From: a virus | Reading direction: 5' to 3' (one strand) | Virus record (IMG/VR): IMGVR_UViG_3300022925_000005 | Length of the DNA stretch: 64,000 bases | Part shown: in pieces, positions 1 to 64,000 of the stretch | How positions within the stretch are numbered: the first letter of the stretch is position 1 | How the letters are laid out: each line of letters begins with the position of its first letter | Notes under the pieces: model-generated | What the model was told of the DNA's origin: nothing | Databases searched by the model: none | Seen by the model: the letters and a program-made list of their open reading frames with translations, nothing else | Position numbers and translations under genes: made by a program

Positions 1-2206
1 CAGCATTAGCATCAACTGATGCAGTTACCGAACCACTTACTAATATTTTTGATTCATCAGATACTAACGATGTGATAGATGCCTGCGCATCATCAGAAAG
101 TGCTGAGAATGGTATATCTCTTAATTTTTCACCACTACCACTAAAAGCAGAACCACTTTCTACTCTAACTTCCCCAAAGAAAGTTGAACCACTTTCAACT
201 GAGGTAACAACAAATCCATCATCCGGAGTTACAGATGCGGTTATTGCCCCACTTACAATTAAATTGGATAAAAGTGCATCTTGCGTAAGTGCTGAACGTG
301 GTATATCAAATAGATTAGCTCCACTACCACTAAATGAACCAGTTTGTACCTTTACATCACCAAAGAAAGTTGAACCACTTTCAATTGAAGTTACAACAAA
401 CCCATCATCAGGTGTTACAGACGCTGTTACACTACCACTTACAATAAATGATGATAATAATGCATCAGGGGTTAATGCTGCTCTCGGTATATCAAATAAA
501 TTAGCACCACTACCACTAAATGAACCAGTTTGAAGTTGTATATCTCCAAAGAAGGTTGAACCACTATCAATTGATGTTACTACAAATCCATCTTCGTTTG
601 AAACTGATGCGGTTACATCACCTTCGGTAATTTTAGTTGCCGCAACTACTTCCTCAGCAAGTGCGGATAATGGTATATTAAATAGTTGTTCACCACTACC
701 ACTAATGAAAGAACCAGATGATAAGAAAATCGAACCACTAAAAGTTGAACCACTTTCAACAGAAGTTACTAAGAATCCCCCATCGGGTGTTACGGATGCG
801 GTTACAGCTCCACTTACAATTAAGTTAGATAATTGAGCATCTTGGGTAAGCGCAGAACGAGGAATATTAAATAGTTTTTCACCACTACCAGAGAAGAACG
901 AACCACTACTTAGGAATATACTTCCACTAAAGGTTGAACCACTTTCAACAGAAGTTACTAAGAATCCACCTTCAGGTGTTACAGATGCGGTTACAGCACC
1001 ACTAACAATTAAATTTGAAAGAAGTGCATCCGGTGTTAATGCTGCTCTTGGAATATTGAATAGATTTTCACCACTACCACTAAAAGATGAGCCACTTTTT
1101 ATACTAACACCACCACTTACAAATAATGATGAACTGAATTCAGCTCTATCGGTACCCTCTAATCTAAATCCGAAATTAGGGTCAACCGATGCAGTTACTG
1201 AACCACTTACAATAAATGATGATAATAATGCATCAGGGGTTAATGCTGCTTTTGGAATATCAAATAAGTTGGCACCACTACCACTAAAGGATGAACCACT
1301 ATTGATTTCAATATTTCCACTTACAAATAATGAACCTGTAAATTGTGAACCACTATCTACTGATATTACAATGAATCCATCATTATTATCAACCGATGCG
1401 GTTACATTACCATCAACTATCCTAGTTGATTCAGCAGCGGCAGGTAGATTGAATAATCTACTACCATCTCCTTCGAAAAATGAAGAAGATACATATGAGG
1501 CAGTTACATTATTGGTTGATATATCACCACCAACTTTAAGTGAGCCACTAATATCACCACTACCACTAATAACCAACTCATTACCTATCGATAGGGAACC
1601 ACTAATGGTACCACTACCACTAACTACTAAATCGTTTGATATGGTTGTACTACCCTCAACATCTAATGAACCAGTTATACCAACCGAACCAGTAAATTCT
1701 TGCAAATCACCAGTTGTATTACCAAATCGATTCGAACCAGATGAGAATATAATAGATGAAGATACTATCTCAACTAAAATTTCTCTAGCTACTATTCTAT
1801 TATCTACAAATAAATCACCAGTAACTCTAACATCACCATTGATATCCATATCACCATCAAATGATGATGATACATTTACTAAGAATCCAGTATTTGGTGC
1901 AATCGATGCGGATGCAGAACCACTTATTAATTGGCTTGAGAATGGTAGATTATTTAATTGAGAACCATCTCCGGCAAATGAGCCTGAGAATGAACCACTA
2001 AATTCCTCTAATTGTATTTTTGTGATAAATAAACGATTTCCATCAATATCAGATGCAATAAGTGCAACAGAACCACTTTGGATGCTACCACTTAGTGGAA
2101 CCCCTAAATTGGGTTCTGCTTCCTGTAATGATAAGTACTCATACCTATCATCGGATACATCCTGCGGACGAACTACCCTTACCTTACCGCTTAATAATTG
2201 ACTCAT
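1..2206 (-). CDS. Ser/Gly-rich repeat virion fibre-like protein, 3'-partial (runs off the window; absent from the ORF track)
   Basis: ATG at 2204-2206 reads MSQLLSGKVRVVRPQDVSDDRYEYLSLQEAEPNLGVP... and I read it open to position 1. It carries 62-68 aa repeats of the form SGSGxxLFxIPxxALxxDA..IVSGxVTASVTPxxGFxVTS. Confidence 0.85.
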   Translation of the reverse strand, partial: MSQLLSGKVRVVRPQDVSDDRYEYLSLQEAEPNLGVPLSGSIQSGSVALIASDIDGNRLFITKIQLEEFSGSFSGSFAGDGSQLNNLPFSSQLISGSASASIAPNTGFLVNVSSSFDGDMDINGDVRVTGDLFVDNRIVAREILVEIVSSSIIFSSGSNRFGNTTGDLQEFTGSVGITGSLDVEGSTTISNDLVVSGSGTISGSLSIGNELVISGSGDISGSLKVGGDISTNNVTASYVSSSFFEGDGSRLFNLPAAAESTRIVDGNVTASVDNNDGFIVISVDSGSQFTGSLFVSGNIEINSGSSFSGSGANLFDIPKAALTPDALLSSFIVSGSVTASVDPNFGFRLEGTDRAEFSSSLFVSGGVSIKSGSSFSGSGENLFNIPRAALTPDALLSNLIVSGAVTASVTPEGGFLVTSVESGSTFSGSIFLSSGSFFSGSGEKLFNIPRSALTQDAQLSNLIVSGAVTASVTPDGGFLVTSVESGSTFSGSIFLSSGSFISGSGEQLFNIPLSALAEEVVAATKITEGDVTASVSNEDGFVVTSIDSGSTFFGDIQLQTGSFSGSGANLFDIPRAALTPDALLSSFIVSGSVTASVTPDDGFVVTSIESGSTFFGDVKVQTGSFSGSGANLFDIPRSALTQDALLSNLIVSGAITASVTPDDGFVVTSVESGSTFFGEVRVESGSAFSGSGEKLRDIPFSALSDDAQASITSLVSDESKILVSGSVTASVDANA
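100..1480 (-). repeat. Coding tandem repeat, about 7-8 units of 186-204 bp
   Basis: The anchor (a)ccactacca recurs at about 131, 320, 506, 692, 881, 1070 and 1274. Confidence 0.9.
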
Positions 2207-2228
2207 CTATTATTCTTCAACTTAAATA

Positions 2229-3095
2229 TTACTCATTAGCACTTTCCAAAATAGAAAGTACAACTTTTAAATCCTGCGAACCCGAAAATACTAATGCAAA
2301 ATCTTGCTCTAAAACCAATTTACCAGCAACAACTGGAGATAGTGAATCACCTATTGGTATTGGGTAATTACTAATAAACTCAATTTGTTCTTGTGGTTGT
2401 GTTACCGGGTCGTATATTGTATCTGCGATAATTGTAAGTAAATCGGAAACTAATGTAGCAGAGCCACTTTCAATAACTATATTTGTATCATATGATTGAG
2501 TAAATGTTGTTTGATATAATCTCTCAACATCACCAGAACCAGTAACTGATTGATTTAGTAAAATTTGTTGTGAAAGTATATTTGCATATGTGATAGCATC
2601 ATATGATGATGTTAATTGAGCCTCATCAGTAATTAAACTTACACCATTTTTATCATAGAATGATAATGCAGCTTTTTTAGTTCGTAATGTACCACCATTC
2701 TCTATATCATATAAAATACCATCAAATGCGGTATTTATTCTTTCTTCAAATATTGAAGATGTAAATGAGAATGGAATATCTTGTAAATTGTTTTGAAATC
2801 CAACGTATGCTGCGGCTTCTTTTTCAATATAAGTTCTATTAATTTCCAATAATGCCGAAGCACTATAAAAACTACCAGTATTTACCACATTTTGTAATTG
2901 TGGTTCTGGTATTTCTCTATTTGAATCTAATTTTATAGTTACTTCCTCTGTTTGCGAATTACTATTGTTAGTAATCTGAGCTGATAGAACAATCGTGGAA
3001 ACTCCCGTAGGAGTTGAATATACGATATCATCTTCACCTGTCAGAGTTGTTACTACCGATTTAAACGCATTTAGCGGTACAAATACATCTGCCAT
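2229..3095 (-). CDS. Virion structural protein containing one Cys-less copy of the globin-like repeat
   Basis: 288-aa ORF with its own late motif. The central region (ALLEINRTYIEKEAAAY...LYDIENGG...DAITYANILSQQIL...LVSDLLTIIADTI) aligns by eye to the repeat of the adjacent 4057-aa protein. Confidence 0.75.
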   Translation of the reverse strand: MADVFVPLNAFKSVVTTLTGEDDIVYSTPTGVSTIVLSAQITNNSNSQTEEVTIKLDSNREIPEPQLQNVVNTGSFYSASALLEINRTYIEKEAAAYVGFQNNLQDIPFSFTSSIFEERINTAFDGILYDIENGGTLRTKKAALSFYDKNGVSLITDEAQLTSSYDAITYANILSQQILLNQSVTGSGDVERLYQTTFTQSYDTNIVIESGSATLVSDLLTIIADTIYDPVTQPQEQIEFISNYPIPIGDSLSPVVAGKLVLEQDFALVFSGSQDLKVVLSILESANE

Positions 3096-3136
3096 TTTAT
3101 TGTCTTTTTCCTATATAAATATTACCTTTTTAATTA

Positions 3137-6100
3137 TTACCCTTCCAATGCGAGAGAGAATGGTGTAACTAATGAGAATAATGAACGAGAGAATGTTCTA
3201 CCCTGCAACGTACCAGTTGCCTGATTAATCACAAGTCCCGTACCAATTCTAAAGTCACCAAGTTCGTTACCTGAAGTAAAGAACACTCTACCACCCGCAA
3301 TTTCCGTAATTTCTTTATCAGGGTCAGGTATACCAGCACCACCCTGATTAGGAGGTAATGCTTTATAAGTTACACCAGAACCAGCGTATGAGAAATCATG
3401 TCCAGTTGTAATAATTAATGAACCAAATTCTTCCAATGGTGAGTTTCTCACAATTCGTTGGAATTGGGTTCTTAAATATCTATTAACATCAGCAGTTTCG
3501 TATTGTTGATTGGTAATTACCTCTGCAGCTGAACCATACACACCAGTGTAATATGATTCTGCAGCTGCGATACTTCTTTCATTACCACCATAGTATAAAT
3601 CAGTTGCAATTGCATCTACAATGAATCCAGTATCTCTATAACATTTTTCTTCGTTATATTCAAACCCTGGAAATGCCCCATTAGTGTAAGAAATTGCAAT
3701 TGATTGTAATTCTTTTTTACTAGCTATCAAATAATCAACTGATTCTCTCGTTTGGAATGGTGCTCTAACTAATTGTTCTTTAAGAATTACCTTTTCAGAT
3801 AAACCTTTAGCGAAATCAATACCATCAGTTGTTTGTGGTTTTTGTTCCGTTGTTGCTACTGAAGGAATATAGTAGTAGAATGTTCCCGCTTGTACACTTC
3901 TCTCATTTCCACCATAAACCAAATCGGTTCTAACGGCATCTATGATATATCCTAAATCTCTACTACAACTCGCTTCATTATATTCAAATTCACTCCAAGA
4001 TGAACTTAGGAATGCGATTGTTTCTTTTTGAATAAGTTCTTTATTACCAACCAACAAATCAGCACCTACTAATACGGATGCAGATGGTTGTACAAATGGT
4101 TCGTTTTTAATTACTTTAGTTGATAACTTACCAGCGTATCTAATACCATCAACAGTTGGGTCTAATTGAGCCGTTGTTGAAGGAACACCCTTTTCAGTTG
4201 CCGAAGATGGGAATAAGTAGTAGAACGAACCAGCCGTTACACTTCTTTCATTACCACCATAATACATATCGGTTGCGGCTGCATCAATTAAGTAACCAAC
4301 ATCTCTTTTACATTTATCCTCATTGTAGAATACACCACTCCAAGACGAAGATACATAAGCGATTACCTCATTTTGGATAAACTCTTTATTATCTCTTAAT
4401 AAATTCCAAGAAGATGATACTTCGTTTGATGAAGTTACAAATTCGATGTTCTGAACTAACTTTTGTGAAATACCATTAGCGTATCTAATACCATCAATAG
4501 TAGGATACAATTGTGCGTTCACATTAGGTGATTCGCTTCCAGCAACAGTTGCAGATGATGGGAATTTGTAATAGAATTCACCAGCGGTTCTACTTCTTTC
4601 ATTTCCACCATAAAGTAAATCAGTTGCTACTGCATCTACAATATACCCAGTATCTCTACTACAACTTGCTTCATTGTATTCAAAATTACTCCAAGATGAT
4701 GAAATATATGATATAACTTCATTTTGAATGAATAATCTATTGTTTAGTAAAGTTTCGTTACCAGCAATTCTTTCAACCGATGGTGATACGAATACTTCAT
4801 TCACAATTATCTTTTCTGCCAAATCACCAGCATATTCTATACCAGTTGTAGTTGGTTCCAATTCAGATGTTGTAGCGTTCGATGGATATCTATAATAGAA
4901 ATCACCAGCGGTTACACTTCTTTCATTTCCACCATAAAGGATATCGGTTGCGATAGCATCTACGATATAACCAACATCTCTCTTACAAGTTTCCTCATTG
5001 TATCCAAATGTACTCCAAGAAGAAGATATGTAAGCGATTGATTCTGATTGAATGAACTCTTTGTTATCTCTTAATAAGTTATAAGATGTAACGTTCTCTA
5101 TTGAAGAAGTTACATATGTTACACTTTGTATAATGTTGTTAGCCAATCTACTAGCGTATCTAATTCCATCCAAAGTTTGATTCAACTGAGAACCAGTTGC
5201 ATCTGATGGATATAGGTAGTAAAATTCACCATTAGTTACTGATGCTGATACTGAACCGAATAGTAAATCTTCAGCTGCCCCACTTACTATTAAACCAACA
5301 TCTCTACTACAACTTGCTTCGTTGTATGCAAATCCACTCCAAGAAGAAGAAATATATGCAATTACTTCAGATTGTATAAATGGAATGTTAGATTTTAATA
5401 ATGAATATGCTTCAGAAACCTCAGTATCATTTAAAGATTGAGTATATTCAGAAATAGTTGGTAAAGAACCAATTCCATTAAGTACAATATCCATTACTAT
5501 ACCAAATGAAGAACTTACAGCGTTTAATGTATATTCATCCGATGTACCAACTCCCAATGTTTGAGTTGCTGATGTTACTTTGATGTTGTTTGCTGAGTTT
5601 TCAGTTAGAGTTGGAATAGATAATGTATTCTTTAATACAATTTCTTTCACCAAATCAGATGCGTAAGTAACTGCATCAGTAGTTTCACCCAACTGAACGT
5701 TGGTTGCCTGTGATGGGAATCTATAATAGAACTCACCAGCAGTTAAACTTCTTTGGTTACCACCCCATCTTAAATCAGTTGCCACTGCATCTACTATAAA
5801 TCCAGTATCTCTCTTACAACTAGCTTCGTTGTATTGTAGGTTTGGATATTTTGCGTTTACGAATGCAATAGTTTCGTTTTGGATAAACTCTCTATTCAAT
5901 CTAAGTGCATCGTAAACATATTCAACTTCATTTGATGATGTTACAAATACCGAACCACCAACTAATTTAGTTACCAAACCACTTACATAATTGATTGCAG
6001 TTACGGTTGGGTCTTTTTGTTGAGTTGCTGATGGAACTCCACCTACGATAGCCGAAGATGGGTACTCATAGTAATATCTACCAGCAGTTACACTTCGTTC

Positions 6101-9100
6101 GTTTCCTCCGTAAAGAAGGTCAGTTGCTACCGCATCTACTATGTATCTTACATCTCTACCACAAGTGTTTTGATTGTAATCAAAATCACTCCAAGAAGAT
6201 GATACAAATTGAATAGATTCGGATACAATAAATTCTTTATTTTCAACTAATAAATTGTATGAAGAAGATACTTCAGCAGATGCCGTTACATATTCGTAGT
6301 TTCTTACAATATTTTGTACCAAATTACTTGCGTATCTAATAGCGGTTACAGTCTGGTCTAATTGTGAACCAGTTGCATCCGATGGATACTCAAAGTAGAA
6401 TTTGGTATTTACAATTGATGCAGAATTTGAGTTATTAATTAAATCTTCAGCTGCCCCACTTACTATTAAACCAACATCTCTACTACAACTTGCCTCATTG
6501 TACACAAAATTACTCCAAGAAGAACTCATAAATTGAATAGTTTCTTCTTTGATAAATTCGATGTTTTCTTTTATCAAATTGTAAGCCAATACAGTCTTAG
6601 GTGCATCAACTCTTTCAGTATATTCTATGATAGTTGGTAATGAACCAGTTCCGTTTGTTAAACCATCTATAACTAATCCAAATGAAGATGATACAATCTT
6701 AGATTGAATCTTATCAGCTCCACTTGCTGAAACGTATTGTTCAACTGAACCTACTTTGATTAGGTTATTTATGTTTGTATTGTTTTCAACAATTGTTGGT
6801 AATACGGATAACCCATTTTGAACAATGTTTTCAACAATAGCAACACTACCACTTACCTTTGTAATTTCAGCTGATGTTCCACTAAGTGAAGATGTAAACT
6901 GAGTTAGGTTAGTTACTTTGATTGTATTTTCAGTATTCAATACCAACGTTGGTAGGATATCTATTCCGTTTTCGATAATATCATTTATTTGTAAGAATGA
7001 AGAACTTACGATTGCTAATTCGTTTCCAACTTCATAATCTCCACTAGCAGTAACATATCTACCAGTTGTTAGATTTTGAGGAGTATCTAATTCGGATGTT
7101 TGGAAGTTTTTAGCGATTGCGAATGGAATGTTATCAGAACCTAATCTGATTACATCATTGATTAAATCAATACTAGCAGATACAATTCCAATTTGAGTTC
7201 CTTTATTCTTAGATGAAACCTCTGTCAATCTTTGAGCGTATTCAATTCCAGCTACAGTTTCTTCAATTTGATATCCGGTTGCCTGAGATGGATATAGGTA
7301 ATAGAATCTACCCGCTTCAATACTTCTTTCGTTACCCCCATAGAATAAATCGGTTGCAACTGCATCAATGATATATCCAACATCTCTACTACACTTACTC
7401 TCATTGTATTGGTGAGTTGGGAAAGATGATGATAAGTATGCAATCACTTTAGATTGGATAGTTGATTTATCATCTAAGATTGAATTGTAAGAATTTACAA
7501 CTGATGTTGATGGATTAGAAAGGGTTGTATTTTGAACCACTTTTTGTACCAATCTACCAGCATAATTGATACCATCTAAAGTTTGGATTAGTTCAGAACC
7601 AGTTGCGTTTGATGGATACAAATAATAGTATTCACCCGCCTTATTAGTTCTTTCATTACCACCATAGAGGATATCGGTTCTTACTGCATCGATGATGTAT
7701 CCAACATCTCTCTTACAAGTTGTTTCGTTGTAAGAATGCCCACTCCAAGATGAAGATAGGTATGCTATTGTTTCATTTTGGATAAGTTCAGTATTATCTC
7801 TTAATAAGTCAAATGCTGCAATTCTTGCAGTTGATGGAGATTCGAATACAACATTTTGGATAAGTTTTTGTGCCAATCTACTTGCGTAGAATACTCCATC
7901 CAAAGTTTGATTCAATTGTGCACCTTGAGCTTGCGATGGGAATAAGTAGTAATAGTATCCATTCATTATGGATGCTGAATTACTATTCCAAATTAAATCT
8001 TCAGCTGCTCCACTTACAATCAATGAAACATCTCTACTACAACTTGCTTCGTTGTATGAAGCTGTTGACCAAGATGAAGATAAGTAAGCAATAGTTTCGG
8101 ATTGGATAAATCCAATATTTTGTTTTAATATTTCGTATGCAGCTAATGTGTTAACATCAGTCGATGGAGTTGTGTATTCGATTATAGTTGGTAATGAACC
8201 AGTTCCATTCTGAATAATATCAGTTACAATCGATATTGATTCGGATATTGCAGTTACATCAGATGAGTTACCACCTACACCTCCTATGTATTGAGAAACA
8301 TTTCCAACTTTAATATTTCCAGCGGTGTTGTAAACAATCGTTTCTAATTCATCAACACCACCCTCAACAATTCTTTCAACCAATGCGAATGAAGAACTTA
8401 CTTTGGTAATTTCAGTTGCTCCAGCAGCAGATGCTGATGTGATTTGGGTTGTAGATGTTGCCTTAATATTTCCATTTGTATTTTCAACCAATGTAGGTAT
8501 TACTTCAACACCATTTTGTAAAATATCCAATACAACAGCGTATGATGAACTTACAAGTTGTTCGTTTGCCGATACAGATTCCGTTACTTGGGTTGCATCA
8601 GTTACTTTTGTTAGAGATTCAATATTTTTGAATTCAGTTGGTAATGATACCAGTCCATTCTGAATCGTATCAACTACAACTGAGAATGATGAACTTATAT
8701 CAGTTAAACTACTTCCACTAATTGCAAGTGAACCACTATATTGTTCAGTATCGTTAAATCTAATATTATTATTAGTATTCAATGAAATTGATGGAACTAC
8801 TAATTCAACATTCGTAATTAGTTTGTTTACAATTAATTTGGCGTATTCAATAGCCATTGTAGTTTCAGTCAACTCTAATGAAGTTGTTTTAGATGGATAT
8901 CTATAATAGTAATCCCCAGCTACAATACTTCTTTCATTACCACCCCATAGTAAATCAGTTGCAACAGCATCAATTATATATCCAACATCTCTTCTACACT
9001 TAACTCTATCATAAGTAAAGTATGGATATAATTGGTCTATAAATTCAGTTACGTTATTTTGTATCAACTCCTTATTATCCAACATTGAATTATATGCGGA

Positions 9101-12100
9101 TATCGTTTCCGAATCTGCGTTTACCAACAATGTGCTTTGAATAATCTTATCAGCCAATCCAGCGGCATGTGTAATACCAGTTATTGTTTGGTCTGATTGT
9201 ATCGTTGTTGCCTCAGATGGGAATAGGTAATAGAACTCACCAGCGGTAACACTTCGTTCGTTACCACCATATAAAACATCAGTTGCTACCGCATCTACGA
9301 TATAACCAACATCTCTTCTACACTTAATATCATCGTATTGGAAGTTACTCCAAGAAGAACTCATAAATGAGATTACTTCACTTTGAATTAACTCCCTATT
9401 ATCAACCATTAAACTATGAACAGTCTGTCTTTCAATTGAAGCAGTTACTAAGGTTACATTGTTTATTAATTTGTTTGTCAATCTTTGAGCGTACTTAACA
9501 CCATCAACAGTTGGGTATAATTGTGCATCTACGTTTGGAGATTCACTACCACTTACAGTTGCTGAAGATGGGTATAGATAATAGAACTCACCGGCCTTAC
9601 TACTTCTTTCATTTCCACCATAGTAGAAATCAGTTGTAACTGCATCTAAGATGTATCCTACATCTCTACTACAACTTGCTTCATTGTATTCAAAATTTGA
9701 CCAAGAAGAAGAAATATATGCAATTACTTCATTTTGTACTAAACTTCTATTTTCAGAAATTAGATTAGATACTTCAATCGTTTGTTGAGAAGCCGTTACA
9801 AATACATTATTTTGTAATAACTCAATTGAAAGATTTTTAGCATATCCAACTCCATCTATCGTTGGGTCTAATTGTGATGTTGTTGCTGTTGATGGATATA
9901 GATAATAGAACTCACCGGCTTTATTACTACGTTCGTTTCCACCATACAGTAAATCAGTTGCCACAGCATCTATAATATAACCAACATCCCTTCTACAAGT
10001 TACATCATTATATTCGAACTCACTCCAAGAAGATGAAATGTATTCAGTTACTTCATTTTGTATAAATTCTTTATTATTAAATAATAAATCATATCCATTT
10101 GTTCTACTAAATGGTGCTGCCGCAAATTGATTACCAACTACAATGTTTTCAACCAATCTTCGTGCATAATTGATACCATCCTTTGTTTGGTCTAATTGTG
10201 AGCTTGTAGCTTCAGATGGGTATTGATAATAGAATACACCAGCGTTTAAACTTCTTTCATTTCCACCATATAGTAAATCCGTTGATACGGCATCTATAAT
10301 ATGACCAACATCTCTCTTACAAGTAACTTCGTTATAATCAAATGTACTCCAAGAAGAAGATAAGTAAGAAATAGTTTCCTCTTTTATGAATTCTCTATTA
10401 TTTCTTATTAAATTATATGATGCTGATACTTCAGTTGATGCAGTTACAAACTCAATGTTTTGGATTAAGTTCTGAGTTAATTTACTAGCATATTCAATAC
10501 CATCCAAAGTTTGATTTAGTTGTGAAGTTTCTGCCTCAGATGGATATTCTAAATAGAATTTACCATTTACAATAGATGATGAATAAACACCATATAATAA
10601 ATCTTCAGCTGCCCCACTTACTATTAAACCAACATCCCTACTACAACTAGCTTCATTGTATGAAGCAGTACTCCAAGATGAAGATAGATAAGCTATTGTT
10701 TCATTTTGAATAAATGGTATATTTTCTTTTATAATTTCATACGCTGCAATAGTAGATGGATTCGTTGAAATCGCACCATAATTACTTGCGGTTAAATATG
10801 AACCACTACCATATGATATTATAGAACTTACAATTGAAATTGATGAAGATACAAAACTTATATCTTCTAAACTACCACTCAATGAACCAGTAAATTGTTC
10901 AGCTGAATAGAATTTAATATTTGAATTTGTATTTGAAACTTCGATGGGTAATGAATCTATACCCTTTCCTAATATATCTAATACGATAGCAAATGATGAA
11001 CTTACGTTAACAACTTCAGTATTACTACCACTTAACGAAGAAGTAATTTGTGTTACTGAACTTACTTTGATTAAATCAGTTGTGTTTTCAATTAACGTTG
11101 GAATTGAACCCGTTCCATTTTGTATCACATTCATCACATTATTAAATGATGATGTGATTGTATTAATTATACCATCAGTAGAATCAACCGATGATGTATA
11201 TTGAGTAAGTGATGTTTTTTTAATATTACCACTTGCGTTTTTAGAAATTGTTGGTATAACACCAACACCATTCGATAAGATATCAATCACATTTGAGAAT
11301 GATGAACTTATATCAAATGATTCACTAATCGATGCAGTTACTTCAGATGAATATTGTGAAAGGTCGGTTACCTTAATATTATCAACATTATTTGTAATAA
11401 CCTCAAACGAACCCAATGATGGAACATTAACGTATCTCTGAGTATCCGATAGTGGTAACTCATCTACGATGTTAATTACACCACCTGCATTTATATCATT
11501 ACCATTTACATAAAATAGGGTATCAGGTGCATCAAATGGTACAATAAATGTAATAGTTCCAAATGTAGTACCATTGTTAGTTACCCCACTATTATATCTA
11601 TATTTTGAATCAATACTTCGTTGAGTTGTTATGAAGAATGGTTCAGTTTCGGTAGGGATTGCATTTATATTATTTAATGAGTTTATTGAGAATGTGTATA
11701 AATCACCTCTCTTTAAAGTAAGAGTCGGGTCTTTAACACTATCATCAAATGAACCAGTATTTTCACCCAATATTCTACCATCAACATCATCGAATTTTTG
11801 AAGTTGTGTTTTGTTTATATTAAAACTACCATCTTCTAATGTTACCACCTCAAAGTAAGTAGATGTATCGGATGAACCAACTATACTCAAACTACCACTA
11901 ATACCATATTTTATTATATCAGATACTATTGAGAATGATGATGATACTTTAGATATATTTGAAGAATCTACTGAAATTGATGATGTTATTTGTACACCAT
12001 CTCCAAACAAAATACCTGCTTCAGTATTCTTTACTAAAGTTATATCAGATGGAATTGTAGTACCAATTGTGGTTGTTACTAAATTATCACCATATGAATT

Positions 12101-15100
12101 TTTAGGAATACCCACTGTTGATATTGGATTACCCTTTGAATCAGTTCCAATCGTTTCTTCAGTTGTAATCGAACTACCACTTTGAATAATTTTTATTACA
12201 GTATCAAAGCTAGATGTTACCACATTTGTAGTTTCACCAGTTGCTACAATGGATGAGGTGATTTGGGTAATTCCACTAACGTTTAGTGGATTTTCCAAAT
12301 TCCAAATATAATCCTCAGAATTACCAGCAATAGAACTCAATACCGAATCAGTACCATATCTAATAATATCCTCAATTAAACCAAATGATTGAGAAACAAT
12401 AGTTACCTCCGAATCAGTTGCATCAATTGAACCAGTTGTTGGTGTAAAGCTTGTTACTCTAATATTACCATCAACATTCAATATTACTTGTGGAGTTTCC
12501 AATACAATAGATTGAGCTACTGCTTTTGTGAATTCCTTAGTATATCTAATTGCTTCTAAGGTTTCCTCTAATTGAGTTGTATTAGCAATCGATGGATATA
12601 AGAAATAATATAATCCAGCTAATTCACTTCTTTCGTTTCCACCATAAAGTAAATCAGTTAATACGTTATCAATTATATAACCAACATCTCTTCTACATTT
12701 AACTCTATCATAAGAGAAGTTTGGATACTGAGTATCAATATATGTTATTGTTTCACTTTGTATTAGTGAACGATTTTCTTTTATAAGATTAACCGCATTA
12801 AGTACGGATGCTGATGCTGTTACAAATGTATCATTGTTAGCTAACTTTTCGGTAATACGTTTTGCGTATTTTACACCATCCAAAGTTTGTTGTAACTGAC
12901 CAACAGTTCTATTATCAACAGTTGCCAATGATGGATATTTGTAATAAAACTCACCAGCGGTTACACTTCGTTCGTTACCACCATAATGAATATCGGTTGC
13001 TACCGCATCTAAGATATAACCAACATCCCTACTACAACTTGCTTCGTTATATTCAAACTCACTCCAAGATGAAGAAATGTATGCGATAGTCTCTGCTTTA
13101 ACAAAATCTTTGTTTTGATAGATGATATCATATGCATTATCTAACTCAACAGAGGGTTCCGTAAACACCTTACCACCTAATATATTGATTGCCAACTCAC
13201 TAGCATACTTTACGCCGGTTAATGTTGGGTCTTTTTCAGTTGTTGTTGCGTTTGATGGGAATTGATAGTAGTAAACACCACTACGAATTGATTCCTCATT
13301 TCCACCAAATAATAAATCATGTGCTGAAGATGAGATTATAAATCCAACATCCCTTTTACAGGTTTCTTGATTATATGAATGGTCACTCCAAGAAGAACTT
13401 AAATATGCAATAGTTTCATCTTGTATGAATGGTATATTTTCAATTAATAATGTATATGCGTTTTGAATATCAACAGATGGATTTTCAACCGAGCTACTTA
13501 AAATAGTAGTTGGTAGTGAACCAGTTCCGTTTGCCAAAATATCATATACAATTGATAACGATGAACTTACATATTCAATCGTTTCCAATGATGAAGTTAC
13601 ATCAGTTTCATATATAGGAGTTTCCGTAAGTTTATAACTTGCAGATGCGTTACTATCAATATCAGGTGAAAATGTTAATCCATTTTCTATAATACTAATT
13701 ACCGTATCAAATCTATCAACTATTCTCTGAGATGTATCGGATTGAACTGCAAATGTTGAATATTGTTCAATATCACTTACCTTAATAGAAGAAGAAACAT
13801 TATCTATCTGAACATAAGATGCCGTTGCAGCGTTACCTCTATCAATGATATCTAATGTGATATCAAAATTAGTATCAATAAATTCAATATCATCAGATGA
13901 TGCAGTTGCTACATTTGTATATTGAGTATCACCACTTACATTATATAAAGAAGTTGGTCCGTATCCACCCTTACCACTTTTAGCAAGTAATTTAGGTACA
14001 TTAGTTATACCATCCTCCACAATTGAACTCACAAGTCTAAAATCAGATTTAACCCTTTCAGCCACATCTATTGTAGAATCTTCTGAGATGAAATATTGTG
14101 GTACCTCATTTGGGTCGGTAATTCTCCTACCCTCAAATGTATTTGGAACTAAATCAGGTATAGATGATAACCCATTCTTAATGGTATCAACAATAATTGA
14201 GTAGTTATCTTGTACGTTAAAAAATGCATCAGCATTACCACCACTACCAGTGATAAAACGTGAACCAGACGCATACATACCATAATCACCGAACGAAGTG
14301 TTTGAGTTAAGTAGTACCGCTTGACCACCATCGATTACCTTTACCGAATATGCTGAGAAGTTGGTGAAGAAAGATACCAACTGAATGAACCCCCTACCAA
14401 CAACTTGACAACCTACACCATTTGGTGCGATTTGTGTATATGCATCCAATACCATTGAAGCAAGTGGTGAATCGGGGTGTATTCTATTACCATCCACATT
14501 CAAACCACCACCCCCAGCAGGAATCTCCTCATACTTTTCTAAGAATGAGTTCTCTTGATTAGAAATCATCGAACAGTTCTGAACGTATGGTGATGTTGTG
14601 ATAAATGCGTTTGGTGCGAATGCCACAGCGAATCCCTTTTCAGATACATCAACCGATGGGAATACTCTAAGATTACCAAATGTCATTTCAGATAAGTAGT
14701 TACCACTATTTACCCAAAATAAATCTTCATTTTCGTTTTTAGCAAGTACTTTAGTTACCCTCAAACCACTTCCCCACACAGTTGTGTTCTTTGGAAGTTC
14801 AATTGGATTATCTTCTAAATATGTACCAGTATCAACCTTAATAGCAAAACCAGTAAATAGTGAACCAGTTGGTAAACCATATCTACCATCATCACCATCG
14901 GTTGCAATCTTAGCTGCTTTTTTAATTGTTCTTAGTGGAAATTGTGGTGTTCTACCATCATTATCATCACTACCATTAGTAGATGATACATAAAGAGTTG
15001 CATCACTTTCCCCAAATTCTTTTGCTAGTATCCCACCAAATCTCTGCGAATCCACAGACTCATCAGCAAATGATGCGGTTGCATCTAATCTATTTGCAGC

Positions 15101-15310
15101 ATTTGCAAATGCCAATGGCCCATCAATTGTTAATGAACCAGTAATTTCAACCGAACCAGTTACTCGTTGAGGTGTTGTTAAATCACTACCAATATCTATA
15201 CTTTGAGATACTAAGAGTGAACCAGATATAAAGACAGAATTATTAACAGATATACTATCCTTAAAAATATTAACTTCTTCAATCTGTTTTTGTGGTATTA
15301 ATCTAGCCAT
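3137..15310 (-). CDS. Giant virion protein: beta-helix-like N-terminus, array of 21 phycobiliprotein-like cores plus 21 helix repeats, degenerate cupredoxin insert
   Basis: 4057-aa ORF. The N-terminus has YVSSTNGSDDNDG..PLRTIKKAA and GTYLE, typical of the start of a pectate-lyase-like beta-helix. There are 21 CxRD..GGNERS-type units, and the gene sits in the structural operon after the neck genes. Confidence 0.85.
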   Translation of the reverse strand: MARLIPQKQIEEVNIFKDSISVNNSVFISGSLLVSQSIDIGSDLTTPQRVTGSVEITGSLTIDGPLAFANAANRLDATASFADESVDSQRFGGILAKEFGESDATLYVSSTNGSDDNDGRTPQFPLRTIKKAAKIATDGDDGRYGLPTGSLFTGFAIKVDTGTYLEDNPIELPKNTTVWGSGLRVTKVLAKNENEDLFWVNSGNYLSEMTFGNLRVFPSVDVSEKGFAVAFAPNAFITTSPYVQNCSMISNQENSFLEKYEEIPAGGGGLNVDGNRIHPDSPLASMVLDAYTQIAPNGVGCQVVGRGFIQLVSFFTNFSAYSVKVIDGGQAVLLNSNTSFGDYGMYASGSRFITGSGGNADAFFNVQDNYSIIVDTIKNGLSSIPDLVPNTFEGRRITDPNEVPQYFISEDSTIDVAERVKSDFRLVSSIVEDGITNVPKLLAKSGKGGYGPTSLYNVSGDTQYTNVATASSDDIEFIDTNFDITLDIIDRGNAATASYVQIDNVSSSIKVSDIEQYSTFAVQSDTSQRIVDRFDTVISIIENGLTFSPDIDSNASASYKLTETPIYETDVTSSLETIEYVSSSLSIVYDILANGTGSLPTTILSSSVENPSVDIQNAYTLLIENIPFIQDETIAYLSSSWSDHSYNQETCKRDVGFIISSSAHDLLFGGNEESIRSGVYYYQFPSNATTTEKDPTLTGVKYASELAINILGGKVFTEPSVELDNAYDIIYQNKDFVKAETIAYISSSWSEFEYNEASCSRDVGYILDAVATDIHYGGNERSVTAGEFYYKYPSLATVDNRTVGQLQQTLDGVKYAKRITEKLANNDTFVTASASVLNAVNLIKENRSLIQSETITYIDTQYPNFSYDRVKCRRDVGYIIDNVLTDLLYGGNERSELAGLYYFLYPSIANTTQLEETLEAIRYTKEFTKAVAQSIVLETPQVILNVDGNIRVTSFTPTTGSIDATDSEVTIVSQSFGLIEDIIRYGTDSVLSSIAGNSEDYIWNLENPLNVSGITQITSSIVATGETTNVVTSSFDTVIKIIQSGSSITTEETIGTDSKGNPISTVGIPKNSYGDNLVTTTIGTTIPSDITLVKNTEAGILFGDGVQITSSISVDSSNISKVSSSFSIVSDIIKYGISGSLSIVGSSDTSTYFEVVTLEDGSFNINKTQLQKFDDVDGRILGENTGSFDDSVKDPTLTLKRGDLYTFSINSLNNINAIPTETEPFFITTQRSIDSKYRYNSGVTNNGTTFGTITFIVPFDAPDTLFYVNGNDINAGGVINIVDELPLSDTQRYVNVPSLGSFEVITNNVDNIKVTDLSQYSSEVTASISESFDISSSFSNVIDILSNGVGVIPTISKNASGNIKKTSLTQYTSSVDSTDGIINTITSSFNNVMNVIQNGTGSIPTLIENTTDLIKVSSVTQITSSLSGSNTEVVNVSSSFAIVLDILGKGIDSLPIEVSNTNSNIKFYSAEQFTGSLSGSLEDISFVSSSISIVSSIISYGSGSYLTASNYGAISTNPSTIAAYEIIKENIPFIQNETIAYLSSSWSTASYNEASCSRDVGLIVSGAAEDLLYGVYSSSIVNGKFYLEYPSEAETSQLNQTLDGIEYASKLTQNLIQNIEFVTASTEVSASYNLIRNNREFIKEETISYLSSSWSTFDYNEVTCKRDVGHIIDAVSTDLLYGGNERSLNAGVFYYQYPSEATSSQLDQTKDGINYARRLVENIVVGNQFAAAPFSRTNGYDLLFNNKEFIQNEVTEYISSSWSEFEYNDVTCRRDVGYIIDAVATDLLYGGNERSNKAGEFYYLYPSTATTSQLDPTIDGVGYAKNLSIELLQNNVFVTASQQTIEVSNLISENRSLVQNEVIAYISSSWSNFEYNEASCSRDVGYILDAVTTDFYYGGNERSSKAGEFYYLYPSSATVSGSESPNVDAQLYPTVDGVKYAQRLTNKLINNVTLVTASIERQTVHSLMVDNRELIQSEVISFMSSSWSNFQYDDIKCRRDVGYIVDAVATDVLYGGNERSVTAGEFYYLFPSEATTIQSDQTITGITHAAGLADKIIQSTLLVNADSETISAYNSMLDNKELIQNNVTEFIDQLYPYFTYDRVKCRRDVGYIIDAVATDLLWGGNERSIVAGDYYYRYPSKTTSLELTETTMAIEYAKLIVNKLITNVELVVPSISLNTNNNIRFNDTEQYSGSLAISGSSLTDISSSFSVVVDTIQNGLVSLPTEFKNIESLTKVTDATQVTESVSANEQLVSSSYAVVLDILQNGVEVIPTLVENTNGNIKATSTTQITSASAAGATEITKVSSSFALVERIVEGGVDELETIVYNTAGNIKVGNVSQYIGGVGGNSSDVTAISESISIVTDIIQNGTGSLPTIIEYTTPSTDVNTLAAYEILKQNIGFIQSETIAYLSSSWSTASYNEASCSRDVSLIVSGAAEDLIWNSNSASIMNGYYYYLFPSQAQGAQLNQTLDGVFYASRLAQKLIQNVVFESPSTARIAAFDLLRDNTELIQNETIAYLSSSWSGHSYNETTCKRDVGYIIDAVRTDILYGGNERTNKAGEYYYLYPSNATGSELIQTLDGINYAGRLVQKVVQNTTLSNPSTSVVNSYNSILDDKSTIQSKVIAYLSSSFPTHQYNESKCSRDVGYIIDAVATDLFYGGNERSIEAGRFYYLYPSQATGYQIEETVAGIEYAQRLTEVSSKNKGTQIGIVSASIDLINDVIRLGSDNIPFAIAKNFQTSELDTPQNLTTGRYVTASGDYEVGNELAIVSSSFLQINDIIENGIDILPTLVLNTENTIKVTNLTQFTSSLSGTSAEITKVSGSVAIVENIVQNGLSVLPTIVENNTNINNLIKVGSVEQYVSASGADKIQSKIVSSSFGLVIDGLTNGTGSLPTIIEYTERVDAPKTVLAYNLIKENIEFIKEETIQFMSSSWSNFVYNEASCSRDVGLIVSGAAEDLINNSNSASIVNTKFYFEYPSDATGSQLDQTVTAIRYASNLVQNIVRNYEYVTASAEVSSSYNLLVENKEFIVSESIQFVSSSWSDFDYNQNTCGRDVRYIVDAVATDLLYGGNERSVTAGRYYYEYPSSAIVGGVPSATQQKDPTVTAINYVSGLVTKLVGGSVFVTSSNEVEYVYDALRLNREFIQNETIAFVNAKYPNLQYNEASCKRDTGFIVDAVATDLRWGGNQRSLTAGEFYYRFPSQATNVQLGETTDAVTYASDLVKEIVLKNTLSIPTLTENSANNIKVTSATQTLGVGTSDEYTLNAVSSSFGIVMDIVLNGIGSLPTISEYTQSLNDTEVSEAYSLLKSNIPFIQSEVIAYISSSWSGFAYNEASCSRDVGLIVSGAAEDLLFGSVSASVTNGEFYYLYPSDATGSQLNQTLDGIRYASRLANNIIQSVTYVTSSIENVTSYNLLRDNKEFIQSESIAYISSSWSTFGYNEETCKRDVGYIVDAIATDILYGGNERSVTAGDFYYRYPSNATTSELEPTTTGIEYAGDLAEKIIVNEVFVSPSVERIAGNETLLNNRLFIQNEVISYISSSWSNFEYNEASCSRDTGYIVDAVATDLLYGGNERSRTAGEFYYKFPSSATVAGSESPNVNAQLYPTIDGIRYANGISQKLVQNIEFVTSSNEVSSSWNLLRDNKEFIQNEVIAYVSSSWSGVFYNEDKCKRDVGYLIDAAATDMYYGGNERSVTAGSFYYLFPSSATEKGVPSTTAQLDPTVDGIRYAGKLSTKVIKNEPFVQPSASVLVGADLLVGNKELIQKETIAFLSSSWSEFEYNEASCSRDLGYIIDAVRTDLVYGGNERSVQAGTFYYYIPSVATTEQKPQTTDGIDFAKGLSEKVILKEQLVRAPFQTRESVDYLIASKKELQSIAISYTNGAFPGFEYNEEKCYRDTGFIVDAIATDLYYGGNERSIAAAESYYTGVYGSAAEVITNQQYETADVNRYLRTQFQRIVRNSPLEEFGSLIITTGHDFSYAGSGVTYKALPPNQGGAGIPDPDKEITEIAGGRVFFTSGNELGDFRIGTGLVINQATGTLQGRTFSRSLFSLVTPFSLALEG
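3440..14215 (-). repeat. Two interleaved coding repeat families: about 110-aa cores (x21) and about 50-aa helix units (x21)
   Basis: Core consensus is NxEFIQxExIAYxSSSWSxxxYNExxCxRDVGYIVDAVATDLLYGGNERSxxAGxFYYxYPSxAT..T.DGI.YA. Helix consensus is VSSSFxIVxDIIxNG. Both were counted by hand. Confidence 0.9.
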
Positions 15311-15696
15311 TATACTATTTGTGTAATTTTACCTTTAATTTCAAAGTCAGTCTCAACCACATCAGCTGGAACTCTTGTTATACTTTCAGTAAAAGTTATT
15401 GTAATTGAAGTATCATCAAATGTTACATCATAATTTTCACTTTGCTTCACTCCATATAAATATACATCTAAGTAATCTTTTGAATCTGAAACTACTAAAT
15501 CTTCATACACAAATCGATACCCATCCAATACCAAAGTAAATAATGTTTCGGTATCACCATCAAGTGATATAGATGTAGGAGTTACCTCAAAAATAAAAGT
15601 ATCTTCAATAACTTCTAATACAAAGTTTTTGAAGAATTGCCTATCTCTTCGTTTAGTGATATTACCTAAATCTATGTTTGGTTTTTTTCTTGCCAT
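15310..15696 (-). CDS. Small structural protein, paralogous to the C-terminal extension of the tail terminator
   Basis: 128 aa; DYLDVYLYGV..YDVTF..ITITF..DFEIKGK; translationally coupled to its neighbours. Confidence 0.7.
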   Translation of the reverse strand: MARKKPNIDLGNITKRRDRQFFKNFVLEVIEDTFIFEVTPTSISLDGDTETLFTLVLDGYRFVYEDLVVSDSKDYLDVYLYGVKQSENYDVTFDDTSITITFTESITRVPADVVETDFEIKGKITQIV

Positions 15697-16070
15697 TATG
15701 ATATATTTTCTAAATCACCCTCAATTATTACCACATCACCAATTTCGAATGACCATGGTTGTCCATAATTTGGGTCATTTGGATTTTCAATAATTGCTGG
15801 GAAGTTTTCTCTAATAAATTTTATATGAAAATCATTTCCAACTTGCTTAAATTTATAATCTCTTGGTGCTATAAATCCACCATTTACAAATACATCAAAT
15901 CTACTATCAGAATTTCTCTTAGATTCTAATCTACTATCTAAAGTTTTTAATCTACAATTATTAGCTTTATAAATCCAATACAATTCATGTGTTAGATTTA
16001 CAATTTCCATTGTAAACTCATTGGGTTGATTAACCTCTTTCATTATATTTTTAAGAGTCTTTATGTTCAT
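15696..16070 (-). CDS. Small structural protein, same domain family
   Basis: 124 aa; RFDVFVNGGF..YKF..FHIKF..GDVVIIEGD. Confidence 0.7.
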   Translation of the reverse strand: MNIKTLKNIMKEVNQPNEFTMEIVNLTHELYWIYKANNCRLKTLDSRLESKRNSDSRFDVFVNGGFIAPRDYKFKQVGNDFHIKFIRENFPAIIENPNDPNYGQPWSFEIGDVVIIEGDLENIS

Positions 16071-17131
16071 AATTGCTCGTATTTTCCAACAATATCAACT
16101 TCATCATTTTCATCTAAATCAAATCCTAATTCAGAGTTGAATGTAAATATAATTTCATCATCGGTACCATTAAAAGAATATGTGTAATTTGATGCGGGTC
16201 TGAATTCTGAATTAACATATACCCTAAACCAATTTAACGTATCAAATGAACCAATCAGCTCAACAGGTAAAATTGGTAATCTAACATTTGTCAATGTAAC
16301 AGTTGTGGCATTTGTAAATTCAGCTCTTTGAGAACTTCGTATTGCCACAAAATCAATTACCGATTGATATTCATTGTATATGTTAGGATTTGTAAATGAT
16401 GTACCTGTTAAATCAGTCTCAACACCCCACATCACTTTCTTTGGTGTAAATGATTTCTTAACAGTTGGTTTATCATCATAAGTTTCAGGTAATAAATAAG
16501 CGTTAGTCACCATTGTGAATGATGTTCTAATTATTCGTTCCGAACCTTCACCAACTTCTTGCTGATTATCAAATGAATCAATACGAGTTCTAAACTTATA
16601 TCCATTTTCAGTACCCCAATACCTATCAGTAGCATATTGGAATTGTTCTACAATAGTATTCATATGTTCGGTAAATGATGTCCAAATCATTACCTCATAT
16701 GTTACAGTTACATAATCTGGAACCGATACCTCATATTGTTCAGTTGCTCTACTTGCACCAGTTTGTAAAGTAAATCGTTCGTATCTATTATGTTTAGAAT
16801 ATTTTTTGTAAGCAGGTAATGTATTTACATCTTTAAACTGAGCCATTCCATCTTGCCTATCAATGGAGTTTCGTTTAAACATTACCAATGGTAATTGAAT
16901 CCTACCTCTACTATCTCTTAGATATCCGTTTGTTCGTGCATTATTCCAACGTTCAGCGTTACCATATAAAAGAGGAATTTTAACTTGATTTCCGTTCTCC
17001 TCCACTGTTGGAATAATAGAATCAACCATATATTCGGCAATAGTTGTATCTATATCAATAAGCTGAACACCCTTAGTGAACTCCTTACTGATACTTATTT
17101 GATTTGCTCTATTTGTTTCTCGCTTATTCAT
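16067..17131 (-). CDS. gp15: Tail terminator/completion protein (T4 gp15-like) with a C-terminal extension
   Basis: KIPLLYGNAERW, IQLPLVMF, VPDYVTVTYEVMIWT..HMNTIVEQ; follows the gp13- and gp14-like genes. Confidence 0.75.
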   Translation of the reverse strand: MNKRETNRANQISISKEFTKGVQLIDIDTTIAEYMVDSIIPTVEENGNQVKIPLLYGNAERWNNARTNGYLRDSRGRIQLPLVMFKRNSIDRQDGMAQFKDVNTLPAYKKYSKHNRYERFTLQTGASRATEQYEVSVPDYVTVTYEVMIWTSFTEHMNTIVEQFQYATDRYWGTENGYKFRTRIDSFDNQQEVGEGSERIIRTSFTMVTNAYLLPETYDDKPTVKKSFTPKKVMWGVETDLTGTSFTNPNIYNEYQSVIDFVAIRSSQRAEFTNATTVTLTNVRLPILPVELIGSFDTLNWFRVYVNSEFRPASNYTYSFNGTDDEIIFTFNSELGFDLDENDEVDIVGKYEQL

Positions 17132-17586
17132 TAGATAACTCTCATTTCAGTTTGAATAGAACTTCTTCTAGTCATAAATGTTGAACATACAATTGAGAAT
17201 TTCTCAGAACTTTGTCCACCAACTAATTGGTCCTCTCTCACATTATCGATTTCAAAATATGCATCATTATGCATTATAATATCACCAATCTCTGGATAGA
17301 AGTTCTTATCCTTCAACGTAAAGCGATTAAATCTGAATTCTACATTCTGACCTGAATCCGAACCGAATCCTTCATATGATACACTACTATCATCTCTATC
17401 AATTACGGCAGAACATTCAGTTCCTTGATAATATGTTTTATTTAGGGATTCCCCATACAGGTTTGTTGATATATCTTCAATGGCAAGTTTAAATAGAACA
17501 ACAGTTGTTTCAATAACCGCATCCACTAACTCCCTTGAGATTCCTTCAAAGAATCTTATATCTCTATCTAATGCAAATCTTGGCAT
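17131..17586 (-). CDS. gp14: Neck/head-closure protein (T4 gp14-like)
   Basis: NLYGES, PEIGDII, YFEIDNV motifs; lies between the gp13- and gp15-like genes. Confidence 0.7.
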   Translation of the reverse strand: MPRFALDRDIRFFEGISRELVDAVIETTVVLFKLAIEDISTNLYGESLNKTYYQGTECSAVIDRDDSSVSYEGFGSDSGQNVEFRFNRFTLKDKNFYPEIGDIIMHNDAYFEIDNVREDQLVGGQSSEKFSIVCSTFMTRRSSIQTEMRVI

Positions 17587-17592
17587 ATCTTA

Positions 17593-18738
17593 TTATCCGG
17601 TATAAATCGATAATGGAACTTTTCTCAACATCTCTTGTTGATAGTTAGATTCATTGTTTCTAATTTCAAATTGAGTCTTTCTACTCAACTCTTCTAAGTT
17701 TTCTCTTAGTTGTTCAATCAAATTATCCTTTTCAGTTTGGGCCTCAGCTCGTAAAGCTGCGCCATCTAAAGATATTTCAGAACCTGGAATTGGAACTGAA
17801 CTATATTTTTCTCTGATTGCTCCTAATAGTTCTTTTGTAAGAGCAAGTGTATATTTTCTAATCCATTGTTTACCAACATCATTTATGTATTGATATGGGA
17901 TAAAATCATATCCAACGTTTGAGTAATCTGAAATTACATCAGGTTTTATAGTTGTTGAATTCTCAACAAATTCATTTCTTACAAAATATTCAAAAAACAT
18001 TCTACCATTTGTAGTTGGTATTGGGAATATTTGTAATTTATTATTTGTAATGTTAAATGAGTGTGCTGATTTACGAATTTCATCATTAAATTCAATTGCC
18101 TGAATTCTAAGTATATCTTCATAAACAGGCATTAAGATAAATTGTGCGGCTGGTGAGAATGAACCGAATCCAAACTCATCAATCAAATTAAGAGTACCTT
18201 GCCCACTTACCGAATAAGGGTCAAAGAATCTATTGATTGCTGGAGTTGCTTCATGGAATACCTTAACTACATCAATTCTATTACCATTTTCAGAAGAACT
18301 AGCGAATAGTTCTAAATCATATGTTTGCTGACCAGCTACAACTTCAATGTAATCGGTTTTGATATCAGTATTACCACCCACACCAACTAAAGTACCATAG
18401 GCATCAGAAATACCAATCAATGTTGGTAAGAAAGAACCCTCTACTAATTTTTGTGAATAATTTTCACCCGTTGGTACACCTTTAAGTACATCGAGGTTAT
18501 TTCTGATATTAAATTGGTTTACTTGTGCCGCATATTCCGCAGTTGCTTCCTCAAAGCATGAGTAAAAACTTTCATCAACTAATTCAACATTTTGTATTGG
18601 ATATCCCAATCTTTTTGCACACCAATTGGCAATTTTAGGTGCATCAGTTTGAAAAACTGTATCACTATCAAATGTGCCAAATGGAGTATCTCCTACTGAG
18701 AACGATGATGAGCCAGGGTATATGTATTCTACTGCCAT
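17593..18738 (-). CDS. gp13: Neck/head-tail adaptor (T4 gp13-like)
   Basis: KRLGYPIQNVEL, WIRKYTLALTKELLGAIREKY, IPGSEISLDG. Confidence 0.85.
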   Translation of the reverse strand: MAVEYIYPGSSSFSVGDTPFGTFDSDTVFQTDAPKIANWCAKRLGYPIQNVELVDESFYSCFEEATAEYAAQVNQFNIRNNLDVLKGVPTGENYSQKLVEGSFLPTLIGISDAYGTLVGVGGNTDIKTDYIEVVAGQQTYDLELFASSSENGNRIDVVKVFHEATPAINRFFDPYSVSGQGTLNLIDEFGFGSFSPAAQFILMPVYEDILRIQAIEFNDEIRKSAHSFNITNNKLQIFPIPTTNGRMFFEYFVRNEFVENSTTIKPDVISDYSNVGYDFIPYQYINDVGKQWIRKYTLALTKELLGAIREKYSSVPIPGSEISLDGAALRAEAQTEKDNLIEQLRENLEELSRKTQFEIRNNESNYQQEMLRKVPLSIYTG

Positions 18739-18798
18739 TTATTATTCCTCTCTTTAATATCTTATCTATAAATATAAAGAAAAAGAAGAATAGGTGTT

Positions 18799-20061
18799 TT
18801 AGTGTTGAGAATGGTTTTGAGTTCTTTGGATGAAGATAATCACATCTGCTATTTGTACCCCCACTCCAAATGGAGTAATATTAAACTCATTCCCATTTAA
18901 TACAAAATCGGAATCAGAATAATATTGAAATATTTCATGGAACTTATGCCACTCAGTATCATTTTTGGAAAAGAATAAATCTCTACCAACTCTCGTATAT
19001 GGAGTTCCAACAGTATTATTCATACTTAATCTAGCGTAGTTCTCAAAACTGGGATTGACTGCTGCTTTCATACTAAAATCAATAGTAATGGTATATACAT
19101 CACCATCGTTCTCAGCTTGTATTTTTTGTTCGTTTGGATTGAAGAATGGAACGGATGAATGCATGTGAGTTTCAATAGAACCAGAACCATTACAAGGTAT
19201 CACTATCGTTTGACCATCACCTATTAAGAATCCAGAAGATGTTGTGTAGGTTGTATCATCGTATCTTGCCCAACCCAATCCACTATATCCTAAACCTTTT
19301 GGTATTTGGACTTGTTGTGTAGTGTTATCACCTTTGGTAAACTCTATTACCGAACCAGATATAGATGAACTTTGGAATAGTGATGATGAAAATGAATTTC
19401 CATTTAGGGTATAATCACCAGTAATATCTACTGAACCAGTAACTCTCAAATTCCCTTCTATGATTTTATCACCATATTGGATATAATCACCAACTTGGGT
19501 CATACTACCTGAAATGTATTGGAATGAACCAGTTTCTGCAATGAATGAGTTTCCAGGTTCTACTAATCTCATACCACCCGAAGATATGTCCAAGTTTCCG
19601 AGGTTGTTTACGATATCAACAGTTAGTTCTCCACTTTGTTGAGATTCTATATGAATTGAACCAGATTGTAGAAATAATTCTTTAAAAGGTCGTTCTAACG
19701 AACCTAATCTTACACCTACACCGATTTTTGGTAACATATCACCACCTAACTCCGTTGTTCCACTTACGAAAAGAGAACCTGAAATTGTTACATCTCCAAT
19801 AAAATCATGTGTATCATTGACCGAGTTTCCAAAAATAGTTGAACCACTATCATAAAGAATAGATGATGATATAATAGTTTCAGTTCCAATTACAATTAAA
19901 TCACCATTAATAGTAGTATCGCCAAATGTTGTAGGTAAATCGGAATTTAATATAGAACCTAATGTTGTTCTTTTGGACTGACCATCGGATGCCAATGCCA
20001 CCAAATCACTAATTTGTGGATTAACTTCTATTTGTAATTCTGATATTCTCTTATTTCCCAT
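18799..20061 (-). CDS. Fibre/decoration-like structural protein
   Basis: 420 aa; N-terminal KRISEL and SGSTIFGNSVNDTHDFIG motifs, fibre-like G-x-(L/V)-x-(V/I) repeats, C-terminal beta domain. Confidence 0.6.
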   Translation of the reverse strand: MGNKRISELQIEVNPQISDLVALASDGQSKRTTLGSILNSDLPTTFGDTTINGDLIVIGTETIISSSILYDSGSTIFGNSVNDTHDFIGDVTISGSLFVSGTTELGGDMLPKIGVGVRLGSLERPFKELFLQSGSIHIESQQSGELTVDIVNNLGNLDISSGGMRLVEPGNSFIAETGSFQYISGSMTQVGDYIQYGDKIIEGNLRVTGSVDITGDYTLNGNSFSSSLFQSSSISGSVIEFTKGDNTTQQVQIPKGLGYSGLGWARYDDTTYTTSSGFLIGDGQTIVIPCNGSGSIETHMHSSVPFFNPNEQKIQAENDGDVYTITIDFSMKAAVNPSFENYARLSMNNTVGTPYTRVGRDLFFSKNDTEWHKFHEIFQYYSDSDFVLNGNEFNITPFGVGVQIADVIIFIQRTQNHSQH

Positions 20062-20282
20062 TATTCTTGTAATATTCCATATTCGTGTTTACCTTCTTGT
20101 AAGATAATATAATTGTAAGGTTCTTCTTGTAAAATAAAGTTGGAATTATTTCCCATCTTACGAATTAACTCTACATCATATTGTTCTTGTGATTGGTAAA
20201 CGTACATATTGTATTGAGATACCACCTCATTGATATTACCAATGTGTTTGTTTAACTCATAATATGTGTGCCAATTCATCAT
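20061..20282 (-). CDS. Hypothetical 73-aa protein with three ILQE motifs
   Basis: Coupled to the downstream gene; late motif at 20288-20296. Confidence 0.6.
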   Translation of the reverse strand: MMNWHTYYELNKHIGNINEVVSQYNMYVYQSQEQYDVELIRKMGNNSNFILQEEPYNYIILQEGKHEYGILQE

Positions 20283-20325
20283 ATGAATATAAATATAATA
20301 AATTTCAGTAATAAGATATTGGCAT

Positions 20326-20355
20326 AAAAAAAGAGGGAAGATTTCTCTTCCCTCT
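20326..20355 (-). terminator. Rho-independent terminator after the major capsid gene
   Basis: AGAGGGAAG / CTTCCCTCT stem followed by a T-run on the minus strand. Confidence 0.85.
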
Positions 20356-20400
20356 AATTTATTAAGAATCTAAAGTAGATTCCGTTAAGTTAACTGTCTA

Positions 20401-22020
20401 TTAGATAGAAGCTAAATCTTTAACGAAGATTCTACCGTAGTATTCAGGACGAACCATTTTCTTAGCGTAACGAGTCATCACACCTCTACGTGGAGTAAAG
20501 TTGGTTGGGTCGTACACCAATGGAGTCATAATTAATGGTACATACGGAGCGTAAACAGCACCAGTTTCTAGGAAGTTGCTTCCTCTAAATCCTAACAAGA
20601 TTTCGTTTGAAGTCATGTAAGGGTTTTTGTAAACTGTGTATCTGTTAGCGATAGCACCTACCGTAGTTACACCAGCAGCGAAAGATGAAGCATCTTTATC
20701 AGCAGAAACAGTGAAACCTGGGATAGATTCTAAGATAGTACATACATCAGGAGATGCAACTACGAAGTTAGCACCACCTCTTAAAGTCAATTGGTGAATC
20801 TTATTAGATACTTTGTTCAATTTAGTACCTAAAGTTTGGAACCAAGTGTTCTTTTGGTATGCAACAGCTGTGTTAGCACCAGACCATACACCAGTTGAAG
20901 AGTTGTACTCCTCACCGATAGTTGCTGACCAGTACTCAGTAGTCAATGCGTTAGATTTCAACATATCTAAGATTTCCAAGTCAATCTCTAATGAGATGTA
21001 GTCAGAAAGCATAGAAGTCAATTCAGCTTCAGCATCGATTGAGTGGTAAGCGTTCAAATCTTGCGCCAATTCAGGAGTCCATACAGCCTTTAGTTTTCTT
21101 GTCTTAGCAACGATTGCTTCAGACTTCAATTCTAAATCAACTTCTGGAATATCGATAGAAGTACCAACAGTACCAGCAGCACCAGCTACTTGTCCAGCGT
21201 TTTTACCATCTTCGAAATCACCTCTAGCGTAATCAGTTGGAACAACTGAGTAAGTCAATTCAACGTTACCAGCTTTAGCAGTTTCAAGACCAGCAGAAGC
21301 TGATACCATCATTACTAAGTTGTTACCAGATACACTATGGAATTGGTTTAAGTTAGTTGCAATCTCAGCGTTAGCGATATTGAACGAACGTACACCATCT
21401 ACATCAGCAGTTGCTGGTTTAGCGAAAGTTGCTTTTACAACCTCACCATCAGAGATAGAAGCCGATAAAGAAGCGTCAAAACCTACATCAGCCCAAGAAG
21501 CTGAAGTAAAGGTTACTGAAGCAACAGCAGTAGATGCAGTTACATCATTTGCAGTATATCCGAATCTTCCTTCACCATATAAACCATTTACAGCTGCATC
21601 AGTAGAACCTACATCAGCACCAGTACCACCGAAAAGTGATTGACCAGAGAATGCAGGGTTACCACCTTGAGCAGTACCATATTTGAAATCAAGATAGAAT
21701 ACAAGTCCAGAAGGTAAGTTCATAGGTTGTACACTAACGAATTCTTTAGAAGCAATCTCACCAAAGATTCTTCTTACCAAAGGTAAAGCTACACCACTCC
21801 ACTCTTCCGAGCTAGCTGCAGTACCTGTTTGAGTTGCCTCATCAAGCAATTGTTTTGCTTGGTTTTCGAGCATAACCGCCATTGCGCCTTGCTCTTTTGC
21901 GTTTAAGCCTTCAAGAAGTCCAGTTGCATCCCATTTGCTTTTCAATTGTCTTGTTTCAGACAACATCACCGCTTGTGGGTTCTTTCCTTCCATCAACTTA
22001 GATAAATCAAAATTTGCCAT
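20401..22020 (-). CDS. gp23: Major capsid protein (T4 gp23-like)
   Basis: PLVRR, VSVQPMNLPSGLVFYL, AKTRKLKAVWTPELAQDLNAYHSIDAEAEL, YAPYVPL, FTPRRGVMTRYA. Confidence 0.97.
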   Translation of the reverse strand: MANFDLSKLMEGKNPQAVMLSETRQLKSKWDATGLLEGLNAKEQGAMAVMLENQAKQLLDEATQTGTAASSEEWSGVALPLVRRIFGEIASKEFVSVQPMNLPSGLVFYLDFKYGTAQGGNPAFSGQSLFGGTGADVGSTDAAVNGLYGEGRFGYTANDVTASTAVASVTFTSASWADVGFDASLSASISDGEVVKATFAKPATADVDGVRSFNIANAEIATNLNQFHSVSGNNLVMMVSASAGLETAKAGNVELTYSVVPTDYARGDFEDGKNAGQVAGAAGTVGTSIDIPEVDLELKSEAIVAKTRKLKAVWTPELAQDLNAYHSIDAEAELTSMLSDYISLEIDLEILDMLKSNALTTEYWSATIGEEYNSSTGVWSGANTAVAYQKNTWFQTLGTKLNKVSNKIHQLTLRGGANFVVASPDVCTILESIPGFTVSADKDASSFAAGVTTVGAIANRYTVYKNPYMTSNEILLGFRGSNFLETGAVYAPYVPLIMTPLVYDPTNFTPRRGVMTRYAKKMVRPEYYGRIFVKDLASI

Positions 22021-22058
22021 TTTATTTTTCCTTTTTAATGTTTGTTTGTTAATAATAA

Positions 22059-23177
22059 TTATTTGATGTTAGCCAATTCTTTAAATCTTTCGGCCATCAA
22101 GTTTGTGCTCTCAGAAATGATTTCTTTCTTAGGTGCAGTTGAAGCAACTGGTTTAGATGCTGCAGCTTCTGCTACAACTCTTTTAGTTTTCTTCTCAGTA
22201 CCTGTGAAATTCATCGATTCTGCTAACGTTGCGTAAACCAATTTTACCTCTCTAACAGAACTAGTTCTGTCTAAGTTTTCTACAACTTTAGTTTTTTGCT
22301 CATTAGTTAGGTTGTAACCTCTGAACAATCTATTAGCGTATAATAACTTTGCATTTAACAAGTTTACTTCGTTGATTGTAGATTGAAGTGATTTAACAGT
22401 GTTCAAAGCTTCTTCTAAATCTGCTTCTAATTCAGCAGTTTTATCTTCAACTTCTTCTTCTTCGTTTACTTCTTCTTCATCATCTCCGTATCCCATTTCT
22501 CTTAGGATTTCTTCCAAGTCGATTTCGTCATCCATATCTTCTTCTTCAGAAACTTCTTCCTCACCATGCATTTCTGCTTCGTGGTCTTCGATTTCATCAG
22601 ATGCGATATCTGCTACTTCCTCTTCTTCTTCAGAGTCCAATTCTTCTTCCATAGATACTTCTTCTTCAGAATCCATTTCCTCTTCAGAAATTTCTTCTTC
22701 ATCTTCCATACCCATTTCCAATTCTCTAATGATAGATTCCAAATCTAACTCATCCTCATCTTCCATTTCTTCATCAGCTTCCATTTCATCTTCCATGTCC
22801 ATTTCTGGTTCCACTTCATCTTCCATTTCATCTTCTTCAGAGATAGTAGCATCGTCAGCGTTAGTTGGGTCCTCAATAGAGCCTTCACCTTCTTCGATAG
22901 AATCTTCTTCAGATTCTTCTTCTTCGGTAATTGCTGGTGTTGCTTCAACTGTTTCTTCCACAGCATCATCTTCAACTTCATTCGTATCAGAGTAATCTCC
23001 CTCTTCCATAGTTTCTTCTTCTTCACCTTCCATTTCAGCAGTTAGCTTCTTTGATAGGATAGATTGTAAACGTGGAGCGAAAGCTTCCTCTAATGCGATT
23101 TTAGCATTAGCGATTGCAGTTTCTCTTACAGCTTTGGCATCAGCAATTGCTTCTTTTAACAATTTTGAATTTGCCAT
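22059..23177 (-). CDS. gp22: Prohead scaffold/core protein (gp22 equivalent)
   Basis: Extremely acidic centre and coiled-coil ends (EVNLLNAKLLY); directly upstream of the major capsid gene. Confidence 0.85.
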   Translation of the reverse strand: MANSKLLKEAIADAKAVRETAIANAKIALEEAFAPRLQSILSKKLTAEMEGEEEETMEEGDYSDTNEVEDDAVEETVEATPAITEEEESEEDSIEEGEGSIEDPTNADDATISEEDEMEDEVEPEMDMEDEMEADEEMEDEDELDLESIIRELEMGMEDEEEISEEEMDSEEEVSMEEELDSEEEEEVADIASDEIEDHEAEMHGEEEVSEEEDMDDEIDLEEILREMGYGDDEEEVNEEEEVEDKTAELEADLEEALNTVKSLQSTINEVNLLNAKLLYANRLFRGYNLTNEQKTKVVENLDRTSSVREVKLVYATLAESMNFTGTEKKTKRVVAEAAASKPVASTAPKKEIISESTNLMAERFKELANIK

Positions 23178-23317
23178 TTACTTTTACCTTTTAAAAATTT
23201 TCTGAAGTTATTTGGGAACCCCAATGTAGATTAGTTGTAAATTGGTCGTTCGGTCACTAAACATTAAAAGTTAGTATTCATAAACCAATAAACCCATAAA
23301 AATGGGTTATTAACAAT
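23178..23317 (-). promoter_or_regulatory. Long, potentially structured 5' leader of the scaffold-capsid operon
   Basis: 140 nt between the late motif (23318-23326) and the ATG; contains AACCCAT/ATGGGTT and TTGGG/CCCAA inverted repeats. Confidence 0.5.
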
Positions 23318-23388
23318 GATAAATATAATCAAATTTAGAAAACCATAAAAAAATATTATATTTTCTTTAGTTTTTATCTATAAGACAT

Positions 23389-23414
23389 AAAAAAAGGTGG
23401 ATAAACCACCTTTT
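23389..23414 (-). terminator. Rho-independent terminator, probably bidirectional
   Basis: AAAAGGTGG-ataaa-CCACCTTTT with A/T runs on both sides. Confidence 0.8.
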
Positions 23415-23418
23415 CTTT

Positions 23419-24081
23419 TTATTTTACTTTTCCTTTTTGGATATCTCTTTCCAACTCTTCTGCTGCACGAATTACATCACCTACTGCATAATCAAGAGGA
23501 ACATTACGATATTTAGCAATCTTTTTAATTACCGCCATTACAATTCTCTTTTCTTCGGTTGATGCACCTTCGTTTATTGATTCGTTTGATTTTACAAACT
23601 TATCAACCTTTGGTTTTAATTCTTTCCAAATAGATTTAGCTTTTTTATCTTTACTTAAAAATGAAACTACATCATCACCTGGCATTACAATACCATATGG
23701 TTGTATAGCCCCACTCATACTAAAATCACTCGAATAAACAATCTCATAATCATTACCTTTATGAGTTACTATAAGACCATCTATATCACCTCTTCTATTT
23801 ATTTTCTTTTTAACATCAGCTTCGTTTACTGATTCATTTTCATTTATTTCAGAGATTGCTCTTTCTCTCATAATCTCTCTTACGATTTCTCTAAGTTGAG
23901 CTTCTACCTTTTTAGGTAAACCTTTATGAGATGTTGATGCAAAATCTTCGATATCCTTTTCACTCATTCTATCAACGATTGCGTTTACTTCATCAGAAAC
24001 TTCAGAAGCAGGAACTTCTCCTCTTTTAACAGCTAATGCTAAACCGAATAATTTTTGTTGTTGTTGTGATTGTGCTGGCAT
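23419..24081 (-). CDS. Putative internal head protein with a DUF3008-like N-terminus
   Basis: MPAQSQQQQK..ALAVKRGE..MSEKDIEDFAST.HKGLP; modules separated by ISEINENESVNE and NESINE. Confidence 0.7.
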   Translation of the reverse strand: MPAQSQQQQKLFGLALAVKRGEVPASEVSDEVNAIVDRMSEKDIEDFASTSHKGLPKKVEAQLREIVREIMRERAISEINENESVNEADVKKKINRRGDIDGLIVTHKGNDYEIVYSSDFSMSGAIQPYGIVMPGDDVVSFLSKDKKAKSIWKELKPKVDKFVKSNESINEGASTEEKRIVMAVIKKIAKYRNVPLDYAVGDVIRAAEELERDIQKGKVK

Positions 24082-24094
24082 AGTATTATTACTT

Positions 24095-25234
24095 TTAGAT
24101 TAAGTCTCCTAATTTTAATTTAGCTTCATTATTAGCCATAGCTTTATCAAAAGATGTTTGTACTTTATCTGCTAATTCACCATGACCATCGTTTCTCATT
24201 TTCCATAAAATTGCAGCGATAGCTTTTTCACCATCCCATCCGTATTGTGAAGAGATTGTTGTTGCTACATCATTAGAACCATCAAATTCAGATGTAATAC
24301 CATTAAAGTTTTTATTGTAGATGGAATTATCCATATCCCACTCTTCTCTTTCAGGCGTTCCCATTTCAGGAGCTTTTGAGTAATCAGGTCTTTTTGCTAA
24401 TTCAGGTTTTCCTTGTAAGTCAGCGAAGATTTGTCTATTAGCACCATGGAAGTTTGAATCTTCTAATGTATCATGTACTATACTCAACATTCGTTTTTCA
24501 TATTCTTCACGACCAACTTTATTAGGGTCAAATTTTCTTTTTGAAATTATTTTATTAATAAATTTTCTATCTTTTACAGTAGTTTCTTTAGGTGTAAGTT
24601 CTCCTTTATTTACTCTGAATACACCAGTTTCTTTTGAAATTTGAGATGGTAATCCCACAGCTGTTTTTGGTTCATCTGATTTTGGTTCAGATTTTTGAGG
24701 AGGATTTTGTTTTTGTAATTCCTGTCCTAATTCCTTAGCGTATGCAATTGCATCATCTTTACTATCAAACTCTTTCGTTCCCTTAACATCAGCAGGGTCA
24801 TCTTCATTGTATCCACTTACCACAAATGCACTTTCACTATCATATACACTACCCGGTGCTACAGATACAGTATTACCACTATCATCACCAAATGTACTTG
24901 TACCTTCTAAAGAACCACCATCAAACCAAGAGAATCCATCAGATTCTAATGCGTTTTCAAAATCCTTTTCATCAGATTCACCATATGGTTCTGATTTGGG
25001 TTCACTCTTTTTAGTATCAGGTGCATCATATCCAGCATCCTTAGAGAACATATTAGGTTTCTCTTTCTCACCGGCAGAATCACCTCCCTTCTCTGCCTCT
25101 TCTTTCTCATCATGAGTTCCAGCTTTGATAGCTGCATCTCTTGTATCTTTTGATTTGAATACTGATACTTTACCAGTAGATTTGTTGATAGCTGTGAAAG
25201 ATTCTTCTTTCAAAAAATTTGTTAACTTTATCAT
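24095..25234 (-). CDS. Putative internal head protein
   Basis: Starts MIKLTNFLKEE, resembling a capsid-targeting leader ending in L-x-E; lies between protease and scaffold. Confidence 0.6.
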   Translation of the reverse strand: MIKLTNFLKEESFTAINKSTGKVSVFKSKDTRDAAIKAGTHDEKEEAEKGGDSAGEKEKPNMFSKDAGYDAPDTKKSEPKSEPYGESDEKDFENALESDGFSWFDGGSLEGTSTFGDDSGNTVSVAPGSVYDSESAFVVSGYNEDDPADVKGTKEFDSKDDAIAYAKELGQELQKQNPPQKSEPKSDEPKTAVGLPSQISKETGVFRVNKGELTPKETTVKDRKFINKIISKRKFDPNKVGREEYEKRMLSIVHDTLEDSNFHGANRQIFADLQGKPELAKRPDYSKAPEMGTPEREEWDMDNSIYNKNFNGITSEFDGSNDVATTISSQYGWDGEKAIAAILWKMRNDGHGELADKVQTSFDKAMANNEAKLKLGDLI

Positions 25235-25244
25235 ATCAATAATA

Positions 25245-25787
25245 TTATTTTCCTAATCGTCTATTAACTTCGTCAATATCCAAATCAGACATTTCATAAT
25301 ACCTATTTAAAATATTGCCCATATCTTCATATAAAGCATGTAACCTCTCATCCATTTGTCTTGCTTCAGAAGCAATCTTTTCGAATGATTTATCCATTTT
25401 CTCTAATTCACTTAGATTACGTTTAATAGTTACCTTATCGAACCAATCATCCGATTCACCTAATAGTAATGCTTTAGAAGCTTCTACGATTCCACCTAAA
25501 GTTTCTGCTACCTCTACGATATCAGATTTTCTTTTCATTTGCTCATCAAAACTTTTGTAAGTTGAGATAACTTCTAAAAAGTGTTTTTTAGTTTCGTTAC
25601 TTAGTGGCTTATTAGCATCAAGTGATTCTGATAAACTAAATTTACCATCAACAATCTTTACTTCGTTGATATTAGTTTTACGGATATCATTGTATCCTTT
25701 GCTTACGTTTTTACCTTGTTTAGAATCGACTTTAAATTCGATTTTGTTTTCGGTAACGTATTTGTATATGTCAAATCCTTTTTTCAT
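25245..25787 (-). CDS. Coiled-coil head-assembly protein (hypothetical)
   Basis: 180 aa; coupled to the protease gene. Confidence 0.6.
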   Translation of the reverse strand: MKKGFDIYKYVTENKIEFKVDSKQGKNVSKGYNDIRKTNINEVKIVDGKFSLSESLDANKPLSNETKKHFLEVISTYKSFDEQMKRKSDIVEVAETLGGIVEASKALLLGESDDWFDKVTIKRNLSELEKMDKSFEKIASEARQMDERLHALYEDMGNILNRYYEMSDLDIDEVNRRLGK

Positions 25788-26374
25788 TATGATAATTCCG
25801 TTATAATTTCTCTCATTAAACTTTCTGCTTTACAAAAATCTCCACAAACATCGGTACCAATTTTCTTTATTACCGATTCGTTCATAGGAGTCATAAATGC
25901 ACCATGTGTAGATGGGTTGGATACGAAGTCCCAACCGATTAATTCAAAATCTTCACCAACTTCCACTTTACCTTCTCCAATATTACTAACCGAACCCATA
26001 CCTCTTGATGAGATACCTAATAGGATACCAGCTCTTAATAATTCTTTTAGAATATTTCCAGAAGGAGTAGGTAAAATTTCAACTGTACCTACAACATCAT
26101 TACCTTCCCAATGTACTTCTCTGATATTATGAGATACATTCTTTAGGTTTATAACCGAAGAATCTGGGTGGTCTAACTCACCTAATGCTCTTCGTTCCTT
26201 AATAAGGGTTTGATATTTATTTACTTCTCTTTCTAATATATTTCTTGGGTACACTCTACCGTTTTGGTTTTCTGCACCAGAACGTTGAAGAACTCCCTTA
26301 ACCAATGTTCTACCAGAAGCATCTTCATTAACACTACCTTTAAACAAATTAGTTTCTATAATTAAATTTTTCAT
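25787..26374 (-). CDS. gp21: Prohead protease (T4 gp21-like)
   Basis: NQNGRVYP, ALGELDHP, NVSH, GISSRGMGS, WDFVSNPS. Confidence 0.95.
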   Translation of the reverse strand: MKNLIIETNLFKGSVNEDASGRTLVKGVLQRSGAENQNGRVYPRNILEREVNKYQTLIKERRALGELDHPDSSVINLKNVSHNIREVHWEGNDVVGTVEILPTPSGNILKELLRAGILLGISSRGMGSVSNIGEGKVEVGEDFELIGWDFVSNPSTHGAFMTPMNESVIKKIGTDVCGDFCKAESLMREIITELS

Positions 26375-26386
26375 TTCGTTCCTTTG

Positions 26387-27511
26387 TTATTTGTTGTACA
26401 TTGTTACCAATGTATCAAACTCAGCTTTTACACCATCAGTTAATACATTTTGAATACCTTCATTAACCAATACATCAATTACATCCTTTGTTTCAAATTT
26501 ACTATTTAGTATATTTTCAACAATAGGTCTTTCCATAAATGTAATTACCTCAAATGCCAATTCCTTTGATAACACTTCACCGAATTGTTGAATCATATTC
26601 TTTTGAACTGGGTTGTTAGGTTTACCTGCTATCGCAGATACTAATTTTAATCTATCTGAAAGTTTACCTTTCTTAACGAATTGATATAGTTTCTCAATGT
26701 CTAATTTATTATCATCAACAAACTTTTGAACTGCGTTTTTGTTCAAACCAGTATATCCACCAATTTCCATTGCAGTTCTTGATGCAGATTCGTTTACTGA
26801 TTCCATTAAACCAATTGCTGTACTACCAACAACTCTTTCAGCACCATCTGCATATTTCTTATTTAGGATTGCAATCTTAGTAGGTTTATCAATTAGATAC
26901 ATTGGTAACATATTTGTAGAGAATGAATATTTGATTCCATTCTTCTTTAACTCACTACCAATATCCATAAATGATTTAGAATCTTTTACGATATCAGCAA
27001 GTTTATCTAACATTACATCATGTTTACCTTCAGTAACTATTGATTCGTTACATCCACCACAACCACAACCACATCCAACTGATTCGTTTTTCTTATTTAT
27101 CGCTTTACCAGCTTTTACAGCATCCTTATGTGCTTGTGAATTACCATGTGCGGGTTTCTCACCTCTAGCTTTCTTAGCTCTTATGTTTGCCCATAGACCT
27201 GGCTTTTCTTCATTAACATCATCTTCAGCCGTTTTACCAGCTCTCAGTGCTGCTAAATCAGATGCTTCAATCTCACCATCACCATCAACATCTAATTTAT
27301 GTTGGTCTCCTTTAAGAGCTTCATTCTTTTCACCCTTTGCATCCCAAGCGTTATCTATTTTGTTAAAAAATGCTTTCTTTTCCTCATCACTCATAGATGG
27401 GATAGATTTACCTGCTTTTTCTAATGCTTTCTTAAAAAACAATTTGTAATCAGCTTCTTCAGCCATTACTGTTTTTAGGGTTTCTTTAATCTGGTCTTTG
27501 GTGATATCCAT
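26387..27511 (-). CDS. Modular putative head-core protein
   Basis: EF-hand-like LDVDGDGEIEASDL, PGLWANIRAK and CGCGCGGC modules separated by VNE, NES and VTE sites. Confidence 0.65.
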   Translation of the reverse strand: MDITKDQIKETLKTVMAEEADYKLFFKKALEKAGKSIPSMSDEEKKAFFNKIDNAWDAKGEKNEALKGDQHKLDVDGDGEIEASDLAALRAGKTAEDDVNEEKPGLWANIRAKKARGEKPAHGNSQAHKDAVKAGKAINKKNESVGCGCGCGGCNESIVTEGKHDVMLDKLADIVKDSKSFMDIGSELKKNGIKYSFSTNMLPMYLIDKPTKIAILNKKYADGAERVVGSTAIGLMESVNESASRTAMEIGGYTGLNKNAVQKFVDDNKLDIEKLYQFVKKGKLSDRLKLVSAIAGKPNNPVQKNMIQQFGEVLSKELAFEVITFMERPIVENILNSKFETKDVIDVLVNEGIQNVLTDGVKAEFDTLVTMYNK

Positions 27512-27525
27512 AGTTGTTATTCCTA

Positions 27526-27975
27526 TTAAAAGTTTTGTATTGAAGTTGCAATACTATTTAACCTCTCTCTAATCTTTGAAAGAGTTTTTTGAGTACGTTT
27601 CCAGTATTGGTCTGATTCCAATCCGCCTTCTTTTTTTATTTTACCATACCAACCTACAAACTTTTCGATTTCCGAAAGTTGTTTGTTGACATTTGAAATT
27701 CCTCTACCAATTTTTGCTTTTGGTGAGGATTCATCTTTTCTTAACTCATGCCAACGATTTTCGTTAACCTTTTTGTATCCAGTTGATTGATTGATTTTTT
27801 TTGTATGAGAATCATCAGGCTCAGCATCCTCATCATCACCATTTGTACGTTTAAACGCATTTGGGGTGTTGTATCCAGCTATATCACCAGAAGTAGTTGC
27901 TTCCTCAATATCCAACTCATCGTTTTCAATTTCAGCAATTAGTTCTTCGATATATTTCTTTAAATTATTTTCCAT
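27526..27975 (-). CDS. Putative head-core protein
   Basis: IEEATTSGDIAGYNTPNAF and VNE motifs; C-terminal coiled coil. Confidence 0.6.
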   Translation of the reverse strand: MENNLKKYIEELIAEIENDELDIEEATTSGDIAGYNTPNAFKRTNGDDEDAEPDDSHTKKINQSTGYKKVNENRWHELRKDESSPKAKIGRGISNVNKQLSEIEKFVGWYGKIKKEGGLESDQYWKRTQKTLSKIRERLNSIATSIQNF

Positions 27976-28840
27976 TAACCTTACTCTTCAACTCTTTAAT
28001 TAATTCGTATGAAATCATTAATGATGAAACGTGGTTATCGGAAACTACTTTACCAATTTTGGTTTTAGATAAAACTGATACAGTTTCAGCTAATTTAATT
28101 TTGGTTACTTTATCGTTTATAGATTTACCCAATGATTTCATCTCAGAAATGATTTTAGGAATTTCTTTTTCAATGAACGATTTAAATCCAGTTGTGTTGG
28201 ATAGGTTATTGATATATTCCTTTAATAAATTTTTCTGATTATCATCTAAGTTGGAATACTTTTCATTGAAAGTTTCTACCAATATTTTATAAGTAAGTAA
28301 ACGTAAATCTTTATCTTGCTTTTTATAAGCCTCAACCACTTTATCGGATTCTTTCGATTCAACTAATTTAGTTGGCTTTGATGTAATGTTTTCGATTAGG
28401 GTAATCTTCGAATTAAATACATCCTTTACATCGTAATCTACATAGTTCTTAGATTCAAATATTTTATATATAGAAGCTAATACCTTATAGTTTGATATAG
28501 GTGAAGATAAGAACTCATCCATATTGAATGATTCGTTAATCTTTTTAATAAGATTATATTTTTCTTTTTGCAGATTTTTTTGATTAATTCTACTGTGAGC
28601 TTCATTGATTGTATCAATAAACTTTTCGGCTCTAGTTTCTGAATTATACTTCTCCTTTAACAATAGGTCGTATAATCTAAGTTCTTTGTTTAGCTCAGTT
28701 TTAGCTGAGAAGAACTCACTTACTATAGCCTTAGCCGTTTCAGTAGTATCACCATTAAGAACCTCTAAAGTGATTTGCCTCACTAAAAGTTCAAAAAGAA
28801 TACCGGTATTCTTAAATTTTGAATGTTTTACTCTCTTCAT
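27965..28840 (-). CDS. Helical head-module protein, function unknown
   Basis: 291 aa (KHSKFKNTGILFELLVRQIT); directly after the portal gene, with its own late motif at 28890-28898. Confidence 0.65.
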   Translation of the reverse strand: MKRVKHSKFKNTGILFELLVRQITLEVLNGDTTETAKAIVSEFFSAKTELNKELRLYDLLLKEKYNSETRAEKFIDTINEAHSRINQKNLQKEKYNLIKKINESFNMDEFLSSPISNYKVLASIYKIFESKNYVDYDVKDVFNSKITLIENITSKPTKLVESKESDKVVEAYKKQDKDLRLLTYKILVETFNEKYSNLDDNQKNLLKEYINNLSNTTGFKSFIEKEIPKIISEMKSLGKSINDKVTKIKLAETVSVLSKTKIGKVVSDNHVSSLMISYELIKELKSKVNGK

Positions 28841-28908
28841 TACGTTATTTACCCTATAATAATATATTCCTATACGAAAGTTTATCGTATATAAATATAA
28901 GTTTTATT

Positions 28909-30684
28909 TTATTTATTAAATTTTTCCTCGTCTAACAAATTACTATCACTTAAAAAGTCGGTTTTTTCAGTAATTACTTTCTTTTTAGGAGATATACCAT
29001 TCACATATTCTTTTGCGAATTTGCTAGCTTTTCTACTAACCTTTACTTCATTTTTCTTTAAAGCTTTTTGATTTTCCTTAGCACCTAATGGGTCTCTACC
29101 ATATGGGTGTTTATCTTTACCATAGGTGTTACCTTCCTTTGGTCTGCCACCCTTATCAACTGATAACGATGTTTTAAGTTCTTCTAATTCATCCTCTACT
29201 CCCATAGGTTCACTCTCCATTGCAGGGTCATTACCCTCATCTTCAATGGAACGATATCTGAATCTATCTTTAAGGTCATTAACCATTTGAGTTTTTTGAT
29301 AATCAATCTCATCCTTACTCATATTAAAGATGTTTTCATATGCCCACTCTTTTGAAATCATATTCAACTGAGTAATATCGGAAACCAATCTAACTTTTTC
29401 ACTCCAAAGGTTTACCTTCTCTTGCTCATAAATTGTAGATGGGTTAACTAAGTTTAATTCAAAATCAACCATTTCCGGTCCTTCAATACCCTGTGCAGCT
29501 AAATGTACAACAGCTAACTTAGTAAGTTCAGATACCAATGTTCTTTGGATTCTCTCAATTGTTCTTGCAAATCTTACATCTTCTGCAGCAAGAGTTGCTT
29601 TACCATTTACATTCTCATCGTATCCCAAATATGCTTTTGGAATTTTTAGAGCTGCAAATAGTTTATTCTTTAAGTAATCGATATCCTCAATAGCGGTATA
29701 AGTTAAACCACCTAATGTATCAATCTCAGTACCACTATCACCACCTCTAACAGGTAAGAAGAAATCTTCAGTTAAGTTTTGAATGTTGTACTTTAAGTTG
29801 TAATCACCAGTATTCTTATCAATGAATGGAGTTTTCTTCATTTTATTGATAATCTTCTGCATGTAGTTATCAACTTCAGTTGGAGGAATGTTACCAATAT
29901 CGATTTTGAAAACTCTCTTATCCGGTGCTCTCATAATTCTATGAATTAACATAGCATCTTCCATAAGAGAAACTTGCTTCCAAATTCTTCTACCATTTTC
30001 AATCATTGCCTTTCCATAAGGAAGGAAGTTGGTATCTGATAATAATCTGAAGTGTACCATTTCAAAGTTTTCGTATTCACCTTTACCATTTGGGTCGTGA
30101 TTAACTTTGAACTTAACATAGTTTGGGTTTATTGGGTCAGTATTTTCCAATCTCTCAGTTTCATAAACTGGTAGTGGTTGTACATTGATAATTCCCTTAC
30201 CTTCAGCAATTTCTATTGATAAAAAGAAATCACCATACTTAACCATATTACGAGTCCAAGCCCATAGGTTAAATTCTACATTAAGAATATCATAGAAAAG
30301 ATTTTCTAATAATTCTTTTACTTTTTCATTCTGAGTTTTGATTTGAATAACATCACCAAATTCATTCTTTAGTGTTGATTCATCTGCGTATATATCCAAT
30401 GCAGATGAAATAATAGGGTCATTATCCATTGCATCATAATCTCTAAATAATTCTCTACGGACCTGATGATAAGCCATTGATTGAGCTGCCATCTGGTCTC
30501 CATAGAACGAACGTTGTAGTTTTGTGTACCTATCCCTTAAATTCATTAAGTTAGTACTACCCTGCTGTCTATCATCCGTATCCTTAACTGTCCTCTTACC
30601 ATCCTTGTCAACAACGACTACGGCTTGGGTAGAGAAAAGTTTAGTTAACTTTTGAAAAAATGAACTATTTTGTTGTTCTGCCAT
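28909..30684 (-). CDS. gp20: Portal protein (T4 gp20-like)
   Basis: LMEDAMLIHRIMRAPDKRVFKIDIGNIP, EDFFLPVRGG..GTEIDTL, ALKIPKAYL. Confidence 0.95.
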   Translation of the reverse strand: MAEQQNSSFFQKLTKLFSTQAVVVVDKDGKRTVKDTDDRQQGSTNLMNLRDRYTKLQRSFYGDQMAAQSMAYHQVRRELFRDYDAMDNDPIISSALDIYADESTLKNEFGDVIQIKTQNEKVKELLENLFYDILNVEFNLWAWTRNMVKYGDFFLSIEIAEGKGIINVQPLPVYETERLENTDPINPNYVKFKVNHDPNGKGEYENFEMVHFRLLSDTNFLPYGKAMIENGRRIWKQVSLMEDAMLIHRIMRAPDKRVFKIDIGNIPPTEVDNYMQKIINKMKKTPFIDKNTGDYNLKYNIQNLTEDFFLPVRGGDSGTEIDTLGGLTYTAIEDIDYLKNKLFAALKIPKAYLGYDENVNGKATLAAEDVRFARTIERIQRTLVSELTKLAVVHLAAQGIEGPEMVDFELNLVNPSTIYEQEKVNLWSEKVRLVSDITQLNMISKEWAYENIFNMSKDEIDYQKTQMVNDLKDRFRYRSIEDEGNDPAMESEPMGVEDELEELKTSLSVDKGGRPKEGNTYGKDKHPYGRDPLGAKENQKALKKNEVKVSRKASKFAKEYVNGISPKKKVITEKTDFLSDSNLLDEEKFNK

Positions 30685-30711
30685 TCTACTTTTCTTTATT
30701 TAATAATCTAA

Positions 30712-30743
30712 CTAAGATACAAAAAATTATTAATATATCCTAA
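30712..30743 (-). promoter_or_regulatory. Variant Bacteroidota-type promoter upstream of the portal gene
   Basis: TTAG-N20-TATCTTAG; no ATATTTATA motif in this spacer. Confidence 0.5.
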
Positions 30744-30748
30744 TTTAT

Positions 30749-31156
30749 TTACCATGCTTTACAACTCCAATATCTTGCTCCAGTTCTTGGACCAGGGTTA
30801 TCACAATTATGTCTTGCCCTAAATGCTTTTTTTCGTTCTGGGTTATCTTTCTTAATTCTCATAGTTTTCTCACCTGCTTTTTTAGCTGATGTTCCACCAT
30901 GTCCGAAATTAACCTTCACAACATTTCCTTTTGGATTCTTAACATAAACCTTAAACTTCTTTACATCACCTGCCATCGGTTTGTTGAGTTTTACCTCTCT
31001 ACCTTGATATTCAGCTTCGTTTACATCCGGCTTATATTCTTTTATGAATTCTAAAAATTCTTTTAAATCATCATGGTTTTCTACATCATATTCAAAGATA
31101 TCATCTTCGAATTGCTTTGTAAAATCATCATAAAGTTCTTTAGTTGTATTATCCAT
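30749..31156 (-). CDS. Small basic protein with an acidic pro-region
   Basis: The acidic N-terminus ends in VNE, then AEYQGREVKLNKP..KVNFG..FRARHNC..ARYWSCKAW. Confidence 0.75.
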   Translation of the reverse strand: MDNTTKELYDDFTKQFEDDIFEYDVENHDDLKEFLEFIKEYKPDVNEAEYQGREVKLNKPMAGDVKKFKVYVKNPKGNVVKVNFGHGGTSAKKAGEKTMRIKKDNPERKKAFRARHNCDNPGPRTGARYWSCKAW

Positions 31157-31193
31157 AATAAATCCTATACTATATAAATATAAAAAAATTGAT

Positions 31194-32774
31194 TTATAAC
31201 CAATTTGTTAAGTCTTCGTGAGTACCATCTCCAATATCCATTTTCCAAGGATTATCATCGATATCATTACCACCATATATACCAGTATAAGTATGAGATG
31301 AAATACTGTTAATAGCCTGTTTGGTTAAATCAACACCTTCTTGTCTTAACCTAAGAGCAGTATCTCTAACCCATAATCCAATTGCAAGTGCCATAACTAA
31401 ATCATCGTTATAACCTCGCATTGCTTCAGCTCTTCCATTATTCCATATGAATGTAAACATCTCATCAATCGTTCTTACTGAACGTAATGTGATTGATTTA
31501 TCTCTTATGTACTCTTCCAACTTTGAGATGATTAGAGGACGTGTTCTGGATGTTGTGGAGAACCCTGCTACTTGGTTCCTATCTTGCGAGCGATATTTAT
31601 TTGTAAATTGATTACCAGCATCCACATATTTTATATCCTTATCAGTATAATATAGATTGGAATAATTTCTATCAATTACTTGTTGTATTGCAGCCCAACC
31701 AATATTAGCGTTTTCAATTACTAATAGTGCGTTATTATATTCAGTTGATAATGCTACTAAGAAGTTTCCAAAATCTTTTGTATCCAACTTACCTTTATAT
31801 TCGGCAACCTGAGTTGATGCCACCACATCAATAACATGAGCGGTGGAGAAATCCGATGAATCTCCCCTCGCAACATCAGCTACAACTATGTATGATTTAT
31901 TATAATCAGCATATTCCCATTTCCAAAGATTTCCATCAAACCCTGTTTTTTCGATAGGGTCTTGGACGTAAGTTTCTTTATAGAATTGTAAAAGTTGTGG
32001 GTCTATAACACTATCTCCAGACGATACAAAATCACAATCACATTCTTGTGCTGCTCCTTTAGGTCCTAATAATCTTTCTTGCTCATCTCTCCAATCTTGG
32101 TCTCTTTCAGGGTGAACTGTCCAATGTAATCTGATTGTGTTGAAATCATTTCTACCTTCTTCAGCACCTACCCAAGTTTTGTGATACCAATTACCCACAC
32201 CATTTGGAGTTGATAACACAATTGCGTTACCCCCCGTAGATAACGTAGATTGAGCCGATACCCAAATCTCTTCAATCTTATCGATGAAAGCAGCCTCATC
32301 AAATACCAATAAAGATAGTGCTTCAGAACGACCAGCATCACCAGCGGCCGAAGTTGCTTTGGCTTGTGAACCATTTGCATATCTAAGTGATAGTTTGTTA
32401 TCTTCTACTGTTTCCAACTTTAACCAAGATGGTAAGTATTGGTTCATTACCCTAATTTTTGTAATTAAGTTCTTTGCAACTTCTTGCTTAGTTGCAATTA
32501 CCAATACGTTAAAGTCTTGATTAAATAACATTTTCCACAATGAAAAACCTGCGGTTAATGTTGAGATACCAGTTTGTCTGGATTTTAATATGATGTTATA
32601 TCTATGGTCTTTAAAATCAACTAAAGTCTCTTCCTGAAAAGGATATAATTGGAATTGTATTTTTCCCCTAACTGGGTGTTGAATCATACAATACTTTTTC
32701 ATAAAATAAATTGGGTCAGAAGCACACTTCTGATACTCCAATTTGATTATTTCTTTAATTGATTGCTTAGCCAT
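31194..32774 (-). CDS. gp17: Terminase large subunit (T4 gp17-like)
   Basis: Walker A KSRQTGIST, Walker B LVFDEAAF, STPNG; nuclease motifs ADVARG..D and DDLVMA. Confidence 0.96.
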   Translation of the reverse strand: MAKQSIKEIIKLEYQKCASDPIYFMKKYCMIQHPVRGKIQFQLYPFQEETLVDFKDHRYNIILKSRQTGISTLTAGFSLWKMLFNQDFNVLVIATKQEVAKNLITKIRVMNQYLPSWLKLETVEDNKLSLRYANGSQAKATSAAGDAGRSEALSLLVFDEAAFIDKIEEIWVSAQSTLSTGGNAIVLSTPNGVGNWYHKTWVGAEEGRNDFNTIRLHWTVHPERDQDWRDEQERLLGPKGAAQECDCDFVSSGDSVIDPQLLQFYKETYVQDPIEKTGFDGNLWKWEYADYNKSYIVVADVARGDSSDFSTAHVIDVVASTQVAEYKGKLDTKDFGNFLVALSTEYNNALLVIENANIGWAAIQQVIDRNYSNLYYTDKDIKYVDAGNQFTNKYRSQDRNQVAGFSTTSRTRPLIISKLEEYIRDKSITLRSVRTIDEMFTFIWNNGRAEAMRGYNDDLVMALAIGLWVRDTALRLRQEGVDLTKQAINSISSHTYTGIYGGNDIDDNPWKMDIGDGTHEDLTNWL

Positions 32775-32777
32775 AAA

Positions 32778-33473
32778 TTATTTATTCTTACCAAATGATA
32801 ATTTCCAATACATACCACCACTAATATATGGTGATAGTTGTTGTATGTTAGAATTATTTTGCACACCTAATCCTAATTGAAATATTTTATCTTTTTTAGT
32901 TTTTAGTAATAGAGATGTTGATAAGTTAGTAACCACATCTTCTCTATTGAACCCACCATTTAATCCCCAATATAATTGAGTTTTTGGTAGTTCTTTTACT
33001 ATTGTAGTATTATAAATTGTTGGAATTTTAAATGTCCAATCTACATCTCTGGATATGATTGAGTTTTGTGATATGTTATCGGTTATAATACCAAATCCCA
33101 AATTTGGAGATGGTTTATTACCTAAAGAATCAGTAACCCCATTTGGAAATTCATATGAAAGATTTAAAGTATCTTTGACTTGATATGTTGCAAAGTATTT
33201 TTCTACAATAGCCAATGTATCTACATCAATTGGAATTTCAACTTCAACGGTCTTTACTTTGGTTATATATTTTGGTACATATGTAGGTACCTTTACTTCC
33301 TTAGTTACAACAACAGTATCAATAGTTTGTTTCAGTAACTCATAATCTTTCCCATCAACTTTAATGGTTTCTATTTCTTTAGTATCATTACCATCACATC
33401 CTCTCATTAACACCACAATACACAGTGCTATTATTAGGAGAGTTTTTAAATCAAATTTCTTTAACCAATTCAT
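32778..33473 (-). CDS. Membrane-anchored protein with a C-terminal beta-strand segment (candidate spanin/lysis protein)
   Basis: N-terminal hydrophobic helix followed by MRGC; T/V/K-rich DT stalk; ends in alternating strands YISGGMYWKLSF. Confidence 0.55.
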   Translation of the reverse strand: MNWLKKFDLKTLLIIALCIVVLMRGCDGNDTKEIETIKVDGKDYELLKQTIDTVVVTKEVKVPTYVPKYITKVKTVEVEIPIDVDTLAIVEKYFATYQVKDTLNLSYEFPNGVTDSLGNKPSPNLGFGIITDNISQNSIISRDVDWTFKIPTIYNTTIVKELPKTQLYWGLNGGFNREDVVTNLSTSLLLKTKKDKIFQLGLGVQNNSNIQQLSPYISGGMYWKLSFGKNK

Positions 33474-34131
33474 AATTCATATCCTTTAATTTCTCATACG
33501 CAATATTACGTTTTTCGATAACTTCGATAAGTTCTTTCTTACCATTTTCTATATCGGATTCTATTTGAGCTTTTAAAGTTTGAACATCATCATTTGATTG
33601 CCATTTTTCTACCGAACCATCATCATTTACATATTCGTGAATGTTAGATACTTCTTTAAGAGCTTGATTCCATTTTTCTAAAACATCAGTTCCGTAATCA
33701 GCCATATTAGAATATATTCTATATTCTTCATATGATTCCCATAAACCATCTTGCTTTATAATAAGTTCTCTCTTTGCTAAACAACCAGCACAATAACCAG
33801 TTTTAGAAATTAACTTTTTATCTGAATTTGAAAACTTTCCACTAACATCACAATCAGTAGCTTTACATTGGGATTGCTTCTCAATGTAATTTCTTAATTC
33901 AGACATTACGTTTGACATTTTGGATGATTTTACTCTACCAAAATCTTTTTGTTCCCAAACATTACCATCAGAATCACTCCAAATATCACCAACGTTACGT
34001 TTTACTTCTTGTTCTTTGATATCAGAGAATCCGATTTGAGTATTTTTTTCATACTCACCAGTTTGTACCATATCAGCCAACTTTCTACGAGTTGGATGCA
34101 TGAACTTTCTACTAAATTTTTTATCAGCCAT
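33451..34131 (-). CDS. Zn-finger and coiled-coil protein
   Basis: CKATDC...CAGC; late motif at 34153-34161. Confidence 0.65.
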   Translation of the reverse strand: MADKKFSRKFMHPTRRKLADMVQTGEYEKNTQIGFSDIKEQEVKRNVGDIWSDSDGNVWEQKDFGRVKSSKMSNVMSELRNYIEKQSQCKATDCDVSGKFSNSDKKLISKTGYCAGCLAKRELIIKQDGLWESYEEYRIYSNMADYGTDVLEKWNQALKEVSNIHEYVNDDGSVEKWQSNDDVQTLKAQIESDIENGKKELIEVIEKRNIAYEKLKDMNYELVKEI

Positions 34132-34172
34132 AACCTATTATATATTCATATATATAAGTATTCGATTTTTTA

Positions 34173-37100
34173 CTATTCGTAAAATAATCCCAATATCTGA
34201 TTTAATGGTGCGAATGTTCCAGTCAGTTTGAAAGTTTTACCACCATACACAAATACGATTCCTTCGTTTGGTACAATCTTATCCTTACCACCAATTGCGT
34301 TCAATCTTTCCAACTCCAATTTGAGTTTAGCAATCTTCTTAACATCACCTGATTTCTTCACATCTTTAATGGTTTGGTCTAACCTCTTCTTCATATCTCT
34401 AACTGCCTTATCAGGGTTAGCTGCAAGAACCGAACTCATAAAGGATAGGATATCTGCACCAATCCCTAAGAAGATATCTTCAAATGGTCTGATGTTATCC
34501 TTAGCCATTTTAGCATGGTCATTTTTATCAATACCTTTAGCCCATTCTAAAGTTTTCTCATCAGTAATATTCTTAGAATCTAATCTGAATGATTTATCGT
34601 AGAATGCCCATCTCTTAACTAATCCCATTAGGGTTTTGTTATCCAAAGTAGATGGTGATTTTTTAGTTACGAAATCTGTCCAAAAAGCTTGATGATAATC
34701 TGCGATACCATCATTATCCTTCAACTTAAATTTGGATTGAAGTTTTGAGATTTGTCCGTTGTACTTTCCTTTTAGTTTTGTTAAATCCGTTGATTTAGGT
34801 AACTCATTAATTGGTGGCCCTTGGATTGTGTAAGCTGATTGTACATCTGCATTCACTTGTTTAATCATTCCCGCAAGGATTCTTGCAGCTTCCTGATTTT
34901 CTCCAATGGCAATTCCGTCCTCGTTATATTCCATAGTCCCATGAAATACAAGTAGTGCTTGGCCATAAGGTATTACATTTACGGAAGTAGGGTAGATAAC
35001 CTCCAAGTTCATAAAACAAGCACCACCCTTAAATACCTTTTCTCTTTGTTTATCAGAAAGTGATTTTATTGCTTTTGATAAATCATTCATAGCAAAGTTA
35101 TAAGCTTTTTCCAATTCACCTCTACCAGCAAATTTAGTTGCTACACCATTGATATCCAAAGCATTCTCTCCCTTATTTTTTAGGTGTCCTTTGTTTCTTG
35201 CTGCAACTAATCTTCCATCTCTCCAACTAACTGCCAATGCCTGTCCATCGGTTTTTTCTCTAGCTAACTCTAGGTTACCTTCTAATGCTTTGTTTACAAT
35301 ATCTTTTAACTGCCCAAAAGTCAAGTTGATTTCAGTATCGAATGGGTGATTCATATGTCCATACGCACCGCCTTCGGTTAGTAGAATTTCATTTAGTAAT
35401 TCTTTTAATCTTATCATTTCTTCACTTTCATTTATTGATTTATAACTCACCTTTGGATATTCCTTAGCTATCTTTAGTAAATCCTTTATACCTAACCCCA
35501 CTTTTATAGTTTTAAGTTTAAAGTTCTTATCTAAATTATATAATGCTGCCACTCTATGATGTCCATCTAAAATGTAGTTATCTTTAGATATAATTACCGG
35601 TTTAGATAAATTTGATTTTTCAACATCCAAAAGTGCCTTCACTTTATCAACATTTAAATTTTTTTGAGTCATTCCAATTTTGGAAACATCTATCGTTGAT
35701 GCCGATACAGATACATTATTACGTTTTAAATATGTTACAAAATCACTAACATCCTTTGAGTTGATTTGTGGCATATCTTTTCTATCTACCCCTAACGATT
35801 TGGATATACGTTTTATGGTATCTTCAGAAATACCGCCACTCAATGCATATGGTTCATTATATTGTAGTTCCTCTTTATCAAACTTTTTTCGTAACTTCTT
35901 CAATTCCTTATTATGGTCATCAATCCATTTTTGGTATGGATAACCATGTGGTGCTAGTTGTTCGGTTACAGGTTCGTAACCCCTTTTCTCAGTATCCTTT
36001 TCTTTGGATTGGTGGCCACCCATTTTATCGTCATCATCAAAATCGATAGTATCGGGTTCAGCCAATGAACCTCTTTTTGCAATTGCAGATGTTTGATGAT
36101 GTTTATTAAAATCTTTTTCTAATTCTGATTGATTAGGGTCTAAGTTTACTGGCTTATACTTATCACTTATTTTAGTTGGTAATGATTCAAACTTATATTC
36201 AGGTGATGAAGTCTTGAAATCATCTTTTCTCATTATGGTTTTAGCGATTATCTTATTCGCTTGTTTCATAAATGGAATATTCAAATTTGTTCTATTATCC
36301 TTTGCTACAATCTGATTGTATTGATTAAGGAAACTTACAAATTCTTTTTTCTTCTTACCCAATCGTTTAAAGAAACCAATCAACTCAGCGTTGGTTACTT
36401 CCTTTCCGTTTCTTGGGTCGTTTAATCTATCGAAGAAATGTTTACCAGTTAGAACTACATCTACTGGTTTAAATTGTTTATCTGCAAATGTATCAATCTT
36501 CTGAAGGTCTCCCATTGGGATTTCGTTGATTGGTAATTTACCCCAATCTTTTCCTTTAGTGAAAGTTTTTGGTTTCTTAATAGTTCCTAGATGATGTTTA
36601 TCGTAGTACACTTCAATGTATTCAACACCTTTACCACCTTTGAATAATTTATCAGCTGCGGCATTTACAATGTTTTTCATAAACCCATCGTTTGCTCTTG
36701 GAAGATACATATCAACCTTTTTACCACTCTTATCGTATCCGATTGCATCAAATCTAGTACCACCAAACTCATTGAGTTCAACTTCTATACCTTCTTTAGA
36801 ATACATTTTATATTTAAAATCGGTATTGGTAAATCTTACCTTTACATTATGTTGTTTGTAGAAACGATTTAAGGTGTTTACCAAATCACCAATTGTTGCT
36901 TTCATTTGTTCAACATCGTTGGGTTTGTATGCGTAGAAAAACTCCTTTGGAAATAAATCCTTTACAATGTTTGCTATTGAAATAGTTAAAGATGCTTCAT
37001 TTAATGTAATACCTAAGAAGTTTTCCTTCAAAGGTTTCATACCATTTTTAACTCTAACTTTATTTAGTTGTTTGATTATCTCCTTTTGTTTTGGAGAGTT

Positions 37101-38591
37101 TGGCATTGTTTTTAATGCCTTAGTAGTTAGTTGATAAATCAAAGTTCTATCTTCCGATGATATCTCTTCAATCATATTATGTGAACGTTTCCAATCATCT
37201 AAACTATCTAAATCATATTCTTTTGATTGATTATCAAATCCACAATTGTGGCAGAGGTATTTTTCATCATCATTTGATGTAATTTCCCATTGGTGATTAC
37301 ATTTTTCACATTTAATTTCTTCACCATTAAATTCAACTACAATATTTTCTTCTATTAATCGTACCTTTAAGACTGGTTTACCATTTATGGTAATATCACC
37401 CTTATCATTTTTACCAATAGTTTTAACTACAATTTTTTTGTTTTTGAACTTACCACCCAATACAGTATCACCTACGTTGATTGGGATAGTAATATCTTCT
37501 TTTACAATATTTGTATTTGGGTCTTTTACTTTTTTAGTTTTACTGGATTCCTCTTTATCATGCTTAGAATCCAATGAATCTAATACAGAATATCCAACTA
37601 AACTAGCAAAACGAGTTGCGTGCTTAAACCATAAGTTATAGGCTTGTGAACCATAAAAATCTTTTTGGTTAGTTGCAGTTGTTTTACCAATTACCCCAGC
37701 AGGGAATGGTGTTACCGCTTTTACAGGTCCTTTTGGATATATTGGATGTGAATCGATATCAGTAAGTTCATCACTCATAATTTGTGATAAAACAGTATAC
37801 CCAATTGCTTCGGCTCGTTTCTTAGAAACTTTATCAAATGATGCATATGATGGAAACACAAAGTTAGGTCCATCATCTACTTCAGAAGAACCACCTATCT
37901 TAGATGCCTCTTTGATTAACTCAACGTTATCAACTATCCAATCTTCTATTATGTGTTTTGGAATAAAGATTCCCTCAGATGTTATCTCAGGTAGTTGTGA
38001 TAACTTACCAGCTATGAATTTAAATATTTTTGGATTAAACTTACCATATGCTCTTTTTGCAAAAAACTCTTTCTTATCCTCATCTGAACCACTTCGTAAT
38101 CCCATTCGAACATCGGTTCCACTTATTGGATTAGATTGCTGAGGAGCTATATAAACGTACCCTTTATCTTTATATCCTTCAAAATCTAAGTTATCTTTGT
38201 AAGGAGTAAAGAACTTACCTCCTAATCTACTTGCATCCTTTTTGCCAACAACTGTGATAAATGCCGTAGTATCTTCATTGAATTTTTTAAGTACCTCAGT
38301 TGGTATATATGGATTTTTTACTTCAATAATTTTGTTTGATGGGATACCAAACATTGTTGTCATTATTTGCTTCTTCTCTTTGAAGTTAAAAGGTGATTTT
38401 TGATTATCGGTTTTATTGGATGTTCCGATATATACATTATCTTTTCCAAACTTCTTTACTAAATGTGAGTAAGTAGCATAATGACCTTTATGAAAAGGTT
38501 GAAAACGGCCAGCGTAAACAACAACTTTGTTGTCTACACTGTCCGCTTCCAATAATATACTTTCTACTAAAAAGTTAGATAAATCATTCAT
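34173..38591 (-). CDS. 1472-aa multidomain polyprotein: HxGH nucleotidyltransferase, Zn ribbon, possible BECR-fold domain, ParB/Srx-like domain, ligase-like adenylation domain
   Basis: YAGRFQPFHKGH; CEKC..CHNC; HFFDRLNDPRN; ILDGHHR; EKTDG...EGIVF..FKL. Confidence 0.85.
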   Translation of the reverse strand: MNDLSNFLVESILLEADSVDNKVVVYAGRFQPFHKGHYATYSHLVKKFGKDNVYIGTSNKTDNQKSPFNFKEKKQIMTTMFGIPSNKIIEVKNPYIPTEVLKKFNEDTTAFITVVGKKDASRLGGKFFTPYKDNLDFEGYKDKGYVYIAPQQSNPISGTDVRMGLRSGSDEDKKEFFAKRAYGKFNPKIFKFIAGKLSQLPEITSEGIFIPKHIIEDWIVDNVELIKEASKIGGSSEVDDGPNFVFPSYASFDKVSKKRAEAIGYTVLSQIMSDELTDIDSHPIYPKGPVKAVTPFPAGVIGKTTATNQKDFYGSQAYNLWFKHATRFASLVGYSVLDSLDSKHDKEESSKTKKVKDPNTNIVKEDITIPINVGDTVLGGKFKNKKIVVKTIGKNDKGDITINGKPVLKVRLIEENIVVEFNGEEIKCEKCNHQWEITSNDDEKYLCHNCGFDNQSKEYDLDSLDDWKRSHNMIEEISSEDRTLIYQLTTKALKTMPNSPKQKEIIKQLNKVRVKNGMKPLKENFLGITLNEASLTISIANIVKDLFPKEFFYAYKPNDVEQMKATIGDLVNTLNRFYKQHNVKVRFTNTDFKYKMYSKEGIEVELNEFGGTRFDAIGYDKSGKKVDMYLPRANDGFMKNIVNAAADKLFKGGKGVEYIEVYYDKHHLGTIKKPKTFTKGKDWGKLPINEIPMGDLQKIDTFADKQFKPVDVVLTGKHFFDRLNDPRNGKEVTNAELIGFFKRLGKKKKEFVSFLNQYNQIVAKDNRTNLNIPFMKQANKIIAKTIMRKDDFKTSSPEYKFESLPTKISDKYKPVNLDPNQSELEKDFNKHHQTSAIAKRGSLAEPDTIDFDDDDKMGGHQSKEKDTEKRGYEPVTEQLAPHGYPYQKWIDDHNKELKKLRKKFDKEELQYNEPYALSGGISEDTIKRISKSLGVDRKDMPQINSKDVSDFVTYLKRNNVSVSASTIDVSKIGMTQKNLNVDKVKALLDVEKSNLSKPVIISKDNYILDGHHRVAALYNLDKNFKLKTIKVGLGIKDLLKIAKEYPKVSYKSINESEEMIRLKELLNEILLTEGGAYGHMNHPFDTEINLTFGQLKDIVNKALEGNLELAREKTDGQALAVSWRDGRLVAARNKGHLKNKGENALDINGVATKFAGRGELEKAYNFAMNDLSKAIKSLSDKQREKVFKGGACFMNLEVIYPTSVNVIPYGQALLVFHGTMEYNEDGIAIGENQEAARILAGMIKQVNADVQSAYTIQGPPINELPKSTDLTKLKGKYNGQISKLQSKFKLKDNDGIADYHQAFWTDFVTKKSPSTLDNKTLMGLVKRWAFYDKSFRLDSKNITDEKTLEWAKGIDKNDHAKMAKDNIRPFEDIFLGIGADILSFMSSVLAANPDKAVRDMKKRLDQTIKDVKKSGDVKKIAKLKLELERLNAIGGKDKIVPNEGIVFVYGGKTFKLTGTFAPLNQILGLFYE

Positions 38592-38633
38592 TATAATAGT
38601 ACGTTTTCTATTGTACTATATAAATATAGGATT

Positions 38634-38981
38634 TTATTGTTTTACAACTTCCATTTGTTGAGCCATCTTTTCTTTAATCGATGGGTCAAATGTAATTGTA
38701 CCTTCTTGTAGATTGATTTGTCCTCTTGGGTATTCCTTTTCAAGTTCACCAACTAAACCTCTAAGAGCTTCGTTTTTCTCTTTGAAATCAGTTTCTGCTC
38801 TTTCCAATCCTTCTTCAAGTTTTACCATCTCATCTTCCAACTCTTTTCTTCTTAGATAAAGTTGTCCGAATACATTTACTAACTGAGATATCTCATCATT
38901 AGCTTCTTTAATTGGAGTTACTACATCTTCACCTAGTTCTCTAGTAACCAATTCGATTTTTTGAATTTCTTCGTTTGCCAT
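38634..38981 (-). CDS. Coiled-coil protein, paralog A
   Basis: GQLYLRRKELE...ELEKEYPRGQINLQEGTI. Confidence 0.8.
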   Translation of the reverse strand: MANEEIQKIELVTRELGEDVVTPIKEANDEISQLVNVFGQLYLRRKELEDEMVKLEEGLERAETDFKEKNEALRGLVGELEKEYPRGQINLQEGTITFDPSIKEKMAQQMEVVKQ

Positions 38982-39036
38982 AATACTTTTTAATTAAAAA
39001 TTTTGTTTTTTGAATTCATATATAAATATACATAAA

Positions 39037-39783
39037 TTATGTTTTCGTTATAATTGTTACACCTCTCTTTTGTACAACTTGAGATGCACACTCATTTCCA
39101 AAGTTTATTGATTCAACTACATCGGAGTTTTCCAAATACTTTGTAGTGAATCCTGCTACAAAAGTATCACCTGCTCCAGATATATCCATAATCTCAACTT
39201 GTTTGGTTGGATACATAATACCATTATGTTTACACCCATCCTTATCAAGTGTGATTATAAGCTTTTCAACTATCCACTCATTCTCATTAATGAATGTTTC
39301 GTTATTTAAATATTCAGTTCTATTTAATTTGATAAATTTTAAATCCCTACACCACTCACCCAATTTCTTTTTGGTATCGCAAATTGTGATAGGATGATTG
39401 AATGCTATATGAGCAATATCACTATCCGATAGAAACCCCTTATTGTAATCTGAAATTACAACCATATCATATTCCCAATAATTGGTGGGTAATATATTGA
39501 TATCAATTTGTTTTACATCATCACCCTCATCTACTCTCAGTAAAAGTGTATTTGATGATTCATGTACATATCTGGTTTTTGTTATGGTGGATGTGTGTGT
39601 TATGATATCAACATCAACTCCCAACGATTCTAAATTGGATTGTACATTTAGTGCCATACCACCATTATACCTCTCATTGGTTGGATTAAAAACAGGAGCG
39701 GGTCCTTCTGGTGAAAGACGTGGAGTATTTCCATAGATAAAGATATCCATACAACTTTCTCCTATTAAAAGTACTTTACTCAT
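39037..39783 (-). CDS. hldA: PfkB-family heptose-7-phosphate kinase (HldE/RfaE domain I-like)
   Basis: RLSPEGPAPV, SDYNKG, DISGAGDTF. Confidence 0.88.
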   Translation of the reverse strand: MSKVLLIGESCMDIFIYGNTPRLSPEGPAPVFNPTNERYNGGMALNVQSNLESLGVDVDIITHTSTITKTRYVHESSNTLLLRVDEGDDVKQIDINILPTNYWEYDMVVISDYNKGFLSDSDIAHIAFNHPITICDTKKKLGEWCRDLKFIKLNRTEYLNNETFINENEWIVEKLIITLDKDGCKHNGIMYPTKQVEIMDISGAGDTFVAGFTTKYLENSDVVESINFGNECASQVVQKRGVTIITKT

Positions 39784-40165
39784 TTGTTAATATTTTTGTT
39801 GTACTAAAATCTTCCATTCTATTAAAGAATACCATTGATTTAGAATGATGTTCACCTACAATTGGTTTATCCTTATAATCAGAACCGATTACAAATACAT
39901 CTGGTTGGTATCGTTTAATTGCCTCATCTAACATTATTTCAGAATCAAATACAATCACTTTACTCACTCCTTTAATTCTCTCCAAATTGTACTTACGTTC
40001 TTCCTCAGAGTGAAATGGTCTATCATCTCCTTTTAGTTCCTTTACTCGTTTATCAGAATCAATTCCAATAACAACTAATTCACCAAAGGTAGATGCGAAC
40101 TCAATCATTTTAAAGTGAGCATGATGTAGAACATCAAAACACCCATTCATCCAAACTTTTTTCAT
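39776..40165 (-). CDS. hldC: Heptose-1-phosphate nucleotidyltransferase (HldE/RfaE domain II-like)
   Basis: NGCFDVLHHAH, GIDSDKRVKELKGDDRP, GSDY, FSTT. Confidence 0.85.
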   Translation of the reverse strand: MKKVWMNGCFDVLHHAHFKMIEFASTFGELVVIGIDSDKRVKELKGDDRPFHSEEERKYNLERIKGVSKVIVFDSEIMLDEAIKRYQPDVFVIGSDYKDKPIVGEHHSKSMVFFNRMEDFSTTKILTNE

Positions 40166-41307
40166 TATAAGAATTTCTCTAATTCGTTAATTACCATTTG
40201 AGATGATATACCCTTAGTACATTCAAATTGTCTATTTGTACCCTTATGGTCTGGACACCAATTCCAATCACCGGCATCTAATCGTAATCGATTAAAACAC
40301 CCACTACACTTATCATTAGGTGGAGTTATTCTTACACAATCTTGCATCTCTGCCCAATCGTATGAGAATCCACTAATCAATACGGTCTTAGTTCCCAATG
40401 CCCAACTTAACCAACTCAACCCACTACCAATACCAATAAATGCTTTTGATTTTCTCATTTCATCCATTACGGATTCCAATGGACCCGATGGGTGTTGTAT
40501 GATTCCGCTTGGGTGTTTATTACCCATATAGTTATCACCTTCATTGGAAAGTAATTTAACTGTATATCCCCTACCATTTAGCCAATCAACTACTTCTTGC
40601 CAACCTGTTGGATTGTTCCAATATTTTGATTGGGCTGTTCCGTGAATTGCAATGGTAATTAGTTTATCATCCTTTACAACATTTGATTTTGGTAGTAATG
40701 GTTTTATCTCTTTATATTCCAATCCCAATATATCAGAACCCATCTTTTGCATTGTTTGGGTTTTAAAATCATTAGGATTCTTTAATTGATTTACACTACC
40801 ATCTTCATTATAGAATAAACCAACATCATACATTGCATATAAGTTTGGTACAGTAGAACCAGGTGTAACGAATTCAAATTGAGGATATTGTTCTTCAAAC
40901 ATATGGTTATGAAATGTAGATACAATCAGTTCACAATTGTGCTTTTTTCTAAATTCCTCAAAATATGGAAACCAAGCTAACGTATCTCCTAATGCTCTAG
41001 ATGACATTGCGATAAATACACGCTTTCCATTTGGATTGAATTTATGTTCGTAAAATAATTCACTACCTCTGAATATTTCAATGTTCCAATCAATACAATA
41101 TTCTATATTTGATTTAGCCCAATTGTTATTTCTAATAGTGGTCTCAAACCTAACTTGATTTGTTTTGTTATCAATAAATCGTACACTATACTCTTCATCA
41201 ATATTTCCCAGTATTTCAACAAACGGACCTCTTACAAAATGAGTAACAACTCTATTGGTTATATCAACAATGTTGTTTTTATTCTTTTTTAATTTATCGT
41301 ATATCAT
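40165..41307 (-). CDS. AAH/TibC-family (autotransporter-type) protein O-heptosyltransferase
   Basis: ALGDTLAWFP, QSKYWNNPTGW, FIGIGSGLSWLSWA and the four-Cys iron finger CSGC..WCPDHKGTNRQFECT. The likely start is ATG 41307, which forms an ATGA overlap with the upstream stop. Confidence 0.9.
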   Translation of the reverse strand: MIYDKLKKNKNNIVDITNRVVTHFVRGPFVEILGNIDEEYSVRFIDNKTNQVRFETTIRNNNWAKSNIEYCIDWNIEIFRGSELFYEHKFNPNGKRVFIAMSSRALGDTLAWFPYFEEFRKKHNCELIVSTFHNHMFEEQYPQFEFVTPGSTVPNLYAMYDVGLFYNEDGSVNQLKNPNDFKTQTMQKMGSDILGLEYKEIKPLLPKSNVVKDDKLITIAIHGTAQSKYWNNPTGWQEVVDWLNGRGYTVKLLSNEGDNYMGNKHPSGIIQHPSGPLESVMDEMRKSKAFIGIGSGLSWLSWALGTKTVLISGFSYDWAEMQDCVRITPPNDKCSGCFNRLRLDAGDWNWCPDHKGTNRQFECTKGISSQMVINELEKFL

Positions 41308-43472
41308 TTCCAAGTCTTATTTGTTAAATCCAATAATGAAAATCCTTCCGCCTGATTTGAATACATTTTGTTAGTTGTATATCGTGGTCTTTGGTGGTGA
41401 TAGAATACGTGATTATACCATAAATCAGCCACATCCCATTCACAATCTTTTATTCTATCTAACCACCAACCTTTTTCTCTATTTGGAATTAGATAAGCAT
41501 GTGCTAAATCTTGGTTATGTGCAGTTTTTGTAAACAACTCATCAATCTTTTCTTTTGTATTTGATGGATTATCTGCGAATGATATAAATGGTACGTTATC
41601 TCTTTCAGAAATAAAACACGCTTTATGTACAATCTCAACAAACTCCATTAACCCACTATGAATATATGCATCTGCTTCAAATATCAATGTGTAATCGTAA
41701 TCGGGACTCATTGTTTCTAATGCGAATCTATGAGCCATATAACACCCATAATGTCCACCAGTTATCCATCCTAACCCAGCACCAGGTGAAAGTTCACCAG
41801 GCGTATTGGTTGGTGATATATGTTGAGGTCTCCTACAATGTTCCGCTGGTGGGAAATCCGTATAAGGTGTGTTTACGATAGCTTCGTAATCCATACCATA
41901 TGATTGTAGTTGTTTTAATGATTCTTGGGAAATACGTTCTCTCAAATCATCAGGTCGAGTCATTAAATGTTTTATTTGAATCTTTGGTTTCCTACGAACA
42001 AAACTACGATTATCAATTAATATTTGATTGTAGAAGAATTCATTAGCAGCTTGATTCACTCCCTCAAAAACACCATAATCATCACCAGTAATAAATCTAC
42101 CTGGCTTAACTTTATGGTACCAACGTTTGATATCGGTTATTACGGATTTGTAATCATGCCCAGCATCAATCATTATAAAATCAATAGAATCATTTTGGAA
42201 TTGAGTTGATGCATTTTCAGATGTATCCTTTATAGCTTTAAATTTACCAAAGTTATCACTCATTATAGTGTTCTCAACAAATTCACCATAAATATCCCCA
42301 CCATATGAACCAACTATATTTTGATGTAGTTGTTCATCATCAGTACCTTTCCAAGTATCAACAACAGTGAAATCTATATTTTTATTTGATTCACATATCT
42401 TAGTTGCCATATGATTGGATGATTTACCTAACCAACTACCAACTTCTACAAATACTTCACCACCCTTAGCGTTATTTACCATTCGGTCATATAAGCCCTC
42501 ATATGCGAACCAACCAGGTATCTCATTGAATTCAGGTTCTAATAACTCTATTATAATTTTCTTAGTATTGTTTATATCATCATCGATATAGGTAACCAAT
42601 TCGTTAGAATCGTATGTATCTAAATAAGTGTGTAACTTTCTGAATATACATTTTAATCCATATCCCAATGCTTCTTTAATTGATAGTGGATTTAATTCTA
42701 ACTTAGAACTGAAGTAGAACATATCGGATGCTTTATAGAATTTATCCACATCATTACGTTCACCCCACACTATACAATTATCAGGCTTATCATTCATTAT
42801 AGGTCCCCAATATGATTCAAAGTTCATTGCTTGGTTACCTACAAAATGAAATTTGATTTTATACTTTTCTAATATTCTGGCTACTCTAAATATCTCACCT
42901 TGATTCTTACCTTCGGTAAATAATCCAACCATAAGAACATGCTTCCAATCGGATTCAAAACCTAATTCTTTTTGGAATTTCGATTTATTGAATTTTTGAG
43001 TTTCAATTGGATACTCCCACACTTTGGTATCAATTCCCAAATGTTCAAACTTTCTTCTACTCCATTCAGATACCAAAACATATCTATCTGGTTGATAACG
43101 AATTTCATCTGGATTGGTTGCAGAACCATGCGTTGATGCTACAATATAATATTTACGTTTAGGATTCCATAATTTATCTAATATATCATATGATAAAAAA
43201 TGTTCTGGTATTTCGGTAAAATGAATGATATTTGGTTTGATGGAATTTATCAAATCAACTATTTCCGATTTATCATCGCCTAATGTATGTAGTTTAACCA
43301 AACTATTAATTTGGTCTTTCTGAACTACGAATACACCACCACTATGATTATTTACCTCAATAACTTCAATATCAAAATCATTCTTAAAGATTTCAATTTG
43401 CTTTAATAAGTATTGCGGCATTCCACCAGTAGATAGGTGAGATGATACATATAACAATTTCTTTTTAGACAT
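41304..43472 (-). CDS. GT4 glycosyltransferase, class I SAM methyltransferase and GT25-like fusion
   Basis: GT4: HLSTGGMPQY, KNQ, ELNPLSIKEA. MTase: VEVGSWLGKS, IDAGHDY, GDDY. GT25-like: GCYMAH, IFEADA. Confidence 0.85.
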   Translation of the reverse strand: MSKKKLLYVSSHLSTGGMPQYLLKQIEIFKNDFDIEVIEVNNHSGGVFVVQKDQINSLVKLHTLGDDKSEIVDLINSIKPNIIHFTEIPEHFLSYDILDKLWNPKRKYYIVASTHGSATNPDEIRYQPDRYVLVSEWSRRKFEHLGIDTKVWEYPIETQKFNKSKFQKELGFESDWKHVLMVGLFTEGKNQGEIFRVARILEKYKIKFHFVGNQAMNFESYWGPIMNDKPDNCIVWGERNDVDKFYKASDMFYFSSKLELNPLSIKEALGYGLKCIFRKLHTYLDTYDSNELVTYIDDDINNTKKIIIELLEPEFNEIPGWFAYEGLYDRMVNNAKGGEVFVEVGSWLGKSSNHMATKICESNKNIDFTVVDTWKGTDDEQLHQNIVGSYGGDIYGEFVENTIMSDNFGKFKAIKDTSENASTQFQNDSIDFIMIDAGHDYKSVITDIKRWYHKVKPGRFITGDDYGVFEGVNQAANEFFYNQILIDNRSFVRRKPKIQIKHLMTRPDDLRERISQESLKQLQSYGMDYEAIVNTPYTDFPPAEHCRRPQHISPTNTPGELSPGAGLGWITGGHYGCYMAHRFALETMSPDYDYTLIFEADAYIHSGLMEFVEIVHKACFISERDNVPFISFADNPSNTKEKIDELFTKTAHNQDLAHAYLIPNREKGWWLDRIKDCEWDVADLWYNHVFYHHQRPRYTTNKMYSNQAEGFSLLDLTNKTWK

Positions 43473-43506
43473 AAACAAATTTAGTGTATATAGTTACACT
43501 TCTTTA

Positions 43507-43538
43507 CAAAGATACAAATAATATTTTAATTTACCAAA
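43507..43538 (-). promoter_or_regulatory. Bacteroidota primary-sigma promoter (-33 TTTG, -7 TAnnTTTG)
   Basis: Minus strand TTTG-N20-TATCTTTG, directly upstream of the glycosylation cassette. Confidence 0.8.
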
Positions 43539-43544
43539 TATTTT

Positions 43545-43817
43545 TTAGTAAACTATTGTACCTGCATCTAAATCAATTTGTCCATTTGGGTATTTCTTAT
43601 CCAATTCAGATAGTTCAGTATTCATTTCATCCATTGATGAATCGATTTTGTTACCAAACTCAATTTCCTTAGAATTCAATTCTTCCAATTGCTTTTCCAA
43701 TTCTCTACGTCTAACAGCAACTTGGCCTAAACCAATTACCATATTGTTTTGTACTTCTTGAATAGATTTTAGTTTATCAATTATTGATTGGTCTAATGTT
43801 TCTGTCTTTTGTTCCAT
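43545..43817 (-). CDS. Coiled-coil protein, paralog B
   Basis: GQVAVRRRELE...ELDKKYPNGQIDLDAGTI. Confidence 0.8.
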   Translation of the reverse strand: MEQKTETLDQSIIDKLKSIQEVQNNMVIGLGQVAVRRRELEKQLEELNSKEIEFGNKIDSSMDEMNTELSELDKKYPNGQIDLDAGTIVY

Positions 43818-43864
43818 AACTTAGTTATTTTATTATCTATATATAAGTATATACTAAATTTGTT

Positions 43865-46800
43865 TTACGAAATTGAACCACTAATTTGAGCTTCCAATTG
43901 TGTAACTTTATCAGTCAACTCCTGAATTGCTTTAATCATAGGTGAAATGAACTCATGGTATCTCAATCCATAAGATGAACCAGTTATAAGTCCAGCAAAA
44001 TCTATTGAATCTTTTTCAAATGATTCCAATGTAGTTTCAACACTTTGTGCACCCAATCCATAGTGAGTTCTACTACCACTTATAAATTTATATGATACCG
44101 GATTTAATGCATTAATAAAATCCAATCCCAAATCAGATGTTACAATATTTTCTTTTTGATTCTCATCGGATGTATTAATGGTTCCATTAGTTGCAAATAC
44201 ATCATCCCATCTAAAACTACTATTACCCAAATCATATAAATTGTTTACACCCGGAATTATATTACCAGTGGATACAATTGCAGAAATACCAGGCCCGCCA
44301 TCAGTTACATCAAAGTAAGCCGTACCTCCAGTTAACTTAAATAATTCAGGATTAGAAGAAGATGGTTCTCGCCTTTTCATTCTAACATACGAATCAGCGG
44401 AAGATACAATTTGAACACCACCCGCTTTAATTTCAACAAAATTTGCAGCAAGTTGGAAGTTTAATGAAGTATCCAACGTCATTGGTTGTAGATACCCAGT
44501 AGTAGAAATTGCTGATGTGGCTGTATTATTATAAGCAGCAGTTGCCGATGTATATATATTCGTTGAAGTACCGGATGAATTAGTATTTCTTTGTAAACCC
44601 GCAGCTGAGGATACTCTAACTGAGTATCTTAGTTTTGCTGCGGTAGATGCGCTTGATATCGGTATAGATACTGTCTGACCGGATGCTCCAGCAAATGTTC
44701 CATTTACAGCAGATACACCACCCTGTGATGTTGGTATATATTCCCAAGTAGAAGAAACGTAGTTATGTGATATGATACCATTTGAGATATAGTTGTAAAC
44801 ACCGGGAACCGATAATGTATATACATCAGCACCTTCGATGATATCAACTCTATCAACCAATTGTAATGATATACTATCACCATCTTTTACATAAATTTTA
44901 CTCTCACCTGCAATAAGTTCAGTAGCTTTTATTTGAGTATTACCATCTAACCAAAATCCGTGAGAATCCGATACTTCAACTATATTATCACCTACTGTTA
45001 TTTTATATATCTCCGATGTTTTTCTTGTCTTAACATCACTTATTGTAAATTCATCAAATTTATCAACACCAATGTGATTATCAATTTTATCATTCCAGTT
45101 CCAAGCTAATATCTTTTGTCCGATTTTTATATCTTTTGCCAAAATTGTAGAACCATCTGATAGTGTAATCTCAGTATCACCAACAACCGAATAATACGAG
45201 GGGAATCCACCTCCACCATTTCCATCATCAAAGTAACTACCAACATAGTAATTACCCAATCCAGCATATGCACTAACAGCCTCAGATGTTTGTGCTACCA
45301 ATTTTCTACCAATAACAGCATTAGAATTATTAGTATCAACCACTTCTAAATACAAATATGCACGTAACTTTATAGGAACTGGCCCTAACGAGTTACCATG
45401 TATCTGTCCATCAAATGATGGTGAGTAATTTGGATATGAAGTGATTTGTGAAATATTAGCAGTTGGTGGATTTATTGTCATTGCAGGTAAATCCAATCCT
45501 ATTTGTATATCACCTTGAGAAACAGATATAGCTGCAGAATTACTGTTATCACCAACGGAATAACTACTTAGGTATGGTATAGTTGCATTTGTGTTTGTTA
45601 TAGATACACTGGTATCTGGTTGAGCTGATGCTAAATTTGTAAATGTTATAGTTGTTGAACTTGCACCATCCGTTTCAGATAATGTTGGTTGTGGACCAAT
45701 GATTACTTTCTTTTCAGAACCCGTAAAGAATTGTAATTCAGGTAAATTTGGTTCAAATATAATTTCTGAGTTTTCATCTCTCAACGATTTTGTTTCATCA
45801 TCAATTATCCAATCACCAATTCTACCACTATTAGCATTTATGATACCACTCATATTTGCATTTGAGGCAGATACGTTTCCATTCACATCAACACTAAATA
45901 ATGCCTCTGAACCAATACCAGGTACACTAATAGAACCACCCACGATAGAAGTACCCTCAATTGTACCACCAGATAAATCACCACTAAATGCAATAGTATC
46001 ACCATTGTATCTTAAATAATTACCAGATAAACTTCTAAGTGAGAATTGCGGAGTATCAGAGCCGGATGGGAATCCCATAAATACACCTCTTGTATTATAC
46101 CCAATAGTGGGTTGTCCAATTGATATATATGGTTTATTAGAATCAGCAGTTGAGCCGGAAGTGGATAAACGAATAGCATCTCCAATTATAACAGCATCAG
46201 TTAATGAACCAGCTTTAACAGTTCGAACAGAACTTGCGAGCATTTGTACACCACTACGATGAATTGTGTACAAAATAAATTGATTTGCTGCAGGATTTTG
46301 GTCGTAGCTGGATAGAATCAAATCTCTACCAAAAGTATTAGGTGATTCAGTTTTTATCTGAGAATCGGTACCAGGGTCATAGATATCTTGATTTGATAAT
46401 TTTATTGCTATTGATTCAGAAACGTAGGGACCAATATCTACATTAGTAGCATATACATATGCATTGGTATTTGGTGCGAAATCAGGTGGACCAAAGAAAT
46501 TATCATTTGTAAATGAACCCGTTTCTGAAATTGTATTCCAACTTAGTGCAACTGTTCGACTTGTACCATATTCAAATGCCTGTATATAATCCGCACCATC
46601 TGCCCATACTATTTCAGCCTTTGTAGTACCCGGACCACCAGCACTCAAATCATATGAGGAAGTTAAATATGTCAGATAATCAACAGATGATGAATCTGCA
46701 TACAATGCAGGTCCTTCTAATGTAAATACGGCCAATTCTTGCGAATTGGTATTACCCCTACCATTAATAATATGAGTTGTTGTAATCTGACCGTATGCTA

Positions 46801-49800
46801 TTAATTGAGAACCACTGCCAAATGGGTCAGGTGTTCTTGTGTAAACATCAAATACAGCCGGTGGAAATCCAAATTCACTACCCATTGAGTAATAATCGTT
46901 TATACCATAAAAACCACCACCATAATACAACCATTGGCTCAAAGATGAATTTAGTATTGATGAAGTAAAATAAAAATCAGCTTCGATTGAATCACCAATT
47001 GAATATTCAGTTTCATAGAATAATCCACTCGTATCAACCTGCCAACCACCAATGTTTGTTTTTACATTTTCCCCAGTTAAAGATAAACTTGCGGTTCCTT
47101 CATCAAATCCCATAAAGATACCATCACTTTCAAACCCTTGTGTAGTTTGTCCGATTGATATAAATGGATTTGCGTATCCAGATGATGAATCAGCGTTTAA
47201 TGCGATTACAGGGTTTCCACTTTCACCTGTACCAATGTTTATAGTTCGGTTAGCGTAAACATCTTCAGCAAATAAGATATCAGTTGCAACAGATTCAAAT
47301 TGTGCACCAAAGGTAGCCCAATAAGTCGCATTTGGTGGTGTTATATTTCCAGCAAACGTATCACCTCCATCATAATCTGCAATATAGAAATCACCATTAA
47401 ATTTAACAACATCTTTTCTTGCATCCGATGAGTTATATGTTACACCAGCATCATTTGCCCATTCACCTCTATAAGTTATACCAGCTCCAGAAGCACCTGG
47501 AGCTCCAGGTGTACCATCTGTACCAGCTTTTGATTTAGAGAAAGATTGTGTTTTATATAGAAGTATATTTGTACCATCTAATTTAGTTATATCAATCTCA
47601 TATTCTATTGATGCCGAATCAGCAGTCATATTACTATGGTCACCAACCACAGCATTATTACCACTATCGGTAATAGTACCTACAACAATATTCGTAGTAG
47701 TTGTTGTGATATCAAATCCACCAACACCACCATTATCATGGTTAAGTGGAGTTGCTCCCTCAAATACACTAATTGTAGTACCACTACCAGCAAAAGATGC
47801 AATATTACCAGAATTATCTGCTGCAAACGTATGTGATTCGTTTGATAATACTACCGTAATAGCATCACTACCTTCAACAACTTCAACAACTGTAATCTCA
47901 TCACTTAAACCATCAGCAGTTGCTGTGATTGTTACGGCTGTTTGTGCACCACCTTGACTAAAGTTATTATATGTTAAGGTTGCAACATCAGTAGCAGGTT
48001 CACCAATTGTAAGTGGAGATGGGTTTGTTGTAAATGTAGTAGTATTAGTTAGGTTCTGTCTATTAGCAGTAAATGTAATAGTTGATGGAGTTACTGTTCC
48101 ATCTTTAGCTATTCTAAATGTTTGTGAATCTGCAGATAATCTAATTGTTTTTGCTTTTACACCCTCTTTAGCCTTAGTAATAGTTTGAGTTGTATTAGAT
48201 GTAAACGAATCACCATTTATTCTCTGTCCACTAATTGTATATGTTATATTTGCAATCGATTCAGCGTTATCCATACTACTATGGTCACCGATTGTAATAT
48301 CATCACCATTATCGGTAATAGACCCAACAATTATAGCATCCAATGGTAATACACTGGATGTTATTGTCCAATTTCCAGGTGAATTACCAACACCATCATA
48401 CGATAATGAACCAGTACCTTCATAAACTGAAATATCAGTTCCACTATTACTATAAGATGAAACTACCCCATCAGATGATGCTGGTACTGTATGTGATTGA
48501 TTTGTATTAATAACAGTTATTGCCGATAATCCATCAGCTCCATCTGAAACAATATAGAATGTTTCGTTAATGGTTGTTGTTTGTGATGTAGCTGGGTCTG
48601 TGAATGTTGCAACCAACACAGTATCCTTTGTTGCAACAGAAGAACCACCCAATGTTATAGTATTCCCATCACCATCGTTAGCCGTAATTGTAATTTCAGA
48701 ATCACCACTTGCGGCACCAACAGCCATATAATCTACACCAGAACTTAAAGATGGAGTGATTCTAACTTGCTTTTGGTATTCAGTTCCAGATGTATCAAAG
48801 AATGATGCGGTTGCTGAAAGGAATGTTGGGTTGTAAATTCCGTAACCCGGATTTCTAGTTGATTTTAAGTTGGGAGATAAGAATGAACCACCACCCAATC
48901 CATCAGATACATCCACCAATGTGATTGAATCTAATACGTTATCAGATGCATCTCTTAATTGTAGATTTAGTGTACCAGTTATTGCATCCGAATCTAATGT
49001 TGGGTTATACGCATCACCAGTAACACCACTCATTGAAGCGTTTAATAAAGATGAATCGTTTTTGTATATTTTAATATCACCACTATTTACATCACTCAAT
49101 CCATTTATAGATGATTCTTGAACTTGTAATTCAATATTACCACTACTATTTTTGATTTGAGTTCCAGTTAATGGAGTAATCATATATTGTGGTGTAGAAT
49201 CTGCTCCAGATTTTAATGCAGTTATGGTAATTGTATCAGATAACTTTTCTATCTGGTCACCTTCGGAAACTGCAACTTTAATTGTTAATGGAGTTGAAAA
49301 ATACGATGTTGGGACATTAAGTGTTGCTGTATCGGTATTTGCGGTCAATCCATCAGTAAATGAAGTTTCATCCGTAAATACTGCACCACCTCCAGTAAAT
49401 TTATAATAAGCATCAACAAAATTTGATGATGATGCGATTAAGGTAATTGTTGATGATGGTGTTGGGTTTAATCCAAACTCATCATATTGAATTACATATG
49501 AATCTGCTGATAAACTTATGTTTTTACCCGCACCAGCTGCGATAGTCCAAGGACCTGTTCCCGGAGGACCATCGGTTGAATCACCAGATATGTTTGATGT
49601 ATGTGAAGTATTAGAACTCCACGTTTCCCCAACATATTGTACCAAATCTTCTGGATTATAATCTATACCATCTGCCCAAGTTCCTCTGAGTGATGGTTCA
49701 ACTACACCAGCTGCGGTTTGTCTTATAGAACCTCTAATAGTAAGTGTTTCCCCATCCCATTCTAATGATTTATATTCACCAGCGGCTGGTGTTGATTTCA

Positions 49801-52800
49801 ATGATAAGATTCCCATTGTACCAGAAGTACCATTTGGTCCACCATCATTTGTCATACCTATAAAAACACCAGGTTGAGCAAAACCTTGTGTACCAGTCTG
49901 TCCAATAGCAATATATGGTTCATCACTACCACCGACAATTGCTATATTTGCGTTTGGATTTCCATCAGGTGGAATACCAACGTTAATTGTATTTTCTACA
50001 AATGATTCTTCGAAGATTGCTATCTTAGCCGCAACAAACATATCTTGCTGCCCTAAGTATTCCCAACCAAATGTATCCACATCACCCTGCTCTTGTGAAC
50101 CATCGTATTCAGGTTCATCGGTAATACCAACTGAAGCTGTGTATGGTAATCTTTTATAATCGTTTAATTCATTAGTTGTTGCGAAGTAGTGAGTTTCTTG
50201 CTCACCACCATTATCATATTTGTATATTATCGCATCTCTACGTTTTTGTTCTAAACTAAATAGATAATCAACCGAACCAGTCCACTCACCCCTTACAACG
50301 ATACCAGGCCCAGTTGCTCCTTCGAAAACAGTTGATAATGATTGTGATAAGAAATAAGTTGCTCTACCATTTTCAATATCAACCTTATAAACAATTGTTG
50401 CCGATTTATTATCTTGTGGTAATGTCCAAGCCGTTATAGGGTCTACACTAGCTGGATTTCCGTTTGGTATATTTGGCTGTGTTATGAATGACGGTACATA
50501 ATACAATGATGATGAAAATTCACCAATGGTACCAATAGGGTCTCCAATTAAATTTAAAGTTTCCTCCGAATATGTTGAGACATGTGTTAATTGAGTTGTA
50601 CCTTTAAGTGCCGTTATTTGAGTTCCAGTTGTATCTAATGTAGTAGTACCATCAACTTCAACTCCAACACTTGGTGATGGGTTTGTTAAAAATACTTGAT
50701 AGTTATCGGCTCCCGCTTTGATACCAGCTATTGTAACTTCTGATGTTGCAACTATTGGAGAGGTAGATGCACCATCTCTAATTTGAACTTGCCATGTAGC
50801 CGTTTCACCCGGAGAGGTTGCATCACCTGAACCAATTTCAAATGTAGGGTCTGTTCCAACTAAACTATATGCAAACCCATCTCTAAAGAATTGGTAATAT
50901 GTTTGTGAGGCAGTTACATTAAATGCAGTTGCCTCTAAGAATATAGAACCTAATGGTGAGGTTACTACACCATCACCATCAAAGTTTACAACTTCAGTTG
51001 TGGTTGATAAACTTACACTTCTTGCAGCTGTACCATCATTTGATTTTGAGAATAATTGTTTTTTTGTATAAGTTTCTTCAACACCAGCTACACCGTTTGT
51101 TAGTGAGTATGGATAAACATAAAAGTTATAATCAACCGAACCACTACCAGCTTCCAATTGACTGAAGTTTGTGTAATGTACCGTCTCATCTCCGAAATCC
51201 AAATCATATTGAGATGATGCAGATACATCCCCCACCACAATACCACTACCAGTTGCAGTTACATTATATGTACCAGGCAAACTACTTGTTTCATACGATA
51301 AGTATAAATTACCCTGCTTAACAACTATATTAGTGTTTGCCGTTGAATAATCGGATACTGTACCGTTCTCATTAGCTTGTAAACTTACAACAGATGGATT
51401 TACTTCAATTTCAATTGCATCTGAACCATCTACACCTTTAGTAATACGTTGTGTTATAGTTTTGAGTTCAAAGGATGAGGTGTAATATGGATATATTTTT
51501 AAATCATAATCAACACTAGCTAATAATGAACCAGAATCCATATAACTCCAACTATCAAAATTAACCGATGTGTTTGTGAAGCTCTCACTAGTATAAGTTA
51601 TGTTTGTAGGAGTAACCAACTCAACAAAGAATGTACCAGGTTCTTCACTACCCGTATAAATTAAATCAAACTTACCTTGCTTAGCAGTAATAGTAGTATC
51701 TAATGGAGTGTAACTATAAACCTCACCTTGTTGATTTGAATTTAGATTTACTGTAAGTGGGTCTAAACTTATAACAACCGGCTCAATACCAATCCCATCA
51801 GGTGCTACAAATATCGTCTTATCAACACTAATAGATTCTGATGTGAAATCCTCAGTATATGTAAAGTTAAATGTTAATTGCTTACTATCGATTGGTGAAT
51901 AATATCCAACGGAATCTCCAGGTATACCACTATCAATAATTTCATTTTGTGCGTTTGTTGCCGTTACAGTTATCCTACTATCAAATGCACCAGTTTCAAA
52001 GAACATATAGTATTCAGGTAAAAGTGCATCCGTAATAGACATCGATGGGAATACTTTTAATGTACCACTTATTGGTGATTCATTCGTACCCCTTAAATAA
52101 AAGTTACCAGCTAAACTTGCAGTTTGTGGTGTAAACGTTGTATCTTCCTTTGGATTGATATTGAATTGTTCAACATCAAATGTAACAAAACCAGCACCTA
52201 ACCCATCTTGTAAATCAGTTAGTAATAATGTTGTTAATATATCCTCTTCGGTATCACCATCCATTAAGTATAATGGTAGTTGGCCGGTGATTGATGTTCT
52301 ATCAAATACAGCATTGTAATCCAATTCACCACTACCAGTTGTACCAGCACTTAATCCTAATATGTATCCAGTTGAATCAGCCTCAGATAATAATATATAT
52401 TCAGAACCACTTTGTACTCTCAACTTCGCATCGGAGAATCCATTTTGTGGTAAGTTATCCCTTAGTATGATTTCATTCACACCATCGATACGGATAGCTT
52501 GTACCTCCAATGTACTCTCATCTTTATTTTTAATAATAGTACCTCTATAAGGTCTAATTTCAAAATTTACTCCCCCTTTACCATCCTGAGTTCGGGTGAT
52601 TACTACATCATCAGATACACCCTCAACCTCACCAGTAAATCTAATATATTGTACAGTAATATCATTTCTGGAACCAGTAAAGTCAGCAACAGTTAATGTT
52701 GGACTTAGAGTTTCGTATCCACTCATTAAACCAGGATATTGTCCACCTACATATTCGGATGATAAAATCAAATCACCGAACTCATCATATGCACCAGATG

Positions 52801-54550
52801 TATATGTTATCGAACCAGTAACCAACGTAGTTTCTACATCAAATGTAATTGTTGTTGGTGGTAATGGATTTGATGGAGCAGATGCAGAATCAAATGAAAA
52901 ATATAAATTGTTTGGTGTAATTGTAATATCTTTATTAAAAAGATTTAAATTACCACCATCAAATGTTTTAGTATCTTCAACTAATACTGGTATGTAGTTG
53001 TTATTTATATCATAGAATTCAAATCTATAATCAAACGTTTCAGTTTGTAATGTTTTTGGAACTTGTTGTATGAATGTAATCTCATCAGGTGAAAATGATG
53101 TTTCCTGCGATGCTTTCAGACTTACATTGTTAATATACCAATCACTACCCTCAACTTCAAAATATAACTTAGCCTCATCAAAATTATCTGCTATTATGTT
53201 TTCAGTAAAGTTTTGCTTTTGTAAAACACTATTAGATGATGGTATATTTAAAATTGTTTGAGATTTAGGAGTACCATTTAAGGAACCACTTAATGTTGCT
53301 TTTATAAAATCAGTACTAATGTTAGTACCCTTTTTAACATTAAAATCTAATGTGTACTCAACCCCACTTTGAATTGAGAATGATTGGGTTGTTAAAAAAT
53401 AGTTTCCCTCAGTTGAATTTAATTTAGCAGAATTATATAAGAAGCCAGTATTAAGTTCTACTGAAATATTATTAGATGAGGTCATCCAATATTGTGATAA
53501 CACATCTTGTGTAAATGTACCATAACTAATCTCATTAGCTTCGGTAGTTTCAATATCTCTTAATAACTCATTTGATTCTAATTGTATTTCTTGTACGAAC
53601 TCATAATCAGTTAAGTTTGATTGAGAACGTCTATATACTTTTACTCTTGCAGCATCACCAACTGCCGTTTTCATATCAGTAATACTAATCTTAGCAAACG
53701 AGCCAGTAAGTGCGGTTGCTAAATCAGTTACACCTTCTAAATAATTAAATGATGTTGTATAACTTTCATTGGAAAATCCCCTCACAATACCATTAGGTGC
53801 ATATGGTGGTGAAACTATTACCTCAGTTTCACTAACAACATCCAACACAATAGGATTATAATCAATATTATCAAATGATATACGATTACCACCAATTGAA
53901 CCAGTCCAATTATCACCACTACTTACATTTAATCTATATGATGTTGGTAGTGAGAATTCTGTTAATGTAGTACCGGCAGTTGGTGCCAATGGAATACCAT
54001 TAACATTACCATTCTGAGTTACTAAATTTGCATTGTTATTAAATATTGGTTTGTTAATCTCATCAATATTAATTTGAGGTCTTTTAAAGAATCTAACTCT
54101 ATCCTCATTTGCAAGTAATTTATTGATTTGGAATGTACGTTCCCACTTAACATTATATGTACCTCTCCATGTATCTGGAATAGCTCGTTTTACATCATTA
54201 TCAATGTACTCTTTAAGTTCACCTAATATTGTGATTTTACCCAATCCAATTGGTGTATCATTATATACATAAACCGCAATTAATGATGATATACCTTCAT
54301 AGTATTCTGGGATACCTTTGGCTGGTTCATAAAACACAGGATTACCCTCTACATCTAAAATTTCTATTTTTATTTCAGTAGTTTCTTTTAGATATTCGGA
54401 ACCCTCAATAAGGAATCCATTTTTACCACCAGTAAATGTATCTTTAAATTCAGTTATTCTAAAATAATCTGAGTTTGGATTTTCATCTACTACAAATGTT
54501 TGAAAAGAAGATAACTTTTGTTCAGGTGAGTACTTTTTAATTCTTGCCAT
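43865..54550 (-). CDS. Giant tail fibre/spike with repeated beta domains, a Hint domain and a C-terminal peptidase S74 intramolecular chaperone
   Basis: 3561 aa; C-terminal TSDENQKENI..LNPVSY..HYGLGAQ..LRY..MIKAIQEL is the S74 pattern; repeated SADS/SNxSHT domains. Confidence 0.88.
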   Translation of the reverse strand: MARIKKYSPEQKLSSFQTFVVDENPNSDYFRITEFKDTFTGGKNGFLIEGSEYLKETTEIKIEILDVEGNPVFYEPAKGIPEYYEGISSLIAVYVYNDTPIGLGKITILGELKEYIDNDVKRAIPDTWRGTYNVKWERTFQINKLLANEDRVRFFKRPQINIDEINKPIFNNNANLVTQNGNVNGIPLAPTAGTTLTEFSLPTSYRLNVSSGDNWTGSIGGNRISFDNIDYNPIVLDVVSETEVIVSPPYAPNGIVRGFSNESYTTSFNYLEGVTDLATALTGSFAKISITDMKTAVGDAARVKVYRRSQSNLTDYEFVQEIQLESNELLRDIETTEANEISYGTFTQDVLSQYWMTSSNNISVELNTGFLYNSAKLNSTEGNYFLTTQSFSIQSGVEYTLDFNVKKGTNISTDFIKATLSGSLNGTPKSQTILNIPSSNSVLQKQNFTENIIADNFDEAKLYFEVEGSDWYINNVSLKASQETSFSPDEITFIQQVPKTLQTETFDYRFEFYDINNNYIPVLVEDTKTFDGGNLNLFNKDITITPNNLYFSFDSASAPSNPLPPTTITFDVETTLVTGSITYTSGAYDEFGDLILSSEYVGGQYPGLMSGYETLSPTLTVADFTGSRNDITVQYIRFTGEVEGVSDDVVITRTQDGKGGVNFEIRPYRGTIIKNKDESTLEVQAIRIDGVNEIILRDNLPQNGFSDAKLRVQSGSEYILLSEADSTGYILGLSAGTTGSGELDYNAVFDRTSITGQLPLYLMDGDTEEDILTTLLLTDLQDGLGAGFVTFDVEQFNINPKEDTTFTPQTASLAGNFYLRGTNESPISGTLKVFPSMSITDALLPEYYMFFETGAFDSRITVTATNAQNEIIDSGIPGDSVGYYSPIDSKQLTFNFTYTEDFTSESISVDKTIFVAPDGIGIEPVVISLDPLTVNLNSNQQGEVYSYTPLDTTITAKQGKFDLIYTGSEEPGTFFVELVTPTNITYTSESFTNTSVNFDSWSYMDSGSLLASVDYDLKIYPYYTSSFELKTITQRITKGVDGSDAIEIEVNPSVVSLQANENGTVSDYSTANTNIVVKQGNLYLSYETSSLPGTYNVTATGSGIVVGDVSASSQYDLDFGDETVHYTNFSQLEAGSGSVDYNFYVYPYSLTNGVAGVEETYTKKQLFSKSNDGTAARSVSLSTTTEVVNFDGDGVVTSPLGSIFLEATAFNVTASQTYYQFFRDGFAYSLVGTDPTFEIGSGDATSPGETATWQVQIRDGASTSPIVATSEVTIAGIKAGADNYQVFLTNPSPSVGVEVDGTTTLDTTGTQITALKGTTQLTHVSTYSEETLNLIGDPIGTIGEFSSSLYYVPSFITQPNIPNGNPASVDPITAWTLPQDNKSATIVYKVDIENGRATYFLSQSLSTVFEGATGPGIVVRGEWTGSVDYLFSLEQKRRDAIIYKYDNGGEQETHYFATTNELNDYKRLPYTASVGITDEPEYDGSQEQGDVDTFGWEYLGQQDMFVAAKIAIFEESFVENTINVGIPPDGNPNANIAIVGGSDEPYIAIGQTGTQGFAQPGVFIGMTNDGGPNGTSGTMGILSLKSTPAAGEYKSLEWDGETLTIRGSIRQTAAGVVEPSLRGTWADGIDYNPEDLVQYVGETWSSNTSHTSNISGDSTDGPPGTGPWTIAAGAGKNISLSADSYVIQYDEFGLNPTPSSTITLIASSSNFVDAYYKFTGGGAVFTDETSFTDGLTANTDTATLNVPTSYFSTPLTIKVAVSEGDQIEKLSDTITITALKSGADSTPQYMITPLTGTQIKNSSGNIELQVQESSINGLSDVNSGDIKIYKNDSSLLNASMSGVTGDAYNPTLDSDAITGTLNLQLRDASDNVLDSITLVDVSDGLGGGSFLSPNLKSTRNPGYGIYNPTFLSATASFFDTSGTEYQKQVRITPSLSSGVDYMAVGAASGDSEITITANDGDGNTITLGGSSVATKDTVLVATFTDPATSQTTTINETFYIVSDGADGLSAITVINTNQSHTVPASSDGVVSSYSNSGTDISVYEGTGSLSYDGVGNSPGNWTITSSVLPLDAIIVGSITDNGDDITIGDHSSMDNAESIANITYTISGQRINGDSFTSNTTQTITKAKEGVKAKTIRLSADSQTFRIAKDGTVTPSTITFTANRQNLTNTTTFTTNPSPLTIGEPATDVATLTYNNFSQGGAQTAVTITATADGLSDEITVVEVVEGSDAITVVLSNESHTFAADNSGNIASFAGSGTTISVFEGATPLNHDNGGVGGFDITTTTTNIVVGTITDSGNNAVVGDHSNMTADSASIEYEIDITKLDGTNILLYKTQSFSKSKAGTDGTPGAPGASGAGITYRGEWANDAGVTYNSSDARKDVVKFNGDFYIADYDGGDTFAGNITPPNATYWATFGAQFESVATDILFAEDVYANRTINIGTGESGNPVIALNADSSSGYANPFISIGQTTQGFESDGIFMGFDEGTASLSLTGENVKTNIGGWQVDTSGLFYETEYSIGDSIEADFYFTSSILNSSLSQWLYYGGGFYGINDYYSMGSEFGFPPAVFDVYTRTPDPFGSGSQLIAYGQITTTHIINGRGNTNSQELAVFTLEGPALYADSSSVDYLTYLTSSYDLSAGGPGTTKAEIVWADGADYIQAFEYGTSRTVALSWNTISETGSFTNDNFFGPPDFAPNTNAYVYATNVDIGPYVSESIAIKLSNQDIYDPGTDSQIKTESPNTFGRDLILSSYDQNPAANQFILYTIHRSGVQMLASSVRTVKAGSLTDAVIIGDAIRLSTSGSTADSNKPYISIGQPTIGYNTRGVFMGFPSGSDTPQFSLRSLSGNYLRYNGDTIAFSGDLSGGTIEGTSIVGGSISVPGIGSEALFSVDVNGNVSASNANMSGIINANSGRIGDWIIDDETKSLRDENSEIIFEPNLPELQFFTGSEKKVIIGPQPTLSETDGASSTTITFTNLASAQPDTSVSITNTNATIPYLSSYSVGDNSNSAAISVSQGDIQIGLDLPAMTINPPTANISQITSYPNYSPSFDGQIHGNSLGPVPIKLRAYLYLEVVDTNNSNAVIGRKLVAQTSEAVSAYAGLGNYYVGSYFDDGNGGGGFPSYYSVVGDTEITLSDGSTILAKDIKIGQKILAWNWNDKIDNHIGVDKFDEFTISDVKTRKTSEIYKITVGDNIVEVSDSHGFWLDGNTQIKATELIAGESKIYVKDGDSISLQLVDRVDIIEGADVYTLSVPGVYNYISNGIISHNYVSSTWEYIPTSQGGVSAVNGTFAGASGQTVSIPISSASTAAKLRYSVRVSSAAGLQRNTNSSGTSTNIYTSATAAYNNTATSAISTTGYLQPMTLDTSLNFQLAANFVEIKAGGVQIVSSADSYVRMKRREPSSSNPELFKLTGGTAYFDVTDGGPGISAIVSTGNIIPGVNNLYDLGNSSFRWDDVFATNGTINTSDENQKENIVTSDLGLDFINALNPVSYKFISGSRTHYGLGAQSVETTLESFEKDSIDFAGLITGSSYGLRYHEFISPMIKAIQELTDKVTQLEAQISGSIS
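44762..45190 (-). other. Hint (mini-intein/BIL-like) domain, 143 aa, inside the tail fibre
   Basis: Block A SVVGDTEITLSDGS, block B VSDSHGF, blocks F/G DVYTLSV..NYISNGIISHN. The +1 residue is Tyr and there is no endonuclease. Confidence 0.85.
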
Positions 54551-54578
54551 TTACCAATTGCCTATTAGTGTTTCTCAC

Positions 54579-54645
54579 TATAAATATTCCAATTTTTAGA
54601 ATGTGGATACTTATACTAAAGAAAACTAAAGAGTTCTAAAGAAAT
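54579..54645. promoter_or_regulatory. Back-to-back late motifs and three 10-bp-phased CTAAAGA direct repeats (putative RHH operator)
   Basis: Minus-strand ATATTTATA at 54579-54587; plus-strand ATACTTATA at 54607-54615; CTAAAGA at 54616, 54626 and 54636. Confidence 0.7.
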
Positions 54646-54814
54646 GAGTAAAAAATATGCAATGTTACAAATTGATGCCGAAGTTCATCAAATGTTAAAG
54701 GAATTTTGTAAGGATAAAGGATATAAAATGAATGGGTTGGTGGAATCCCTTATAAAAGAAAAGGTTTCACCAAATGTGAAACCTCTTCCTTCTAATGTTC
54801 TTAAAACTAATTAA
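54644..54814 (+). CDS. Ribbon-helix-helix DNA-binding protein, 56 aa (below the ORF-track cutoff; the only plus-strand gene)
   Basis: MSKKYAMLQIDAEVHQMLKEFCKDKGYKMNGLVESLIKEKVSPNVKPLPSNVLKTN: a strand plus two helices with the KG turn; it has its own promoter motif. Confidence 0.8.
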   Translation: MSKKYAMLQIDAEVHQMLKEFCKDKGYKMNGLVESLIKEKVSPNVKPLPSNVLKTN

Positions 54815-55625
54815 CTGCTCTACCTTTCATACCTTCCCAATCCCTATTTTTTCGTACTACATCATTTTTCCTATTAGTAGCCATTAACATAGTTGGATAT
54901 AATCCCAACTCATCAGCTAAATAAATCAATGCGTTAACATCCTTTGGGAAACAATGCCCCCCATAACCAAAATCTCCATCAGGTCCCGGTACACTCCAAT
55001 GTGTTTTACCTAACCTATCATCAAAGGTTGAGTATTCCACAACCTTATCGTAATCTATATTCAACTTCTCACAAATCCGATATATCTCATTAGCGAATGA
55101 TACTTTAGTTGCTAAGAATGTATTTGTTAAATACTTTACCATCTCAGCATGAGTTGAATCGGTTTTTACTATATGTGCGTTTGGAAATACATTTGAGAAT
55201 ATTCGTTTAAGGTAAGTGGTTGTTGGTCTTGGTCCTCCTAATATAATCCTATTTTGATTTTCGTAATCCTTTACCGCGTTTCGTTCGGTTAAGAACTCTG
55301 GGTTGAATACAATGTTTGTTTTGTATGTATCATTCCAACGTTGAGTAGTACCCGGTGTAATAGTTGATTTAACAACGATTCCTTTAGCTACCCCAACCTC
55401 ATCAATTTGTTTGATTACATCTTCTACAATATTAGTATTACAACTACCATCAGAATTCATAGGAGTAGGTAAGCAGGTAAATACATAATCACATTTAGAT
55501 ACATCTTCAAATGTAGAGTTACATTTAGTTTCATCCAAATCATAAGTCAATACATTATAATGTTCTTTAAACTTTTGATAAACTGCATTACCAACAAACC
55601 CCTGTCCTATAATTCCTATTTTCAT
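54807..55625 (-). CDS. ugd: UDP-glucose/GDP-mannose 6-dehydrogenase family, short form
   Basis: GIIGQGFVG, KSTITPG, NPEFL, AEMVKY, GGHCFPKD. Confidence 0.9.
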   Translation of the reverse strand: MKIGIIGQGFVGNAVYQKFKEHYNVLTYDLDETKCNSTFEDVSKCDYVFTCLPTPMNSDGSCNTNIVEDVIKQIDEVGVAKGIVVKSTITPGTTQRWNDTYKTNIVFNPEFLTERNAVKDYENQNRIILGGPRPTTTYLKRIFSNVFPNAHIVKTDSTHAEMVKYLTNTFLATKVSFANEIYRICEKLNIDYDKVVEYSTFDDRLGKTHWSVPGPDGDFGYGGHCFPKDVNALIYLADELGLYPTMLMATNRKNDVVRKNRDWEGMKGRAVN

Positions 55626-55627
55626 TT

Positions 55628-58600
55628 TTAAAACTTAATATTACTGAACCCATTTACTTTTTTGATTTCCATCAAAGTATCTACAACATCTCTCATTGAA
55701 TCGATGTGAGAAATAATCATTACGAAATCGAATTGAGTTTTTAGATAAGCGAATAACATATACAATGATGTAAGGTTTTCGTTATCCAAAGTTCCAAACC
55801 CTTCATCCACAACTAAGAAGTTAGGACGAGGTAGGTTACATACATTGATTAGAGCGATTCTAATGGCTAATCCTGAGATGAACCTCTCCATACCACTACA
55901 CATCTCCAAACTCCATTGTTGGTCATCATAAACGATGTTAGCGTTGATGTTCTTCCCATCCATTTCCAATTGTAACCCAAACTCTACGATTTGACCTAAG
56001 ATGTTGTTTACTTCACCTTCAATCATTGGTAATGCTTTAGAAATCAATTCATAAGATACACCATCTTTACCCAAAGCGTTTAAGTAGTATTCGTATAATC
56101 CAAATTGTTCTTCTAAAGTTTCAACCTCTTTGATTCTCTCTTCAATTGTTTCCTTTTGATTCTTCAAAGATGATACTGAACCATTTAGTGTGAGGAGTTG
56201 TTTGTTAAATGAATCTACATTTGATTTAGCAGATGTTAAATCACTTCGTACAACTCCCATCTCAGTTCTCAACTCTTTGTTCTTTTGGATTTGCTTTTCA
56301 TTCTCCAAATAATCCTCAATCAATTGTGTAACTTGTAGAAGTTCGTTGTTTAACTTAACTTCTTGAGTTTCGAATGTTGATAACTTGTTAATAAGTGTGT
56401 TAATATCTCTACTTATCTTTTCTTCATCACTCTTTAGTTTGGTAAGAGTTTCACTTAACTCTTTGTACTTTTTACGAGTATCGATTGCAAGAAGTAGAAG
56501 ATTCTTCTCTTCAAACTTCATTTGTTTATCAACAGCGATAGTTGTTAAATCAGCTTCTACACCAACTTTAGCATCGATGATTGATTCGGAGTTCTCCATA
56601 CAAATCTCACAATCTTTGTTGTATTTGTGAGTTTCCAAATGAGCCATTCGTTCTAATAAAGAATCCTCTTTGATTTTTATCTTATCTAACTCATTATCCA
56701 AATCCTTTAAATCGGAAATGTATTGGTTGTATAGTTTGTATTCGCTGGTGATTTTATCTTCATCCATCGAATCGATTTTCTCCTCTAATTCAATTTGAGT
56801 TCCCTCTAAAGTATCAATCTTTGATTGTGTTAGATTTCTTTGTTCCTCTAAATCGGTTAGGGATTTCTCCAATGTCGATTTTTTGGTTTCCAAGTCGGTC
56901 AAAGAATAATTGTCGGATTTAACTTTTACAATCTTTTCGTTGAGGGAGATTAATTTCTGATTGTGCTTCTCCACTTCATCATTGGAAGCGTTCAATTGAA
57001 TCTCAACTAATTTGTATTCCGATTCTTTCTCCTTTAAGGAAGTTTCGATATCAGCCAACTTTTGAGTGAAATCATCTTGCTTAAACTTACGAATAAGTGA
57101 AGCGTTATCCCTATTCTCATCCTGCGCAAAGTTGTAGAGTTTATCGAATACATCTACACCCATAAATTGAGCTAGGATTTCCTTTCTCTCCGTTTGTGAT
57201 TTATCAATGAATAAAGAGTTGTTACCTTGGAGTGAAAGAGTGGTGAGTACGAAATCATCATAAGTACCTAAGTATTGTTGAATCATTGCGTTTGTATCTC
57301 TTCTCTGCTCTCCATTTAAAGAAGTGATACCCCCACCATCTTCTCTCCAAAAGCTTACATCTACTTTTACATTCTTTCCTTTGTTAATTAACTTAGCCGT
57401 TCTTTCAATGAAGTAATCTACTCCATCAATCTGAAAGTTTAGTTTACAATAGAAGTTTGATTTTCTATTGTTCATTATGTTCTTTGCTAAGTAGGTTCTA
57501 CTTGTCTTGTCAAAAATACAAAATGAGATAGCATCAAATAGGGATGATTTACCACTAGCGTTTGGTGCGAATACTCCCACCATCCCTTTAGCGTTATCAA
57601 ATCGAATCTTATTGTTCTCACCATATGAGAACATATTAGAGAATTCAAATTGCTTTGGTATCCATTGGATGTTTGGAACAACATCATCATCTACCAACTT
57701 TGTGTTCATCTCTCTATTGATTTGCTGAATCTTATCAATAGTTTCGTTATCCGCAAGGAATTGTCTTTCTAAGTAATCTTTGATTAGTTCGTTTTGGAAT
57801 TCTACATCTCTCACATTTCCAATTGCCAACTTATCATCAAAGTTACCTTGCTTTTGTTTTGAGATGGTATCCATTCTCGTAACAGTGAATTCCTCTACTT
57901 GGTATTTCTTTTTGATTTCAGTTAATGCTCTCTTAATCTGAGATGGGTCGGTATTTGAGATGCGAACTCTCAATCGAGGTTTCTTTGGCATATCAGATAC
58001 ATCAGGTACAATACCATCGTTTACATCTAATGTATAGAAACCATAATCGTTTTCGATATCGAACTCTTCGAAAGTTCTACTCTCAACATCCCATAATAAG
58101 TAACCATGCTTATCCAATGCTTCTCCGTGATTTTGTTGAATCATAGAACCAGCATAAGCAATGGTTGGAGTTCCTAATGTTTGTCTTTTGTGAATATCAC
58201 CTAACATCACCATATCAAATCCTTCAAACATATCAGTTGTGAATGAGTTGGATGATACGGTGTATCCGATATCAGTTTGTGCTAAATTTACAGGTCCATG
58301 GAATAAACATATTGTATTCTCACCTTCTACCAATTCCGCCTTTGGCCAATTCTCTTTTTCATCGAGTATCGAATATACCACAAAAGTAATATTATGGAAG
58401 GGATAGATACCAGTATCTCTAAGGTAATGTATTCTTTCATTATTTAAATTTTCTACGATTGGTGTAAGTACATCCAAACGATAGTTGTTGTTTAAGTTAC
58501 AATCGTGATTACCAGTAATTAAGAATGTTTCTTTTCTATTGGCACATTCGGTTAAGAACCAACTGATTTCCCTTACTAATTCAGGACTCATTTCAGTTTT

Positions 58601-58759
58601 AGCATGTGCAATATCACCAGCTAAGTAAATGATAGAGTTTTCAATATTATCTCTATCTACATTATCTAAAAACTTTTGGAATACTTCTCTATACTCCTTA
58701 TGTCTTTTTAAGTTACGGATATGTAAATCCGCTAAATGGTAAATCTTTTCTACCTTCAT
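55628..58759 (-). CDS. Fused Mre11/SbcD nuclease and Rad50/SbcC ATPase (gp47-gp46 equivalent)
   Basis: Nuclease: ADLH, GDIAH, GNHD, GDIH. ATPase: Walker A NASGKSS, Zn hook CEIC, signature CSGME, Walker B VVDEGFGTLD, ISH. Confidence 0.93.
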   Translation of the reverse strand: MKVEKIYHLADLHIRNLKRHKEYREVFQKFLDNVDRDNIENSIIYLAGDIAHAKTEMSPELVREISWFLTECANRKETFLITGNHDCNLNNNYRLDVLTPIVENLNNERIHYLRDTGIYPFHNITFVVYSILDEKENWPKAELVEGENTICLFHGPVNLAQTDIGYTVSSNSFTTDMFEGFDMVMLGDIHKRQTLGTPTIAYAGSMIQQNHGEALDKHGYLLWDVESRTFEEFDIENDYGFYTLDVNDGIVPDVSDMPKKPRLRVRISNTDPSQIKRALTEIKKKYQVEEFTVTRMDTISKQKQGNFDDKLAIGNVRDVEFQNELIKDYLERQFLADNETIDKIQQINREMNTKLVDDDVVPNIQWIPKQFEFSNMFSYGENNKIRFDNAKGMVGVFAPNASGKSSLFDAISFCIFDKTSRTYLAKNIMNNRKSNFYCKLNFQIDGVDYFIERTAKLINKGKNVKVDVSFWREDGGGITSLNGEQRRDTNAMIQQYLGTYDDFVLTTLSLQGNNSLFIDKSQTERKEILAQFMGVDVFDKLYNFAQDENRDNASLIRKFKQDDFTQKLADIETSLKEKESEYKLVEIQLNASNDEVEKHNQKLISLNEKIVKVKSDNYSLTDLETKKSTLEKSLTDLEEQRNLTQSKIDTLEGTQIELEEKIDSMDEDKITSEYKLYNQYISDLKDLDNELDKIKIKEDSLLERMAHLETHKYNKDCEICMENSESIIDAKVGVEADLTTIAVDKQMKFEEKNLLLLAIDTRKKYKELSETLTKLKSDEEKISRDINTLINKLSTFETQEVKLNNELLQVTQLIEDYLENEKQIQKNKELRTEMGVVRSDLTSAKSNVDSFNKQLLTLNGSVSSLKNQKETIEERIKEVETLEEQFGLYEYYLNALGKDGVSYELISKALPMIEGEVNNILGQIVEFGLQLEMDGKNINANIVYDDQQWSLEMCSGMERFISGLAIRIALINVCNLPRPNFLVVDEGFGTLDNENLTSLYMLFAYLKTQFDFVMIISHIDSMRDVVDTLMEIKKVNGFSNIKF

Positions 58760-59694
58760 AAATTGTTTAGTTTTGATAGGATTAAATCATCCCAACCACT
58801 TTCTTCGGTTTCTTTTAGTAATTCATTTACTTTATCAAATCCCATATCACCAGCATCACTTTCTGTGGGTATAATGTTTGTTACCTTTATACCATTTTTA
58901 ATAAAGTACTCTGCGTGCTTTGTGGAATCATCAATTGCATCAGCATCTAATAAGATGTTTATTTCAGTTACTCCCTTTTCAAATATCTTTTCTTTTAAAG
59001 TTTTTGGTAAAAACTTACCTAAGATAGGAATTACGTTTCTCTTTACTGAGAATGAATCAAACACACCCTCAACTAATGTAATTGGTTCATTCCAATTGAT
59101 TTGGTTATCAAATACAATTACATCTCTACTAACAGGTGGATTTTTATATTTCATTGTATTATCAGAATAATACGAACGTGCTACAAAATAGTTTAATTCA
59201 CCATCGGAATTATATGATGGTACAATAGTTCTACCACCATACATACCATCTTCACAATATCCAATATTATGCTTCAATATCTCATCCATAGTAATACCTC
59301 TATTGTAAAGATATCCCAATGCTTGATTGTATGCAAAATCGATTGATTTTGGTTTCTGATGTAGTGGTTTGAATTCTTTAGGAAGTTTGAGTTGTATTTT
59401 CTCAACCTCCATATGATTAGTAGACGGTTTATACTCCCCATATATAGAAATGATTTTTGATAAATCACTTCTATCCACATTTAGCTTCCGCAAAAGTGAT
59501 TGGATACTTCTTCCTTTGGAATCACATACCCAACAATGCCAATATTGAGAATCTAAATTTATTTGTAGTTTCTTTTTATGATGATGACAAAAAGGACAAT
59601 GATGTGCCTGTTCGTTTCCCTTCATAGATGAACCAACACCTAATGTAGAATCCAATACATTTATAACAACTAATTTATTTCTTGCGGAGAGCAT
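58756..59694 (-). CDS. dnaG: DNA primase (Zn finger plus TOPRIM)
   Basis: CPFC..CWVC; LVEGVFD; LDADA. Confidence 0.9.
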   Translation of the reverse strand: MLSARNKLVVINVLDSTLGVGSSMKGNEQAHHCPFCHHHKKKLQINLDSQYWHCWVCDSKGRSIQSLLRKLNVDRSDLSKIISIYGEYKPSTNHMEVEKIQLKLPKEFKPLHQKPKSIDFAYNQALGYLYNRGITMDEILKHNIGYCEDGMYGGRTIVPSYNSDGELNYFVARSYYSDNTMKYKNPPVSRDVIVFDNQINWNEPITLVEGVFDSFSVKRNVIPILGKFLPKTLKEKIFEKGVTEINILLDADAIDDSTKHAEYFIKNGIKVTNIIPTESDAGDMGFDKVNELLKETEESGWDDLILSKLNNL

Positions 59695-59710
59695 TAAATT
59701 ATATTTTGCG

Positions 59711-59742
59711 TAAATATACGAAATTTATTTGGATTTACCAAA
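59711..59742 (-). promoter_or_regulatory. Bacteroidota-type promoter upstream of primase
   Basis: TTTG-N20-TATATTTA. Confidence 0.65.
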
Positions 59743-59946
59743 TTATCCCATTTGAGAATCGGATACGGCAAATAAGAATTCACCCAGTCTCTTTACTTGA
59801 GATATAGTTTGAGCATCAACATTACGTTGCTCCATTTGCCTTACCAAATCTTTGATTGATTTAACGGCTATCTTCAAACCATCATCTTTTGCATTTAGGT
59901 TATTTGGATTAATACCATATGCAATTGCTACTTGTTCTAAATTCAT
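59743..59946 (-). CDS. Hypothetical 67-aa helical protein
   Basis: Likely start is ATG 59946 (MNLEQVAIAY); the TTG start in the ORF track lies inside the promoter. Confidence 0.65.
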   Translation of the reverse strand: MNLEQVAIAYGINPNNLNAKDDGLKIAVKSIKDLVRQMEQRNVDAQTISQVKRLGEFLFAVSDSQMG

Positions 59947-59979
59947 AATATTATTTTTAGTGTATATACATTTAATAAA

Positions 59980-60011
59980 CAAATATACGAATAATATTTT
60001 AATTATCCAAG
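59980..60011 (-). promoter_or_regulatory. Bacteroidota-type promoter
   Basis: CTTG-N20-TATATTTG. Confidence 0.7.
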
Positions 60012-60463
60012 TCTTTTCTATAAAATTTTCCTAATATGTTTCCGTTGAGGGAATTATCATCTGATAGGACATCGTATTTAAACATCCAATGTACTTCATA
60101 ATATGATAAGGATTTTTTTGAATAGCAAAATTGTAGTACACTTCGTTTGAACTCATCACTCTTACCTTCGGTGATTTGCTCCTTAATCCATTCATTGGAT
60201 GAGTAGTACTTTTCCCAGTCAGAAGATTTTCTAACTTTTTTCTTTTTAGGTAGTGAACCTCGTATACCAGCCAACTTTCGTTCTTCTTTGATACGAGCTA
60301 ACTCTCTAACTCCGATTTTTACATTTCGGACACTTTCTAAGGATTTCTTACCAATGTAGTATTTGCCAGTAGGTATATGTTCTATTATATAAACAAATCC
60401 TACGGCATCTTCAGGTATAACATCTTCGGTAACATCGTTACCTTCCCATAACCAATTTGACAT
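59999..60463 (-). CDS. GIY-YIG-like nuclease-domain protein
   Basis: GFVYIIEHIPTGKYYIGKK...YYE...NGNI. Confidence 0.65.
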   Translation of the reverse strand: MSNWLWEGNDVTEDVIPEDAVGFVYIIEHIPTGKYYIGKKSLESVRNVKIGVRELARIKEERKLAGIRGSLPKKKKVRKSSDWEKYYSSNEWIKEQITEGKSDEFKRSVLQFCYSKKSLSYYEVHWMFKYDVLSDDNSLNGNILGKFYRKDLDN

Positions 60464-60469
60464 AAAGTC

Positions 60470-60676
60470 TTATTTAACTGAATCGGAATAAGGTTTAGAT
60501 GGATTATGCCCTGCTGCACCTTTTCCTAACTTTCTACCACCTGATTTCTCAATAGCCTTTTCATCTTTTGATAAATCCAATCCACCATCTGCTTCTAATG
60601 GGGTCTTATCCCCACCTTTAGTATTTGCTTTTGATGATGCCGGTGGTGTTTGTTTTAATCTTTCTTCTAAAGTCAT
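60470..60676 (-). CDS. Hypothetical 68-aa low-complexity protein
   Basis: AGGAG upstream and a late motif at 60696-60704. Confidence 0.65.
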   Translation of the reverse strand: MTLEERLKQTPPASSKANTKGGDKTPLEADGGLDLSKDEKAIEKSGGRKLGKGAAGHNPSKPYSDSVK

Positions 60677-60707
60677 AATTATTCTCCTTTGTGTATATAA
60701 ATATCAA

Positions 60708-61547
60708 TTAAGTATCGAAACGAACAATAAAGTTCAACGGATAATCGGGTAATGATTTAATGGGCTTTGGTAACTTACATACCGCAACCATATTCAATTC
60801 ATTATCATATAACCCTATTGTTGTAATGAATGGTGCTAAATAAGAACCAGTAGGGTCAACTGAAGATGAGTAATCATAATCACCAAATCCACCAAACTTA
60901 GTTGGTTCTATTGTAGATTGAATTGTATTTAATTTAATTTTGTTTGTACCATCATATGCCGATGGGTTTTGTGATACGTTAAATTCACTTTCATTTACCG
61001 ATAGAAATATCTCATTTTCATAAATAGTCATTGTTGAACGATATGATACATCAAATGTATTGATAGTCGTATCATCTACAATACCATCGGTAAGTACAAT
61101 CAATCCCCTATCATAAAATACATTACCTTTATGATTACTAGCAGAATCAATTAAGTTTGAATTACCATCATCGGTTACAGTGATTGAACCATATTCCAAT
61201 TCAACAGAACCTACCTTTAACCCTTCACCATATTTTTGTTGTGGTATTGCAATCACACCAATAGTATCACCAATTACTCTCTCATCAGTAGATGCATAAG
61301 ATACTCTCTTACCAACTTCTGTTAAGATTGATGAGGTTGATGGGTTTAGATAGAATTGTGATTTTATAGAATCATATAAAGTTCTCTTAGATGTACCATC
61401 TGAATTTACATCATCGGTATCCACATCATATAAATCAGTTTGTAGTGTACCATACAATGGTGTAATATCACCAGCATCCAAAGCCCACTCTTTGTAAACT
61501 TTAAAGGGTCTAACTACTACATCTGATTTTGGTATTTCTTTAATCAT
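60708..61547 (-). CDS. Baseplate/tail-collar-like structural protein
   Basis: GNVFYDRGLIV and ITTIGLYDNELNMVAVCKLPKPI; paralog of the 61640-62848 gene. Confidence 0.7.
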   Translation of the reverse strand: MIKEIPKSDVVVRPFKVYKEWALDAGDITPLYGTLQTDLYDVDTDDVNSDGTSKRTLYDSIKSQFYLNPSTSSILTEVGKRVSYASTDERVIGDTIGVIAIPQQKYGEGLKVGSVELEYGSITVTDDGNSNLIDSASNHKGNVFYDRGLIVLTDGIVDDTTINTFDVSYRSTMTIYENEIFLSVNESEFNVSQNPSAYDGTNKIKLNTIQSTIEPTKFGGFGDYDYSSSVDPTGSYLAPFITTIGLYDNELNMVAVCKLPKPIKSLPDYPLNFIVRFDT

Positions 61548-61583
61548 CTAATGAATATACTTTCATATAAATATCTATGAAAC

Positions 61584-61610
61584 AAAAAACCCCCCAATTA
61601 AGGGGGGTTT
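61584..61610 (-). terminator. Rho-independent terminator
   Basis: AAACCCCCC-aattaa-GGGGGGTTT with a T-run on the minus strand. Confidence 0.85.
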
Positions 61611-61639
61611 CATTTGGAGTTTATACTTTTATAATTTTA

Positions 61640-62848
61640 TTAAAATGAAAGTTTAACTTTTATCAATACTTCTTTATCAAATGATTTGTTTATGGGTTGA
61701 GAAGTTTTAGCTACTGCAATTAATTCATTTGAGTTATTTAATAAACCAACAGTTGTAATATACGTTTGTGGGTCAGTATTAAATGTTGTTTCTGCGAAAG
61801 TTCCATCGGCCGCTGTATATGTTGGGTTGTTTGAGTAGTTGAATTCTCTATTCGTTGCTCTTACGAAGAAATGTTGTGTTGATACATTTTCAGTTCTTCT
61901 AGCTTGGAAATCACCACCATTGTCAATTGCTTGAATCAACGTTTTATGATTCTGAGTATCAGCTACAACAGTCTCAACACCCAATAAAGATTCAGATGCT
62001 CCACCAAATGGTTTTACAGTTCCAACAGTTTCTGCCAATGCGGTTGGGTTGAAGATTATAATACCTCTATCTGGGTAGAACAATCCGTATCCTTTTCCAT
62101 TTGCATCGGTTGTTGTGTTAATTGTTGCTTCGTTTTCCGTACCTAAGTTAAGTGAACCACTTACTACTTTAAATACTCTACCAGCTTTACCTAATGTATC
62201 TCCGAACTTCTTACCACTATCATCAATGAAAGTAAAAGTACCATTCGAACCACTTAATTGGATTGACCAGTTTCCAGCATCCATCTTTTCTCTATATCTA
62301 GCTCTATTTACATTGATAGCGTATATTGAGTTTGAATCTTCAAATACGTTAGCCGTAGAGGTTTCAAAAGAAAATTTATCATCAGTCGGGTCTAACAATA
62401 CTGATTTGTATTGTGCGTATGTTGCTTTTGTAGGAAGTAGTGCATCATCGGAATTTTCCAATGAGATTGAACCACTACCATCAACGTGTCCATATGCTAC
62501 TGCAAATTGAACTTCGGCAGTTGAATCAGTTCTTGGGTCAGTACTATACACATCATAATAGTAATTTCCACTCTGTCCAACTTGCGTTGATGAGGTATAA
62601 GCGGCAGTTAAAGAACCAACATCACCAGTCCAAAGACCCGTTGTTACTACTTCTACCTTAGCGTTTACTTTATCGAATTCACCGAATTGTTTGTACACAC
62701 CAGTCGTTACACCAGCACCACTTTGTAATTGTTGACCAGCAGGTAATGCGGAATTTATAATTGAAACGATATCGTTTGTATCGAATGTTCCAGTTGATGC
62801 TAAATCAGCAATTTGTGCTGCAATGTTTGGGTCGTTTATTAATGCCAT
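61640..62848 (-). CDS. Baseplate/tail-collar-like structural protein
   Basis: GLFYPDRGIII, EFNYSNNPTY, YITTVGLLNNSNELIAVAKTSQPINK. Confidence 0.7.
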   Translation of the reverse strand: MALINDPNIAAQIADLASTGTFDTNDIVSIINSALPAGQQLQSGAGVTTGVYKQFGEFDKVNAKVEVVTTGLWTGDVGSLTAAYTSSTQVGQSGNYYYDVYSTDPRTDSTAEVQFAVAYGHVDGSGSISLENSDDALLPTKATYAQYKSVLLDPTDDKFSFETSTANVFEDSNSIYAINVNRARYREKMDAGNWSIQLSGSNGTFTFIDDSGKKFGDTLGKAGRVFKVVSGSLNLGTENEATINTTTDANGKGYGLFYPDRGIIIFNPTALAETVGTVKPFGGASESLLGVETVVADTQNHKTLIQAIDNGGDFQARRTENVSTQHFFVRATNREFNYSNNPTYTAADGTFAETTFNTDPQTYITTVGLLNNSNELIAVAKTSQPINKSFDKEVLIKVKLSF

Positions 62849-62860
62849 ATCTTATTTCCT

Positions 62861-63484
62861 TTATGCTCTATATGTTATAGTTACTGGAATGGTTTGTGAA
62901 CCACCCGTCTCATTACCATAGACCGTAATAGTTGTTGATACATTTGAAGTTAACGCTGGATTTGGTGTGAAGTTAAATGATAATCCACTTACCACTTGTG
63001 CGGTAGTTGTGATTTCTTCTCCCAAGAAAACAGGAACCGAACCGGCTGCTGTTGCTCCTTGCGTTACTGATAGTGTACCAGCTCTTTGGTCTGCTAATAC
63101 AACAGTGTATCCAGCCGAAGAGTTACCAGCAGGTGAAGTAGTAGGAGTCATTGCAACCCCACCTTCATCTTGATAAGCCCCAATAGATGGAATCCCCAAT
63201 GCTACGATTGGAATTTGAGTTGTACCTTTTGGTAGTGTAACCAATTTGTATCTTAATACTTGTGTTTCATCAGGGCTTGCTTCCATTATAGGAATTGCCT
63301 TAATTGCCGAATCATAATATGCACTACCCTTTGGATGTGCTGGTTCGTATAATGTATAATCAATCTCATCATCACCCAATGCGAACTTGGTTATGTTCAA
63401 AGATTGACCTGATGCTAATTTTTGTCTACCTTTTTTGGTTAGAATAGCATCAACTGTAATTGATGTGTTGTTTAAATATCCCAT
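62861..63484 (-). CDS. Baseplate/tail-collar-like structural protein
   Basis: AILTKKGRQKLA..ITKFALGDDEIDY resembles the N-terminal motif of phage tail-collar fibre domains. Confidence 0.65.
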   Translation of the reverse strand: MGYLNNTSITVDAILTKKGRQKLASGQSLNITKFALGDDEIDYTLYEPAHPKGSAYYDSAIKAIPIMEASPDETQVLRYKLVTLPKGTTQIPIVALGIPSIGAYQDEGGVAMTPTTSPAGNSSAGYTVVLADQRAGTLSVTQGATAAGSVPVFLGEEITTTAQVVSGLSFNFTPNPALTSNVSTTITVYGNETGGSQTIPVTITYRA

Positions 63485-63548
63485 AATTTTTTATTACCCT
63501 TTTGATATACTAATAAATATAACATTTTAAAAAATAAATTATTATTGA

Positions 63549-64000
63549 TTAATCTACCTGTAAAATTGGTTCTCCACTACCTCTACCAGTATCAGCCACT
63601 CTAAGAATGTTTGGATTAGTAGTAAATGTTTCTACCGGTGATAAACCATCCGGTGTTGTTTCCGCAGTTTGCTTTGAACCTTCGAAGAATGAATTCTTCA
63701 TACCTTGTGGTAAATTGTTTTTATAACGATAGTGTGTAGGGAAGTATCCAGATAGTGGAGTTACTTCTACTATATCATTTCCAACCGATGGAGCAGAACC
63801 CCCATAAGGTATTGTAGATACTTTGTATCTAAATTTGGTTACATCTACATCTTCATATTTAACACCTTCATTGTTTGAAGTTGCTGGATAACCCTCAGTT
63901 TGAGTTGATATAGTTTCCACATACGATTCTTTGATTAAATAAATTTGCTCTCTTGATGCGGTTAGATTTCCAAATATATCCAGCTTAGTAACAATACAAG
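63549..64000 (-). CDS. C-terminal end of a larger structural protein (5'-partial)
   Basis: The frame stays open from the GTG at 63920 to the window edge (..CIVTKLDIFGNLTASREQIYLIKESYVETIS..). Confidence 0.75.
   Translation of the reverse strand, partial: CIVTKLDIFGNLTASREQIYLIKESYVETISTQTEGYPATSNNEGVKYEDVDVTKFRYKVSTIPYGGSAPSVGNDIVEVTPLSGYFPTHYRYKNNLPQGMKNSFFEGSKQTAETTPDGLSPVETFTTNPNILRVADTGRGSGEPILQVD

What the first reader, a model, noticed from the sequence alone, without database searches (positions are those of the whole stretch)
3440..14215. Nested bracket architecture: 21 helices and 21 cores predict a single-chain branched (tree-like) protein
Seen: the cores lack the last globin helix, while a second repeat (VSSSFxIVxDIIxNG, resembling phycobiliprotein helix H) occurs exactly 21 times by my count. 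The N-to-C order is H5 C3 H7 C6 H4 C3 H4 C3 H1 C6. Helix groups lie at about 14215-13525, 12400-10810, 8700-8205, 7185-6650 and 5520-5475. Reading H as an opening bracket and C as a closing one gives depths 5,2,9,3,7,4,8,5,6,0. This is balanced, never negative, and the baseline rises by one after each block. Every block starts with a distinct variant (SGAAED or SSSAHD, a predicted tip) and ends with a Y/F-P variant (a predicted base). Atypical linkers follow H2, H6 and H17 but not H13. Inference: the chain runs out laying helices and returns laying cores. That would give a six-domain trunk (H1,2,6,13,17,21 paired with C21-C16) bearing arms of 3, 6, 3 and 3 domains, like RNA-style nesting in a protein. 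I know of no description of this.
Basis: partly seen in the sequence, partly recalled or inferred. Interest (0 to 1): 0.92.

Follow-up and report, generated by a model that had tools for sequence, protein, structure and literature searches.

The report
Tree-shaped phage protein from one chain
A giant protein of an uncultured aquatic jumbo phage is built from 21 copies of a pigment-protein fold, each split in two and nested like brackets, so one chain is predicted to fold into a branched tree, and related phages build at least 23 different trees by the same rule.

Summary
Confirmed and extended. ORF 3137-15310(-), 4057 aa, holds 21 phycobiliprotein-like cores (helices A-G, all CxRD) and 21 separate H helices in the order H5 C3 H7 C6 H4 C3 H4 C3 H1 C6. 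Of 116 full-length homologues (13-28 cores, 23 architectures), 108 score exactly balanced; the other 8 are off by one. Last-in-first-out pairing gives a coherent helix-packing coevolution signal in two disjoint clades and in the long-range trunk pairs alone; parallel, shifted, queue and random pairings give none. Cores and their predicted H partners are gained and lost together (139/186). A complex prediction docks H1 on C21 and H2 on C20, about 3,500 residues apart (0.81 against 0.00). AlphaFold folds a branched fragment at pLDDT 87, with bilin-binding globins as top fold matches. Best reading: a single-chain branched scaffold on a virion fibre, possibly bilin-loaded (4 of 5 related records carry heme oxygenase plus bilin reductase). 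The 3D shape, cis versus trans pairing and pigment binding are not shown. Recursive insertion is known (RpoC2 Si3), and this scan has already seen nested phycobiliprotein domains in cyanophage fibres. I found no paper describing this.

The parts
3137..15310 (-). Giant fibre-like virion protein, 4057 aa; its nested array (res ~360-3960) sits at one fixed site between conserved N- and C-terminal regions
   Evidence: PHROG 4527 and 5342 tail fibre; same flanking motifs in homologues of 907-4057 aa
14261..15031 (-). N-terminal base region (res ~94-350), DUF1565-like, probable right-handed beta-helix (inferred)
   Evidence: atlas DUF1565 cluster, 0.97; weak pectate-lyase-like hit, E 0.028; not folded confidently in homologue P0190
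13526..14233 (-). H1-H5 (H1 and H2 trunk; H3-H5 arm 1)
12500..13465 (-). Cores C1-C3 (arm 1: C1:H5 tip, C2:H4, C3:H3 base)
10808..12415 (-). H6 (trunk) and H7-H12 (arm 2)
11411..11863 (-). Passenger domain of ~150 aa in the H8-H9 linker; cupredoxin-like pattern without the Cys/His/Met copper ligands (inferred)
   Evidence: weak Copper-bind lead, recognition below threshold
8801..10750 (-). Cores C4-C9 (arm 2, six domains, C4:H12 to C9:H7)
8204..8716 (-). H13 (trunk) and H14-H16 (arm 3)
7196..8146 (-). Cores C10-C12 (arm 3). H14-C12 is a modular insertion just before H17, absent from close homologues such as P0003 and P0009
6650..7201 (-). H17 (trunk; follows C12 helix G with no linker) and H18-H20 (arm 4)
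5621..6589 (-). Cores C13-C15 (arm 4). C13 Thr at core position 65 faces Gly at H20 +6, where most pairs have Gly and Ile
5474..5536 (-). H21 (trunk tip, pairs with C16)
3446..5416 (-). Cores C16-C21, the returning trunk (C16:H21, C17:H17, C18:H13, C19:H6, C20:H2, C21:H1)
3140..3433 (-). Conserved C-terminal base region after the array (FGSL..GHDFSY.G.G), shared with cyanophage fibre proteins
   Evidence: (PHROG 3442)
2229..3095 (-). Adjacent conserved 288-aa gene carrying one degenerate core without the Cys, followed by a possible H-like helix in normal order (nt ~2411-2858)
   Evidence: core HMM 18 bits; homologue in 79 of 80 related loci; H-like helix seen by eye only, PSSM score negative

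Best explanation
The protein is a phage virion appendage whose bulk is a single-chain branched tree of 21 circularly permuted phycobiliprotein-like globin domains. Each domain is core A-G plus an H helix supplied from earlier in the chain. The chain leaves its base, lays H helices about every 51 residues, turns at a tip (H runs straight into helix A of its own core), and returns laying cores that close over the H helices in last-in-first-out order. Whole out-and-back arms inserted into the outgoing linker create branches: a six-domain trunk with arms of 3, 6, 3 and 3. SHOWN computationally: counts, balance across homologues, pairing register, joint gain and loss, fold. INFERRED: virion location (position among neck and head genes, tail-fibre annotations of cyanophage relatives); that arms project outward; that the tree is a stiff multivalent display scaffold (homologues carry F5/8C sugar-binding and other passenger domains in the linkers); that the conserved CxRD sites are loaded with bilin from a phage heme oxygenase/bilin reductase pair. 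My odds: nested pairing ~0.92, projecting branched shape ~0.75, bilin bound ~0.45.
For: Counts and order. 108/116 full-length homologues balanced at the best threshold; no excess H appears until the threshold admits false positives; cross-pairing null 21/174. 23 true architectures, all with one root, depth 8-10, 3-6 tips. Mean-field DCA: LIFO top-10 z 4.99 with 20 pairs above z 3; parallel 2.24, FIFO 1.85, shifts 2.33/2.38, random 1.2-1.4; pattern is H parallel to helix F and antiparallel to helix G. Long-range pairs alone: mean z 3.73 against 0.42/0.0/0.0. Couplings trained on local pairs rank this protein's trunk order 1st of 120 (30 couplings; 13th and 4th with 15 and 60). Replicated in two disjoint clades: z 3.72 and 4.40 against at most 0.68. 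Extra cores and their predicted H partners coincide in 139/186 cases. AF2 of res 2700-3520: pLDDT 87, pTM 0.79. Fold matches: allophycocyanin 8or7_A Z 9.9, rmsd 2.3, 105 aligned; ApcE and photocobilin similar; ranges 4-807, 62-528 and 143-305 fit H17+C17, H18+C15, H20+C13 (indirect). Complex H1-H2 with C20-C21: score 0.81, best control 0.00, contact agreement at least 91%, partner pLDDT at least 80; this mark is reached by 58/80 solved and 2/110 mismatched pairs; contacts are H1:C21 and H2:C20. CxRD in 2228/2238 cores. Heme oxygenase and bilin reductase adjacent in 4 of 5 related viral records.
Against: All structural evidence is predicted; I had no model coordinates, so junction angles and arm packing were not seen. 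Coevolution and complex prediction cannot tell cis from trans pairing in an oligomer. The complex pass may partly reflect likeness to solved globins, since the two chains are halves of split domains. The homologues are related phages (DCA effective numbers 114-599), and three of the 108 balanced calls are right only through compensating errors. Sequence similarity to phycobiliproteins is weak (no Pfam PF00502 hit for this protein; PDB profile E 0.67), and Z near 10 is not high for a helical fold. No heme oxygenase or bilin reductase lies in the window, and the rest of the contig could not be searched. Virion location is untested.
Confidence: 0.78

Rival explanations
1. The pairing is as predicted, but the arms fold back along the trunk or onto each other, giving a thick bundle or compact body that is branched only in topology.
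For: No junction geometry was observed. The C12-to-H17 junction has almost no loop and may be one continuous helix fixing the arm near the trunk. pTM 0.79 for the branched fragment means a defined arrangement, which could be compact.
Against: Arms of 2-7 domains are added, removed and lengthened freely, and 200-470-residue passenger domains insert into linkers; fixed side-by-side packing would resist this.
Confidence: 0.15
2. H helices complement cores of a neighbouring chain in an oligomeric (for example trimeric) fibre, so the nesting is domain-swapped rather than within one chain.
For: Phage fibres and tailspikes are commonly trimers (established knowledge). DCA and the two-chain prediction cannot tell cis from trans.
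Against: The tip H-to-core link is only ~20 residues (H-C spacing 28-31 in most cases). The single-chain AF2 model satisfies the H helices at high pLDDT. A swapped form would still need the same out-and-back branched layout.
Confidence: 0.1
3. The cores are ordinary tandem repeats complete without H; the H repeats are a separate spacer or coiled element, and equal counts come from co-duplication.
For: Duplication of whole H..C blocks would keep counts equal. Cores alone match globins at Z ~10.
Against: A single domain gained inside an arm needs two separate insertions hundreds of residues apart, and these coincide with the LIFO partner (for example C6/H10 in P0001 against P0009). Couplings are register-specific and lost on a one-step shift.
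Confidence: 0.03
4. Function rival: the tree is purely a structural display scaffold, and CxRD is kept for folding or another ligand, with no bilin attached.
For: No phycobiliprotein X/Y helices and no lyase tested. The adjacent 288-aa gene has a Cys-less core. One of five related records lacks the bilin genes.
Against: Cys-x-Arg-Asp in 2228/2238 cores, one Cys per domain. BBAG globins with CxRD bind bilins without lyases (PMC10151467). Phage hemO plus pcyA/pcyX cassettes in non-cyanobacterial phages have no established target (PMC11480375).
Confidence: 0.45

Closest known systems
Si3 insertion of cyanobacterial RNA polymerase RpoC2 (recursive insertion of hybrid-motif/HABAS domains; PMC13114784)
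   Same: One domain type inserted repeatedly into itself (A1-B1-C-B2-A2); eight domains in a six-level recursive architecture.
   Different: Here 21 domains (13-28 in the family), 9-10 levels deep, with four branch points and five tips. The split is always one helix against the rest of a globin. The architecture varies between close relatives (23 forms). It is a different fold and a structural protein.
Streptococcal antigen I/II (SpaP) A-P stalk (PMC7732690, citing Larson 2010)
   Same: A single chain runs out and back, with distant segments pairing into a long stalk whose N- and C-terminal parts lock at the base.
   Different: Unbranched; an alpha-helix/polyproline-II pair rather than globular domains; one apical domain.
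Phycobiliproteins and BBAG bilin-binding globins (Pfam PF00502; PMC10151467)
   Same: Globin-like fold (top VIA hits allophycocyanin, ApcE, phycoerythrin, photocobilin), CxRD chromophore motif, G-H antiparallel packing.
   Different: Circularly permuted and split (H precedes its core by up to ~3,500 residues), no X/Y helices, a polyprotein rather than alpha/beta subunits, below the Pfam threshold; bilin binding untested.
T4-like cyanophage giant 'short tail fiber'/virion structural proteins (PHROG 4527, 5342; S-PM2, S-RSM4, S-CAM1)
   Same: Homologous base regions and globin repeats (22-35% identity).
   Different: The only cultured relatives are cyanophages. Their names are annotations, not tested functions. 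This clade is an uncultured jumbo-phage group with the H-first permutation and larger trees.
Multi-protein branched receptor-binding complexes (CBA120 tailspikes, G7C; from my own knowledge, not looked up)
   Same: Branched appendage displaying several heads.
   Different: Those branch by docking separate polypeptides; here the branching is encoded in one chain.

Membership tests
Recursive (nested) domain insertion, as in RpoC2 Si3 | A domain's two sequence parts enclose other complete domains, recursively | tested here: met
   LIFO-specific couplings, joint gain and loss, H1:C21 and H2:C20 in the complex model; predicted, not solved
Recursive (nested) domain insertion, as in RpoC2 Si3 | Hybrid-motif/HABAS beta domains in RNA polymerase | tested here: not met
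   All-helical globin-like domains in a phage structural protein
Phycobiliproteins (PF00502) | Globin-like helical fold | tested here: met
   8or7_A Z 9.9, rmsd 2.3, 105 aligned; the nine rows with Z 8.4 or more are all bilin-binding globins; modest Z for a helical fold
Phycobiliproteins (PF00502) | CxRD chromophore motif at the start of helix E | tested here: met
   21/21 here, 2228/2238 in homologues; aligns to phycocyanin C-x-R-D at E 0.67
Phycobiliproteins (PF00502) | Contiguous X-Y-A-B-E-F-G-H order with N-terminal X/Y helices | tested here: not met
   Core-to-core spacing 106-117 residues, no extra helices in the model, H precedes the core
Phycobiliproteins (PF00502) | Pfam PF00502 score above cut-off | tested here: not met
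   No hit for this protein; precomputed hits in a few homologues only
Phycobiliproteins (PF00502) | Covalently bound bilin | not testable with these tools
   Circumstantial only: heme oxygenase plus bilin reductase in 4 of 5 related records
T4 gp12-type short tail fibre | Trimeric beta-rich fibre at the baseplate with a receptor-binding head | not tested
   Only a PHROG label; the gene lies next to neck genes; the base region was not folded confidently
Right-handed beta-helix / DUF1565 base | Parallel beta-helix, completed by the C-terminal segment after the array | tested here: inconclusive
   Atlas DUF1565 0.97, Pfam E 0.028; AF2 pLDDT under 50 for both parts in P0190

The most novel reading that the evidence does not exclude
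A family of phage virion proteins in which one polypeptide encodes a programmable branched tree: a bracket grammar of H helices and cores sets arm number, arm length and second-order branches, evolves by modular arm insertion, displays passenger domains, and carries up to 21-28 covalently bound bilins made by phage enzymes. That would be a pigmented, possibly light-responsive antenna-like appendage on the particle, and a target for the unexplained phage hemO/pcyA-X genes.
Probability: 0.33. Interest if true: 0.95.

Novelty: new variant of a known kind. Interest (0 to 1): 0.8.

Why it matters
Natural proteins normally branch by assembling separate chains. Here the branching pattern can be read from the sequence like an RNA secondary structure, and a family of more than 100 homologues supplies 23 natural variants, including branches on branches. 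The case goes beyond the six-level RpoC2 example in depth and size, and it gives specific residue-level predictions. It poses an evolutionary question, since adding one domain inside an arm needs two coordinated insertions. It offers a blueprint for designing branched single-chain scaffolds. It also makes a concrete candidate for what the bilin-synthesis genes of non-cyanobacterial aquatic phages supply.

Tried and rejected
Pairing rules tested and rejected: parallel within block, FIFO, shift by one either way, random; 'last core takes the next H in canonical order' overall and for C12/H17, where LIFO is favoured by 8-19 score units (training includes orthologous H17:C17 pairs). Foldseek against PDB with the 821-residue model gave nothing. 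A single partial core against PDB sequences gave nothing useful. Folding the short homologue P0190 to show that the N- and C-terminal base parts close around the array failed: pLDDT under 50 for those parts. The first homologue count and first DCA run were script errors and were redone. Four strongly unbalanced homologues (P0055, P0060, P0088, P0096) are truncated and were excluded. The window's own genome is not held, and its contig could not be searched for bilin genes. Paper searches found no description of phycobiliprotein-like or nested, branched phage fibres; the library omits most subscription journals.
Full report
Setting. The window is part of a T4-like jumbo-phage contig (ENA ERZ27313082 k141_585300, 96 kb). 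Portal, head protease, major head and head-tail adaptor genes lie upstream. The finding lies in ORF 3137-15310(-), 4057 aa, which matches PHROG tail-fibre and virion-structural families. The only cultured relatives are T4-like cyanophage fibre proteins at 22-35% identity; related IMG/VR records reach 250-270 kb.

Observation. Tip and base variants sit where stated. The array occupies one fixed site between conserved N- and C-terminal regions whose separation ranges from about 490 to 3,600 residues across homologues, so it is probably an excursion that returns to its base.

Homologues. Of 120 long homologues, four are truncated. For the other 116 I refined an H profile without reference to balance. 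As the threshold is lowered, deficits shrink with no excess appearing: 50, 74, 102 and 108 proteins are balanced at thresholds 12, 6, 0 and -2. Below that, false positives add excess at about the rate seen in shuffles. The missed helices are divergent H units at the expected ~51-residue spacing. Three of the 108 are balanced through one false and one missed call, so 23 architectures are real. They hold 13-28 cores, always with a single root, depth 8-10 and 3-6 tips, including second-order branches such as H7 C5 H4 C6. Swapping H and C profiles between architectures balances in only 21 of 174 cases. Shorter complete homologues fit too, for example H5 C3 H5 C4 H1 C4, and an unbranched four-domain form (P0190; three H scored, the fourth seen by eye).

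Pairing register. With H before C, the non-crossing matching is unique (last in, first out). Mean-field DCA on 2238 core+H pairs gave, under that rule, couplings forming a coherent pattern: helix F positions 61, 62, 65, 66, 69 with H -1, +2, +6, +11, +11, and helix G positions 84, 88, 91, 95 with H +8/+4, +4, +1, -3. This is the antiparallel G-H pair of globins. Parallel, FIFO, shifted and random rules lost the signal; the canonical-first rule, which shares most pairs with LIFO, kept a weaker version. The 559 long-range pairs alone reproduce the contacts (mean z 3.73 against 0.42, 0.0, 0.0; 9 of the 11 test contacts are also in the local-only top 12). Couplings trained only on local pairs rank the LIFO trunk order first in 43 of 108 proteins (median top 1.7%) and first of 120 in this protein. 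The result repeats in two disjoint clades. Compensatory pairs are visible: the usual Gly65-Ile(+6) becomes Thr-Gly in C13:H20 and Ala-Thr in C21:H1. Independently, aligning cores and H units separately between relatives of different size shows that the extra H is the LIFO partner of the extra core in 139 of 186 cases; many misses are off by one among near-duplicates. Arm 3 is a clean insertion just before H17. The alternative that C12 uses the adjacent H17 scores worse.

Structure prediction. AF2 of residues 2700-3520 (H17-H20, C13-C15, H21, C16-C17) gives pLDDT 87 and pTM 0.79, with all H helices confident. Its best fold matches are bilin-binding globins (allophycocyanin Z 9.9, rmsd 2.3, 105 aligned). 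Ranges of other matches join H17 with C17, H18 with C15 and H20 with C13; this is indirect because only first and last residues are reported. The two-chain prediction of H1-H2 with C20-C21 scored 0.81 against a best control of 0.00 (mark reached by 58 of 80 solved and 2 of 110 mismatched pairs; contact agreement at least 91%, partner pLDDT at least 80). It placed H1 on C21 and H2 on C20, with contacts that match DCA pairs such as 61/-1 and 62/+2, and the linker's conserved Tyr on helix A of C20. As halves of split globin-like domains the pair may pass partly by likeness to solved structures. The base region did not fold confidently.

How it probably works. Shown: a nested, register-specific, single-rooted architecture. 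Inferred: a virion appendage with a six-domain trunk and arms of 3, 6, 3 and 3 domains, acting as a stiff multivalent scaffold. The outgoing linkers take passenger domains: a cupredoxin-like module here (weak), F5/8C sugar-binding domains in P0034, and others. CxRD is kept in 2228 of 2238 cores. BBAG globins with this motif bind bilins without lyases (PMC10151467). Four of five related viral records carry adjacent heme oxygenase and ferredoxin-dependent bilin reductase genes, a cassette whose purpose in non-cyanobacterial phages is open (PMC11480375). Bilin loading is therefore plausible (~0.45) but untested, and none of these genes is in the window.

Comparison and novelty. The principle, recursive insertion, is known: RpoC2 Si3 has eight domains six levels deep (PMC13114784), and antigen I/II forms an out-and-back stalk (PMC7732690). 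The domains work like phycobiliprotein globins but fail family membership on order, X/Y helices and Pfam score. This scan has already recorded nested phycobiliprotein domains in cyanophage fibres (e1-5348681, e1-5631978, e1-5631972); I did not re-examine those proteins and take no support from them. What this case adds is a family-wide test of the grammar, residue-level proof of register over 3,500 residues, greater depth and multiple branch orders. My paper searches found no description of it.

Verdict. Real; first reading supported; new variant of a known kind; interest 0.8. Open points are the 3D shape, cis against trans pairing, and pigment.

Noticed in passing
window 2229-3095 (-): Conserved downstream gene (79 of 80 related loci) with one Cys-less globin-like domain in normal order. 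A similar-looking protein, P0217, instead carries six CxRD domains with another permutation (starts at helix E, ends with helices A-B).
   Followed up: partly
P0194, P0196, P0211, P0227 (homologues, 907-1229 aa): A sister clade with the same base regions nests its globin domains at other split points (C1 H2-4 C1-3), suggesting several permutations within the family.
   Followed up: no
P0012, P0014, P0102 linkers (e.g. P0102 1338-1810): ~415-aa passenger modules inserted up to six times in the linkers; each looks like three to four TPT.A.YDP..G..FTCD.D repeats followed by a run of HTFVSA closers, i.e. a second nested domain family inside the first.
   Followed up: partly
P0003 2255-2620; P0034 3480-3680: Other linker passengers: a domain with an HExxH-like EHVFHTLH stretch after H17, and an F5/8 type C sugar-binding domain (Pfam E 2e-14).
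   Followed up: partly
P0005, P0027 and others, junction C7 to H11: Helix G of an arm's base core runs into the next H helix with about eight residues between, possibly one continuous helix forming a rigid branch joint; a third junction type (spacing 120-125) occurs at second-order branches.
   Followed up: partly
window 2-2206 (-), continuing off the window: Start of another giant gene (4006 aa) made of ~50-residue Ser/Gly-rich repeats (FSGSG..LF.IP); no globin cores in the part held.
   Followed up: no
window 43865-54550 (-): 3561-aa fibre-like protein with a C-terminal Peptidase_S74 chaperone domain and a weak intein/Hint match near residues 3180-3260.
   Followed up: no
L082 905-2079 (IMG/VR record G002): Heme oxygenase overlapping a ferredoxin-dependent bilin reductase gene in a related 252-kb phage; reductase type (PcyA, PcyX, PebS) not determined.
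   Followed up: partly
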